A stretch of DNA of 60,459 nucleotides, the filler included, from Dirinaria sp. TL-2023a (Eukaryota), in the NCBI GenBank assembly GCA_051941275.1. It is 8 parts of 8 records of this genome, joined end to end, with 100 filler letters (N's around TTAATTAATTAA, not from the genome) between each part and the next. Parts side by side here need not be neighbours in the genome. Positions count along the whole stretch, not along the records: positions 15,159 to 22,632 come from JAVEBF010001308.1; 7 more parts are not named here. One strand, given 5' to 3'. This document shows, piece by piece, positions 1 to 60,459 of the stretch (positions are counted from its first letter, which is position 1; each line of letters opens with the position of its first letter). Position numbers and translations under genes: made by a program. The notes under the pieces were generated by a model, which saw nothing but the letters and a program-made list of their open reading frames with translations, ran no database searches and was not told where the DNA came from.

Positions 1-534
1 GTTGAGAGGTGATTGATCGAAGCCTTCGCCGCCTCTTCCCCAGCACTTTGATTTGATTGATTTGATGTGGCTTTTTTTGGGGGGGTGGAGTTTGCTCGAG
101 GTGCTTGGTAGGATCTTGTATAAGGGTTGATTTAGGTTCTTCTCTAGACCTCCTTACGCAAGGGCATACGCACTACCCAGGGAAAAAGGGCGGATGGGGT
201 ATCCGAATCAGATATGTACAGACACATACGATATGATTTTTTCCGGGTACAAAAAAACCAAACCTCCAATGGTGTCTGAAGCTATGATACAAAGGTAGCT
301 TAGTAGCTGCGAAGATTTAGCTGTCTACTTTCATCTATCTGAACTGATGAATGATGGTAGTAGTATTGCCACTCACGAACAACGCCCGTCAATGCTCTCA
401 CCCCCACCCCACTTTTCACCCTTTCGCCGTCGCTGATGTGTGATGTGGTATCATATGCAATCCTCCATCCCGTGAAAACTCCTGTTCCGCAATCCAAATT
501 TTGATGCTGCTGGTTGGCTGGCTGGCTGATGGGT

Positions 535-2729
535 TCAAGAAGAACCTTCGCGCCGCTCAGCCGTCTCAGTTGATTTCTCAGCCGCGATATCCTCGAGCTC
601 GCGTTCTTCGCGGCCTTCGGCCTTCGCTACGTCGCCCTCTTCGTTCATGACGTCGTCATCGTTACCGGTCTCGTTGGCATTGACGTCGGCCGAGGCGGTT
701 GGTGCTGCTGCGGTTGGGGGAGGGGAGTCTGGCGGCGTGGCTTCTTGGGGCCGGGAGGCGGTGATGCCGTTGGTTTGGGTGGTGGTGGCGGTGATAGTAG
801 TAGCAGCGGTGATGTTATCGGTATTCTGGGTGGTATCTGCCATCTGGACGTCTTCGTCCTCGTCGTCCTCATCATCTGACGCCTCGTTCGAGAGGCCCGT
901 TCCGTTCCCGTTGCTGGCGCTGCTGCGAGCCGATCCATTGGGTGCCGAACGCGGTGCGTCTCCGTTGCGCTCACGGCTCCGCCCTCGTTTCTCTGATATA
1001 GCGCCGCTGCCGGTGTCGTCGTCCTCGTTGAGTCCGCCGCCGAGGTTCTGGTAGTCCATCATGTTCCTGCGCTTACGGGTGCCCGGTTGACGGCGCACGC
1101 CATTGCGCTCGTTCTCCTCCTCGTCTTCGCTTTCGCTCAGCTCGCCTTCTTTCTCCACGTACTTGTCCCAGCGCCGCTTGGTCCATCGCTGGTCTTTGTG
1201 CTCATCTTCGTCCTCGTCATCAAGCATGGCATCCGCTTCATCGTCTAGCCCTTCTGGGTCACGAGGAACGTCGGTCATCTGTACAGAGGGAGCAAAGGCA
1301 GTGCGTTTCAGGTTCTCGATGACCTGCATTTTAATTTTCTCGAGGTATTCCGGAGAGTTGGCGTTGTCCATGTTTGAGGTGCGGACGTCGAGTTCATAAT
1401 CAGGTGCGTAGTACTTGAAGACATATCAGCAGCTGTAGGCAGTTTTAGCTGGGAGATGCTAAGGCGCCTACCTCATAGTAATCGTTGTAGGGCAGTTCCG
1501 ATTTCATCTCTTGTCCAACTAGCAGACCGGTTTCGTAGGCCCATGTACGTGAGACGTTGCGCATCGTGTAGCCACCACCTCCAAGGACTAGGACAGGAAG
1601 ATTGAAGCTTTTCACGAAGTTGACGCAGTTCGCGTGGCCTCGCATACTGAGATTAAAGCAGCCAAGCCGGTCGCCGGATAAACTGTCCCCTCCACACTGA
1701 AGTACTACGGCTTCAGGCCGGTAATAGTCCATAACTGCCTTAATGACGGGCTCGAAGATGTTTTTGTAAGATTTGTCGTCAATACCATCACGAAGGGGAA
1801 AGTTGACGGAGTAGTGCTTGCCCTGGCCAACGCCGATGTCGCGGAGCTCGCCAGTACCTGGGAAATACTCGCCGTATTTGTGAAAGGAGACAGTCATGAC
1901 GCGATCGGTTGTGTAAAAGGCTTCTTCGACTCCGTCACCATGGTGGACATCAATATCAATGTACAAGACGCGCGACTTGTAGCGGAGCAGCTCGAGAATG
2001 CCGAGAACAATATCTACGGCGTGTGGTCAGCAATGTCGGCAAGGCTTGCACAAATAATCCTGTACCGTTGATGTAGCAAAAGCCACTAGCCTCGCTTTTC
2101 TTTGCGTGATGAAGTCCGCCGGCCCAATTCACGGCAACATCACACTTGGCTCGATTGAGGCGGGCTGCCCCCTCCATGCTGCCACCGGCGCTAATCCCGC
2201 AGAATTCGAAGAGACCGTCGAAGACAGGACAATCATCACCGACATTGTACTTGCCTTGTTCCTTGGGGTAGGTCTCCATGTTGTCCGGAGTCACTTTCCT
2301 GAGGAAGTCGACGTACTCATCGGTATGAAACTGGCTCATTTCGAGATGACTTGCCGGTTTTGCGCGCTATGATGTGTTAGAAAGGCGCGCAGAGACGCTC
2401 ACTGTCGGAGTCTTTGAGAAACGCATACAAAGGGGATAGCAGGGAAACGTATAATTTAAGAGCATAGGAAAAGGATAATGAGATCGCTCGCAAAAAGATT
2501 GGTCGGGATTTTTAAAATTTTGGATTGGGAGAGTACCTACGTATATTTCCATATGCTTGTATAAGCCATAGTTCATGATCAAGCTGTGGGCCATTCGAAT
2601 GCGGTGAGGTTTCATTGGGTGGCCTGCGACATAGGCATAATTGCCCACATCAGAATCGTAGAAGTAGGCGGTCGATTTGGAGCGGTTTCCATTAAGGATA
2701 GGCTGATCGAGAGGCGCCACAGACGCCAT
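535..2729 (-). CDS. RPD3: Class I histone deacetylase Rpd3, 4 exons (2729-2541, 2366-2066, 2013-1472, 1413-535)
   Basis: Motifs [66 protein letters not shown] and an acidic C-terminal tail. Three GT..AG introns with CTAAC/CTGAC/CTGAT branch sites restore one frame. Confidence 0.97.
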
Positions 2730-3102
2730 TGTTAGAGACGTGTATAGTAGAAAGGAACTCTGCTATATGGTGAGATCGAAGAGTGTAAAAGTATTTTGTA
2801 GATTGAGAGCAGAGGATGCAGTGGGGAGGAAGAAAGAAGCTGGGATGCAGTGGTATTGTTACCATCATAGGGCTGTTAGCGTCGGCCTTCACGGGCAAAA
2901 TAAATTACTAGCCGCCGACATTATTACCTCAACAATAGAGTACCGAAGCTGTGAATGATCGCGCTACATATCACCTGAGCCATCTTCACTAACACCTGAA
3001 ACACCTAAATCCTTTGTCGCTGCAGTTGAAATCATTGATTGTCTATTGTAGAACAAACATCCAGCAGGCTAGGGCATAGGCTAAGGCACAGGCTTACTAA
3101 AA

Positions 3103-4328
3103 ATGGAGAGCCTCAATAGGATGTTCCGAGGTCAGGGCATGGGGGGTGTCGGTTCAGCGCCTCTAGGAGCAGTATGTCTATTCTCACCTATGGCCTCATC
3201 TTCTTCAGAGGAGGGTACCAGCTCAGCGCTTGCATGATGCGAGTAATTCCTATTGTGACTGAACTGATCCACGACGCAATAGGATTCAAATCTCATCGAT
3301 AACTCCGAAACCGTCTACATCTCCTCACTAGCTTTGCTGAAGATGCTGCGGCATGGTCGCGCCGGCGTTCCTATGGAGGTCATGGGCCTCATGCTAGGAG
3401 AGTTCGTGGACGACTACACAGTACGGGTGGTGGACGTCTTCGCCATGCCTCAAAGTGGTACGGGCGTGAGCGTGGAAGCCGTGGATCCCGTCTTTCAGAC
3501 TAAGATGATGGACATGCTGCGGCAGACTGGGCGGTACGTCGCCTGCTCGGGAAAGCATATGAGGTTGGGGGACTGATCGAAGCATAGGCCGGAAACTGTG
3601 GTAGGGTGGTATCACTCACATCCTGGTTTTGGCTGCTGGTTATCTTCCGTCGACATCAATACACAACAATCCTTCGAACAACTCACCCCTCGCGCTGTCG
3701 CTGTCGTCGTCGATCCTATACAATCCGTAAAAGGCAAAGTAGTGATAGATGCATTCCGGTTGATCAACCCTCAGACACTCATGATGGGCCACGAACCACG
3801 ACAGACCACCTCCAATTTAGGGCACCTAAACAAACCCTCCATACAAGCTCTGATCCATGGTCTCAATCGCCACTACTACAGCATAGGCATCAACTACCGA
3901 AAAACAGGTCTGGAGGAGAACATGCTCATGAACTTACATAAGCACGTATGGACCGAGGCACTGCAGATGGATAACTTTAAGGAAGAAGGTGGCAAAAACC
4001 AAGAGAAGCTGAAACGACTAGTTGGACTTGCAGAGGGCTACGAGAAGAGAGTGAAGGAGGAGACGGAACTGACGAAGGATCAGCTGAAAACAAGATATGT
4101 AGGCAAATTGGACCCCAAAAAGCGTATGTTGGCCCTCCAGTCCACTTGGTAACAATATACTGACAGCATACTCGTGCAGATCTTGAGGACGTCGGCCAAC
4201 AACTAATCGAGGATAACATCGTCTCTGTATCGAGACAAATGATTGACAAGGAGGCTTCCGTTGCGAAAGCGCATGGCGAGGCGAACGGGCATCACGATGG
4301 AGCCATGCAGATTGACGAGGAATTATAA
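3103..4328 (+). CDS. RPN11: 26S proteasome lid JAMM deubiquitinase Rpn11, 4 exons (3103-3171, 3283-3533, 3588-4123, 4180-4328)
   Basis: [31 protein letters not shown] and JAMM motif [17 protein letters not shown]. Splicing gives a continuous frame ending MQIDEEL*. Confidence 0.97.
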
Positions 4329-4460
4329 AGTCAGCTCGGTAGCGATCACGTTTGTCACGATAGATCATTGCATATCCATAAGCATAGATGGTGAACTGTA
4401 AGATAGAGCGGTTTGTTACACCCTGCCTGTATATAGCATTGCCATCTGCCATCATTGAAG

Positions 4461-5527
4461 CTAAGCCTGTGGATGTCCCATGATCGCCTCGATAGCACAA
4501 AGCAAATCAGACCTCAGCGTCTTGTTTACAAGGCCACGCGGTGTCACTGGATCGTCCCATTTGCCAGGGACCCAGACGATCCTCTTGCGCCTTTCTTCGA
4601 CTACACTGCGTAGCCGCGTCATCAACTCGCCGTCTTTCCGGACTGCAGGGTACCTATCAAAGATGACATTATCCAGAAAGAGTAAACGCTCGATGAGCCC
4701 GCCAAGAAGGTTGCTGGAGAAATCGGTGAAAAAGTCCTTGCTGACCCTGAAGCCTTTGAATATTTGATGAGAAGGATCACACTCCACGAAAACAATCAGA
4801 TTGCGCACGGATGTACATTCTCCTAAGCGCAGTCTATCGCTAGCCGCCCACGTCCTCGGAGGCTTTGACCAGCCGGGACCCAGACGCAGCTCCAGAGAGA
4901 CAATTGCAGCTCGGTAACGTGGAGATAATCTCGGGAGAATAGATCGTGCTTTGCTGCCGTAGAAATTCGGGTGGGTGGGGAAGATGCGGAAAGTATTGCC
5001 GCCGTAGAAGACAGGATAGGCTTCCTCATGGAAGCGATGACAGGTCAAAAACTGGCTGAGGCGATCAGCTGCCCTGTGCTGATTTTCGGGACTCAGGTCC
5101 ACCGTCCGGTCTTCCGTTAGGAGATACTTGAATATCTTGCGCCGGAGCTCTGATGGAAGGTCAAAGAAGCGAAATGGTTGTTGTGGGTTTGGAGTGAAGG
5201 CTGGAATAGCCGGCATTTTTTCACCAAGTCTAGAAATACTTCTCCGTGTCTGCTCTGAGGAGGCGGCACTTTCATAATCCTATATACGCATTTGGATGCC
5301 TTGCTTGTGGCAAGCCCACGGGACAGGCAGCTCAATTGTATCCTCACTGCTGTTCTTGGAAGGCAAGCCAGATATTCATCCGTCTCCCCAGCTAATACAA
5401 CTCCATGCTCATGTGAGAAATTGGAGCATAGGGTCTTATATTCTGCTCTGGGTGGTCAACTTTCTATGAAGAGGGAAAAAGAAACTGGGTACCGTTGGCT
5501 TGTGGGGGTTGAAGTCATCGAAAACAT
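4461..5527 (-). CDS. Hypothetical fungal protein with an F-box-like motif (FRFFDLPSELRRKIFKYLL), probably 3 exons
   Basis: The 251-aa ORF 5216-4461 extends upstream in frame to a TAG acceptor near 5280. Two plausible upstream exons (ATG 5527, donors GTACCC and GTGAGG) give MFSMTSTPTSQRAEYKTLCSNFSHEHGVVLAGETDEYLACLPRTA-DYESAASS. The 5' exon model is inferred. Confidence 0.7.
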
Positions 5528-5652
5528 TTCGGACCGACGTTGTTCCCTCTCAGATTCCCGAGATTTGACCGATTAATTTTTGGAACATACTAGTACGAGC
5601 AATGGATACTTGATGCCAGACGCGGAAAGTGCGGTATAGAGAGTAGTAAAAA

Positions 5653-7480
5653 ATGCTGGCTCGGACGGCTGCACGCTCTCTCCATGCTCAGACCAAACCA
5701 ATCTTCTTCCGAGCGTCTCTGCCCTATAGCTATTCGCGAAGATATGCAAAGCCTCCAAGATCCAACAAGCCGACCGGGTCAGACTCTGCTACTCTTTCGC
5801 CGGCTGCCAGTAAAGCTGCTGCAAGCACCCAGCAAGCTTCAGGCTCATCGCATAACGCCAATAAAGACGTGCAAACCCAGTCGTCCAAGGGCCGCAAAGT
5901 ACAAGATGCAATCTCTCCGTCCTATATAGCAGAGGAAGCTTTCACATCAAGAGCCGACTCAAAATTAAACACGGAGCCGACTCCTCCAGCGCCAGGCCCG
6001 GCCTCGGCACCCATCAATCAGACAGAACCAGCCCTCAATCCTGATTACTCAAAATTGCAAGATGAATTCCAGACCTCGCCATCTTCCGACAAGAACACCG
6101 CCCCACAATCATCATCTCCATCCGCGATAGATCCCGCTCAAGCTCAAGAGCAAGTGCAGCAGCAGTCTCTGCCAGACCTTACCCAGGGAATACCCTCCAC
6201 ACTGGACGCTGAAGTCGCGAAGCAGAGTGCTAGATCCAAGCCGACTAGTCTGAATGTTACAGAGGATCCATCGGAGACTGCGCCGGGAGGTGGTAAAGGA
6301 GGAGGTTTACCCAGAGGAGCGTACGAATTGTCCTCCGATCGGAGAAGAAATCGATTGGCAAACTACTTGTACAGCATGCTATTCGGCTCGATATTTGCGA
6401 GTGCAGTCTACTTGGGGAGGAACTGGGAGAATGAAGAGCAGGAGGCTGCGCACCCAAATGCGCCCTCAGGCTGGGGCTTCGGCCTGTTCTACAACCGTGT
6501 GAATGCGAGGTTAAAGGACACGCTGGATTATTTCCATGAGCCAACGTTTCCAAAGCTTCTCCCAGACGTGGATAAGGCCTGGGAGCGACCTTATACATTA
6601 GTATTGAGCCTGGAGGATCTTCTAGTGCACAGCGAATGGACGCGAGAGCATGGCTGGCGGACTGCGAAGCGACCCGGAGTCGATTATTTCTTGCGATACT
6701 TGAGTCAGTACTATGAGCTCGTCATATTTACCAGTATTCCCATCGCCACTGGAGACCTTATAATTCGGAAATTGGACCCCTATCGAATCATCATGTGGCC
6801 ATTGTTCCGGGAAGCTACACGATACAGTGGCGGTGAGTATATTAAGGTGTGTCATGTACAGTCTCCTGCGCCCCCTACTTGCTCATCAAATACTAGGATC
6901 TTTCGTTCCTCAATCGCGATCTGAAGAAGGTCATCCTACTGGACACGGTAGAAGCGCACGTAAAGGCGCAGCCCGAAAACGCGATCATCATCCCTAAGTG
7001 GAAAGGCGACAGCAAGGACAAGGACCTCGTCTCAATGATTCCATTCTTGGAATACGTAGCCGCATTGGGGTTTGACGATGTGAGAGATGTGCTCAAATCC
7101 TTCGAAGGCACTCAGATACCTGTGGAGTACGCCCGAAGAGAGTCGATAGCAAGGAAGAAATTCGAAGAAAAACAAGCCGATGACCGGGCCAAGAAGCCAA
7201 AGAGGTCGGCGGTAGGATTCCTGGGCAGTGCAGTCGGTTTAAGGGGTGCAGGTGGGGGGCCAGAAGGGATGGAGGCTTCACTTTCCGAAGGATTCGAACA
7301 AGGCAAAACCTTGATGGACCAGGTTCGAGAAAGGGGCCAAAAGCAGTATCAGATGATCGAGAAAGAAATCCGGGAGAACGGCCAGAAGTGGTTGGATGAG
7401 ATGGCTGCCGAGGAAAAGAAAATGATGGAGGAGAACATGAAAGGGGGGTTCGGGGGTATGCTGGGTATGGTTATGGGAGG
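5653..7480 (+). CDS. TIM50: Mitochondrial import translocase subunit Tim50, 3'-truncated at contig end (intron 6847-6896)
   Basis: Basic presequence-like N-terminus, one TM segment (YLYSMLFGSIFASAVYLG), then the NIF/FCP1-like domain PYTLVLSLEDLLVHSEWTREHGWRTAKRPGVDYFLRYLSQYYELVIFT...KDLSFLNRDLKKVILLDT. Confidence 0.95.
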
Positions 7481-7580
7481 NNNNNNNNNNNNNNNNNNNN
7501 NNNNNNNNNNNNNNNNNNNNNNNNTTAATTAATTAANNNNNNNNNNNNNNNNNNNNNNNNNNNNNNNNNNNNNNNNNNNN
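7481..7580. other. Artificial contig-join linker
   Basis: N44-TTAATTAATTAA-N44; stop codons in all six frames; identical at 7 places. Confidence 0.99.
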
Positions 7581-10500
7581 GGGGGAGGAAATCTATCTGC
7601 TCCCGAAAACTCCCTTCGCCTTAAACGATTTATTCGGATAGAAAGTTCCTACGAGAGAGACAGATACAGTCAACGCTTGGACAAGGGGGGATATATATGA
7701 TTAACGAGATAAAGTTCGTCAAAGAGAAATATACATATCTCCAAACCTCCACCTCTCCACTACGAACGAACATAACGTCGAATTACTTTCTTTCTTTTCT
7801 TTTCTTTTTTTTTGGGATATGGTATGGTATGGTATGGTGTGGTACTGCATAAACCCAGCTGCTCCGTCTAGATTATTTGCTCGAACGTGAGGTTCTTGTA
7901 CAGTAGCGGATTTTGGAATATTCGAGTGGATGAGGGGGTTTTTTTTAGAGGATGTGGGTGTGGATTAAATTCCGCATGCGCCAGGAGGAAATCTATATAA
8001 TATCCTGAAGAGCAAAGAACAGTGTCAGATTTAGGTGGTGATCAGGTCAATTGACACCTACCTATGTATGTGTATGTTGGTATGTAAATTGTCTAATCTC
8101 CATGGAAAAAGCAATTTATGGGCACTATTTACCCTTAGGTGTTGAGGTTACCTTAACTAGTCTACAAGCTAAACCGTTTTGGTCAATCTATCTAGGGGAA
8201 AAAAAAAAAAAATTTTGTTAGAGGCGTTGAGGTTGCAGTTTTACAGACAGCCCCCAGAGGGAGGGCGGACGGGCTCTTGCGCTGGTTTTCTGATCTGTCG
8301 GGTTTTTCTGAAGAGGTTGGTGCGTCGGGATAAAGATCCTGTTGCTCATAATAATTTTTTATCTTATTAATGCATGCATTAGGCGCTAATATTCTGACTA
8401 GAGTTGGGTATTAGTATCATTGGAATAAGTCTTCAGGCTCCCCCTTCCCCCTTTTTTTTTTCTTTTTCTGTTTTTATGAAGAATAGAAGAGAGTCGTAGA
8501 TCGATGAAAGAATCACGCTCTGAATCTTCGGTCCAGCGATGCATACTAACATCATGACTATCCGATGCGAACATATCTTTCAGGACTTGTGTCCTTGGCT
8601 CGAAGGGCGCGCCAGAGTCAAAGACTTTGTTTTACAAAGAGCAAGGGGGTCTTATTTATAATATCGTCTAGCTCTCTTCGAGAGATGTGATCGTGATGCT
8701 GTGAAAACTGAACTTGGCAAGCGAAGGGGCGCTGGTCGATGCTAATTGAAGTTGTCGTTGGATATAGTTGTGAATGTCTCTTTTTTTTTTTTTTTTTTGA
8801 ATATCTTGCACAACAGTCTGAAGCTTGGATTAAATAATGAAGCTACTACGACATCGGTGGTTAAAATTTCGTAGCGCATGAAGAAGGTCTAAGAAAGACT
8901 ATGGTCAAGAAAAGATCAGGTGACTCTTTTTTTTTTTCTTTTTTTTTTTTGTGGAGGCTGGGAAGAATTGAAGTAAGTCGCTGACTTTTTGTGGAACTTC
9001 GATCAGATGATCAAGCTAAAGATCCCAACCCACATCCTTCGCATCGCAGTAGATCAATGCCGGACCAAAGCATGACGAAGTCATACTCTTGCTCGAACAA
9101 GACGCGCGAGCGGTTTAACAAAAGCATCAGTTTCTCGCTCCAAAGTCTATGCTTCCCTACATCATGCTACCTTCGTTGATTATATACCCCGTGGACGAGA
9201 CTGAAATCCGCAATACTCGTCTGTGGGGCATAGTGCGTGCTTTTGATGCACAACTTGTGGGTTCGTTAACACTTCTGTGTTCCTATCAACGGCAGACAGT
9301 CCGTGAAAGATCGGGCCTCGAAGAGCTTACTAGTGATATGAGGCATAATGAAGGCGTTGGACAGGACCCATGCAATTCTCAGCTGGCTTTCAGTCCGTAG
9401 CAGTTGTATAGCGGCGAGCGGGGAGCAGCCGACCTTGATGGTCAGGAGCAATGATATTTAGACATCAGCATTCGAGTTCGCTCCCTGCCTATTGTTGCAT
9501 CGTTGTAGAGTGGTGAACATTCGATTGGCAGTCTCTTTGTTGATAGCATACCACAAGATACCTTCTCTTCACCCAACGACTTCAAATCGGCATCTTCCAA
9601 AGCTATCAAGATATGGCTCTTAGCTCCGCTGGAGTTAAACGGAAATTGCCGCCCGTCTCAACCAGAGATTTGATTGGGTATGGGAGCGTTGATATGATTC
9701 TAAAATTGACGTGGTGTACCACGAACCTGAAGGTAAGTAAACATCTTATAGCCATTATACTCTGTCATAGAAACAAGTAAGTAAAATCATTCAAGGCATG
9801 GAGAAAAGTAGCAACCTAATCGTAGAAGCTCTGGCGCTTTCGTAGTTACAGTATGGTAGCTTCCGTCAAGAAGGCTTTGTATGCGTAAGACCATGAGTTT
9901 GCACGTTCAAAAATCGTAGGGCAGCAATATTTCTCATAATCCAGTGGTGATGAACAACAGTCTACTACCTTTCTAGGCCTGGTAACAGGATGTGAAATAC
10001 AGCGAATAGAGACAATCTAAAAGAATTTGGAAGGGATGGAAAGAAAGGAAAGAAATTTTCGAAAGAGCGTAATTCAGCCCAGTGCTGGTTTCGATCGCGG
10101 AGCAAAAAGCGGATTTAACATTGATGGTTAAAGACTGATGGAGCCTAGCAGGCTTTAGATTTCTGAAGTCTGGGACGCAATCCATCGATTCAATGGCAGT
10201 AATCTTGAGTGGATAAGAGCTTCCGCACCGCTTGCCTGAATTGAGGAAATGGCCTAGATCAAGGTACATCTATCCCCGAGGCAAATCGGTAGGCAAGATC
10301 AGTCTATCTGTACTTAATGCAGGCTGAAGGCGCAGACATTGCTTTTCCTTTCTCATCCGCCCCCATTCTGATAAGAAACTAGGTGCCTCTTTTTTTCCTT
10401 TTTCCTTTTTCTTTCTTTTCTTGGGCTTGGCAAGTAAAAAGGAACCATGTACAAGTATTTCAAGACGTTTCCTTAACCGCGCTAAGAGTGCGTTCCTCTT

Positions 10501-11420
10501 TCGGGACAGCAGTCCCTACATGAGCTCAATGATTATGAACCAGCCGTTTCTGGCTTTCTAGGATATTCATGACTTGTCTAGCATTTCCTGTCTTCTTTCG
10601 ACCCACCTATGACTGCAATCGCAGTCTTATATCGTGCTGAGCGGTAATGGATACATAGCTGAATGTTTCTGTCCTGCTAGTCAAAGCCGTAATATCCTGC
10701 ATATCCTTGCTTCACTCCTAGAGCCTTCGGCTCACCGTTAGTTGCAGGCACGCTCCCGCAGATGATGGCAGAGGGCAGAAAACCCTCAAGGCTCATCATG
10801 AAAGCCATTTTCCGGGCCTTGGTCTTAGCAGAACACTGAAAAATTAGTAAAGCACCATTTTCTGCTGTTGCCCTGCTTCCTCCGTACTTCTCAAAGACCC
10901 TGTCCGTGGCCGAAGTCCGCTATTCAGGCCAAGCGCCGTTCTAGAGACTCTGAGAATGCTCTTGGTGACATACAATGCTTTTGAACATAGAACGACCTTT
11001 ATGCTCGCTTTACACATGAAGAAATTTTAAGAAAACTACAGCCAGTTTGTCACGCCTCGAACAGGGTAACTTTCGTCGACATGAGTCGACTACGACTTGC
11101 TCTCCGGCAGCCTGTCAATGGTGAAAATGCTCGAGAGAGTATACATTCATAAGGAGCGATCTTGATCGGCGTTGCACGTGCTTTTCATCAGACTTGCAAC
11201 CTTCAGCCTAGTAGACCTGTAATTGCAGGATAGGTTGAGCTCCCGTGGTTAACTGGATCACTCGCCTCGTGCTTGCTCTTGGCTTACTTTCAATGCGCTG
11301 AGGGCAGCCCAGGTCGTTAGCTTGAGCCATCGGGTAGAGGTTCTCGGATCTCGCTATCGTGATTCTTCATGCTGTAAATTTTTATGACGGTCAATGTGCC
11401 CTTTTGCAGTCCAGAATATG

Positions 11421-12654
11421 TCATGGCTTCCCCCTCCTCGTGCGCTCTTCCGCACTAAGAATCTTCACTGCATCTTTGGTGTAGATATAGCTTGCACCAC
11501 TCCACAATGTAGTCGATCCTACAATATACCTGTAATGACTTATATCAGTAGACCGATCTCCTGCTCAAGCATACCGCTGCTCCTTCCCAGCGCCAGAGCT
11601 AACTCTAAGAAACAACGCTTACCACATGACTTCAAGGGCCTTCTGCGAGCCAAGGACGCCCAAATCAGTTCCGAATGCCATCCTACTCATCGTCCACCCG
11701 AGAAGTAGCAGCTGCAAAGCGGTGTTTACCTTGCTGATCTCAGTTGGCCGAACCTCAGCGCTGGGCAGACTGAAGTCCCAGTACCTGGCTAGCGTCTTTG
11801 GCGGAGGCAGAGAGATGTAGCGATAATATATGGCGGCCAGACCAAGAATGACGTCTCGCCCAATTATGAGTACCGCGAGGGGCACTACATTTTATCAGAA
11901 CCTAAGCGGGGAGCTGGACAATAAGGCGCGTAGCTATACGCACCAGGCAAAGCTCCCTTCATGGCCAGAGCGACCGTCGCGACCGTCATCAGCGTTTTAT
12001 CTGCCATCGGATCAATGACAGTCCCCACGACCGTTTGTAACTTCCATTTTCTCGCTATCCACCCGTCGACAAGATCAGTGACTCCGGCATAGAGGAAGAG
12101 GGACAGCGCAGCAAGGTGCTGGTCTTGCACGATGAAATAGCCGATGATAGGCGCGGAGACGAGCCGAGAAAACGTGAGTGTATTGGGCACATTGTAGATA
12201 TTTTCGCGTAGGGCTGGGGGAAGAGAGGCACGAAGTCGACTGGTGAGAGCAGGACGACTGTGGCAGCATTAGCGTCTGCTTGGGAATTTCCAGAGCTTGG
12301 TAGACCTGTGCACTAGCACTGGCTGAGTGATTGTCCAAGGCCTGCTGCTTACGTCTTCACATCTTCCTCCCTGGATACTGGTCCTTTTTCTTCCGCCCAG
12401 ACTCGGCTCGTGGCACTGAGGGCCCTTGAGGAAGGCCTAGATGCGTCAGTTTCATCTGGGCTTTGCTTTGGCGACAGTCAAGCTATGACTGACTGTGATG
12501 CACTGTTCAGCGCTGTTCTCCCATGGTTCGTCCAAATATATCCTGAGCATCTAGCTCCCCCCAACAGATGTGCACTGCTCATGTGTGGAGCTCTGGGCGC
12601 GCATGTTAAGCGTCTTCGCAGGCACCGTAGCGCGGTGGCTGTTCCAGCAGCCAT
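11421..12654 (-). CDS. CRD1: Cardiolipin synthase (CDP-alcohol phosphatidyltransferase), 5 exons
   Basis: ENIYNVPNTLTFSRL, the CDP-AP signature TDLVDGWIARKW...GTVIDPMADK, and PPPKTLARYWDFSLPSAEVRPTEISKVNTALQL. Last exon YIVGSTTLWSGASYIYTKDAVKIL. Arg-rich presequence from ATG 12654. Confidence 0.92.
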
Positions 12655-12938
12655 TGCATCTTGCTCGATCGCGCTTTGGGTCCGATAGATGTCACAGATC
12701 TGATAGCTAGGATCCTTCAGCGGAATTGGCGAATCACGTTGCTGTTAATGCAGCTTACTCGAAAAATGGCAGGGAGGGAGCGATCCTTTCCCATTAAGTA
12801 CCTGTAGCTTTAGGTCACAAGGGCTTGGCAGCAAAAAGAGCACCGAAAAAAAAACAAAAAAAGAATCGCTAACCGTACCGTCTCCCACCAATAATCAATA
12901 AATGCAATCAACCTAGACCACCCCAAACGAAAGCCACA

Positions 12939-14091
12939 ATGACAAGAATTCGGGTACCTGCTTCGACCGCTAATTTAGGTATGTCTTTACACAGCCATTC
13001 TTACTGCACGTCCCAATTGACCGCCGCCTAGGGCCCGGCTTTGACGTTTTTGGGCTTTCATTAAAACCCGCGACTGCTTCTCCAAAATTCAGCATGTGTC
13101 TCGAGCTCCAAATTGAGCTGTTGCCTCAAGGAACTTCGGTGCCGGGAAATTGTGAGATCATATGCGAAGGTGAAGGTGCAGACAATTTCAGCCGTGCTTG
13201 TGACGAGAACTTGGTCACTCAAGTTGCACTATATGTCTTGAGATCTCACGGAATATACGGGTCAGTGAGTCCCTCTGAAGGTGGCCGCAGATTTTGCTCT
13301 ACAGACCCCATGCTGACTCCAAAAATTGCGCCAGCTTCCCATCTGCCACCAGGATACGTATGTACTCTGGGATCCCCTTATCCCGAGGTCTAGGGTCATC
13401 GGCTGCTGCAGTCGTTGCCGGTGTAATGCTGGGCAACGAGATCGGCCATTTGAATCTATCCAAGGACAGGATGTTTGACTACTGCCTCATGGTGGAGCGT
13501 CACCCCGACAACATTGGTGCAGCTTGCTTTGGCGGATTCATTGGCGCGTTCATGAAGATGCAGATACCACCTAGTGAACCTAGTGAGACGCTGTCTAAAA
13601 GCCTGGGTGCCCCGCCTCAGGATATCGGAAGCTATCACCATTTCCGGTTCAATCCCGACATCAAGATAGTAGTTGTTATCCCGGACTTCCATCTCAGTAC
13701 TGTGAACGCGCGAGGGCGCCTCCCCAAGACCTATTCTCGCGAAGACGCGGTATTTAATGCCCAACGCTGCTCTCTGCTCCCCGCTCTCCTCGCCGAAACA
13801 CCTTTGAATCCAGCAAAAATTTCGGAGGCAATGTGCGACCGGCTTCATCAACCATATCGAACAGATTTAGTTCCCGGCTTCAGAAATGTCTTGCAGAATG
13901 TAAAGGCCGACGTATACCCTGGCTTATTAGGGGTCTGTCTGAGCGGCGCCGGTCCCAGCATTTTGGCACTCGCGACAAGTAATCTTGAGCAGATCTCCGA
14001 AGCTATTTGCGCAATATTGAAAGAAGCAAATGATATTCGGTATGATTCGCAGATCCTTCAGCTGGATCCTGATGGAGCGACTACTTGTTGA
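12939..14091 (+). CDS. THR1: Homoserine kinase (GHMP family), 3 exons (introns 12979-13031, 13261-13334); divergent
   Basis: RVPASTANLGPGFDVFG, GHMP loop IPLSRGLGSSAAAVVAG, ERHPDN, DRLHQPYR, CLSGAGPS. Confidence 0.9.
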
Positions 14092-15058
14092 AGAACACCC
14101 TCCATGCTTCCATCGTAAACCTATCTACCTGAAATAATGCCGCCGCTTGCAATTTCATCTCGGATCTCAACCTTGACTTTGCTGGGCGCGGCAAGAGATT
14201 TCGCAGTTGATCTATCAAGTATGAGGGAACCTTCATCTACGATACGCAGGAAAGAGAAGCCTTAAATGATAATTGGGGGATATCAAAGTAAGATTGAACG
14301 TGGCACGTAAGCAAGAAAATGTTGATTACCCAGTAAGAATGATGGTCTTTAACGCCAAGCAGCCACGGCCCGGCATCTTGAAAACCACAAAAGACATCAT
14401 TCTCAACCCAAAAGTCACCACCTAGCTCTACAGACATTTTCCAGTCATTGCTTGCGCCAATGATGGACTCGCTTTGCGTTCATAGCAACCACGAGCAAGC
14501 CTGCCCCGTCCAGATTAAAAAATCAGACCATACATCCCGATTTCAGAACGTTTGCAATACGCATAACCTGTGCTTCAGAGATGGGAAACCGTGATGACAT
14601 CAAAGAAGCAAGGAGCAGCATCGTACTTTAGCTAAAGACAGTCACGGAATCGGATTGTGCCGCCTGGCCGGCGATCCATAGTATCTCCTCATCGAAGGAA
14701 TCCAAGATGAGGAATTCTGATACGATATTGAAAAGCAAATTTACTGCATACCTCGAAAACTCAAGCGTAGGGAGCAGAGTTGACGAACATCCAAGGAAAA
14801 AAAAAACCAAAAAAAAAAAAGTCGCAAAGCGACCTAAGATAGGTATCCATAGACGCAAGTAGACATGCCTTACCTTATTCAAGCAGAAGGACCTATATAC
14901 CATAAAAAACAAAGAGGTAGAAAGAACCCTCCTCTCCCCCCTCAAAAAAAATTTTTTTTTTCATTCTTTTTTTTTTCTTTCCAAACAGCACTTCCAACGC
15001 TCTCCTCCTCTCACCCTCAAGGTAGAAAGATCAAATCAGATATCAGTCAGTCATGGAA

Positions 15059-15158
15059 NNNNNNNNNNNNNNNNNNNNNNNNNNNNNNNNNNNNNNNNNN
15101 NNTTAATTAATTAANNNNNNNNNNNNNNNNNNNNNNNNNNNNNNNNNNNNNNNNNNNN
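15059..15158. other. Artificial contig-join linker
   Basis: N44-TTAATTAATTAA-N44. Confidence 0.99.
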
Positions 15159-15683
15159 ACTTAATCCAATTCAGTCCCTCCGCCTCTTCTGAGGATGATG
15201 ATGAGAAGGAGGTGATTCTGCTTCGGACGAAATTTGAAGGGAAAACGAAGAAGCGGGAGGAGGAGGATAAGACTGAGGCTAAGACTGAGGGTCAGAAGAA
15301 GCAGAAGAGTCTCCTGGCTCCGTGGATGAGGGGCGGGAATGAGGAGTTGAAGAGGAGGTTTCGGGAGAGTGAGAAGGTGAAGAAGGGAGGGGGTGAGGGT
15401 AAGGAGGAGGAGAGCGCGGAGTTGAAGAGGAGGTTTAGGGAGAGTGAGAGGGTGAAGAAGAAGAGAGGAGGGGATGGTAAGGGGGAGGAGAGCGTGGAGT
15501 TGAAGGAAACATCCGAGGAGGAGTTGGAGAGGCAGATTGTAAGTTTTGATTTGATTCCCCCCCCCCAACATGGGTAGATATTTCTAGGAGGATGCAACTG
15601 ATGGGTTCGGTGGCTAGGAGGAATTTGGAAGGAGGGCTGAGAAGCACGGAATTCGATCGAATGCTAAGGGAAAAGAGGGGTAA
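15159..15683 (+). CDS. 3' fragment of an unidentified charged protein, 5'-truncated by the contig edge
   Basis: The frame is open from the contig start to a GTAAGT donor at 15539. CTGAT branch and TAG acceptor at 15617; last exon EEFGRRAEKHGIRSNAKGKEG*. Confidence 0.5.
15344..15506 (+). repeat. Coding tandem repeat, 75/78-bp period (ELKRRFRESE-K/R-VKK...EES x2 plus a partial third)
   Basis: GAGTTGAAG units start at 15344, 15419 and 15497. Confidence 0.85.
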
Positions 15684-16443
15684 GGTATGGGATGCTGGGT
15701 GGGAGAGCAACAGAGGCGTATTGAGTGGGCTTGAGATGTGGATTGGATCATGGAATCAAGCGTGCAGCTTTTTTATGGATCACTTTGAAAGTTGAGACAT
15801 AAGTGACTTGATCATGTATGTTTGCAGCGTGCGATAGTGCGATACCTCGTTATGAGGCTGACAGTTGAATGGTCTTGCAAATCTTCCCTCAGGAGCCAAA
15901 TCAAAGCTGGTTGTAGAGATGGGGAGACCTTGAGAATGGAGATGAGAGAATGATGCTTGGAGATGTGAATGGAAAGAGAAAAGGAAGTGCGTTCACAGGA
16001 GAGCAAGTGAACCAACGAGCCATCAGCGCGGGCCTAGCCATAATCTCATGGCCAAGTAGAACTTGGTGTAAGAAGCCAGGTGTGGAGTGAAGCAGCTTTC
16101 AAGTAGGAGTGAATAACGCGAGTTCTGTGCTACGTTAGCAAAAACCCCATGACTGCCCTTACGCTCGATAGCTTAGGAGTAATTAAGAGCTCACTCACCT
16201 CAGGTGAGCAAAAGAAAGAATGCTCCTGTCTCAGCGGCAGTCAGTAGCAGGCGATGCACTCGGCCAGACTGTCAAAACAGGGCAGGATCATGGAAAGTAA
16301 TGCAGGTCACAAAAATATTGTGAACACAGTTTCACGACTTGCTCGTAGATCTCAAGAGTTTTTTCTACTCCTGGTAGATACTGCCCAATTCTACGTCCTA
16401 ATCCAGCTATGCCAGTTCACTGACCTGCAGCATGTAGAATGGT

Positions 16444-16936
16444 TTAATGGGCCTGTCGAGGTCCCTGCGAGTCGTTCTTCGGTCCTTGACGCTCACCCGC
16501 CTAGGATCAAATGAGCATTAGATATCTCAGTTGCAGGAGAGTACGGGTGATGTCTGACCTCAGTCTCCTGCAGCGTTCCTCGCTCCAGAATCTGGACCAT
16601 ACACTCGTCCTCATTCTTGGTACCGAACTCGTTCTCCAGAGTGGACTTGCTAGGGGCATCGTATGCGTTCTGAGCTCCGTGCCTGTAATCGACAACCGTA
16701 CGTTAGTATCGAATGTCAAATTCAAAGAAGCAGCAGCATTGCGTGGGGATATAGAGTACGCTCGATGCTTACTTATGAGTGACGAAGATTTTGAAGCCGC
16801 TGACAACCTGTGCCAACGGGATTGAGCGGTCGTTCTTCCAGTCCTGCACTGCCTTCACGTCGTCAACAAAGATCACGAAGTCCTCGTCCTTGCCCTGGTA
16901 ATGCATCTTGGACTGGGAAGCGTTTCCACGAGGCAT
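16444..16936 (-). CDS. RTC3: Small SBDS N-terminal-domain protein (Rtc3/YHR087W-like), 3 exons; absent from the ORF track
   Basis: Spliced product MPRGNASQSKMHYQGKDEDFVIFVDDVKAVQDWKNDRSIPLAQVVSGFKIFVTHKHGAQNAYDAPSKSTLENEFGTKNEDECMVQILERGTLQETEAGERQGPKNDSQGPRQAH*. LENEFGT is the family motif. Confidence 0.9.
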
Positions 16937-17298
16937 TTTGGAAAGTTTAGTCAGTTGTTCTTGTAGTAGTAGATATGATGTTCTGGGAGTAGAAAATCAA
17001 TTCAGGTGAAGTTAGGTAGGAGTACTCCGTACAATTGAATACTGCCCTGATCTTTGTGCAATACACACGAGGGGCAGTGTAATGTGTCGGTCCGTTGACC
17101 CGCCTTTGAGGTCACTTTAGACACGTGACCTACTTTATGGATGCATTACACGGTAGTTGTTTCATCTATACAGAGTCACAAGTACCTTCAGAAGTCAATT
17201 CGGGCTTTCAGTGACGCAAGATCACATGGCTCGCTAGGGAAAAAGCTTTTTCGAGTTGGAAAAAGGCACGGTTCGTCCCTGCCACGGAAATTCTAAGT

Positions 17299-19564
17299 CT
17301 ATAATGTCGGAGCCCGCTTCAAGCCTACGCAGTATCTTACGAAGAGGGTATCTAGAAAATGCTCATGTCGTATCCCCGGCGGTCTATGTGCCGCAAACTC
17401 ATCAATCGCTTGTTGAACACCGTAACCCTCTCGTTCAATGAGGTAGCAACACAAGAAGAATCCCGTCCTGTTAAACCCGTAATGACAATGGACCCCTATC
17501 AATGCATCCTCCCTACCTACTTCTCCTAGCTTGGCTCTCAAGCGATCAATGAGCTTGTTGAAATCCCTGGTTTCTTCCGGAGTAGGCGGGATCTTGGACA
17601 CCGTTGGGAATTTGTGGTACTCCATACCCCCTTCGTCCAGATCCTTCGGGTCGTAAACAGGACTCTCGTGGCTGATGTCGACCACAGCCTTGATTTTGTC
17701 TTTCCACTCCCGGACGAAGATGTCCGGGCGATGTGTGCTGTCAATCTGGCGAAGCGTCTTTAATGCGCGGAATATGCCAGCAATAGGTTCTGAAACAGGC
17801 TTGACAGCTTGCCATTTGGCGAGGTTTTTGACATCCCATTTCCCACCGGTTGACAGATGTTGAAGCTGCCACCCAAGCGAAAGTCGGCTATCAACATGGT
17901 CATACAAAAAAGTATGGATCAAGCCAGCTAGCGTGCGATATGTGGTAGGATCATAGAGCAAAGCGTGCGAGGCGGGAGCTGGGAGAATGCTCGTCTTCAC
18001 CACTCGGCCTCGCCTTGAGTACGCCGATGGATCATCGCTCTCCATCGCAGCATCTTTTTCGATATCCTTGATAATTGTTGTTTCGGTGTTGGCTGTGCTG
18101 TGATCCTGCAAGGTGTCTGAACCACCTTTTCCGGGAGCCATTTGAAATCCCTCTTGTGCGGATCTGGCTGCTGCCGTTCCAACTGCGCCATCGGAAACAT
18201 GAGCCTTGTTTGGTTTTGTTGTCTCCCGTATTGCTTCGCTAATCTTTGCAACCTCTTCAGGTCTCGTGATGTTATCCGCTTCGCCGGCGACAAGGAAAAG
18301 CGGTATCTGAAGGCTACCCCAGACCTCTAAAGGCGGAAGACCTTCCGCAGACCCAGGCCCATCTAAGCCCGTTCCAAGTTTAGGCAACATTCCCCAAGCC
18401 ATCCTTCGCCAGACAGCGGTACGGCTTTGTGAATTATACCTCTCTTGCATTTGCTTGGTCTCCGCATCTGCATGCGGGCCAACGAAGCGGGCTACACTAG
18501 AGCTTTCGGGTCCACCCCGCCTATCCCATCTCCGCCACAGATCGAAGATTGGAGTAGGTATACTGAGCAATCGACGTAGAGGCGTCGCCTGCTCACCGGA
18601 GAAAGGGGAAGCCCTTGGGCAGACAGCTACAAGACCTAGGATCTCATAGTTGGTCTCTGTTTTCAGGGCGGAGAGAGGCGATGCTAGCAAGACCGATAAT
18701 GAGCAGCCCATGCTGTGCGCAATGAGTACGACGCCTTGCGCTTGACTCGCCCTGCAATGTACTTCAATGACCTTCCCCAAAAGCTCTGCCAACGCGGCAG
18801 GTGTGTAGTGCTCCCAGGCTGTCGGTTCGTATTTCGATAGCCCACATCCCGGCAAGTCAATGCCTAAACAGGGTGCAACATTGACCAGACTGGTTAGGAG
18901 TGGGTTGAATTGGGCCAGGGAGCCCCCAAGGCCATGCACAAATACTAGAAGTGGCAGTGGAGTAGGCACTGAAGGAAGCTTGCCTGCTTGAGGATGAGGT
19001 CTGTAGAACGTGCGAATACTCGGGTAAGTGCCTGTAGATGTAGTGTAGGACTTGAATGTAGAGTGCTTTTTCAGAAGACCAGGATCAGTGCTCTCTGCGT
19101 CTGTACCGAGTCAGCAACGGACTTGATGGCCATGAAGTGTGGCGGCTACACTCACCGAGACTGCTACTATTGGAGCCATTCAGGACTGAGCGGCGCACGC
19201 TTTTGTGATGGCTTCCGGTCGCCGCATATCTCTCACTTTCTGCTCTCCTCCTCGTTCTCCATATGCCACATGCGCCGATAAGACTGCACAGGGCCATCAG
19301 CTGCACCAAACCCCAACCTCCAACACTATCTTGGATGGCTCGTACATAGCGATGCCGTATCAGCTGCGAAGCAAAGGCACGCACAGAGCGGAGCCAATAT
19401 TCGAGACTCTGGTCCTCACTTTCCGCACTCCTACGAACGACTTTGGTAAGAGGTAGGAATGAGGGTTCAGCCAGCGCACCCACCGTCAGTAGCGAGATAA
19501 GGATCAGGAACAGAAACAGAGACAGACATCGCTGCGTATATGTAGCTTGGCGACGTATTGCCAT
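17299..19564 (-). CDS. Fusion: hydrophobic N-terminal segments + alpha/beta hydrolase + CX5R cysteine phosphatase (RNA 5'-triphosphatase/DUSP11-like); 2 exons
   Basis: Hydrolase motifs VFVHGLGG, GIDLPGCG, AHSMG (18720-18706), AGEAD, ASHAL. Phosphatase loop HCHYGFNRTG (17490-17461). An intron (GTGAGT donor ~19155, CAG acceptor ~19101) joins the N-terminal exon starting MAIRRQ at 19564. Confidence 0.88.
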
Positions 19565-20149
19565 TGCTGACCATCCTCCTGGGATGTTCGAGCGATATGA
19601 ACGAGCCAATGACGAAGGCGCAAAGAGGCAGATGCAGCGTTGTTTGGACACGGGCTTCTAGCGGAAGTGGCTGCGTTAGGACGGCAATTGCCCTCCAAGA
19701 CCCTGATCTTGCTATTGAAAGAGGAATAGGGAGGCTCTTGTCGCTCTCAGAATGTCAAAGTTCGGATACGGTCCGAGACGACCCTGGAATCAATCGTAGT
19801 AGTATGAAGGATGGCGATGCCGCTCTATGATGGCGGCCGATGAATGGCTGCACATGATGAATAATAGTTTCCCGTCGCTCTGGGTCATTTTCCGCAAAGG
19901 GTATGTTCTGTACTCGTACCGCAATAATAGGTCGTAGAAGTTCTCATACCTCCGGAACAACCGTCTTGAAGGCGAATCGTCCTCGGCAAATGACGAACTC
20001 GACGAGAATGACGGGGTTTATCACAATTTCGTCGCCTATTTCAACCTGTTGCGAAAAACTAAACTTACTTTTTACCTCTCTTATTATTCGCCACTTGCCA
20101 ATCATCCCCATCAACAATTTCACCCACTCTACGATTGATCAACTATACA

Positions 20150-20517
20150 ATGTCCTCAGCCACGTCGCATTGAGACCAGTTGTAGGCAAGACGTCCGTCA
20201 CCAATATTTCTGCTCCGGCACATGCCCTACATCAGCTTCTCTCCTTCCGGCTTCGGGACTCACCGCAATTCGCCATTCAGACTACTTTAGATACTACCTT
20301 AGCAACAGTGCACGAGACCATCGTGAGCTCTTCTACTATATCCGCTTCAATCATGTCTCTATAATCGTGAAGAGCTCTCCTTGTCTTCGCTAGTCCTTGT
20401 CGTACTTCATAGTACGAGATTTTGGCCTCCACCTTTGTACCAATACATATCTTCTCTCGAGAGACGTATCTCTAATCCTAAGTTTCTCTTCCGCTTTCAA
20501 TGTCCAACCGTTCGTGA
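20150..20517 (+). promoter_or_regulatory. Four short upstream ORFs and a CCG-N4-CGG site before ILV3
   Basis: uORFs 20150-20173 MSSATSH*, 20222-20290 (22 aa), 20353-20364 MSL*, 20500-20517 MSNRS*; CCGGCTTCGG at 20247-20256. Function is inferred and the TSS is unknown. Confidence 0.5.
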
Positions 20518-20540
20518 AATAGTACGCGACACATAAAGTT

Positions 20541-22541
20541 ATGGATTTATCGAATCTTGAGAAACAAAACTTGCCCGAAGAACCCAGATTCCTTGATTTT
20601 CCTCATCTGCCAGACGATGCCACAACCTCGGATGGCCAGCCGAAGCTTAATAAGTACTCATCAACCATAACTCGGAATCATGACTTTCCCGGTGCTCAGG
20701 TATGGTGGAGCTGCTGTTGTCTGAAGCTGCCAGCTGCTGAAGCTATTGCAGGCAATGCTCTACGCAGCTGGGGTGCCAAGTAGCGATGCCATGAAGAACA
20801 GCCCTCACGTCGGTGTGGCGTCCGTCTGGTGGGAAGGAAACCCATGCAACACGCATTGTGAGTACAATATACCTCTTCAAGCCAAGTCACGTGGCAGACT
20901 TCATTGTTCGAGGTAACTGACCATGGCCAGTACTTCACCTTGGTAAGACTGTCAAGGACGCTGTGATCAAGCAGGGCATGCTGGCCTGGCAATATAATAC
21001 GATTGGGGTATCGGATGCGATTACTATGGGGAATGAAGGTGCGCGAGGAGCCTCCGGCTCCAGCCAGCATATTAATCGTCTCAGGTATGCGCTTTTCGTT
21101 GCAAACGAGAGAGATCATAGCCGACAGTATTGAGACTGTGACCTGCGCTCAGCAGCATGATGCTTGCATTGCGATACCGGGCTGCGACAAAAACATGCCA
21201 GGAACCATCATTGCAATGGCTCGCCACAATAGACCATCATTGATGCTCTACGGAGGATCAATGGCCGTAGGCTTTAGCAAGCTCCTCCGTAAACGGATCA
21301 ATATCTCAACTTGCTACGAAGCTAGCGGCGCCTACATATATAACAGTCTCGTTCAGCCTGACGATGGTGGTGACACCACTAAAAGTAAGGATGAGATCAT
21401 GGACGATATCGAGCAGCATGCTTGTCCAGGGGCTGGTGCTTGCGGAGGCATGTATACAGCTAACACGATGGCCACCGCAATCGAATCAATGGGTCTCACT
21501 CTTCCCGGCTCCTCTTCCACCCCAGCGGAGTCCCCGGCAAAGATGCGGGAATGTGCCAAAGCTGCCGAAGCTATCAGGACCTGCATGGAAAAGAACATCA
21601 AGCCCAGGTCTCTGCTCACAAAACGCTCCTTCGAGAACGCAATGGTCATAATTATGGCTCTAGGTGGTAGCACCAACAGCGTCTTACACTTCCTCGCCAT
21701 AGCGGCCACAGCCGGCGTTTCCCTAACTCTCGACGACTTCCAGCGCGTCAGCGACAAGATCCCTTTCATAGCTGATCTCCAACCCAGCGGCAAATATTAC
21801 ATGACCGACCTGTACGAGATCGGTGGAGTACCCTCGGTCCAGAAGCTCCTTGTCGCGGCCGGCCTGCTTGACGGAGACATACCAACCGTAACAGGGAAAA
21901 CTCTCGCCGAGAACATCGCTTCATACCCATCACTGCCCCAAGATCAAGTCACGATCCGCCCACTTGCGAATCCGATCAAAGCAACGGGGCACATCCAGAT
22001 CCTGCGCGGCAATCTTGCCCCCGGCGGCGCAGTGGCCAAGATAACAGGCAAAGAAGGCACACGATTCACGGGAAAAGCGCGCGTCTTCGACAAGGAAACC
22101 CTGCTGGACCGCGCGCTCACCGCAGGCGAGATCAAACACGGGGAGAACCTGGTGCTCATCGTGCGGTACGAGGGCCCGAAAGGCGGGCCGGGCATGCCGG
22201 AGCAACTGAAAGCGTCTGCCGCCATCATGGGCGCCAAGCTGACCAACGTGGCCCTCGTGACCGACGGCCGCTATTCGGGGGCTAGCCACGGCTTCATCGT
22301 GGGCCACGTCGTCCCCGAGGCTGCGGTCGGGGGCCCCATCGCGGTCGTGAGGGACGGCGATACCATCACCATCGACGCCGAGAAGAACGAGATCCGCATG
22401 GACGATGTGGGCGACGAGGATATTCGCGAGAGGTTGAAGGGGTGGAAACGCCCGACGAGGAATGTGACCAGAGGCGTGCTGGCTAAGTATGAGGCGCTGG
22501 TGGGCGATGCCAGTCATGGTGCCCTTACGGATGATTTCTAG
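20541..22541 (+). CDS. ILV3: Dihydroxy-acid dehydratase, Ilv3B-type paralogue with no mitochondrial presequence; 4 exons (introns 20700-20751, 20858-20930, 21039-21084)
   Basis: [77 protein letters not shown]. The N-terminus [21 protein letters not shown] is acidic. Confidence 0.95.
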
Positions 22542-22632
22542 CCCGAGTATGTCAACGCTGCCAGGGTGGTACTTGCTTCGCGACTGTGTTTTTTAAAAAA
22601 GGGGGGAAGAAAGGGGGAACAGGGGGTTGGGT

Positions 22633-22732
22633 NNNNNNNNNNNNNNNNNNNNNNNNNNNNNNNNNNNNNNNNNNNNTTAATTAATTAANNNNNNNNNNNN
22701 NNNNNNNNNNNNNNNNNNNNNNNNNNNNNNNN
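22633..22732. other. Artificial contig-join linker
   Basis: N44-TTAATTAATTAA-N44. Confidence 0.99.
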
Positions 22733-24338
22733 TCCACGACCTCTTGTAGCTGGGACCAATTGGCGTAACCCCAACGGCATTGATGGAATCCGAATGTAAA
22801 GTATTGCTGCATGGCTGGGAGGCCAATGGCACTCTTTTGCCAAGCTGTCGTGACATCGGGCTGTGTTGGTCCGGCATAAACATAGAGATCAATACTCCCT
22901 CCTGGACGGTCAGGGAGTCAGCGTAGGTCTTTCTGGCATTACCACAGTATCGTGAACCAAGGTTTACCAGATCCACTGGTGAGATGGATCGTATCGCTCT
23001 TTGGTAGATAGCAAGAAAAGGAAACTTGCAGGAGTGGAACATCACTCACCAAGGAGTCGCCAAGTGATATTCGAGGGTCGCAGCAGTATTTCTTGACCGT
23101 GCGCATTACGATTGTAAATCCCGTGCGAATATGATACATAGTCGGCGGTTGCATTTGTAGTGTTGGAGGTAACCAGCGTCAAATTGCCATCGGAATCGGT
23201 TTCGTAATATCTGGTATCAAGATAGAATGGATGGGACCCATAGATGTTCCTGCATTACATTCAGTGGCGGATTCGAGCCAAGTTGCGCAGATACTGGGAA
23301 ATCATGGAAAATCATGGGTGCTTTTCGTCGCCTGTCTCATAGGGCTCTTCACATACTCATCAATGGGATCGCCAACGTCTGCCGCATAAATTGTCTTCGT
23401 AAAGTTATTCCCCAACCGTAACCCATGGATCGACTCGCCGAGCCCGTAAAGATTGTAGTTCTCCGGTAGCGGACTTGCAAACTCAATGAATTGATTTTCA
23501 AAAATGAGCTTTGTGCCTTCAGTCGAAAATAGGGTGTCACCAGTAGATACTCGGAAAACGGTGAACGAGAATGAGGGCTCATTGCTCCACACGAAGCTCA
23601 GATCACTTTTCAAGCTTGTCATGTTGGCGTCTGAATCCCGTGTAGGTTGATGGACCAAGTGATCCGGCAAGATGTAATAAGATTGATTTGTGCTATCGAT
23701 CAATGCCGGAACGATTCTTATCGAAAGTCGGTCAGCGGACTGGTATTCCACAGTCAGGTTAAGGGTATCGATATCCGTCCCGTATACATTGCAAGCAGGT
23801 CCGGCTAGCGATAGCGTTGCTGACAGTCCATAGGGCGATCGTATAACATTGGACGCGCTATAGCCTGGGCACACTGTCTGCGCATCGACTGCTTGGCTGC
23901 GTAGGAATTTCGTGTTAGCGGTTTTAAACCGGCGCAAAGACAACGGGATGCACTCAAGGGCCTGGAACGTCTTGGACAAGCGTTATGCCGAAGCCCGTCG
24001 AGACAGTAGCTTGATGCTATGGGTGATTGAGGTACTCACGGGTCTACAATATTTGGAATCAAGGCCGCGCCTATGTCCGCTTCTGGCGGTACTGTGAATA
24101 TTGGCCGGAACGTTGACACCGTCCCATTAACAGTTGCAACAGGTGAGCCGGTCATTGAGGGGAGGACAGCTGCCGGCGTGGCTCCAATTGCACTCTGGCT
24201 GCTAGAGCTACCAGCTGCTTCGGTATCAACATCTGGGCTTTGGGCGCAACTGAATTTGGCAAGCTGTAGCATGAGATGGGCGAAAGCATTTGCTGCCGAA
24301 AATGGGGAGCCAAACATCCTGGCTGAGAGGGGCCGCAT
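22733..24338 (-). CDS. GH31 alpha-glucosidase (AgdA-like, probably secreted), N-terminal part only; exons 24338-24040, 23896-23357, 23249-23050, 22901-contig end
   Basis: AVDAQTVCPGY, LAGPACNVYGTDI, YNLYGLGE, NIYGSHPFYLDTRY, GGSIDLYVYAGP, IGLPAMQQYFTFGFHQCRWGY. The start codon (24338 vs 24317) is uncertain. Confidence 0.93.
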
Positions 24339-24470
24339 CTCCAGCCAGTGTAGAAGGTAGAAAGTAAGGAACAGGAATACAAGATAACAACAGCCCTACG
24401 GAAACAAGATATCACTCTCAAATTGGAGAGGGGGCCGGAGACACCGGCAGAGGCTCAGTAGGGAGCTCAT

Positions 24471-24481
24471 CTTATATATAT
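24471..24481 (-). promoter_or_regulatory. TATA box of the GH31 gene
   Basis: ATATATATAAG on the minus strand about 135 bp upstream of the ATG. Confidence 0.6.
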
Positions 24482-25622
24482 CCTCCCCAACTGAAATTAG
24501 CACCAAGTCAACGAGCTACATGGGATGACGAAGGTCCCCTCCCAGCTCCCCTGTGGCTGTTGAGGGGGTCATATGCGGGCGCCCAGGGCGTGGAGATCGA
24601 TGGTGCCTGAGCTAGATGGTCGCTATAGCGGTTCATAGGTCAGTCATTTGGAAGGATGTAGGGTCCCAAAAACATATGACGATTTGCTGTGGCTGTCGGG
24701 AGCTGCCGGCGGCGAGAGTTGCCCGGATGCTGCCTCAGCCTTAAGAAGCTTCGGAGTATGGAAAGTGGGAGGAAAGAGAAAATTCATGGTCCTCTGAAAT
24801 AACACACCGTGATTCGGCCAATGCCTGCAGATCGAAAGACTAACGAGACTTGAAAAGAGGATACCCCGCCACGCCCGCCTCTGCGGCCACGCTATGCTGA
24901 GGTACAACCTTCCTTTACTCCGTACACTAAAGAACATGTCAATGCGGGGAAAATTCTGCAAAGTCGCTTTCTGTGGTATGACGCAAGAAAGCGCTCGGTG
25001 GCCAGTGAGGAAGGAGAGAAGAGATGCGAGAAGGCGAGAAGCAAAAAAAATCTCAGAATGGATACCACCAATCGGTCCGAAACAGAACCTGGAAATAACA
25101 GGAGTCATACGAAAGCATGGTTTCCTCAACAAAGAGCAATCGAATCACCCATTCAAGCCGTAAGCAATCCCTATGTGACACCCACAATTCTCTGCCGGTG
25201 CAGTGCGTGGTTTGCTGCCCAGCTCGCTCACTCTGCCCTAATATAGGGCCTCCCAACCATTAAGTAGAATTGTAAGTATAACGGCCACCACTATGTAGCC
25301 GAAAGCAACTTGCCTGTCTTTTGCCCAATTTAGAGTACAGTCCAGTCTAAGCGCCAATGCTACAGAGCCGCTTTTGTGAGCCATTCTCGGTGCGGAAACG
25401 AACAAGTCCTGCTGAGCGCCGTGCTGGTTGATCTCGTGTGCCCAAAGCCCTCGCAAAAGCGCCGGTGATTGTACAAATCCTCCAAAACCCTATCCAGAAA
25501 TGCCGGAGATGTGCAGAAGCCCCGTGGAAGCCTAACAAGTCCATACCGGGCTTGACGGAATCGCCATGCCCGCTATCGCAGATATTTCCGTGATCGTAAC
25601 CCTCGCTCGGTGACATTGTCCC

Positions 25623-28600
25623 CTACACCCGGTCATCGCCAACTCTTGCCTTGCCACGTCTCCTGAAAAAGTCCATCACCCTTTTCGCGGCCCCGGATGT
25701 TCCTGCATGGTGTCCACCGCCTCCATATCCCGGCTCTGGATCTTGCTCGTAAGCATCTGCAAATTTCCGGTTGCTCTTCGTCAACACCGCGGCGCCGGGT
25801 GCCTTGCGATTCTGTTGCATTGATGATCGCGGCTCGTCTTCGTAGCTGTTGAATCCCTGAGGGTAGATGGGACGACGTTGATTAACCCCAAGAGACACTT
25901 CCGAGTCCGTGGGAGTCCCCGACTCTCCAAGCAGATAGGACTGTCCTTGGGGAGGTCTCAGGGGACTCAGAGGCTCCTGCTGGGTGATGAATGTTGAGTC
26001 ACTGTATTGTAGCTGCTCTGTCTGAGCTCCGCCGTGCGATAACATCCCATTCCTTCCTGTTTGTTGGACGATATCATCGCCCTGGCCGTCGTAACCTGTT
26101 GTGGCACTTTGCTGGTTGCGGTAACTGTTCGACCGGCTCTGCCCCCGGCTGTAAGCCATGGTCTGCGGTCGAGACTGTTCCCGGCTGGGAGGCGCCTGTT
26201 GCATCGTAGAGGGCCTGTGCTCCGAGACCGGCAACGTATTACCGGATCGTTGATCCTTAGCACCACCAGTAAGGCCTTTGAATGAGAACGAAGCTGGAAG
26301 AAGCGAAAACCTCCGAGGCTTTTCCTGACTCGACAGGTCGCTATTCTTCCTTAAATCACTACTTTTTCGACCGAAGCCGAACGATGCCGAGCGGCGAGAC
26401 TCCATAGATTGTCGAGGGCTATCTGAGGAAATGGGCGCCTTCATACTAGTTGGCGGATAGCGTTTTTCGGCTGGCGGCTTCTGCTCTTGGTTCGCCTGTG
26501 ATGATCGGCCAAAGACAGATCCCGATCTACCTAGGAGGTTTCCTAGCGTGTTGGATCGTTTATGCCCTCGCTGGTGGTCTCTTTGTGTTGGTGCAGGGGG
26601 TTCTGGCACGTATTGCTGAGTACTGGGGCGCCCTACTGACTGTTCTGCATAGTACGGCTGTGATTGGGGGATTGGTGCTGATATGTTGTACTGCTTTCCA
26701 TTCTTGGGCTGGGCAAGTCTCCCCTGCGCATTGGTTGCGGCTACAGTTGGAGCAAGCGGCTGGCTGTAGGAGTTTCCACGCGATGGTAATCGAGCTGCTC
26801 CACTGGACATAGAACCGCCGGTTGCTGGCCTGCCCGTCGTTATTGAGGGCAATGGAGCGAAGGCACCAGTCGAGTCTGAAACCGAACGGGGTAAATCTTT
26901 GGGCGGTCTATTGGGCGGCGCCATAGCCTGTTGAGAGTTACTTGGCCGTTGTTGGGTTCGAGTGGAGGAAGTTTGTCCATAGTAAGACTGATCCTGGCGT
27001 TGTGTTTGTGTAGGTGCTAGAGGCTTTTTTGATACCGCAGCTGGCTGTCGTGTGACATTCTCAAGGCCCTCGGTAGCACCTCTAGCACGAGCCTTGGAAG
27101 AGCCTGAGGCTACAGCTGGCGAGGTGCCAACCGCAGAAGGCGAAGAAACTGCAGGTGTTCCCTCACCCCTCACTGTCTGCGATTGAGGCGCAACGTACTC
27201 GACTTGCACAGTTCTTCGCTTCGGGTCGCGCGTGGCCTTCGTCTTCTCAGCCGGTAATTCAGGATCAATCCTACCTTGATGACTCAATCCACCCACTGGA
27301 GACATATTGGCCGGGTTCAACTTCGAAGGCTCTCTAACGGAAGCACTGCGGGCTAGTAAAGGTGCCTCCTGTTGATCTGTTGCTAATATTAGCAAAAGAA
27401 ATGGATATCAGGATGCAGAAGATTAGGGAATAGCGGCCCAAACTGGCTGCAACATTCGTAAAACATACCGGACTTGACGATGGTATTCGCAATCTCACCA
27501 ACAGTTGTACTACTGCTTGTGACATGGGAGACAACATGGGCGTAATCACTCAACCAACTGTGTCTTGCAACTTCGAACAGGTCTGCTCGCTTCCGAGGAT
27601 CAGGCACAAGAATCCTACGGAGTAAATCTCGGGCATGCGGTGTAACGTATTCAGGGAATGTGAGGGGTGTAGAGACTATGTATTTGTAAAGTAAGTTAAT
27701 ATTGTCGCCCTCAGGGTTCGCCGGGTCATCGTCAAATGGAAGGTATCCGGCGAGCATAGCATACTATAGTTTCGTTAGCGAATTCGGCGCACAGAGAATT
27801 CGAAAATACCTACTAAAATGACTCCGCAACTCCATACATCTACCTTCCTGCCCGTGTACAGAGAGTCCGTCACAACCAGCTCCGGTGCCGCATAGCAAGG
27901 ACTACCACAGCTTGTTTGCATGAGATCGCCCTTTCGATGGCCATTTTTAAGTTGGTCCAGACCCATCCTCTTTATAAAATCACGGTTGCCGAGATGGACT
28001 TCGATGTCTTCGCCAAGTTCCTCCCGAGGGTCGAAGGTGTTTGCAAAACCAAAATCCGTAATGATGATGTTTCGATTGCGGTCAAGCAGCAGGTTCTCCA
28101 GCTTGAGATCTCGATGAACGATTCCCTTTTTGTGAAGGTAACCGACTCCAGACACTAATTGAGCGAACAATCGCCTTGCCGAATTGTCCTTCAGATAGCG
28201 CTGGTTCAAGATATAATCAAACAATTCTCCACCAGATGCGTACTCTAGGATAATGCCTATGACCGCCTTTGTTTCGACCATTTCGTGAAGGCGGACAATG
28301 TTAGGATGTGACAATTCCCGAAGGATAGATATTTCTCGGTGTATTTTGGGTAGTCGGCTGGGGTTCGAGCCTAAAGCTTCCAAGCGTATCAATTTGATAG
28401 CCACCTGAACGCTCCCGTCCTTTTTCCAGCCCAGCTTAACTTTGCCGAATTCACCCTCGCCTAAGGTCTGTCCAAGCACATAATCACCGAACTTGGTCTC
28501 CTTTCGTCTGCCTGTGCTTGCCGAATGGTCCTGTCTCCGTTGCACAGAGCCTCCACCGCTGGTGTCGATGCTTACACTTGCAGCAGTATCCAGGCCCGGT

Positions 28601-29460
28601 ACAGCCTCCGCTTGCCGCTCCTGTTCACGTGCAATATCAATCTGGGGGTCGGTAACAACGACGCGGTTGATTATCTGACTTTCTTCTCGCGCTGAACTTA
28701 CGTTCGCGACTCCGCCGGCCACGTTCGAAACAGAGCGACTTTGGACAGCTGCAGGAGATTGTTGAGCTCCTGATTCTCGGTGGCTTCGAGCTCGTTGTGG
28801 CACCTCAGGCGATGCTGGCCCTCTTCGCCTAGATCGAGCTGCAGCCGCGGCTGCAGTGGTTGCATCACCAGTGGGTTCCACATCGCTTGCCATTTGCTGG
28901 TCTCTAGCATAGTGGGGGCCACGAGATGAGGCTGGTCTATCCTGAGTGTTAGTGGTGTGCCCAGCTGGCATTGTTCTGTCGACTAGAGGGGCCGTTGAAG
29001 GCAGATTCGTAGTCTGACTTCTCTGGTTGGACGACGTCCGAGGCGGTGGTGGTATTGGTGGTCCTCCAGACAAGTCTTGTTGTACTCGTGGTTCTCCTCG
29101 AGACGACTGGTGGGATGGTGAATTTGCAGCAACATTAGGTGTCATGGATGACGCGCCGGTAGTGTTTTGTATATCTTGCCCACGCGGCGCGCTCGAGACA
29201 GATGGGTACGATCCCGTCGGCGATTGGTAATGACCTGACGGAGATATGTCCCGGTTGCCATTGCCATTGCCACTTGGGCGCCTTGAAGGACGCCGAGAAG
29301 CTTGTGGAGAATGTGCTGTTCTTGTACCAGACTGAACCCGACCAGTGTCTGCTTGCTGCGGCGAGTGTGACGCATATTGACGTCGCGAAGTCGAAGATGA
29401 ATCTGCAGTGTACGACGCCGATGATACCGGAGCTTGGGTCTGTTGAGAGGCGACTTGCAT
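25623..29460 (-). CDS. KIN4: Kin4/KfsA-family Ser/Thr protein kinase, 3 exons (introns 27813-27764 and 27468-~27380)
   Basis: KETKFGDYVLGQTLGEGEFGKVKLGW, HRDLKLEN, TDFGFANTF, TSCGSPCYAAPELVV, YAMLAGYLPFDDDPANPEGDNINLLYKYI, and the C-terminal AAKRVMDFFRRRGK. Confidence 0.9.
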
Positions 29461-30200
29461 CTTGACAAGGTATATTGGGAACTCTCAAGTACCGTCCACC
29501 CTCCACACACCCAACCACCAAGAGCAAGTCGTAACTCTGTGGCGCTGTGCAGAGCAGAAATTCTAAAAGTGCGAACGCGAATCTTTACCGACGCGCCTAG
29601 ACCGAGAATTGGCAACAGGAGATTGGTCGGATCAGAGGAGCTTTGGCTAGAAAGAAAGGATGCACCTCAGTCGGTAATCGGTGTATGTGGGACGCTTTCG
29701 AGGGGCAGTCGGTCAAGGGCAATCGCGTTGTGCTGTGAATATTATGTCAGTCACCTACGTCCCCCAACGTCCAAGCAATGGCGTGAGACTGTTGCAGCGC
29801 GGTTGAGGGGGCAATAATGATGGGATATGCAGTAGAGCAGATTGCAGGCTTGCAGATTGGATGCAGCGATACCGGAATGGTAGGGTCGAGCTGCAGTGCA
29901 ATCTATATCAACCCCGAATATGAGGGGACATGAAACAGCACGCAGTGCAACGAACCGCGCGGTTGATTCGGAAGTTACCTCACTTACAGAAGCTCTGATC
30001 GTCGTGGACTGCGTCTAACGAAAACAGATCCAAGCAAGTACAGTATGCCAGCTAGAATGACAAGAGAACGAAAGAAGGAGCGTGGGCGAAGGAGTGACTA
30101 CGACGGGGAGGGAATGACGCCGATAAGCGGTCATTGAAGATGATTGACGTCGTTGGAGGCCTCGAAAAGCCGTTATACAACGAACGGCCTGGCCGGGGGG

Positions 30201-30300
30201 NNNNNNNNNNNNNNNNNNNNNNNNNNNNNNNNNNNNNNNNNNNNTTAATTAATTAANNNNNNNNNNNNNNNNNNNNNNNNNNNNNNNNNNNNNNNNNNNN
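30201..30300. other. Artificial contig-join linker
   Basis: N44-TTAATTAATTAA-N44. Confidence 0.99.
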
Positions 30301-30454
30301 GAAGAAGAAGAAGAAGAAGGAGGGGTGGGTTTGTTATGAACGAGTAACGGGTAGAGAGAGAGTACGAGAAGCGCTTGCGAATTCTATGCCCGTTTTGTGG
30401 TTGGTGAGGAAAGCTCAAGCGGTGGGCGCGGGGGGAGGGCAAAAGCCCCTTCAT

Positions 30455-33400
30455 TCACACATGCCCATTCACCAACAAGCCGTTTGTGGTCGTGGTCGTG
30501 GTCGTCGTGGCCGTCGTCGGCCCAGTCACCGCTTCATGATTTGCCGTCGTCGTGGTGACCATTTCCTCCTCCCGTCTCACACCGAAACGTCCTTCCGCGC
30601 ACTCGTTTTCCCACGTGCCCCCGACTCCGAAGGGGTGCTGATGCAACGCCATCGCACGCGTGTAGAGCAGTTCCTTGCTGAGATGCGGGTGGCGGGGGAC
30701 AATGTCCATGAAATCGGTGTAGCGGATCCAGAACATGGGTTCCATGGTGAAGAATTTCGGCCGCGTCTCGCTGTAGAGCGTTTTCTCGTCTTTGTCGTTG
30801 CGGAAGCAGGGGATCCGCGTGCCGGATTGCTGGTTGCGGAGGAGACGCCAGAGGGATCCGCGCTGGTCGACGGTTATGGGCCGGCGATGCCATGCTGTGT
30901 CTGCGCAAAACAGCCTTAGAGTCAGTAGCTTGCTCGTTTTTCGTGCTTCGCGGATTCCGAGTAAAGGGCCTGCTTACATTGGGAGAGTTCAAGGTCTTTG
31001 TTCGCCAGCAGTGGTGCCACTTGAATGTTCGCAACCCAACGCTCACTCATTTCCTCCTTGCTGCAATTGGGATCCAATTCCGACGTTTCCACTGTATACA
31101 GCGGCAGCCACTTATTGATCCACTGTAGATCTCGAGCTTCGTCTGCATTCAGCTCAGCAGCTCGCCTTAGGCCATTGGGCAGAGCATCCCTCCGCTGCTG
31201 CTCTCTTTCCTCCTGAAGCCGCAATCTGCGCATTTCCTCACGATGCTCCATTTCGGCTTTTCGACGTTCCTCTTTCTCTCGCTGCTGACGTTCTTGTTCG
31301 GCGCGACGCGCTTGGAGCTCTTCGTTACGTATTTTGAGTGCGCGTGCCTCTTCTTCTTCGCGCTCTATTTGTAATTGTCGTTCGGCTTCTGCTGCTTCAA
31401 GTGCTGCCTTCAGACGGACTTCTTCAGCTTTCCGCTGGCGATCGGCCTCAGCTTCTGTTGTACGAGTGGGTTGGGGTTCGGGATCGTGTGCTGTGCGCTC
31501 CTGCTCTTCTTTGCTGGCCGAGTCATTAGCGTTAGGATCAGCTTTGGCAGTAGCAGTAGGAGCATTATCCTTAGCCGTAGTTCCTGCAATATTCGATTGG
31601 GATCTGCCGGCCGCACCTAGATCTTGCAAATTATGCTCGCCTATCCTAGGACTCTGGCTTGCCTGGGTGACGACCTCATGTTGCAATGCTCGATCGATAT
31701 TGCCGAAAGGTGATCTCGTATTCGATCGAGCTTCGGCTGGCGACCGAACCTTTGGGGAAGTCACAGCATGCCCACCCATGAAAGCCACAGGCGCCGACCC
31801 TGGCGTTTTGAGAGGCGACAGAATAGGTTCTGGACTCGCAATCATGTTGGGTACCGTGGTAGGACCCTTCAGCACGTGCGTATCATTGTCTTGCTCAACG
31901 GCGTCTCCTTCGGTCTCAATCCGTCGTTTCTTTCTGACGATTTCACCAAACTTCCCATGGTCAGCACTGCCACTGCGTAAGCTCGTGCTAACTCGTGGTC
32001 GCTTTTTATTTGGCTCTTGCCTGTTCGGCGATGGCTCTTTATGGACCTTTCGATCATGTGATACAGCGACCGAAGTGTCAGAAGATTTGCGCGTAGGTAT
32101 GTCATTACTCGAGCACGGAGAGCCTTCGGTTGCCGCACTCGCCCTTCGCTTTAGATCATGATCGCTGATCTCGTTCTTTGACATGAGTCGCCGCCTTGGC
32201 TTTGCGATGGCTTCCAATCTGGAGTTTTCTAGCGACCCAACGTCACTAACGGAACGAGCGGCTTTTGTTCGAATTTTCGGAGGAGCCAGCGATTCAGCTT
32301 CACGGTCGGAAGCAACCGCAGAAGCATCTTTGTGATCATCATCTGCGCGAATGTGCTTATGATAGCTGAACCTTTGAGATGATTGCCTTTTCATCCCATC
32401 CTCGGACCGTTCATTATTCGGTGAAGCGCGCGGTGAAGATGATGCTTCTGGCCGCTTGGCCCGAATCTTGCGTGGTGAACCATGCGTCGACCGTCTTCCC
32501 CCTTCAGCGACGTAATTATCATACGCTTCTTTCAAGATGTCGTACTCTTGTTGCCAGTTGGAGCCTTGTCTTTGTTTCGCAAGCTCGTAGTAGGAGCAGC
32601 CGCGATACAGTCGCCTGGTAGGATCAAAGCCGGACTGCTTAAGGAGCAATTCAACCACCTTGATGTTACCACCACCAATCGCAGCAAGCATTGGCGTATT
32701 CTGACCGGGCTTGTAGTCACTAGGGGATAAAGGTTCTGGATCGGGTTCAGGATTACGCCCCAGCGCGATCAGCAATTGCAAGACCACGTCGTGGCCGCCT
32801 CTCGCTGCAACGAGCATAGACTCGGTGTCGGCCGGCCGAGTGTTCAATATGTGCCCGACAACTTCAAGATCACCTTTGCTGGCAGCCTCTCGCAGTCTTT
32901 CCGGCGTCGCGCTAATCCATAACAGCCCTTCCCTGGTTGCTTGACTTCTCGCGGTCTTCCTCCGTGCAGCTTCACCTCCTAAACCTATTGTTTTACCGAA
33001 TTGTCGGGATCCTTCGTTACCGGCCGCGACAGCTTTGCTTTGAGTAGAGTCTGTTGGACTGCCCGCCGATGCGCTGACCGATGCTCCATCATTGTCCCGT
33101 GTTCCGGCGGACTGGTCTTCAGAAGCGCGTCGAAGGGACTCTTTTGCTTTGGCCGCAAGGAGAGCATCTCTAATAGCATCATAATTGTCGTTTTCTTGCT
33201 TGACAAGGTCCAGCGGTTCATCGCCCCTGCCATTGCGTAAGCGTGGATCAGCGCCTGCTTTCAGTAACTGCATCACGACATCCAGGTGCCCGTTTTCAAC
33301 AGCATCAATAAGAGGCGTATCCCCGTCGACATTTTTGCAGTCGACAATGCATCCCTCATCGAGCAGAAATTGAACCGTCTCTGTGAATCCTTCAAGAGCA

Positions 33401-34485
33401 GCAATCTGTAGTGGAGTGTTCTCAGCATAGTCTGGTTCGTTCAAGTGGTGTGGCCGTTCCTTCAACTCAGCTGACAGCTGCTCGATGTTATCATTTGCGC
33501 AGGCGCGCGCGACAGGTGTACGACCACTTTTGTCAAGGATCTTCTTGTGCGACGTTTTCGCCATCGCGTGCTCATCGATTGAAGCAGACTTCTGCAGCTG
33601 CAGCCGATTCTGTGCCGAATTGCTATCGTCTGACTCTGGGTGAGTATCCTCAGAAGCCTTACGGCGGCGCTCAATTGACAACGATGGCGGGGCTTTTCTT
33701 CGCTTCACCCCAGTGTGAATATTACCTGCGTGGGAAGAATGCTGCCTAACATGCTGGTGGGCTGGAGGAGATTCTGAACGAGTACTCGACGTGTCCAGCT
33801 CTTTGACGCGCCTTTTCCCCCGCCGCTCTTGCCCGTTCCGCAATCCCGAACTCGGATCACTCTTCCCCCGTCGCTGCCTTGCATCTTGCTCGTCGTCGCG
33901 CTCAAGCTTACGCCTCCGTAGCCGGCTCTTCTTTGCTGCATCACCATCACCCAGACGCGGGACTCGTGAGGGTTCTGATCCTGATCCATTGTCCTTATCA
34001 GAACGGGTCTGGGGCGCAGGCGAGGAGAAGGTCGAACTCAGATTACTCGAGTTCCCTCCCTCCAGTGCCTCATTTGTCGCAACCTCTTGCACAGCACGTT
34101 TCCTCTTCAAGGAAGGTTTTCTCATCCCATTTTGACCATTCCTGTCTGGTTGCAACGCTTTACGGTCCTCGGTTTTTGTTGCGAAAGACGACAGCCTTGC
34201 TTCGGTATCGCTCGCATCTTCATGCTTTATGACCTTCTTCGCCGTGCCGTCTTCCTTCCCAGATAGTACCACAGTCTCGGCCTCAGAGTCGCTTTTGCCA
34301 TTTTTGCCATGTTTGACACCGTTCCCATTGACCAGCACTGCCTCTTCCCGCGCCGAAGCCTTATCCGGTGAACTGGATCGGCCAGTGGTCGTGTCTACAA
34401 CTTGACCTGTCCTGCTTTGTTCATGTCCAGCATTGTCGGCGTCGGCGGGGTTCCCTTGGGAGAACTCAGAATGCTCATTACTCAT
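30455..34485 (-). CDS. HOS4: Ankyrin-repeat protein, Set3C histone deacetylase complex subunit Hos4-like; 2 exons (intron 30977-30901)
   Basis: Ankyrin repeats (GRTPVARAC, NTPLQIAALEG, GDTPLIDAVENGHLDVV, NTPMLAAIGGGN), a coiled coil, and the C-terminal WVANIQVAPLLANKDLELSQYTAW. Confidence 0.8.
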
Positions 34486-35062
34486 AGCTTCCTCTTTCTT
34501 CTCGAAATCGCAATCCGTTTCATGCTGGGCCGTCTTGGCTTCAAGCTCTGGGCGTTGTGCGAAGAAGACGAGGCGAAAGCTATACCTCGTCGCCGATTAC
34601 AGTGGAGATAGCCAGCATGTCAATTTTGGTCCGAACAAGGTCGATGATGGTGGGAGTATATCGATAACACTTCTAGGTTGTGATGATGGTTGTGTTGTTG
34701 ACTACAACACAGTAGGTACCTCACTACTACAGAAGCTGAGAGTCGCTCCTCGGTCGCAATAATAATGGCAAAAGAAAGGATCGTGGCTGAGCCTCCTCTG
34801 ATTGGCGGTGGTGACAACGGGACCGAGGGGACAAGTGCTTAATCAGCTGGCTTGGCAGCTTGGCAGTCCAGCTATTCCCAAAGCCTCCATCCGATCCGAG
34901 GATCCTCCGAGCCTCTATCTTCCCGTCCAGACTCTTGAGTACTGTAGTAGTAGTCTACCTTAGTCTCCTGAGCCTCTTTCCCGGTGCGCTTCGCAGTTCG
35001 CACAGAACGAGGGATCACAACCGAAATTACAAATTACGGCAATTGAAGGCACTAGTCTAGGA

Positions 35063-36129
35063 ATGCTGGGACCGAAGCCGTTGCTCCAGTCTGGGTTCCT
35101 CATCACTTCCTGTACAGTAAAGCCTCCGGTGACGGCCCTCGAGCTTCGCTGACAGCGTTCAAATCAGATTCTCTTCGTTAACGCTACACCGGCCTTAAGG
35201 TCTCGCTTTCTCAACTATGGCTTGCGAGCCACGCCTCCTTCCAATCTGGCAAAGGAAAAGAATGGAAACAATGTCTATATTGGAAAAGATTCAGCGATCG
35301 GACAATTGTTGAGGTTACTTGACAGACTTGCATCCATCCAAGTCCCCCATGGTTCTTTTGGACATTTCTATATTGTCTCCTTATTGTCGTCCATTTTTTG
35401 GGCTTCCCAAGTTCTGAGCCATGGTAGCTTGTTGCAGACTCTCTGCCAAGCTGCTACATCGGAAGACGGGCACAATGAAGGCATGTCTATGAACCAAATT
35501 GTCCTGACCTGGTCCTGCTTGTTTCTTCAAGGAGCACGTCGACTCGTGGAGTCGTATTTGATCACCAAATCTTCAGCGTCAAGGATGTGGTTTGTCCATT
35601 GGCTTCTGGGGATGACCTTCTATCTGGCTGTAGGCGTCGCTGTATGGATCGAGGGAGCAGGTATGTCCTGCAATCAATGCATGGCTGAAGCTTCAAATCG
35701 CCATCGCTATAGCTGACGCTTTCGGATACAGGAACCCTTTTGAGCAACAAATCGGTGTGGGACGGACTAAAATCTCCAACACCTTCCATGCGCACTATGC
35801 TATGCATCCCTACCTTCATACTTGCGTCAGGTGTACAGCATGACTGCCACACTTATCTAGCATCTCTGCCGAAGTATACGCTACCTGTGCATCCACTTTT
35901 CCAGAGCGTCATCTGCCCACACTACACAGCGGAATGCGTTATCTATGCTTCAATGGCTGTCATGGCAGCACCGGCAGGCGCTTGGGTCAACAAGACCTTG
36001 TTCTGCGTACTCACATTCGTAGTAGTCAACCTCGGCGTGACTGCTTCATCCAGCAAGGAGTGGTATGCACAGAAATTTGGAAGAGACAAGGTAGACAGCA
36101 GGTGGAAACTCCTCCCTTTGGTTTTCTAG
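35063..36129 (+). CDS. DFG10: Polyprenol/polyprenal reductase (steroid 5-alpha-reductase family, SRD5A3/Dfg10); 3 exons (introns 35117-35167, 35661-35731)
   Basis: LRSRFLNYG, QVPHGSFGHFY, QGARRLVES, QHDCHTYLASL, KYTLP, ICPHYTAECVIY, KEWYAQKFG, RWKLLP. Confidence 0.9.
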
Positions 36130-36244
36130 AGCCTTACCACAATTGATCTGCTCCCACCTGGACGTTTTCCGCCACGCTATGCAGACTATGCACGTGGTTG
36201 AAGTTTCATACGCGCAGTAACGAGCCTGTCGTCAGCTGCCGCAT

Positions 36245-37087
36245 TCACCTTCCCAACAAGGCCAAACCCTTCCCCAGCTTCTTCACCCGTATCACATCTC
36301 GAAAAGTCAAGCTCAGCCTCGTTTCTCTCATACTCCTCCCTCCCTCAGCCTCTACCGCCATCTTGGTCTCCTCCCTCAAAAGATCCCAATTCCCTACCCC
36401 ACCGTCTCCACGCACAAGATCCTCATCAACCTTCACACTCTCGATACTGTGCAAACAACCCTTATACATCTCACCCATCGTGATCAGCAAACTCCTCGGC
36501 TCCTGCAGAAGCCTCCATCTCGGTTTCTGTTCGATTTGGCCCGACGCCGATTTCGGATGCACGTTATACACAATACTACTCCCAAGACTCACGGTGCAGA
36601 CGACAGGGTGATAGGCGTCTCCGTCTTCATGCGGGAAGATGCCTTGGCCGGGGGTATACTCGTTGATGAGAACGTGATTCGGTGCTCCGTGCGGTGATTT
36701 CTCAAACACCCTTTCTCCTTCTCCTTCTTCTCCTCCTCCTTCTATTTCCCCCCCAGCAGCAGGAGCAGCAGCATCCTCTGTAGCCCTAAAGCAACGGAGC
36801 TCCAGGATCCGATTCACAATCGGCTCCCGCAACCACTTCGGCAAGGGCTGATCAAGCAGCGTGTTCGATTTCGAGAGGACAGAAGGATGGGCTTGAAGCC
36901 GGCGGTGGGAGAGGTAGCGCCATGTCGGCTGAGGCTGCGAGTTGATATGGGAGAGGAGATCGGTTTCTTCCGCCGCGGTCAGGAAGGAGGAGATATAGTA
37001 TGCTGAGCGGGGGAGGGAGGGGATGTGGAACGGTTCCAGGGAGCAGTGAGACGAGGGGTCGGTTTTTGGCGCATTCGATTCTGTCAT
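36245..37087 (-). CDS. ALKBH6: AlkB-family 2OG-Fe(II) dioxygenase, ALKBH6-like, single exon
   Basis: LSHRRLQ, PNHVLINEYTPGQGIFPHEDG (HxD), VCTVSLGS, LQEPRSLLI, LHSI, RETRLSLTFRDV. Confidence 0.88.
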   Translation of the reverse strand: MTESNAPKTDPSSHCSLEPFHIPSLPRSAYYISSFLTAAEETDLLSHINSQPQPTWRYLSHRRLQAHPSVLSKSNTLLDQPLPKWLREPIVNRILELRCFRATEDAAAPAAGGEIEGGGEEGEGERVFEKSPHGAPNHVLINEYTPGQGIFPHEDGDAYHPVVCTVSLGSSIVYNVHPKSASGQIEQKPRWRLLQEPRSLLITMGEMYKGCLHSIESVKVDEDLVRGDGGVGNWDLLREETKMAVEAEGGRSMRETRLSLTFRDVIRVKKLGKGLALLGR

Positions 37088-37480
37088 GACCACTTCAAGA
37101 TATTGGAATGGAAAAGTTTCCTGCGGGTAACGGATTTTTAGAAGGAGAAGGAGAAAAATTTGCAGGCGGAACTTTTATTTGTTTGTTTTTTTTTCAATAA
37201 GTAAATATAATGTAGAACCTAGGTAAAGAGTAAATAGTAACAGTAGAAAGTCACCTCAATACATATCCTCCTCCTCCCTTCACCAACTTCAACAAGCTCC
37301 CTATTCTCAAAATACCTTATCTTATCACATCGAAAACCCTCAATCATAGGCTGTCCTGTTGTGAGAATCTACCTCACTTCACACCATTAGGTATTGATAG
37401 ATTAAGTTCTCATGCCATTATCATTTACAAATGCTATGTCGGATGTTACAGCTCCACTCGGCCCGTAACACTTCCCACCC

Positions 37481-37768
37481 CCAACATCCAACGCTTAAAA
37501 CCCTGGATTAGGACTAGCAGTAAAGAAAGGCGCTAGTACAGATACAGGCTTTTGGTTTTGGAGTGTCAGAATCTACGCGTCTTGGTTACCTTACTTCCAG
37601 TGGTGTGACTGGAGCTAGTACAGATTAAGGTTTTCTGGTCATGAATGTTGGAGTACGACCGTGTCGAGAACTGTTAGTCTGTTACAAAAAATGTATTTAA
37701 CAAAATGACGTAAGAATCCGCACTAAGACAAATTGAGATTTCTGATTATGAATGTCGGAGACAGGCTG
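37481..37768. repeat. Four degenerate copies of a ~40-45-bp motif (one inverted, three direct)
   Basis: GCTAGTACAGAT...GG(C/T)TTT...GA(A/G)TGT copies at 37532, 37614 and 37722 (more degenerate); reverse-complement copy at 37481-37518. Confidence 0.55.
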
Positions 37769-37868
37769 NNNNNNNNNNNNNNNNNNNNNNNNNNNNNNNN
37801 NNNNNNNNNNNNTTAATTAATTAANNNNNNNNNNNNNNNNNNNNNNNNNNNNNNNNNNNNNNNNNNNN
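37769..37868. other. Artificial contig-join linker
   Basis: N44-TTAATTAATTAA-N44. Confidence 0.99.
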
Positions 37869-38599
37869 GCCGTAGCCACACGTCGGCTTGACACCCACGC
37901 AACCGCAGTCTTCACAAATCTACAGCCGCGCAACATCCTCCATTACCCTGCCCATAGCCCTCATACCAACCTCATCCCAAACCCCGTACCCCAGTCTACC
38001 AGCCCTTCAAACCGCCTGCAGCACCATACCCTATCCCAATATCAAAATCGAAAAAACCTCCGTATTGAGAGTTTGCCAAGGCCATGAAGAAACTAGTCAT
38101 GTATCAGACCGCACAATAAAGGATGTACAATTTTCATTCTTTCGGATATAGATTGGATAATGATATATGTAGGTAAGAGGAGTGTGAATAGTGGGGTTTT
38201 AAAAGTTGTTGACTGCTGGGCGTAGATGGGCCGCGATGCAAGCGCGTAAATTCGTTCGCGGTCGTAATTTATTTTCTTTAACTATCCTCATTCGAGGAAT
38301 ATATCTAAATATACACTTTTTAAAATGTTGTTACCAGCCTTTACTCCCACAGTCAGATGAAAATATTCGCTGCGCCAATCAATTTATTTGCGCAGCGTGT
38401 ATCCTCCCACTCCCCTCTCCCCATCGGCCGCGTCCTAATGTGCACTAGTCTCGTTGCGCCCGTCTCCGAATATTATCCTGCTTCTCGGTTTCCCACTTCG
38501 ACCTATGGAAGGGGTCAAGCTGGGTTTTCTATACGATTACTAAGTCTCCTTTAAATACTCTCATGTCATGTTATGAGTCGGAGGAAGGGGTGTGTATAG

Positions 38600-41500
38600 G
38601 AAGGGAGACTGAGTTTGGAAATTGAGAATACGGTTAGGGGGACTTGGGGAAAGCTTTCTTATTAATTTGGTTTGTTTTTAATTTCACTAATGGATCTTAG
38701 ATTTTCTATCAATTATTCGATCTGCTTCATGTTGCTGGAGGAGCGATCCTCTTGAGAATTTTATCATTTTTATTCGTTCAGATCTCGTTGTACTTTCTCA
38801 CGAGGTCATTCGTCTTAGATTCTGGACTCGAAGGAAGCCAAATGATTCAATTCTATACATCTCTATATACGTCCTTTGAGCTTCTTCATAGGACAAGTCG
38901 AAGTTTTCTTATTTGCTATCTATCACATACCACTCAAGTGCAGATCTGAAGTGGTGATATAAGGGCTCGCTTTAGGTGTAGTAACCAGAACACCCATTCG
39001 GATTTGTAGACTAGTATCCCAGTCTAAATATCCGAGAAACGCATTATGCTCTTCTAACTAGAATATCGACGTAGACTGCTCAATATCAGAAATCAAAATC
39101 CCTCTCTTTTTCTGGTTTCTGTTTGCGTTCCCCAATGTGTATGGATGGGTTTAGGAAGAAAATATGAGTTCAGCATACGGACGACGCGAAATAGCGCCCT
39201 CGATGAAATTTAGCGTCTCATCAATCAAAAATGGCTGGGTTTGGTCTAATTATCTGACATCAAACAAGTATATTCAGAATTCCAAGTGCATCTATGCAAG
39301 AATGCGCGTGAGGTATCGGGATGATTGAAAAAAAAAAAACTTCAACCGCTATCGCGGCCACGCTTACTTCATGACTGAAATAAGTCGACAAGGTGAGAAT
39401 CTGAGGCTCGATCAGCAGCGTAGAGGGTCGTCAGAGTTGCGGGGGGTTTGTGTGAAGGTTTTTTTTCTGAGGGGCATATTTGGAGAAACTCGTCGAGTTC
39501 TCTCAAGATGTAACCGGATTAAGATAATGAGATAGTTGAGCTATCGAAGTTGAATCGAAATTCACGAACGCCTCAAGAAAATTTCAAAAAGATCAGAGAG
39601 GCGACGACGAGGTGCACGCAAGCGAAAAGAGCGATCTCGATGCTGTAATAGTAATTTAGCGAACATGTTCGAGAAGACAATCACAACTTATGTCAAACAA
39701 CGACAAAATAGAGCACGACAGTCATGAGAGATTGAAGAGAACAGTGAGAATCGACTCACGAGAGCTTCAGGATGCACGCAAATGAGAGAAATGATCTCGA
39801 ATCGGTCCTCTTAGTAACTGTCGGACTTTGACTGAATTTAAATAGGAATGGTGATTAACAGAGACCTCGACATCGAACGTAAAAGCGGAGGTCTCGACGA
39901 GAAACAACCTAGGATTAGAACATGAACAGAGCTTTTCAAAACAACCCAGGGTGCTGAAGCTGTTCAGAACCTCATTGAACTGGAAATTGGTGGCTAGACG
40001 CTCTATTGGATATAGATTCAGCTCAGTCATGGTAGTCAATAGTTAATTAGACAGGTGTCGTAAGAAACGCAAATTGAAAATTCCAAGTGTAAGGGAAAAA
40101 ACATGTTTAGATGCCTCGTCAATGCGTTTAATGATTTATAGTTATGGAAACAGTAGAATTATAGAATGACAGTTGAAAGTAGAAGAGTTCCTGTATAAGA
40201 AAGAGAATAAGTTTGCTCCCAGACTTAATGTTAATCTAGTACCGAAGAAAAGACGTCTTTTGCTACCTCGATCTTATTGTTCACAAGAAATGCATCATCG
40301 AGGAAGAATGTCATATATCCACAATCACTGCATTGTCTCATGAGACTCGAGAGCGATTAGCTTGGAATATTTCATGCAATGGATGCATCAAATATTATAA
40401 TTTAATCGAGACGTGGCATATATAGTGCGTTATATCGACGGGATCAAAAGAATTTGAGTAATAAGATTGAATGCGAGTAGTTGCGAAATAAAGATTTACA
40501 CTTGAATCGAAATATTTATCGTGTCAACTAGAAACGTCGTGAGAAATGCGAAAGACTTTTAACTCAGAATTGATAGTCGCGTGACATAAACTTTGTCGAC
40601 GCCGTCCCATCCAGATTTGGAGGGAAATTTGCTGGAGAATTTGGATAATCCATTCTTCTCACCTTCTTCTATTCGATTTTACACTGTGCGCAACGAGGCG
40701 CTCGAGCTTCTCTGTTTCTTGTTCTTCTAACATCTTGCTTGCCTAGAGGGTAATCAGTCGACAAGATATATTTCAAAACATGACTGAAAACTCGGTTCGC
40801 TCATTCAGATGATCGTTTCCTGATGAGAAGGCGAAACCGGACAGCGTCCAGAGTGCGTCTTTATGTTTTGACGCATATCGTGTCGTGATGGCTTTTGCCA
40901 TCATGCATGTAATGCATTAGAAAAGGGTAAATGCAAATGTCTCAGAAAAGAGTGTCGAACAACTACATGCACCAGAAGTTGCGGGAATAAGGTCGAGCTT
41001 CGCGATAAAAATAACAGCCGCAATGATATTCCTTTGCAGACAACGCACTCGAGCATTAATCAATTTTTGAATCGACATGGAAAAGGCTTGAAGCATCAGG
41101 CTAAGATATCGAAAGATCCAGTACCACTGAGCGCGTTCTGATCTGTTCTTTCGTATGACACCAATGATGGTGGAAATCTAGACACAAAGTTGAAGTATTT
41201 GTTTTCGGTAGACTTACTATCTGTGGACTACCCCTCTCTGACTGGCTCGTTCTGCCCATGTAAGCCTCGATTGAGGAAGGTGCAAATCTTGTTCCTAACA
41301 ACCATTTCCTTCCTAACAGCATCTTTTCCATAACTCACTCGTGTTCAGAGAGCGAAGATATCTCATCGCCATGGGCGAGTACCACTTTTTCGTATCATCA
41401 GCGCCGTCGGGCACTCTTCGTGGATTTGTTAATCATGGAGGTCGCGGTGACGGAGTTCATTTTCGGGGCCTCGAATCCACTGAGGTACTTCGGTACTTGC

Positions 41501-44500
41501 TTCTCTGCCACCTCATCTATATCTCTCACATCAATTCCAGGCTACGTGGCGCTTTTGGAGTTCTTCATTTGTCTCATTTCGAGCTTGACGTTCTTGTAAA
41601 TACGTTTGGGATAGGACAGAGCCCTACAAGTCCAGGTAGGATAGAGCGTTAGATAGACGTCAAAAAGGCACGCAGGGGCATACGGTTTCTGAAGTATAGC
41701 TGTCGTCGAATCTTTGATCGTTGGTCTCAATGTCCTTTTCCTGTCCTGAAGAACCTCACCGCCATTGGACTACTGACGAACCAGTCTTTGTTTGGTTTAA
41801 GCCTGCAGCAACCAAGAAGGCTTCAGATTTTCCCAAATGATCTTCAACAAGCTGTTAAAGAGAGTAAGGGACTGAACGATTGCCATGTGCCCAAATCAAT
41901 GGTTGAATATTTGATAACCTCAAACGTTCTTTGGCATAGAAAGTACCTACTAAAAGAAACGCTGCTAATTGTTCGGGAGCGTCGGATTTGCTTTGCCTAG
42001 AAGTAAAGCTTTGTGCGCAATCAATTTCAGTCATAGCTGTATAACGTCATGGATTCGTCTTTTCTCAAGTTCGAAGAGCATCAATCAAGCGTCTTGTCGT
42101 TCTTTGACAGTGTTACACAAATGCTCTTGAAGACCATGCTACCTATATGGTTCCTGGCTGGTCAATGGTTCCCACTGCTTTCCGGCATTCGCTGGAGTCT
42201 GTCATCCTCAGCCGCCTTGGCTCTGGGGCAGCTATAAGTCGGGATTGCAACAACAGACGCGACGTTTGAAATAGAAAGCGAGATTGAGAGATAATGATGC
42301 AATAACCGTAGATAAGGGGGAAAGAGCCAGAAATGTTTTTACTCTTGACTAATTTGGCCAGAGATTCTTCCCTCTGCTCGTAGTGATCATGCAGCTTGAA
42401 AGATCGTATGTTCTTATTTGTTCGCTAGATCTTCTAGACGAAAATCTGTTCTTCTGTAACACTTCAGTTCGACGTTGTGTGTAGTTTATCTTTTCAGGTT
42501 GTCGAATCTCGACTATCGCTCACATTTGAAATAGAGACTCCGAGAAAGGCTCAAGAAAACGCTTCTGAACATTCTCTATGTTTTTGCACATGTTCGCTTT
42601 GCTGACTTCTCTATTGATTATATTCAACAGTGCCAAATACAATTTTGTGCTTCCCCTGGAATTTATCGGAATTAGCTTATAGAGAAATTATTTTTGAGGC
42701 AGCGCCATTAAGTTTCTCGTATGGCAAGGAATAGAGTCGAGCTTGGTCATAGATGGAGCTATTTCACTACGAGGAGAATTTGAAATTGCTAGATCTCAAA
42801 TCTCGTCAAAATTAATGGTTGATATTGTCTCAGACAAAGCTCAGTCTGGTCAACGATGGTCTGGTCGATCCTCGATACTTCTTTTTCGAAGTTCTGAAGA
42901 ATATTAAGTGTGGAGGCTTTTGTATGTGTTAGGAGACGCAGCGACCAGATCGAGGTACGAACCACACTCTCCCAACTCGGCAGCCTTGATGATCTCCGTA
43001 TGGGCCCAGCATAGATATTAGAGCTCGATAGTGTTGAACCTACTCTTCGCTGATGTACTAAGAGCTTATGTTGTTAGACTGGAAGTTCATTTTGTTTGCT
43101 TTCGTCTTGATTGACGTTACAACACTTGTCGACTCAATTTTAATCATTAAAAGCTTTTTTCGACGATTTAATTTTTTTCTCATCGACATCTTGATTTAAG
43201 TTCGAGATTTTGTGTATATCCGATCTGATATCTCATGTTGTTGCGTGAACGATTCATATCGCTCTTAATAAGAAGACTCATGAGTCTCTTGTTCTTCTCG
43301 GTCCTCGAATCGACTGGCTTCAGAGTCGAGAAAGAACTCATAAGTTCAGCTTATACTGACCAATCCATACGATGAGTGACTGTCGACTTGCTCTTCTACA
43401 ATCCCACTGAGATCTTCCCACCAATTAAATGCGTTTCCCAATCGCCTGCTGACTGAATCTTGCTCGTATAATCAAATATAATAGAGTGATCGATGTTCCC
43501 ACGTCGACCCAATCAGCAAACCCAGGTGCGATACGTATCCACGTCGGCAGGTTACTCGATGAAAACGACGAGTCACAATCCTGAACGGTTCTGTGCTCGA
43601 CCCAACAAACCCATCGTGGTCACTACAATCCGTAAATCGCTGTCTTTCAACATTCTCAGGCGTTTTTTTCGCCACAGCTGCGGTTCTTTGCCCGTGATGA
43701 TATTAAATCCAAGTTCGGACTAGCCAGAAAGATATTAGAAGGCACTATTCGCTGCACGAGAATCAGTTGAATCGTCAAGTTGTTTAACCTCATTTCATAA
43801 TTGATCGAAAAATCGATCTTAAATGTCTTTTTCGTCATTTTGTTTATCAAAGATTTATCTTTTGTGAGTTCGTCTGACAAGAACAAATCAAAAGATGAAA
43901 TGAAAAAAAAAAAAAAAAAAAAAAAAAAATAACGAGAAAAATTTAAAATTTTGTGTTCGGCGATTACTCATTCTTGGGTCCAATGAATTGGATACTTATC
44001 GCACTTTCTCCACTCTCTCAGCGTGATCGTCCGCGATTTTCGAGTGCCTTAGCATACTTATGTCTCGTTATTCAAGGAGCTCGAGCGTTCCAATATTTGA
44101 TTCCTTAAATAAATCATTGGAATATCACGAGAATACTCATCAGCGGTCCCTTTTTTGGTTTTTGACTCTTTAAGTCTATCCTGAACCAGTGGTGTGGAAT
44201 TTGTACTTGGCCTTACCAAGGGGGAAAACTGAAACCAAGAATCAAAACAGCCTTCAAGCATTCTGAAAGGTTCACTCACTGTAGCATTTGCCCATAGATG
44301 ATTGACCAGCGTTGTAAGCTTCTCGATTCATGAAAAATGGTTCTTATGTTATAGAGCTGTTGATTATTGTTTAATTGCAATGCAGCAGTAGAATTATTGT
44401 TCAAAGATCAGTCACAGATGAGATCATTGAAGCAGAGAAGATTTTAGAACAAACGACTGCTTCTGAACCGAACGAAGCATCAGAATATGTTGTAGCGATA

Positions 44501-45334
44501 ATGTTTTCAGATTTTACTCATTTATTTCGTTCAGTTGATAATCAAACATCTTTCTTTTCAAGCCTGGGAGTGTGATCCATTTCGTTGGCCCCATCTTAAC
44601 AGAGATTCATGTTTGGCGCTGTAAAGCAAGGTTGCTGTTTGTCGCGGACATCTATTTGCCTTTCTGACTTCGTGAGAATATAGAGTTTGCAGGTCGAGAA
44701 CGTTCCAGATACGTAAATATGAGAAGAAGAAGAAATGAAAGATGAGTTCTATTGGAGTGAATCGCAGAAGGTATAGAGTATATATGAAAGGAAACCAAGT
44801 TAAATGAGAAAATTCCTGGAGCAATAAAATCTAGGTTTGAGAACTTCGAAAGAAAGTCATATAGTCAGAGAGTTCACTCTCAGTGCAACAAATAGCAACA
44901 AAGCCCTAGTTAAGCAGCGATTGGGTCGCTCTCCACAAATCTCTTTTGTCTCTCGAGTGTGATGAACTGATGGCGGTATTAAGCCGCGCTGATCAAATGT
45001 CAGTCATTATCTGATTGTACCAAGGGGATATTCTACTTACGGTTCTACTCCTTGCGCACGCACTAAACATGGACCATGAGCAGTATTGTATCAGGTCTAG
45101 TCTCCGCTGCTCGATAGATACTAGAAAATGTTTTCGATGTCGATGATAAAGTCTTCACGCGCTTGCTGACACGATAAAAATGTTCGAACTCACGTTCATC
45201 TTTTCCATATGAGACATCAAGTCGTTTTATGTTTTTCTCAATGAATGAGAATTTCTCATTAAAACGTCTCGTTGCGATTTCTTTGAAATCATGTGTCGTG
45301 TAAAAAAGATTCGCTGAAATGTCTTTAATCATTG
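38600..45334. other. AT-rich DNA with no recognisable gene and patchy CC/GG depletion (probable hypermutated repeat or pseudogene relic)
   Basis: No ORF longer than about 100 aa and none recognisable. Several 125-220-bp stretches contain 0-1 CC/GG dinucleotides while CpG is abundant. Confidence 0.65.
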
Positions 45335-45434
45335 NNNNNNNNNNNNNNNNNNNNNNNNNNNNNNNNNNNNNNNNNNNNTTAATTAATTAANNNNNNNNNN
45401 NNNNNNNNNNNNNNNNNNNNNNNNNNNNNNNNNN
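45335..45434. other. Artificial contig-join linker
   Basis: N44-TTAATTAATTAA-N44. Confidence 0.99.
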
Positions 45435-46146
45435 CCCAAAAGCATGTTAGAGCGAAAAGGCACCTTATTCTCGAATGAAACATAATAAATCACTCCATAA
45501 AACAAATTCGATACGTGCATATTTTTTAAATTCTTTTTTATCTACCTTACCTTATCTACCTACCAGCCAAGATAGATGAAGAAGCAGAGCGAGCCAGCGA
45601 GCCAATAAAAGTGGTGTAAAAAAAAATTTTTTTTTTAATGGTATCTATCTTAACGCGTACTATATGTATGTGTGCAAATCTTACGTACATACAACAAGTT
45701 GTGCCCCCTTTTTTCTCCCCTGGAACAGACCGACCCAAAGCCAGACGGGGGGAGGGGTGAGGGGTATTGATCGTGACCTCAGCAAGCTACATGTAGGTAG
45801 GATTTGGACATTTCATTTTTATGTCGACAATACCGATTGAGATGAGGGAAAAAATAAAAACAGAGCAGGAGCAACAAGATAAAATGACAAAAATTTGTCG
45901 CCGATGGATACAAACTTTTTATGCGCGGACCTCTCTCCGTCTGTATGTCTGTATATCTGTATGCATGAAGCAGTAGAAGAAAAAAGAAGACCGATGCCTG
46001 TTTTCGCCTAAACGCTCCTCGTGGTGGGTTGAAGAGAGCGGACTATGCTCTAAGGTGCGGGGCCTCTTGTTTTTGGTTAACGCCATGCAATGCAATTCTT
46101 CATGTACCTCCTACATCATGTAGGCAGGTAGGAACTTTTTGAGGTC

Positions 46147-48516
46147 TCAATTCAAGAGCCCTTCCATGCTCTGCGGCACCGAGGTGGGGCTCACAATCTC
46201 CTCGCTCAGCCTCTTCAACCTGCCTCTTCCGCATTGCGTCTCTGTCGCCTTCTCCACATCAATCACTAGATGTGGTGGTGCGAACGGGTCATGCGGTGAC
46301 CCGGCCGATAACTGTTGTTCATTTCTCCTCTTGCTCGTCTTGGTGAAGAGGAGCTTTGCAGGAGCTGTTGCTGTATGCTTCGCGGATGCAAATCCGGATT
46401 TTTGGTGATGTACTGGAGGTGGAAGGATGAATTTCTCGTAATATGGTCGCGAGGGGCTCGTCTGTGTGACCACAAAATCAGGAGAAGGCGGGGTGACGGA
46501 CCGCTCCCAGTGCGGCCGCGATGGGGTTGTCTGCACTATCGTAAATCCAGGGGAAAGTGGTGGTGGGGATCCTTCAAACAAGTTGATAGTATTCGTACAC
46601 TGTGCTTGACCATTCGGTTGGGAAGGTAGATCTGGGGAAACAGGTTTGATCGCGGGTAACGCTTCGGGCTCAAAGTTCTCATCAAGTGACTCGATAGAAA
46701 TTGACCTCTGCTGCTCACGTTTTTCAATAGAGAGCCGTATCGGATTCCTTTCCTTCAGCGGCAGACCCAATAATGTCGTCTGAATAGGAGGGGGTGGTCT
46801 ATATGGTTGGGTTCCATCGTGCAAATTATCCATCATAGGTTTGGCCAAGCGTGAACCTTCATCCTCGCTGAGGATATCTTGCTTCGGAGTTTGTGACTTT
46901 GCAAGGATTTTTTGCGATGCAGAAGGATTTTGTAGAGGTTTAGTAGTTTTGAAAGTGGTGGTGATCTTAGCATTTGTTGGTTTGACAGCTGCTAATGGTT
47001 TCTTAGCCTTGGGAGGCTTCTTTTTGGCTGGCTTGGAGATCTTGTTGTTGCCGGCCAAAGGACGGGATAGTCCAGACTTGAATGTGTCGGTAGCTGACTT
47101 CGCAATCTCCTTCACGGCTGGCATTTTGACAGCGATCTTCGGTTGCGTTGGTGCCTCCAGGGACTTGGACCGTGGGCTCGCGGCCGGTGTCAGTAAGGAC
47201 GAAGCGATTTTCTTCTTCGCTGGTGTTTCGATGACGACCCTGACGTCCGGGTTTCGTGCCTTGGCCCTCTCGGTATCAGATTCTGTACACTCCTGGTAAT
47301 CGACGCTGTGATCGTCCCATCGTTTCATATTGGCATGTGCAGCTACGTTATCACATTCCCCTTCCACGACCAGGTCCCAGCAATCCTCGAATTCTTTTCC
47401 TGACGGGGGAGGTTCGAGATTGATCCAGACAGACAGGCCATCTCTCCTACTCCTTACCACCCCGCACATCTCTCTTACTATTCTCTTCAAGCCAGGTACT
47501 TTCATGCTAGTCCCAACAACAATGACAGCATCTGGTCGAGTTCTGAGGTCTGCGCTTACCACAGTCCCAATCGCTTCCTCATCGGGATTATGTTCGTTAT
47601 ACAGCACCATCCGAGGTCGGAGCCTCCCTATCCCATGGCTTCGTTTGCCGGCATGGTCAGTCCGTACTTTGTCTGTTTCTATGCATACCGGGCAAGGAGG
47701 CGCTACAGATCCGTTGAAGAGGGCCGGTTCGAGGTCGGATACATGATTGCATTTCGAGCAGACCATTTTTTCTATTGCACCGTGTAGTTGTACTGTTCGC
47801 GGCCACGGTCCTTTATTGCTGAGAGGGTAAGTGGTCTGTAAAGGAGGTAGCGACGTCTCGAGTCCGTCAACGTTCTGTGTGTAAAGGCGCATCAGTCGGC
47901 CTTCAGCCGCCAGTCTAGCGATGAGATGGTGAAATGCAGTAGGTTTGGCAGCTGCGACCTTCTCGGAGAGCGAGCGGACCATATTGTGAAATTCTGCAGT
48001 TGAGGCATCAGTTTGATAGACAGAGGCATCGAATAGGTCTTTCCCCGAGGAACGGAGCTTGTGCTCAGTTCGAAGGGTCGCAAACAGGCCCTCAGAAGAG
48101 CGGAAGTCGGGAACTGGTTTCAAGTCAGTGAGCAGATAGGACTGGCAGGCGGGGAAATACATACTGCCAGCAGACACCGAAATTCCAGCTCCTGCGATGA
48201 CCACGATTTTTCTTCGTTTTCGAAGTAATTTCAGCAGGAGAGCCAATTGCGCTCGCTGATCGTTGGGGAGGCTAGTGGGGGATGCCAGAGACAAGTGTTG
48301 GGTGGTCCTTGGCTTTGGTTCAACCTTTCGTCGTTTTTTCGCTGGGGGCGCATCTTCACCCTCCCGAGGTCGCTTGTCGGAAGGCTTCTCGATCGCACTG
48401 GGCGAATAGTCTTGGGATGGGGGTGGAGATGGATACTCTGGCGGGGGTGAGAGAGAACCGACGGAGCTGAGTCCGGAGGATAGCGACGACAGCTCCGAAG
48501 AGCTGGGGCTGTTCAT
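46147..48516 (-). CDS. HST4: NAD-dependent sirtuin deacetylase of the Hst3/Hst4 class; 2 exons (intron 48164-48114)
   Basis: IVVIAGAGISVSAG-IPDFRS, RLYTQNVDG, QLHG, zinc ligands CSKC...CPVC, RLRPRMVLYNE, VVGTSMKVPG, and a long disordered C-terminus. Confidence 0.9.
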   Translation of the reverse strand: MNSPSSSELSSLSSGLSSVGSLSPPPEYPSPPPSQDYSPSAIEKPSDKRPREGEDAPPAKKRRKVEPKPRTTQHLSLASPTSLPNDQRAQLALLLKLLRKRRKIVVIAGAGISVSAGSMYFPACQSYLLTDLKPVPDFRSSEGLFATLRTEHKLRSSGKDLFDASVYQTDASTAEFHNMVRSLSEKVAAAKPTAFHHLIARLAAEGRLMRLYTQNVDGLETSLPPLQTTYPLSNKGPWPRTVQLHGAIEKMVCSKCNHVSDLEPALFNGSVAPPCPVCIETDKVRTDHAGKRSHGIGRLRPRMVLYNEHNPDEEAIGTVVSADLRTRPDAVIVVGTSMKVPGLKRIVREMCGVVRSRRDGLSVWINLEPPPSGKEFEDCWDLVVEGECDNVAAHANMKRWDDHSVDYQECTESDTERAKARNPDVRVVIETPAKKKIASSLLTPAASPRSKSLEAPTQPKIAVKMPAVKEIAKSATDTFKSGLSRPLAGNNKISKPAKKKPPKAKKPLAAVKPTNAKITTTFKTTKPLQNPSASQKILAKSQTPKQDILSEDEGSRLAKPMMDNLHDGTQPYRPPPPIQTTLLGLPLKERNPIRLSIEKREQQRSISIESLDENFEPEALPAIKPVSPDLPSQPNGQAQCTNTINLFEGSPPPLSPGFTIVQTTPSRPHWERSVTPPSPDFVVTQTSPSRPYYEKFILPPPVHHQKSGFASAKHTATAPAKLLFTKTSKRRNEQQLSAGSPHDPFAPPHLVIDVEKATETQCGRGRLKRLSEEIVSPTSVPQSMEGLLN

Positions 48517-49481
48517 GGTTGCGAAATTGGAGGTGGGATACGGAAGAACAACTGTTACCTGCAGCGGCTCATGTGTGGGATGATGTATTGGGAAATGGTC
48601 AAGATGATCGATAGTTGAGAGAAGATGATGAGAGCAGTGAGGTGGGTATGGAGGATAATAAATAGGGAGAGAGGAACAATGAGGAGTACATGTGTATGAC
48701 TCGGTGGTATTGTTGATGTTATTGTTGGGAGAGTGAATTACGGGGGGGGGAAGGGAAGTGAATGGCGGAGGTAGAAGTTGCCCTTCCTGGCGCTAGTTGG
48801 GAGTGAAGGTGCGGGCGTTTGTCTGAGAGTTGAAAGTCACTACTTAGTCTTACCTAAGCGGCTCTGGTGGCGCTTCCTGATCTGTTTACCCTCTCTCGCC
48901 TCTCATCCCCCTCCCCTCCAATTATTGTTCTTATTATTATTATTGTGTTTAGGGTCCCATTATTGTCTCCTTCACTCTGCTGCCAAATTCCCTTCCCCGC
49001 TACTCCTTTTCATCTATCAATGCCTCTCTCAATTTATTCCCAATTCTTGGGCCTTTGAAATCTGTCTATATTTGACAATGGCACTTTCGTGGTGAATTAG
49101 TCCATCGTCACCTTCTTGTTGAGGGGGGGGAATTGTTTATCCACTAGCACGGTACGGCAGTACTTGTATCCGCTCCCATAGTAATCGTAATTCCGAGCTT
49201 ACCTCATCCAACCAATCTGGCTCTAACCATTTCAGTCAATATGTACCTTCCCGTCCATCACCTACCTTACCTTACCTAGGTGTGCTTTAGCCTACTTTGT
49301 AGTGTTCTCAGAAGTTAATTTGCATTGAACTACCCCAAGCTGGAGGAACTAATCATGCTTTTCACTTCTAGGATGTGCTGCTATTCTTGACTAGGTATCT
49401 TGATCAATAACCCCAGTAATGGAGCAAGATTCTGTACAGTAGTCTCCCATTCCTTGCGATAGACCCTCGATCTCTGCCTAT

Positions 49482-52400
49482 ATGCCCCTCATAATGGATC
49501 AAGATCTGGATGCCCTGTTTGGCGACTCTGGGGATGTTCCCCCAATCCATATCCCGCAGTCTCTTCCCAGAGATCTGTTACAGTACGTGGACGAGCTACG
49601 CTCTACGGGCTGTTGTCAGTACGTTTGTCCCATCGACCATGTCCACAAGCTGAAATCTGGAGTAGGCGCATTGCCTGGTCAAGACTAGGCTGCATTGCGT
49701 ACATTACCGACAATGGCCGGGGCGTAAGCACTCGCAACCTCTTTTGTAATCCAGAAAATGGCAGGTGGGTATTGAGTAGAGCTGTCTCGATTGGTGGGGT
49801 ATCCGCTATACATAATGAATGTCCACTTGTCCATCTATCCTGGAGCCATCGCGGTGGTGATTTGGCCGTCTTTGATGCCCTGGGTCGCATTTCCATTCTG
49901 ACAGCCCTGCCAACGGTTTTGGGCGAATTTGATCTCCCGGAACAATGCATTGTTAACGCTGAAGACCAGCTCAGTGCGGTGGTGGGTTTGTTGTGGCTGA
50001 ATCACGACAGGATGGTAATGCAAACAATCTTCTTTCTTCAGCTGTGCCGCCATTGAGCAAGTGCATAGGTCGTGTTCCACGAATCAGCAACTAAAGAAGT
50101 AAACGGACACTGGAGCTTTTCAACCTCCTCGCAAAAGCCGTTAGGCCCACAGAACCCCAGCAGTGGCATGTCGGCTTTGATTACGGTCACCAAGAACGGT
50201 ACAATCAGACTTCTACTTCAAGGGCCAGACCGTGCATGGCAGGAAGCGAAAACAGAATTGGACGTCCATTCGGTCCCTGCGGAGCTCCTAACACACGCAA
50301 CAATCGCTGCACACAGAGGTCAGACTTAGTAGTCACTTCTCATTCTTGCTGGTGCGCTGCTGATGCAGGCCAGCATAGATAGCACCATACTAGTGGCTAC
50401 CCACACTACAGACCATCAACTCGCGCTGTACTGTGTTAGCATCGATTTCCAACGCTTGTCTTTCCATATTCAGCATCTGCAAAAGGTGAACGACTGTTTC
50501 CCAACAGGCATTGATACGAGGGGACTGGCAGAGAGTGGTTCTTTCCCGAACGCACAGCTTTCGCATCTGGAATATTTTCCACAAGGGCCCGAGAATCGAC
50601 ATGGAGAACCGTCGCGCCCGTTTGTCCTTGCTTCGTTCACGGATATTTCGGAACAGTATGAAAATGATGGGAATAATTCACTCTGTAGCGTGGTATGTAG
50701 GTGGGAATTGCGTAATGACAAACCTCGCGTGCACCCCAATTTCGAGAATTTGGGTTCGAAAACGCATAAAACCGCAAAGGCTGAATTACCGGTAAGCCAA
50801 ATACTAGCGTCAACTTCTGGAGGAGGGAGTTGACAGCAATGCAGGTGGATGTGACTGTGAAGCGGCTGCCTGATACATTTATACCCAAGATATTCCTTTC
50901 CGTACAGCAGATGCGTCTCAGCACACTCCTAGCTATCGCTTTCACTGATGGCAGCGTTGAGATCAGGGACCGGATCACTATGGAGCTGATTGCCCGCGAC
51001 AACATTCACAAGCAAATCGCAGGTTTGGGGCAAATTGGCTTTGAGTTTCCACAAAGCGGATCTCGTACGTTCACGTACTCGAAACAGTTGTCCGTCCAAG
51101 AAATTGACCAGATTAGTTTTACATGTCGCATACTCTCCGAATATATGCGCTCTCGCCCATTCTCGTGATGGCACAGACGTCTCCATCTGCCTGCTACAGA
51201 TGCCCGTCGACGAAACGGTGGACGATGAGTTATTGGAGGCGATTGCGGAGGGATTCGTATTGCACTTCTCGAGCGCGTGTACGAGCTATGGCAATCATCA
51301 GGCCGATCTCCTCGCGGTCATGCAGCTCTTCTCGGACCACCATCCAGACAGCAAAATCGACCAAAGAATTTTGAATGAACTCTATCGTGTACTCGACATT
51401 CGACTCGATCATGCCATGAGGGCTCAGCCGGACTGGCTTTTCAAAAATTCAATCATTCAGCGCTGTCTCGGTTCTCAGCTCTCGCTTGGATACCACGGGA
51501 CACAGCTACCACGATCGTTACCTGCCAAGATAGCGCAAGGCTTTCTGGACATTCGTTCCGCGACATTAATAACTATGTATGGCGCCCGCAAGAAGGTCCC
51601 GGACCAACAAGCGCCAACTGACGCCGAGAGAGCCGAAGAACTCCGCGCAGTCATCGGCCAAATCTCCTGGTTTACATCTTTCATGAGCTTCGTAGTCAAC
51701 CAGCTGTTCCGTCTCAGCCCAGACGACGACGACGACAACCAAAACCCCCTCACCCAGCCCGCCATCCAATCCAAAGTGCACAGCCTTTCTACGCCCGCCC
51801 TCTCTCTGCTGCTGATCTCGACATCGCGCCTGTTCCTCAAATACAACTGCCAAACCTTGCGCCAATACGCCTTCGAAGCCAACAGTTTCCGGGGGTATCC
51901 CAGCCCCCTGCGCGATGCCTATCAGACCGTGATATCGGTCCTGCGGGACTCACCCGTGCAACTGGTCCAGTTCGAAAAGATGATTACGGAAGTCGATACG
52001 AAGATCAAAGAAGCATACCAGAGTGGCAGCAGCAGCAGCAGCAACGGTGGAGCGGGAATCACCGACGCCGAGCGCAAGAACATCGAGAAGGAAATGCTCG
52101 TCTCGGGAACCATCCCCTCGGTCTTGATGCCCGCCGTGACCACGCTGCTAACCAGCACTGTGACCACGCTCCGCGAAGAAATCGACGTCGCGGAACTCTA
52201 CTTCAGCGATTTCTCCTGGCTCGATCTGAATAACAGCGAACCTGAAGACAGTAGTGAAACCGAAAAGGAAACCGCCACCCACAACACCGACGAACCGCGA
52301 AAGAAGAAGAAGAAGAAAAGAAGACGGATCGAGAAACCGAGAGTAGACTCCATCCGCAAAGTCGAGCTGAAACCGGGCTCGAAATTCAAGCGCTGTGTTC

Positions 52401-52543
52401 GATGTTGTGCGCTCATTGGCGATGATCGGCAGCAGCAGCAGCAGCAGCAGCAGCCGTACGCGACGCGGAATCAGGCCCTGGCGCAGCTGTTGAAGACGTG
52501 TTTGTGTGGGGATCAGTGCATGGATCCTGCGAGGGAGAAGTAA
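49482..52543 (+). CDS. MED16: Mediator tail subunit Med16 (Sin4), multi-exon
   Basis: MPLIMDQDLDALFGD...ELRSTGCCQ-RIAWSRLGCIAYIT, LSWS...DLAVFDALGRISI, IAFTDGSVEIRDR, LGQIGFEFP, C-terminal KRCVRC...CLCG. Successive ORFs are separated by short GT-AG introns. Confidence 0.88.
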
Positions 52544-52898
52544 GGTGGGGGTTTGGGAAGATGTACGAAGTCAGTATCATGAGGCATTGTATCTGGCCAG
52601 GGCATGCCAGGGCATGCCATGTCATGCACGATGTACAAGGTACAGTAGGTATTTTTTGGGTTTGTTTTTTTTTTTTTTTTTGTTTTTTTGGTTTACTTGG
52701 AGAGATAGAGCGCGAAGGAAAAAAAAAACGTTTCAGGCCATTCCTTTATATCCATTCATCCATCCATCACCTTCTCTCCACCCCTTTCTACATGCAAGTA
52801 AAGTAAATCAATCCATCTCGTAGAGTAAACATCCCCCTTTGACCACCCTCACCTTCCCCCTCTCATATAAGGTACCCTATCGTATGGCCCTCGAAGGT

Positions 52899-52998
52899 NN
52901 NNNNNNNNNNNNNNNNNNNNNNNNNNNNNNNNNNNNNNNNNNTTAATTAATTAANNNNNNNNNNNNNNNNNNNNNNNNNNNNNNNNNNNNNNNNNNNN
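52899..52998. other. Artificial contig-join linker
   Basis: N44-TTAATTAATTAA-N44. Confidence 0.99.
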
Positions 52999-53016
52999 AA
53001 AAAAAAAAAAAAAAAA

Positions 53017-53054
<38 letters not shown>
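52999..53054. repeat. Poly(A) homopolymer at contig edge
   Basis: 56 bp of A interrupted by one T. Confidence 0.95.
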
Positions 53055-53056
<2 letters not shown>

Positions 53057-53383
53057 ATCCTCATCTGAGGAGGTGGACTGGTGGAGGGGAGAGTGAGTGG
53101 GAGTGGGGATTAGATTGATGGGCCGATAATCCTTTACTACTACTGGTATGCTTTTTATTTACAACTTTCTGAGAAAAAGATCTTTTTTTTTTCTTGATTT
53201 TTTCTTTTTCTTTTCTTGTGTAAATATCACCATAGCCTTCGTAACGCTTTTGTGTACACGCATGTTTTGGTAGGATACAATACTTTATTCAGACCGGTTG
53301 TCTAATCCTAGCTCTCCTTCCTCCGGTTTGCTATTGTTACCACCATCCTCTGGTAACCCATTATTTCCTTCTTCCACCCAATG

Positions 53384-55616
53384 TCACGAGAACATCGAAA
53401 AGAAATCTTTCTGTTGCTCCGTCTTCGGGGGTCCGAGGATGCGATCGACGTCGTCCTGGTCGATGACCGCGCCTTTACCCGAGCATTTCGCCTTGGCCTT
53501 CAGTTGGGAACATAGATCGTCCATTTCCACCGCTCCCGATGTGACTTTGTCGGAGGAGTGCACACGTTCCCTGAACCGTGGGTCAGCAGACTTTCTTCGA
53601 CAGACGGATCGAAAAGCTAGGTCATTGGTGGAAGGAGGGGCGGGAACTGCGAGCAGTGGAGATTAAGTACTAACCAAAGTTTATCGCATGTCAGGAATTG
53701 CTTTGGCTTTGGGTTAGCCACCTCTGTCGGATCATCATTCGCGTTCTGTGCAACATCACACTGCTTGATCGGGTCTATTGCGCCTTCTTTCACCGCGTTG
53801 ACCGCACTCTGCGCCGGCCTCGGCTCCGTGAAGATATCACCCGTGTTGTACGGCTGTGAGAAATCCTGGGTTAGATAAGCCTCGTTGAAGAAATCCCCAA
53901 ACGAGCCGTTCACGATATTATCCTGGCTATCTCTATAATCACCAAAGAGCACCGGATCGAACTGTCCGCCGTTCTGCTGGGCTAGGAAGTCAATTCCATT
54001 GAAATCATTCGCAGGGGACTTCACTACGGCTGGCCGTTGTGCTACGAAGGTGTCAGCTTCCAAACCCAGTCGGACTGTTGGGGATAGAGGGTTTTCTTAC
54101 CTGCATTGTATTTCGGGACGTGGGTGGCAATCTCCTCGTTAATGGTATTTAGCGCGCCCTCGCTAGGTTTGCGGTATTCGGGAGAGTCGGCGGAGGCTTC
54201 AGGGGTGGTGCCACAGGATGAGTCAAGCCCGCCGCCATGCGACATGGAGGATGCAGATGGTGAGCTGGTAGAACCGTTGTGGCCCACGGACGGAATGTTA
54301 GCTAAGGCTCGATAGCTGTCCGTACTGGATGATTTCCTAGGCCCTGTGTTGACAGAAGCAGTACTCGAAGGAAAGTTGTAATCTTCGGATCCGCTGCGGC
54401 GGGCAGTTTCTAGGATAGAAGGACTGAAAAGCCCGTTGAGTTCCTCTAAGCCATTGCCACTGAAAGCGCTGTTTGGAGATTGATATGGTCCTGAGGATTG
54501 GGTCGTTGGAGCTGACACTACATTGAGATTTGTCGGAGAAGCTCGGTTCAAATTCATCGGGGACCCTCTATTGTTGGGATTCTTCGGAGATCCTGCCGTG
54601 GGTGACTGCGAGGAAGACGCCCTTGCGGATTGCTGCAAAGTCGAGTTCGGACTTCGACCCGATTGTGAAGTTTGACGAGCAGGCGGTGAAATCTGGGAAC
54701 GAGAGCCATTACTCATAAAGTTCCCGGGAAGGCCTGCTCCGGGAAGGCCTCCGAAATTTGGAAATGCGAACATGAAATCATTGTTGTTGCTCTGGTATGA
54801 GTTGTACGAAGCTGGGCTGGTGGTAGGCGGTGACCGGCCAACGGCTGGCGCAGTCAAGGACATGCGATGGCGATATTCCTTGACTTCAGTGTTCAGACGT
54901 TCGACCTCCGCGCGCAGACGCCCATTCTCATGATTTGTCGCTTCCGAAGCCTTCTCTAAGTCTTCCACCTTGGTTTCTAGATCTTTGAGGTGACGTTCTT
55001 TCCGTTCTCGGAAAGCCCGTTGCGCAGCCCGATTTTGAGCTTTTCGTTTCTAGACAGGTGATGTCAGTGCGTCGAAACGTGGATTATGCATGATGAGAAA
55101 ACGCACCGTTGTTGGTTCTCCGGTGATCGGCTTTCTGCCAGGTTTCCGGCCGCTCTTCTCACCACTCTCGCGACGCTTTCCAGACCCTTCCTCGTCGCCG
55201 CCATCATCATCCGATGATTTCTTCCTTTTGTCATGATGTTCTGCGTTATCGCCATCTGGTAAGGCTGGCAGATCTCCAAAAAGGTCACCACTGTTATCCC
55301 AATCGAAATTGCCATCCTCCAGTTCGAAGTCACCCAGCGGACTTGTATCCTCGAAATGACCGGAGGCTGGTCCGTCCTGCTCCGGAGATGTGTACAGGGT
55401 CGAGCTATTCAACGGCGTGCTTCTCGGGGTTTGATTCACCATACCGTTGGATGTCTGCGTTTTGGAGCCTTCGCCGGCTGCTGGCTGGTCGAAGGAACTC
55501 TGAGCGGGAGCTCGAGGGCTGTTGGATGCCAGAGCAGTCCTGAGTAGCGCCCGCTCGTCGCTGGTCAGCGAGAGATTCGGGCCGTAGACAGTCGATGGCG
55601 ATTGAGTGCTGCCCAT
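53384..55616 (-). CDS. YAP1: AP-1-like oxidative-stress bZIP factor (Yap1/NapA/Pap1); 4 exons (55616-55107, 55049-54101, 54041-53675, 53570-53384)
   Basis: Basic region KRKAQNRAAQRAFRERKERHLKDLE with a leucine zipper, DFLAQQNGGQFDPVLFGDYR, and the C-terminal cysteine-rich domain LTCDKLWERV...MDDLCSQLKAKAKCSGKG. Confidence 0.95.
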
Positions 55617-56112
55617 GGCTGGATTGTTGTTGGTGGCGAGTGTCTTGGATTAGGCTCCAAGTTTTTTTTTTCAATTGAGAGCACGCTTTATTCCACCCCG
55701 CACCACCGCGGGCTTCGGAAGCGGCGGATAAGGGGCCTAGCGAACTGCAAGAGGCTGTGACGCAAGAGTCAGATCTCCAGCACAGCCGAGATGCAAGATA
55801 AAAAAATAGAGAGCAAGCTATTGTCTGGTCAATGTACTGGAAGATGGGGAAGAAATAATAATGTTGGCGGCAAGTAAAGTAGTAGGCAAGTGAAGATGAC
55901 GATGTCAGCCGCGCGAAAGTATTTGGGTGATGATCGACCCTGTTTCTTTCCCCAATTGCACCTAGTTCAATGGCCCAGGTACACCGACTGTTCGTATGGA
56001 AAATGGCGAAATAGGTGGGAAATGGAAGTCGCTCCAATCAGGAGAGGATGATAACACGTGTAAAGAATAGGATCAGATAAGTAGGAGGTACCAGTAGTAG
56101 CAGGGGGGTAAT

Positions 56113-56138
56113 ATTGGGGGATTATTGGGGACTATTGG
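56113..56138 (-). promoter_or_regulatory. Three tandem CCAAT boxes upstream of YAP1
   Basis: ATTGG at 56113, 56124 and 56134 (spacing 11 and 10 bp); further CCAAT at 55952 and 56034. Confidence 0.55.
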
Positions 56139-56767
56139 GTGTGGGCTGGTGAGTGACTCCTGAGTGGTAGAAACGGCCGATGATGGCATTAATGGCGCAC
56201 TTAAACTCAGGACGAGTCACGTACGGAACCTTTTAGCAGGCAAACCACCGATCACCAGCGACCACCAGCCTCACAAGGTTTCATCTCTACAGTCACATCT
56301 CTGCCTTAGACCTGGTGCTGAACCAATGGCTGTCGAGCGTGTTGGAGGCCTGGATTGCGATCGGTGATACATGGTGGATGGATATTGTCGTGGTGCATGG
56401 GGGTTCTTTACTTGCTTGATAATCAAAACTTGCGCCTCGGCGGAGTTCGCGCCGAGTTCGCATCCGACCCCAACCCTTACCTAATCCAGTCAATGCCTCT
56501 CCTCGTCAGTCACGTGATCGTCAAACCGCTTCCCACTAGCCTCTTGCTACTGTACTGCTTGCTGCGGCTTCTTCAGTCGAATCCAGTAAGGTAAGGTAAG
56601 GTAGGCTTCGGACTTTCGAGATCTTTTCTCCATATTTTGCAGATACCTCCGTAGTCCTGCCCTACCTTACATCAGAGGTCTTCTGGTACAGTCCAATCAT
56701 CATACACTCTCTTCTTCGTCAGAGATACACTTCAGCCACCAACAACTGTCCCCGAAGTCAAGGCACT

Positions 56768-57780
56768 ATGAGCAATGAGGTCGCAGCGTTGGAGGCAGAG
56801 GTGAAGGAGTACAAATTACAGGTACACTGATTCCACCAATGATCCTTTCTCTGCTGGAACACACGCTGACATTACCGCCACTCTAGTTAGAGACTGTAGA
56901 TTCTGGCCTCCAGGCAGACCCCGACAATGCGGAGCTGCAAAACCTCAAGACGGAGCTTGAAGAAGTCATTACCCTCACCGAAACCGCGATCGCAGAGCTA
57001 AAGCCAGCATCAGCACCACAAGTTGCCAAGAAGGCCTCTCCTCCACCCGTGAAGGAAAAGTGGTCCAAGGAAAACCACCCCGCCTATCAGGCCGGCTATC
57101 GCAAACCAGCCACACCTCAGAGTCCGGTCGTGGAGGAAGTTCAGGGCTCGACAACATTCCAGGTGAACGATAATGTGCTGGCAAAGTGGAAATCGGGCGA
57201 TAAATCCTTCTACCCAGCACGCATTACGTCCATAACAGGATCCTCCAGCAAGCCCGTCTACATCGTCACCTTTAAATCTTACTCCACAACCGAGACCCTT
57301 TCCGCCCAGGACATCAAGCCACTATCCAATGATTCAAAGAAGCGCAAGGCTGATGGCATGTCAGGGACACCTGCAGGGCCGACGTTGCCAACAAATACCA
57401 GTGTCATATCGGCGGCAGCAGACATCAACCCGGCCTTGGCAAGCCAAGCAAAGAAGGAGCCGAGCAAGGTAAGCGACGGGCCGACGAGGCCAGCAAAGGT
57501 ACCGCGAAAAGTCAAAGCGAACAAAGAGTTGGAGGCTGGGAAGAGCAAGTGGCAAGACTTTGCAACCAAAGGCAAGTTCGGCAAGGCTGGCAAGAAGGAG
57601 AGTATGTTCAGAACGCCGGAAGGTGTAAACGCGAGGGGTATGCTCCCTTTCCGCTTCTTATATCGTGATGTTGACTGACATCTTGCAGTCGGATTCACGG
57701 GCTCAGGACAGCAGATGCGGAAAGATCCGTCAAGGAGTAGGCACATTTATCAACAAGGCGGGGACGAAGACGGCTATTGA
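56768..57780 (+). CDS. SPF30: Tudor-domain splicing factor Spf30/SMNDC1; 3 exons (introns 56822-56886, 57638-57688)
   Basis: EYKLQ-LETVDSGLQADPDNAELQNLKTELEEVI, Tudor domain FQVNDNVLAKWKSGDKSFYPARITSI, KSKWQDF, SMFRTPEGVNARVGFTGSG. Confidence 0.9.
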
Positions 57781-58956
57781 TGACTGATGAGGGTATGAAT
57801 GCTGTGCAAGACACCGAGGGTGGAAATTTGGCGACTTCGAGTGTATCACACCGGCAAGATAGTCTATTCTAGGAAGTGAGCTTGTGCTGACCAAATCTGT
57901 GGCGAAGGGATATAGACGTCAGCAGCGAAATTTTATGCTCAATACATGATGCGTCTCAAGCATCTGGGTTTGTCCCTCATCCCATCTGGTGTACAAGCTA
58001 AGCCAAACGGTTAGCAGGCAATTTCAGCTTACGGTAGGTCCGAGACGGAACGTTCGCCTGCATGTGCTACTGGAATTTCTTTCCAAATTCGAGCTCTTAT
58101 CGTTTTTAACTCCTCGTAGCCCCTTCTATCATCAATTTTATCTTTGGCTCCCTCTCCGTTGGGAGCAGTACTTTTCATTCGTATAACAGCCTTCTCCTAT
58201 TTAGATCCTCCCCACATTATGCAGCTCGTACATTGTTTTGAAATGAGCCGGTTCGACAATGTATAATGAAAAGTCACTTGTTTTCTCCCGTGGGACAAGG
58301 ATTTCAGGTCCTCAACCCGACTCTTGAATGCGAGAGGCTCAAATGCGAAAAGTCGATTGCTATCGATCCTTAAAGCCATTGCCTGAGGTGTTGGTAGATT
58401 GTGATACGCCGTAGTCTGATCTGATCATGCTGGTAATGTTACCAAGCAGACTTCGGTGAGTACATTTCCCACAAGACTTCTCAGGGTGGAGAGCAGCTCA
58501 TAGGTGCTCCTTTATGAGTCGGTTAGGCCACGCCATGTGACCAAAGATTATCTCTTATCTTGTTGGAAAGTGAGCGGCATAGGGCATACCCGGCAGAGAG
58601 GGCGCTAGGTCCAATCGGGGTATAGACCTCCGCACATAAAGGTTGCCATGTGAATAACCAACCTACACACATAGAAGTATCAATAATAGACGGTATGCGA
58701 AGTCCAATTGGGTCACCAAGTTCAATATATCTATCTAAATGTGTGAAATCACCCAAGGAGCAGAGTGTACCCAAAAAAGATCCGAAAGGACTGAGGCTGA
58801 TAGATGAAAAGGGGAGTAAAATCATTCGCCATCCTTGTGTACTCAATAAACATGCGGAAAAGACTGATGCTGATAGATCAAAAGGAAAGTAGAACTGTTT
58901 GCTATTCCCAATCTAGTGCATTTCAAGGCATCCCGAATTTTTCCCACGTTGGCACC

Positions 58957-59590
58957 TCATTTGCTCATGTTCTCAAACTCTTTGTCAAACCATTCCACAG
59001 CCTCTTTGTCTGTGCCGAATTTTATAACATCAGCTGTCACCTTTTTTTTTTCCCCATTTTTCCATGCGTTGTCGCCTCATCACGAAGGAGCGCCGCCGTG
59101 CCGCTGTCAGGTCCTGCAAAAACTTCGTATTGCCGAAGCAAAGATGCCACTCGTCGCTGACCTCGGCCATATAAGGCAGCCGCGGCTTCAAGAATCTATC
59201 CTGCAGGTATTTGCCAAAATTGCCGGCATGTTGGAGTTTCGTTTGATTTGCCTCGATGCAGCGGAACCAGACTGGGACAAAAATGCTTTAGCCATCTTGA
59301 GCTGAGTGAGAAATTTGTACGAGTACTTTGGGGGTTCAGGCAGCTGAACTTACTGCTGGGATTGCGACTGTTGTAACTTCTGACCTGACTCAGTAGATCC
59401 TTTTCATCCCCGAACTTCACGTAGTGCACCTCTTTGGGATCATCCCCAATCGGAAACGTACCATCCTTGGTCTTGACCTTCTCCTTGACGTAGATGTAGT
59501 TGCCATGTTCAGGGTTAGGGGAGATGACCAAGTAGCAGCCCTTATTTTCGCCCTCCATCTCAACCCATTGTTGAAAAATTCGTGTTCCCA
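58957..59590 (-). CDS. Small orphan gene or pseudogene with a possible GIY-YIG (T5orf172/MUG113-like) domain; first exon not located
   Basis: An exon after a CTGAT..CAG acceptor (59591) reads NYIYVKEK...HYVKFGDEKDLLSQVRSYNSRNPS. After a GTAAGT donor (59353) it continues (I)WFRCIEANQ...YLQDRFLKPRLPYMAEVSDEWHLC. The family call is by eye only. Confidence 0.4.
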
Positions 59591-59670
59591 CTGCAAAAAT
59601 CAGGCAGTCTTTTCAGGAAATTGACAATGAAAGCGCTGGACTGGGATACCAGTGTGGGGCCTCTAGAAGA

Positions 59671-60180
59671 CTTATACCATTAGTAACTAGAGCAGATAAG
59701 GGTGGAATTTTCAGCCACCATAAAATATCAGTACCCGCAGACATAGATGGGTTTCACAGCCAGCCACTATCATACAAATTAGTAACCCTGGCAAATATCT
59801 ACGAATTTCCAGCCAACCACCACGAGAGATTAGTCTTGACAGACATCAATGAGCTTGCAGCTAGCCACTATTTCACAAATGAGTGGTCCTGGCAGATATC
59901 TACGGAATTTCAGTCAGCCACTATCATACAAATCAGCAGTCTTAGCAGAGAACTACGAATTTTCAGCCAGCCACTACAAGAGATTATAGTCTTGACAGAC
60001 ATCAATGGGTTTTACAGCCAGCCACTATTTTACAAATGAGCAGTTCGAGCAGAGATCTACGAATCTCCAGCCAGCCACCATCAAATATCAGTCCCCGGCA
60101 CTGCAGGCATCAACGAGCTTGCAGCCAGCCCCTATCATACAAATGAGTAGTCCTGACAAATAATCTACAAATCTTTAGCC
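59671..60180. repeat. Degenerate minisatellite of about 10 units (45-54 bp) with a CAGCCAGCCAC core and two unit subtypes
   Basis: Units start at 59712, 59757, 59810, 59858, 59911, 59964, 60015, 60068 and 60122, with a partial unit at 59671-59711. Confidence 0.93.
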
Positions 60181-60459
60181 ATATAAATCCCGAACACGCA
60201 ACATATCGGACATTAATGTAGGTCTAAACAAAAAAAAAATCTCCGAACGCAAAAGAAAGTACCTTACCTTATCGAGTAGCTGTCTCTTAACGATCGCTTT
60301 TGGGAGGGGGGATTGGCAAAAGGGGTCTAAATATGAAGACGTGTTTTATCTGAAAAGTAAGGAAAGGCGAGCGTTAAGATGGATTAATTTATATGAAAAG
60401 AGAGGAAGTTAGGAATTTGTGGGACAGAGACAAGCAAGGGGAACGGCTAGTCTTTATAC

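Follow-up and report, generated by a model that had tools for sequence, protein, structure and literature searches.

The choice between a cysteine-type and a metal-type RNA triphosphatase is the classic line that separates capping in animals or plants from capping in fungi, and it is discussed as an antifungal target. Fungal capping triphosphatases are described in part of PMC4791841 as metal-dependent enzymes of the TTM (Cet1) type, in agreement with what an earlier note on the locus studied here had said of fungal capping. These triphosphate tunnel metalloenzymes are the fungal enzymes for the reaction that RNGTT, the closest relative of the domain described below, performs in animals. They have an unrelated fold, a metal-dependent mechanism and no sequence relation to that domain, and are functional analogues only. 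DUSP11/PIR-1 and BVP are non-capping relatives of the capping triphosphatase that, according to passages of bioRxiv 10.1101/2020.08.03.235143, free triphosphorylated RNA of its gamma and beta phosphates. The RNA-triphosphatase consensus is given in part of PMC5785229 as HCTHGXNRT. Siw14 and the plant and fungal atypical dual-specificity phosphatases (DSPs) are cysteine phosphatases that cleave phosphoanhydrides without a WPD acid, and MCE1, BVP, DUSP11 and Siw14 are named among the PTPs lacking this acid in a section of PMC9038691.

The window is a 60,459-nt stretch of DNA from Dirinaria sp. TL-2023a (GCA_051941275.1), in which positions 15,159 to 22,632 come from JAVEBF010001308.1. Translation of this part revealed a single gene of 736 codons at 17299-19564 on the minus strand, with the start ATG at 19564 and the stop TAG at 17301-17299. 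Its structure is as follows.

19156..19564, minus strand: coding exon 1, residues 1-136 and the first base of codon 137
19101..19155, minus strand: the only intron, 55 nt, GT..AG (GTGAGT...CTGAC...CAG)
17299..19100, minus strand: coding exon 2, residues 137-736 and the stop codon, holding both catalytic domains

Exon 2 comprises 599 codons in an uninterrupted frame, within a stop-to-stop ORF of 603 aa (17299..19110). Exon 1 ends at a donor GT at 19155 and is matched by 35 of about 480 collected proteins at their own N-termini. The transcript evidence consists of assembled contigs from one sample of one study and from a related strain rather than the window genome, a lichen fungus about 96% identical to the gene (70 differences in 1851 nt). 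These contigs span 17250-19699, covering 19156-19699 on the exon 1 side and 17250-19100 on the exon 2 side, and only the 55-nt intron is missing. In all four runs, 19100 is joined to 19156, the 55 skipped bases ending in CT..AC on the plus strand, and no other splice joint was found in the contigs of these runs. The gene is thus real, it is expressed in a close relative, and it encodes one two-enzyme protein. A deposited 692-aa gene model shares its first 73 and last 603 residues with the 736-aa product and splices out the second hydrophobic helix; this model was rejected because that joint does not occur in the RNA contigs and the excised part is conserved in homologues. The coordinates proposed in the earlier note proved exact, and the C-terminal string LIGVHCHYGFNRTGFFLCCYLIE...AIDEFAAHRPPGI...FLDTLFVRY and the motifs AHSMG, GEAD and ASH that it had read are all present in the translation. 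The note had also placed the two domains in one protein; the possibility that they are separate genes is rejected, as both lie in the same ORF and on the same RNA contig.

The C-terminal domain carries the features listed below.

17329..17841, minus strand: cysteine phosphatase domain of the RNGTT/DUSP11/BVP clade by sequence, profile and fold, exon-2 residues 420-590 (full-length 557-727)
17584..17619, minus strand: the stretch Y-H-K-F-P-T-V-S-K-I-P-P at the site of a WPD-type acid loop, exon-2 residues 494-505
17461..17490, minus strand: P-loop HCHYGFNRTG, with C, Y, G, N, R, T and G invariant in 111 of 111 family sequences and both His in 110
17365..17385, minus strand: RPPGIRH motif, exon-2 residues 572-578, of which RPPGI is common to RNGTT; G575 and H578 invariant in all 111

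Judged by sequence, profile and structure scores, with the RNGTT, DUSP11 and BVP sequences standing outside the family tree, this domain is a fourth, separate branch of the RNGTT, DUSP11/PIR-1 and BVP clade. The RNGTT triphosphatase domain (mouse Mce1 1i9s/1i9t, human 2c46, 8p4b) is the best sequence, profile and fold match. The single-sequence search returned the mouse capping-enzyme triphosphatase 1i9s first (6.1e-22), followed by DUSP11 (5.6e-12), BVP (1.3e-11), DUSP23 (3.4e-9) and other PTPs at 2.3e-6 or weaker. With a 111-sequence profile, RNGTT scored 2.2e-37 (132 bits), above BVP (1yn9, 100.8 bits) and DUSP11 (4jmj, 100.6 bits), while the next PTP, DUSP23, lay at 52.8 bits, about 48 bits under this group. 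The structure was predicted with AF2 from an alignment of exon 2 (pLDDT 88, pTM 0.87); a single-sequence AF2 model (pLDDT 34) was discarded. The nine best Foldseek matches are all RNGTT triphosphatase chains, with rmsd values of 2.1-4.7 Å over 163-187 columns and 32-34% identity; chain 2c46_D aligns with an E of 4.7e-12 and an rmsd of 2.2 Å over 172 columns (34% identity), and BVP 1yn9 reaches a TM of 0.88 normalised to the target. These scores agree on a kinship with RNGTT, DUSP11 and BVP rather than with protein or inositol phosphatases, as the earlier note had proposed. Siw14-type enzymes, the inositol pyrophosphate phosphatases, are not the closest relatives as judged from the PDB match list only, in which no Siw14-type chain occurs among the 58 single-sequence matches at E <= 1.

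A Pfam DSPc match (E 1.5e-11) and a DSP-type fold with a CX5R(S/T) P-loop are present, and database names for homologues are generic ("dual specificity phosphatase catalytic domain", "protein-tyrosine phosphatase"). The Pfam match and these names favor an ordinary dual-specificity protein phosphatase acting on phosphoserine, phosphothreonine or phosphotyrosine in membrane proteins or in its own hydrolase domain. We regard this reading as unlikely: typical DSPs match far more weakly (VH1-type 0.0071-0.14, CDC14 0.0078, DUSP12 0.4) than RNGTT in the same single-sequence search, the acid loop described below lacks the conserved general acid normally needed for protein phosphomonoester hydrolysis, and for DUSP11 the activity on RNA is reported, in part of PMC5785229, to exceed that on phosphoprotein by orders of magnitude.

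The closest solved relative is a capping-enzyme triphosphatase, and the Lachnellula hyalina homologue bears the automatic name "mRNA-capping enzyme", both of which would fit a protein that serves as the triphosphatase for mRNA capping in this fungus. The chance of such a role appears very small. The mRNA_cap_enzyme (guanylyltransferase) domain was not found in the protein by Pfam at E <= 1, nor in the 27 family relatives scanned at E <= 0.001; the best 150 of 1555 representative matches did not extend to RNGTT, DUSP11 or BVP. Whereas RNGTT combines its triphosphatase with a guanylyltransferase, the phosphatase here stands at the C-terminus of a membrane-anchored hydrolase, and membrane anchoring also speaks against capping. 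Since the guanylyltransferase domain is lacking and fungi cap with a Cet1-type enzyme (the TTM-type described in part of PMC4791841), the protein is not a capping enzyme. The Pfam scan revealed no RNA-binding domain in it.

Read from its sequence, the C-terminal domain is a cysteine phosphatase with an intact active site, in which Cys538 (full-length Cys675, codon 17487-17485) is the nucleophile and Arg544 (full-length Arg681) the transition-state residue. The P-loop keeps seven of the nine positions of the RNA-triphosphatase consensus (H, C, G, x, N, R and T), with T-H replaced by H-Y, a change invariant in the fused family. Beyond HCxxGFNRTG and RPPGI, the domain and RNGTT have in common KW/RW, KT, D, Y, Y-x-K and L-F-x-RY, and both lack a general acid. 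The stretch at the acid position aligns with CKGHGECP of RNGTT; K496, S501 and P505 are kept in 111 of 111 sequences and K502 in 110, and these sequences show no acidic (Asp or Glu) consensus at positions 497-505 (F-P-T-V-S-K-I-P-P). His578 (full-length His715), invariant in the family, aligns by a position counted by hand with Arg192 of DUSP11, which part of PMC12058148 proposes as a beta-phosphatase determinant; where RNGTT has Lys after RPPGIY, the fused family has this His. Compared with RNGTT, DUSP11 and BVP, the pocket loops thus differ at the P-loop, in the replacement of GHGEC by VSKIP, one residue shorter, and in that of YKGDY by RHEHF. All three pocket-lining loops are invariant within the fused family, and the pocket motifs hardly change between holozoan protists and Ascomycota. 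Because these family-specific invariant loops differ from those of RNGTT, DUSP11 and BVP, the pocket may have been retuned to another substrate. As the difference extends to all three characterised RNA phosphatases, a non-RNA substrate becomes almost as likely as RNA.

The upstream half of exon 2 encodes a second enzyme.

17887..19062, minus strand: alpha/beta-hydrolase domain by Pfam, AF2 and fold match, exon-2 residues 13-404 (full-length 150-541)
18013..18213, minus strand: low-complexity insertion of low pLDDT between the Asp helix and strand 8, exon-2 residues about 296-362

The domain matches Pfam Abhydrolase_6 with an E of 7.9e-17. In the canonical order of this fold, the oxyanion motif follows strand 3, the nucleophile elbow (small-x-Ser-x-small) strand 5, the acid strand 7 and the His strand 8. 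The AF2 model conforms to this order, each catalytic residue following its canonical strand (E50-54, E121-128, E267-272 and E366-372). The oxyanion motif is HGLGG at exon-2 residues 55-59 (family pattern HGxGG). The nucleophile Ser129 (full-length Ser266, codon 18714-18712) lies within A-H-S-M-G, the acid is Asp275 (full-length Asp412, codon 18276-18274) and the His is His378 (full-length His515, codon 17967-17965). This triad is intact and conserved in the 111-sequence alignment (Ser 106/111, Asp 110/111, His 111/111), bearing out the complete Ser-Asp-His hydrolase that had been noticed earlier. Sequence and model together predict an active esterase or lipase with Ser266-Asp412-His515 as its triad. 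Its cap carries an Arg/Ser-rich motif, with R189, D192, G195, G196, S199, S201 and R204 at a conservation of at least 90%. The insertion has a pLDDT below 50 at residues 304-334 and 10-residue-block means of 46-63 over 301-360, and no conserved columns were found in it in the family alignment.

The best 50 matches in the VIA fold comparison are all to the hydrolase domain, led by the esterase 4uhe (Z 29.4, rmsd 2.3 Å over 268 residues). Small-cap carboxylesterases, aryl esterases and monoacylglycerol lipases (4uhe, 1va4, 8ptq) and PlaF (6i8w) align with Z 26-29 and rmsd values of 2.3-3.1 Å over 257-271 residues, at 11-21% identity among the matches listed. They share the triad and the HGxGG oxyanion motif with the Dirinaria hydrolase, which differs from them in its family-specific conserved cap motif, its disordered insertion of about 70 residues and its fusion to a phosphatase.

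Two hydrophobic segments precede the catalytic domains.

19469..19525, minus strand: hydrophobic segment 1, residues 14-32, Kyte-Doolittle 19-residue peak 2.67
19262..19318, minus strand: hydrophobic segment 2, residues 83-101, followed by RTRRR, Kyte-Doolittle peak 1.69

Both segments, which the earlier note had noticed, were recovered by Kyte-Doolittle 19-residue windows at a threshold of at least 1.6, the windows beginning at residues 8-21 for the first and at 81, 83 and 84 for the second. Segment 1 is flanked by an Arg-rich stretch upstream and ALA/EP downstream. Its sequence is poorly conserved among homologues, its hydrophobic character is retained, and one RNA contig of the relative carries a 6-nt in-frame deletion in it. 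It is probably a signal peptide or signal anchor. The segment 2 motif is kept in the five Lecanoromycete homologues compared, and this segment is likely a transmembrane helix that places the catalytic domains on the cytosolic side, a topology read from hydropathy and charge rules only. Among 28 named family members, 16 have an N-terminal hydrophobic segment by the same measure (KD19 >= 1.6) and 12 fall below the threshold, their gene models being unverified. Complex prediction of the hydrolase half (residues 1-404) against the phosphatase half (405-599) gave scores of 0.21, 0.32 and 0.11 against a mark of 0.34, with no controls or family alignment, and so weighs neither for nor against contact; the only hint of packing between the domains is the pTM of 0.87 of the whole-chain AF2 model.

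One of the two domains could be non-catalytic, with the hydrolase serving as a mere lipid or membrane binder or the phosphatase as a substrate trap. This idea has no direct support, and the fusion alone is no proof that both domains are active. It seems very improbable since, from fungi to holozoans, 106-111 of 111 sequences retain the catalytic residues of both sites, a conservation not expected for a pseudoenzyme.

Our preferred reading, held tentatively and below even confidence, is that the protein is a non-capping phosphatase for phosphoanhydrides, tethered to a membrane on its cytosolic side and joined to a serine esterase, for which homology points to 5'-triphosphorylated RNA as the likeliest substrate class. 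The earlier note had likewise proposed a non-capping RNA or polyphosphate phosphatase coupled to an esterase. We infer its topology, chemistry and substrate as follows. The N-terminal signal or anchor segment and one transmembrane helix would tether the protein to an internal membrane, with both catalytic domains in the cytosol. Cys675 would attack the outermost phosphate of a phosphoanhydride, at either a 5'-triphosphate or a diphosphate end, held by Arg681 and the P-loop amides, and the resulting Cys-phosphate intermediate would then be hydrolysed. With a phosphate as the leaving group, a general acid would be dispensable. By analogy, the mechanism is most likely that of the RNGTT, DUSP11/PIR-1 and BVP enzymes. 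Candidate substrates would be 5'-triphosphorylated RNA ends close to the membrane, for example products of RdRP, of viruses or of Pol III, and the esterase might act on a linked anionic ester or else place or regulate the phosphatase at the membrane.

An RNA enzyme would not usually be fused to a lipase-like domain and a membrane anchor, an arrangement that fits a lipid at least as well; DUSP11/PIR-1 and BVP, by contrast, are stand-alone soluble, nuclear or viral proteins. The same phosphoanhydride chemistry could act on a pyrophosphate or polyphosphate in or close to the membrane, for instance diacylglycerol pyrophosphate, an isoprenoid or dolichyl diphosphate, an inositol pyrophosphate, polyphosphate or a nucleotide; the esterase would then attack the acyl portion of that lipid or carry out the following step in the pathway. 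Such a substrate is a serious contender, only a little less probable in our view than RNA. Along with the anchor and the invariant pocket loops unlike those of RNGTT, DUSP11 and BVP, it is favored by the hydrolase fold, which matches the membrane phospholipase A PlaF (6i8w) with Z 26.4 and human monoglyceride lipase with Z 26.1, and by the 111-sequence profile match to ABHD6 (2.7e-15). The Arg/Ser-rich cap would suit a phosphorylated ligand. An architectural precedent exists in soluble epoxide hydrolase (EPHX2), which likewise holds an alpha/beta hydrolase and a phosphatase in one polypeptide and whose hydrolase half matches the profile at about 4e-13. Its phosphatase is N-terminal, of the HAD type, and acts as a lipid phosphatase. 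EPHX2 differs in being soluble and in having Asp rather than Ser as the nucleophile, and the likeness is one of architecture by analogy only. Against a non-RNA substrate, about 170 residues align with the RNGTT triphosphatase at 32-34% identity, which is much for enzymes that differ in substrate class, and lipid phosphatases of the PTP superfamily match far more weakly (PTEN 0.075). To our knowledge, every characterised member of the RNGTT/DUSP11/BVP clade acts on RNA 5' ends, BVP also on NTPs, which likewise counts against it.

The hydrolase-phosphatase fusion was found in Ascomycota, Mucoromycota, Glomeromycota, chytrids, Blastocladiomycota and three holozoan protists, Capsaspora among them, so that it is not restricted to fungi, a point absent from the earlier note. 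In the family tree, its inheritance looks vertical. When the phosphatase domain alone served as the query for homologues, most matches were pieces of this fused family from short contigs. An orthologue, PODANS_7_7360, exists in the laboratory fungus Podospora anserina. Literature searches found no paper or functional study on the fusion, and the earlier note knew of no functional study either. It is unmentioned in the main texts of a Cryptococcus phosphatome paper (PMC7445287), an oomycete phosphatome paper (PMC10925823) and a Fusarium lipase screen (PMC10269793).

A fuller version of the RNA reading, possible but more doubtful than the substrate class taken by itself, would make this an opisthokont enzyme that predates the split of fungi and holozoans. 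It would work on the cytosolic face of an endomembrane and strip the 5'-triphosphate from RNAs that arise at or pass this site, such as viral replicase, RdRP or Pol III products, as a fungal counterpart of DUSP11/PIR-1 that marks them for 5'-3' decay or small-RNA pathways. The esterase would then have as its target a lipid or ester-linked partner belonging with that substrate or compartment.

Many fungi and protist relatives of animals carry a conserved cysteine-type triphosphatase-like domain fused to an esterase and a membrane anchor. Since both active sites are intact across the sampled range, from holozoan protists to Ascomycota, these findings suggest a specific reaction whose substrate is either 5'-triphosphorylated RNA or a lipid or metabolite that bears a pyrophosphate. 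A lipid would, as far as we know, be the first non-RNA substrate in the RNGTT/DUSP11/BVP clade. If the substrate is RNA, the protein would add a DUSP11-like layer of RNA 5'-end control in fungi, bearing on virus restriction, RNAi input and Pol III transcripts. Should the endomembrane RNA reading be true, fungi, the textbook lineage "without" a cysteine-type RNA triphosphatase, would have retained the domain for a non-capping job.

The source of the window is a lichen-forming ascomycete, Dirinaria being a member of the Lecanoromycetes. The coding frame starts at an ATG at 19564 (−) and reaches a GTGAGT donor at 19155. Next comes a 55 nt intron (19155–19101, −), its branch site CTGAC and its acceptor CAG, after which the frame is unbroken down to a TAG at 17301–17299 (−), giving 736 codons in total. 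The ATG and stop coincide exactly with the limits 17299..19564 proposed in an earlier note made from the sequence alone, and each sequence string cited there was found in the translation. Exon 2 is a stop-to-stop ORF of 603 codons holding both catalytic domains, an α/β hydrolase and a cysteine phosphatase. Because both lie in this single uninterrupted ORF, their fusion in one protein, as claimed in that note, is independent of any splice prediction.

One lichen-metagenome sample from one study supplied four RNA-seq runs, whose assembled contigs are approximately 96% identical to the window (70 differences in 1851 nt) and span 17250–19100 and 19156–19699. In all four runs the contigs link 19100 to 19156 and leave out precisely the 55 bases predicted as intron, and the ends of this joint (CT..AC on the + strand) read GT..AG on the − strand. 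No other joint was seen in the locus contigs of these four runs from the one sample. The spliced form therefore exists as RNA in a close relative, the contigs of this single sample reporting presence rather than abundance. The deposited 692-residue protein for the same locus matches the 736-residue model exactly over its initial 73 and final 603 residues; its splicing (window 19101–19350) drops the conserved second hydrophobic helix, and the joint is not supported by the RNA contigs. In 35 homologues the N-terminus aligns to exon 1, and several of them cover the stretch cut from the deposited protein. The RNA contigs and the homologues favor the 736-residue model.

The neighboring genes show no evident link to the fusion gene:

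16769–16996, probably to about 16500, − strand: small gene with an SBDS_N domain (PF01172, 1.6e-13), directly downstream of the fusion gene on the same strand and likely split by an intron
20967–22541, + strand: dihydroxy-acid dehydratase gene (ILVD_EDD_N 1.2e-98, ILV_EDD_C 6.1e-67), divergent and upstream of the fusion gene, its first exon probably farther upstream
13279–14091, + strand: ORF of the GHMP kinase family (GHMP_kinases_N 1.2e-14, GHMP_kinases_C 8e-06)

The open frames 25623–27407 (−, 594 codons) and 23302–23982 (−, 226 codons) gave no Pfam match at E ≤ 0.001. The stretch 38001–46000 has a G+C content of 0.37–0.42, compared with about 0.50–0.53 in most of the window, and could be repeat-rich or RIP-like.

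The hydrolase domain matches Abhydrolase_6 (7.9e-17) and Abhydrolase_1 (1.8e-13) in Pfam. An AF2 model, based on an alignment of 111 sequences, reached a mean pLDDT of 88 and a pTM of 0.87, with low confidence only in loop 304–334 and the final seven residues. In exon-2 numbering, strand 50–54 leads to HGLGG, strand 121–128 to A-H-S129-M-G, strand 267–272 to Asp275, and strand 366–372 to His378 (Ser266, Asp412, and His515 of the full-length protein), and the order of the catalytic elements in the model is canonical for the fold. The best VIA-align match is a Thermogutta esterase (Z 29.4, rmsd 2.3 Å, 268 residues), followed at Z 26–28 by aryl esterases, haloperoxidases, monoglyceride lipase, and the membrane phospholipase A PlaF. 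Among solved sequences, the profile lies nearest to generic ones: designed esterases, lipase 4opm, ABHD6 (2.7e-15), epoxide-hydrolase ABH domains, and PME-1. The triad is conserved in 106 (Ser129), 110 (Asp275), and 111 (His378) of the 111 sequences. The helical cap carries an Arg/Ser-rich motif (R189, D192, G195, G196, S199, S201, R204), each residue at least 90% conserved, and a disordered insertion of ~70 residues separates the Asp helix from strand 8.

For the phosphatase domain, a single-sequence search of solved structures placed the capping-enzyme (RNGTT) RNA triphosphatase domain first (mouse 6.1e-22, human 1.2e-21), followed by DUSP11 (5.6e-12), the baculovirus phosphatase BVP (1.3e-11), and DUSP23 (3.4e-9), with other PTPs at 2.3e-6 or weaker. 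The family profile scored RNGTT at 2.2e-37 (132 bits), BVP at 100.8 bits, and DUSP11 at 100.6 bits, with a gap before DUSP23 at 52.8 bits. RNGTT triphosphatase chains take all of the top nine Foldseek places (E 2e-12 to 5e-11, rmsd 2.1–4.7 Å, 163–187 columns, 32–34% identity), and BVP gave a TM of 0.88 normalized to the target. The capping-enzyme-like homology proposed earlier is borne out, as none of the three rankings clusters the domain with protein or inositol phosphatases; action as a protein phosphatase is unlikely. Judged by homology, the domain is a member of the RNGTT/DUSP11/BVP clade and an orthologue of neither RNGTT nor DUSP11/BVP, and we treat it as a putative fourth branch. The Pfam scan detected no guanylyltransferase domain in the protein, and a role in capping is highly improbable.

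Printed alignments show features common to RNGTT: the N-terminal K/R-W, K-T, the D and Y of the central strands, Y-x-K, the P-loop frame HCxxGFNRTG, RPPGI, and L-F-x-R-Y. Other pocket features are family-specific, and invariant or nearly so over the 111 sequences. The P-loop has His-Tyr in place of the Thr-His of the RNA-triphosphatase consensus HCTHGXNRT, as given in PMC5785229, and retains seven of its nine positions. The K-G-H-G-E-C-P loop of RNGTT is replaced by T-V-S-K-I-P-P, which is one residue shorter and contains no conserved acid; PMC9038691 lists MCE1 (RNGTT), BVP, DUSP11, and Siw14 as PTPs without a WPD general acid. RPPGI is followed by (R/K)-His-x-His-Phe, in which His578 (full-length His715) aligns, by a hand-counted position, with Arg192 of DUSP11; RNGTT has Lys at this position. 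According to PMC12058148, Arg192 is proposed to confer the β-phosphatase activity lacking in capping enzymes. Nine distant named fusion members have essentially the same pocket motifs and hydrolase triad. This is one expressed gene with two intact, conserved active sites and a phosphatase of known clade; that one domain is a pseudoenzyme is very unlikely.

Like its relatives, the phosphatase would need no general acid and would remove the terminal phosphate of a phosphoanhydride by way of a Cys675-phosphate intermediate. Since, to our knowledge, all characterized members of the RNGTT/DUSP11/BVP clade act on RNA 5′ ends, 5′-ppp RNA ranks first, tentatively, among the candidate substrates. A lipid or other pyrophosphate is nearly as likely, in view of the retuned pocket loops, the lipase-like partner domain, the anionic-looking cap motif, and the membrane anchor.

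Residues 14–32 (full-length numbering) form a strongly hydrophobic segment (KD19 up to 2.67) with three Arg before it and A-L-A/E-P after it. One contig from the related lichen sample lacks six bases at window 19516, an in-frame two-codon difference in this segment. Residues 83–101 are moderately hydrophobic (KD19 1.69), kept in relatives, and followed by R-T-R-R-R. Following the positive-inside rule, the C-terminal 635 residues, including both active sites, are predicted to face the cytosol. An N-terminal segment with KD19 of at least 1.6 occurs in 16 of 28 named relatives, the gene models of the others being unverified.

Searched with the phosphatase domain, a set of 1.84 billion cluster representatives returned 1555 matches at E ≤ 1e-3, including 100 at ≤ 1e-30. 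Among the best 150 of these 1555, phmmer found the hydrolase domain as well in 99; short fragments make up many of the other 51. Fusion carriers in Ascomycota include many Lecanoromycetes, Podospora, Cladorrhinum, Lachnellula, Venturia, Sporormia, Trichodelitschia, three Orbiliomycetes, and four Saccharomycotina (Ascoidea, Candida boidinii, Dipodascopsis, Limtongia). Other fungal carriers are five Mucoromycota genera, Diversispora, the chytrids Synchytrium and Fimicolochytrium, and the Blastocladiomycota Blastocladiella, Catenaria, and Sorochytrium. Non-fungal carriers are Capsaspora owczarzaki (Filasterea), Chromosphaera perkinsii, and a EukProt entry labelled Clim_evm, which we take to be Corallochytrium limacisporum. 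The names found include no animal, choanoflagellate, basidiomycete, Saccharomyces, or Schizosaccharomyces; the searches were not set up as tests of absence. Among relatives lacking the fusion, the nearest are oomycete proteins (Aphanomyces, Achlya, Thraustotheca, Lagenidium) with two or three tandem RNGTT-like phosphatase domains and no hydrolase, one with a weak leucine-rich-repeat match, together with a short Spongospora protein. Separately, the ESM Atlas contains a Bacillota cluster of ~608-residue proteins combining an α/β hydrolase with Y_phosphatase3 (score 0.83, a lead only), possibly an analogous fusion.

Database names are generic: 'hypothetical' (including the 100%-identical entry, from a Dirinaria sp. 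metagenome-assembled genome), 'dual specificity phosphatase catalytic domain', 'Alpha/Beta hydrolase protein', 'pimeloyl-ACP methyl ester carboxylesterase/protein-tyrosine phosphatase', 'triacylglycerol lipase', and once 'mRNA-capping enzyme'. Full-text literature searches and the main texts of three systematic screens yielded no study of the fusion family. On these grounds, we rate the fusion as a new architecture of a known clade. In a quick maximum-likelihood tree computed for 30 named members, with group labels that we assigned, Holozoa (SH-aLRT 100), Ascomycota (100), Mucoromycota (99), and Blastocladiomycota (99) each form a clade. This topology is consistent with vertical descent and with a fusion that would be older than the fungus–holozoan split. 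What we rate as new is the ancient, conserved architecture and its family-specific pocket, set within a known catalytic clade.
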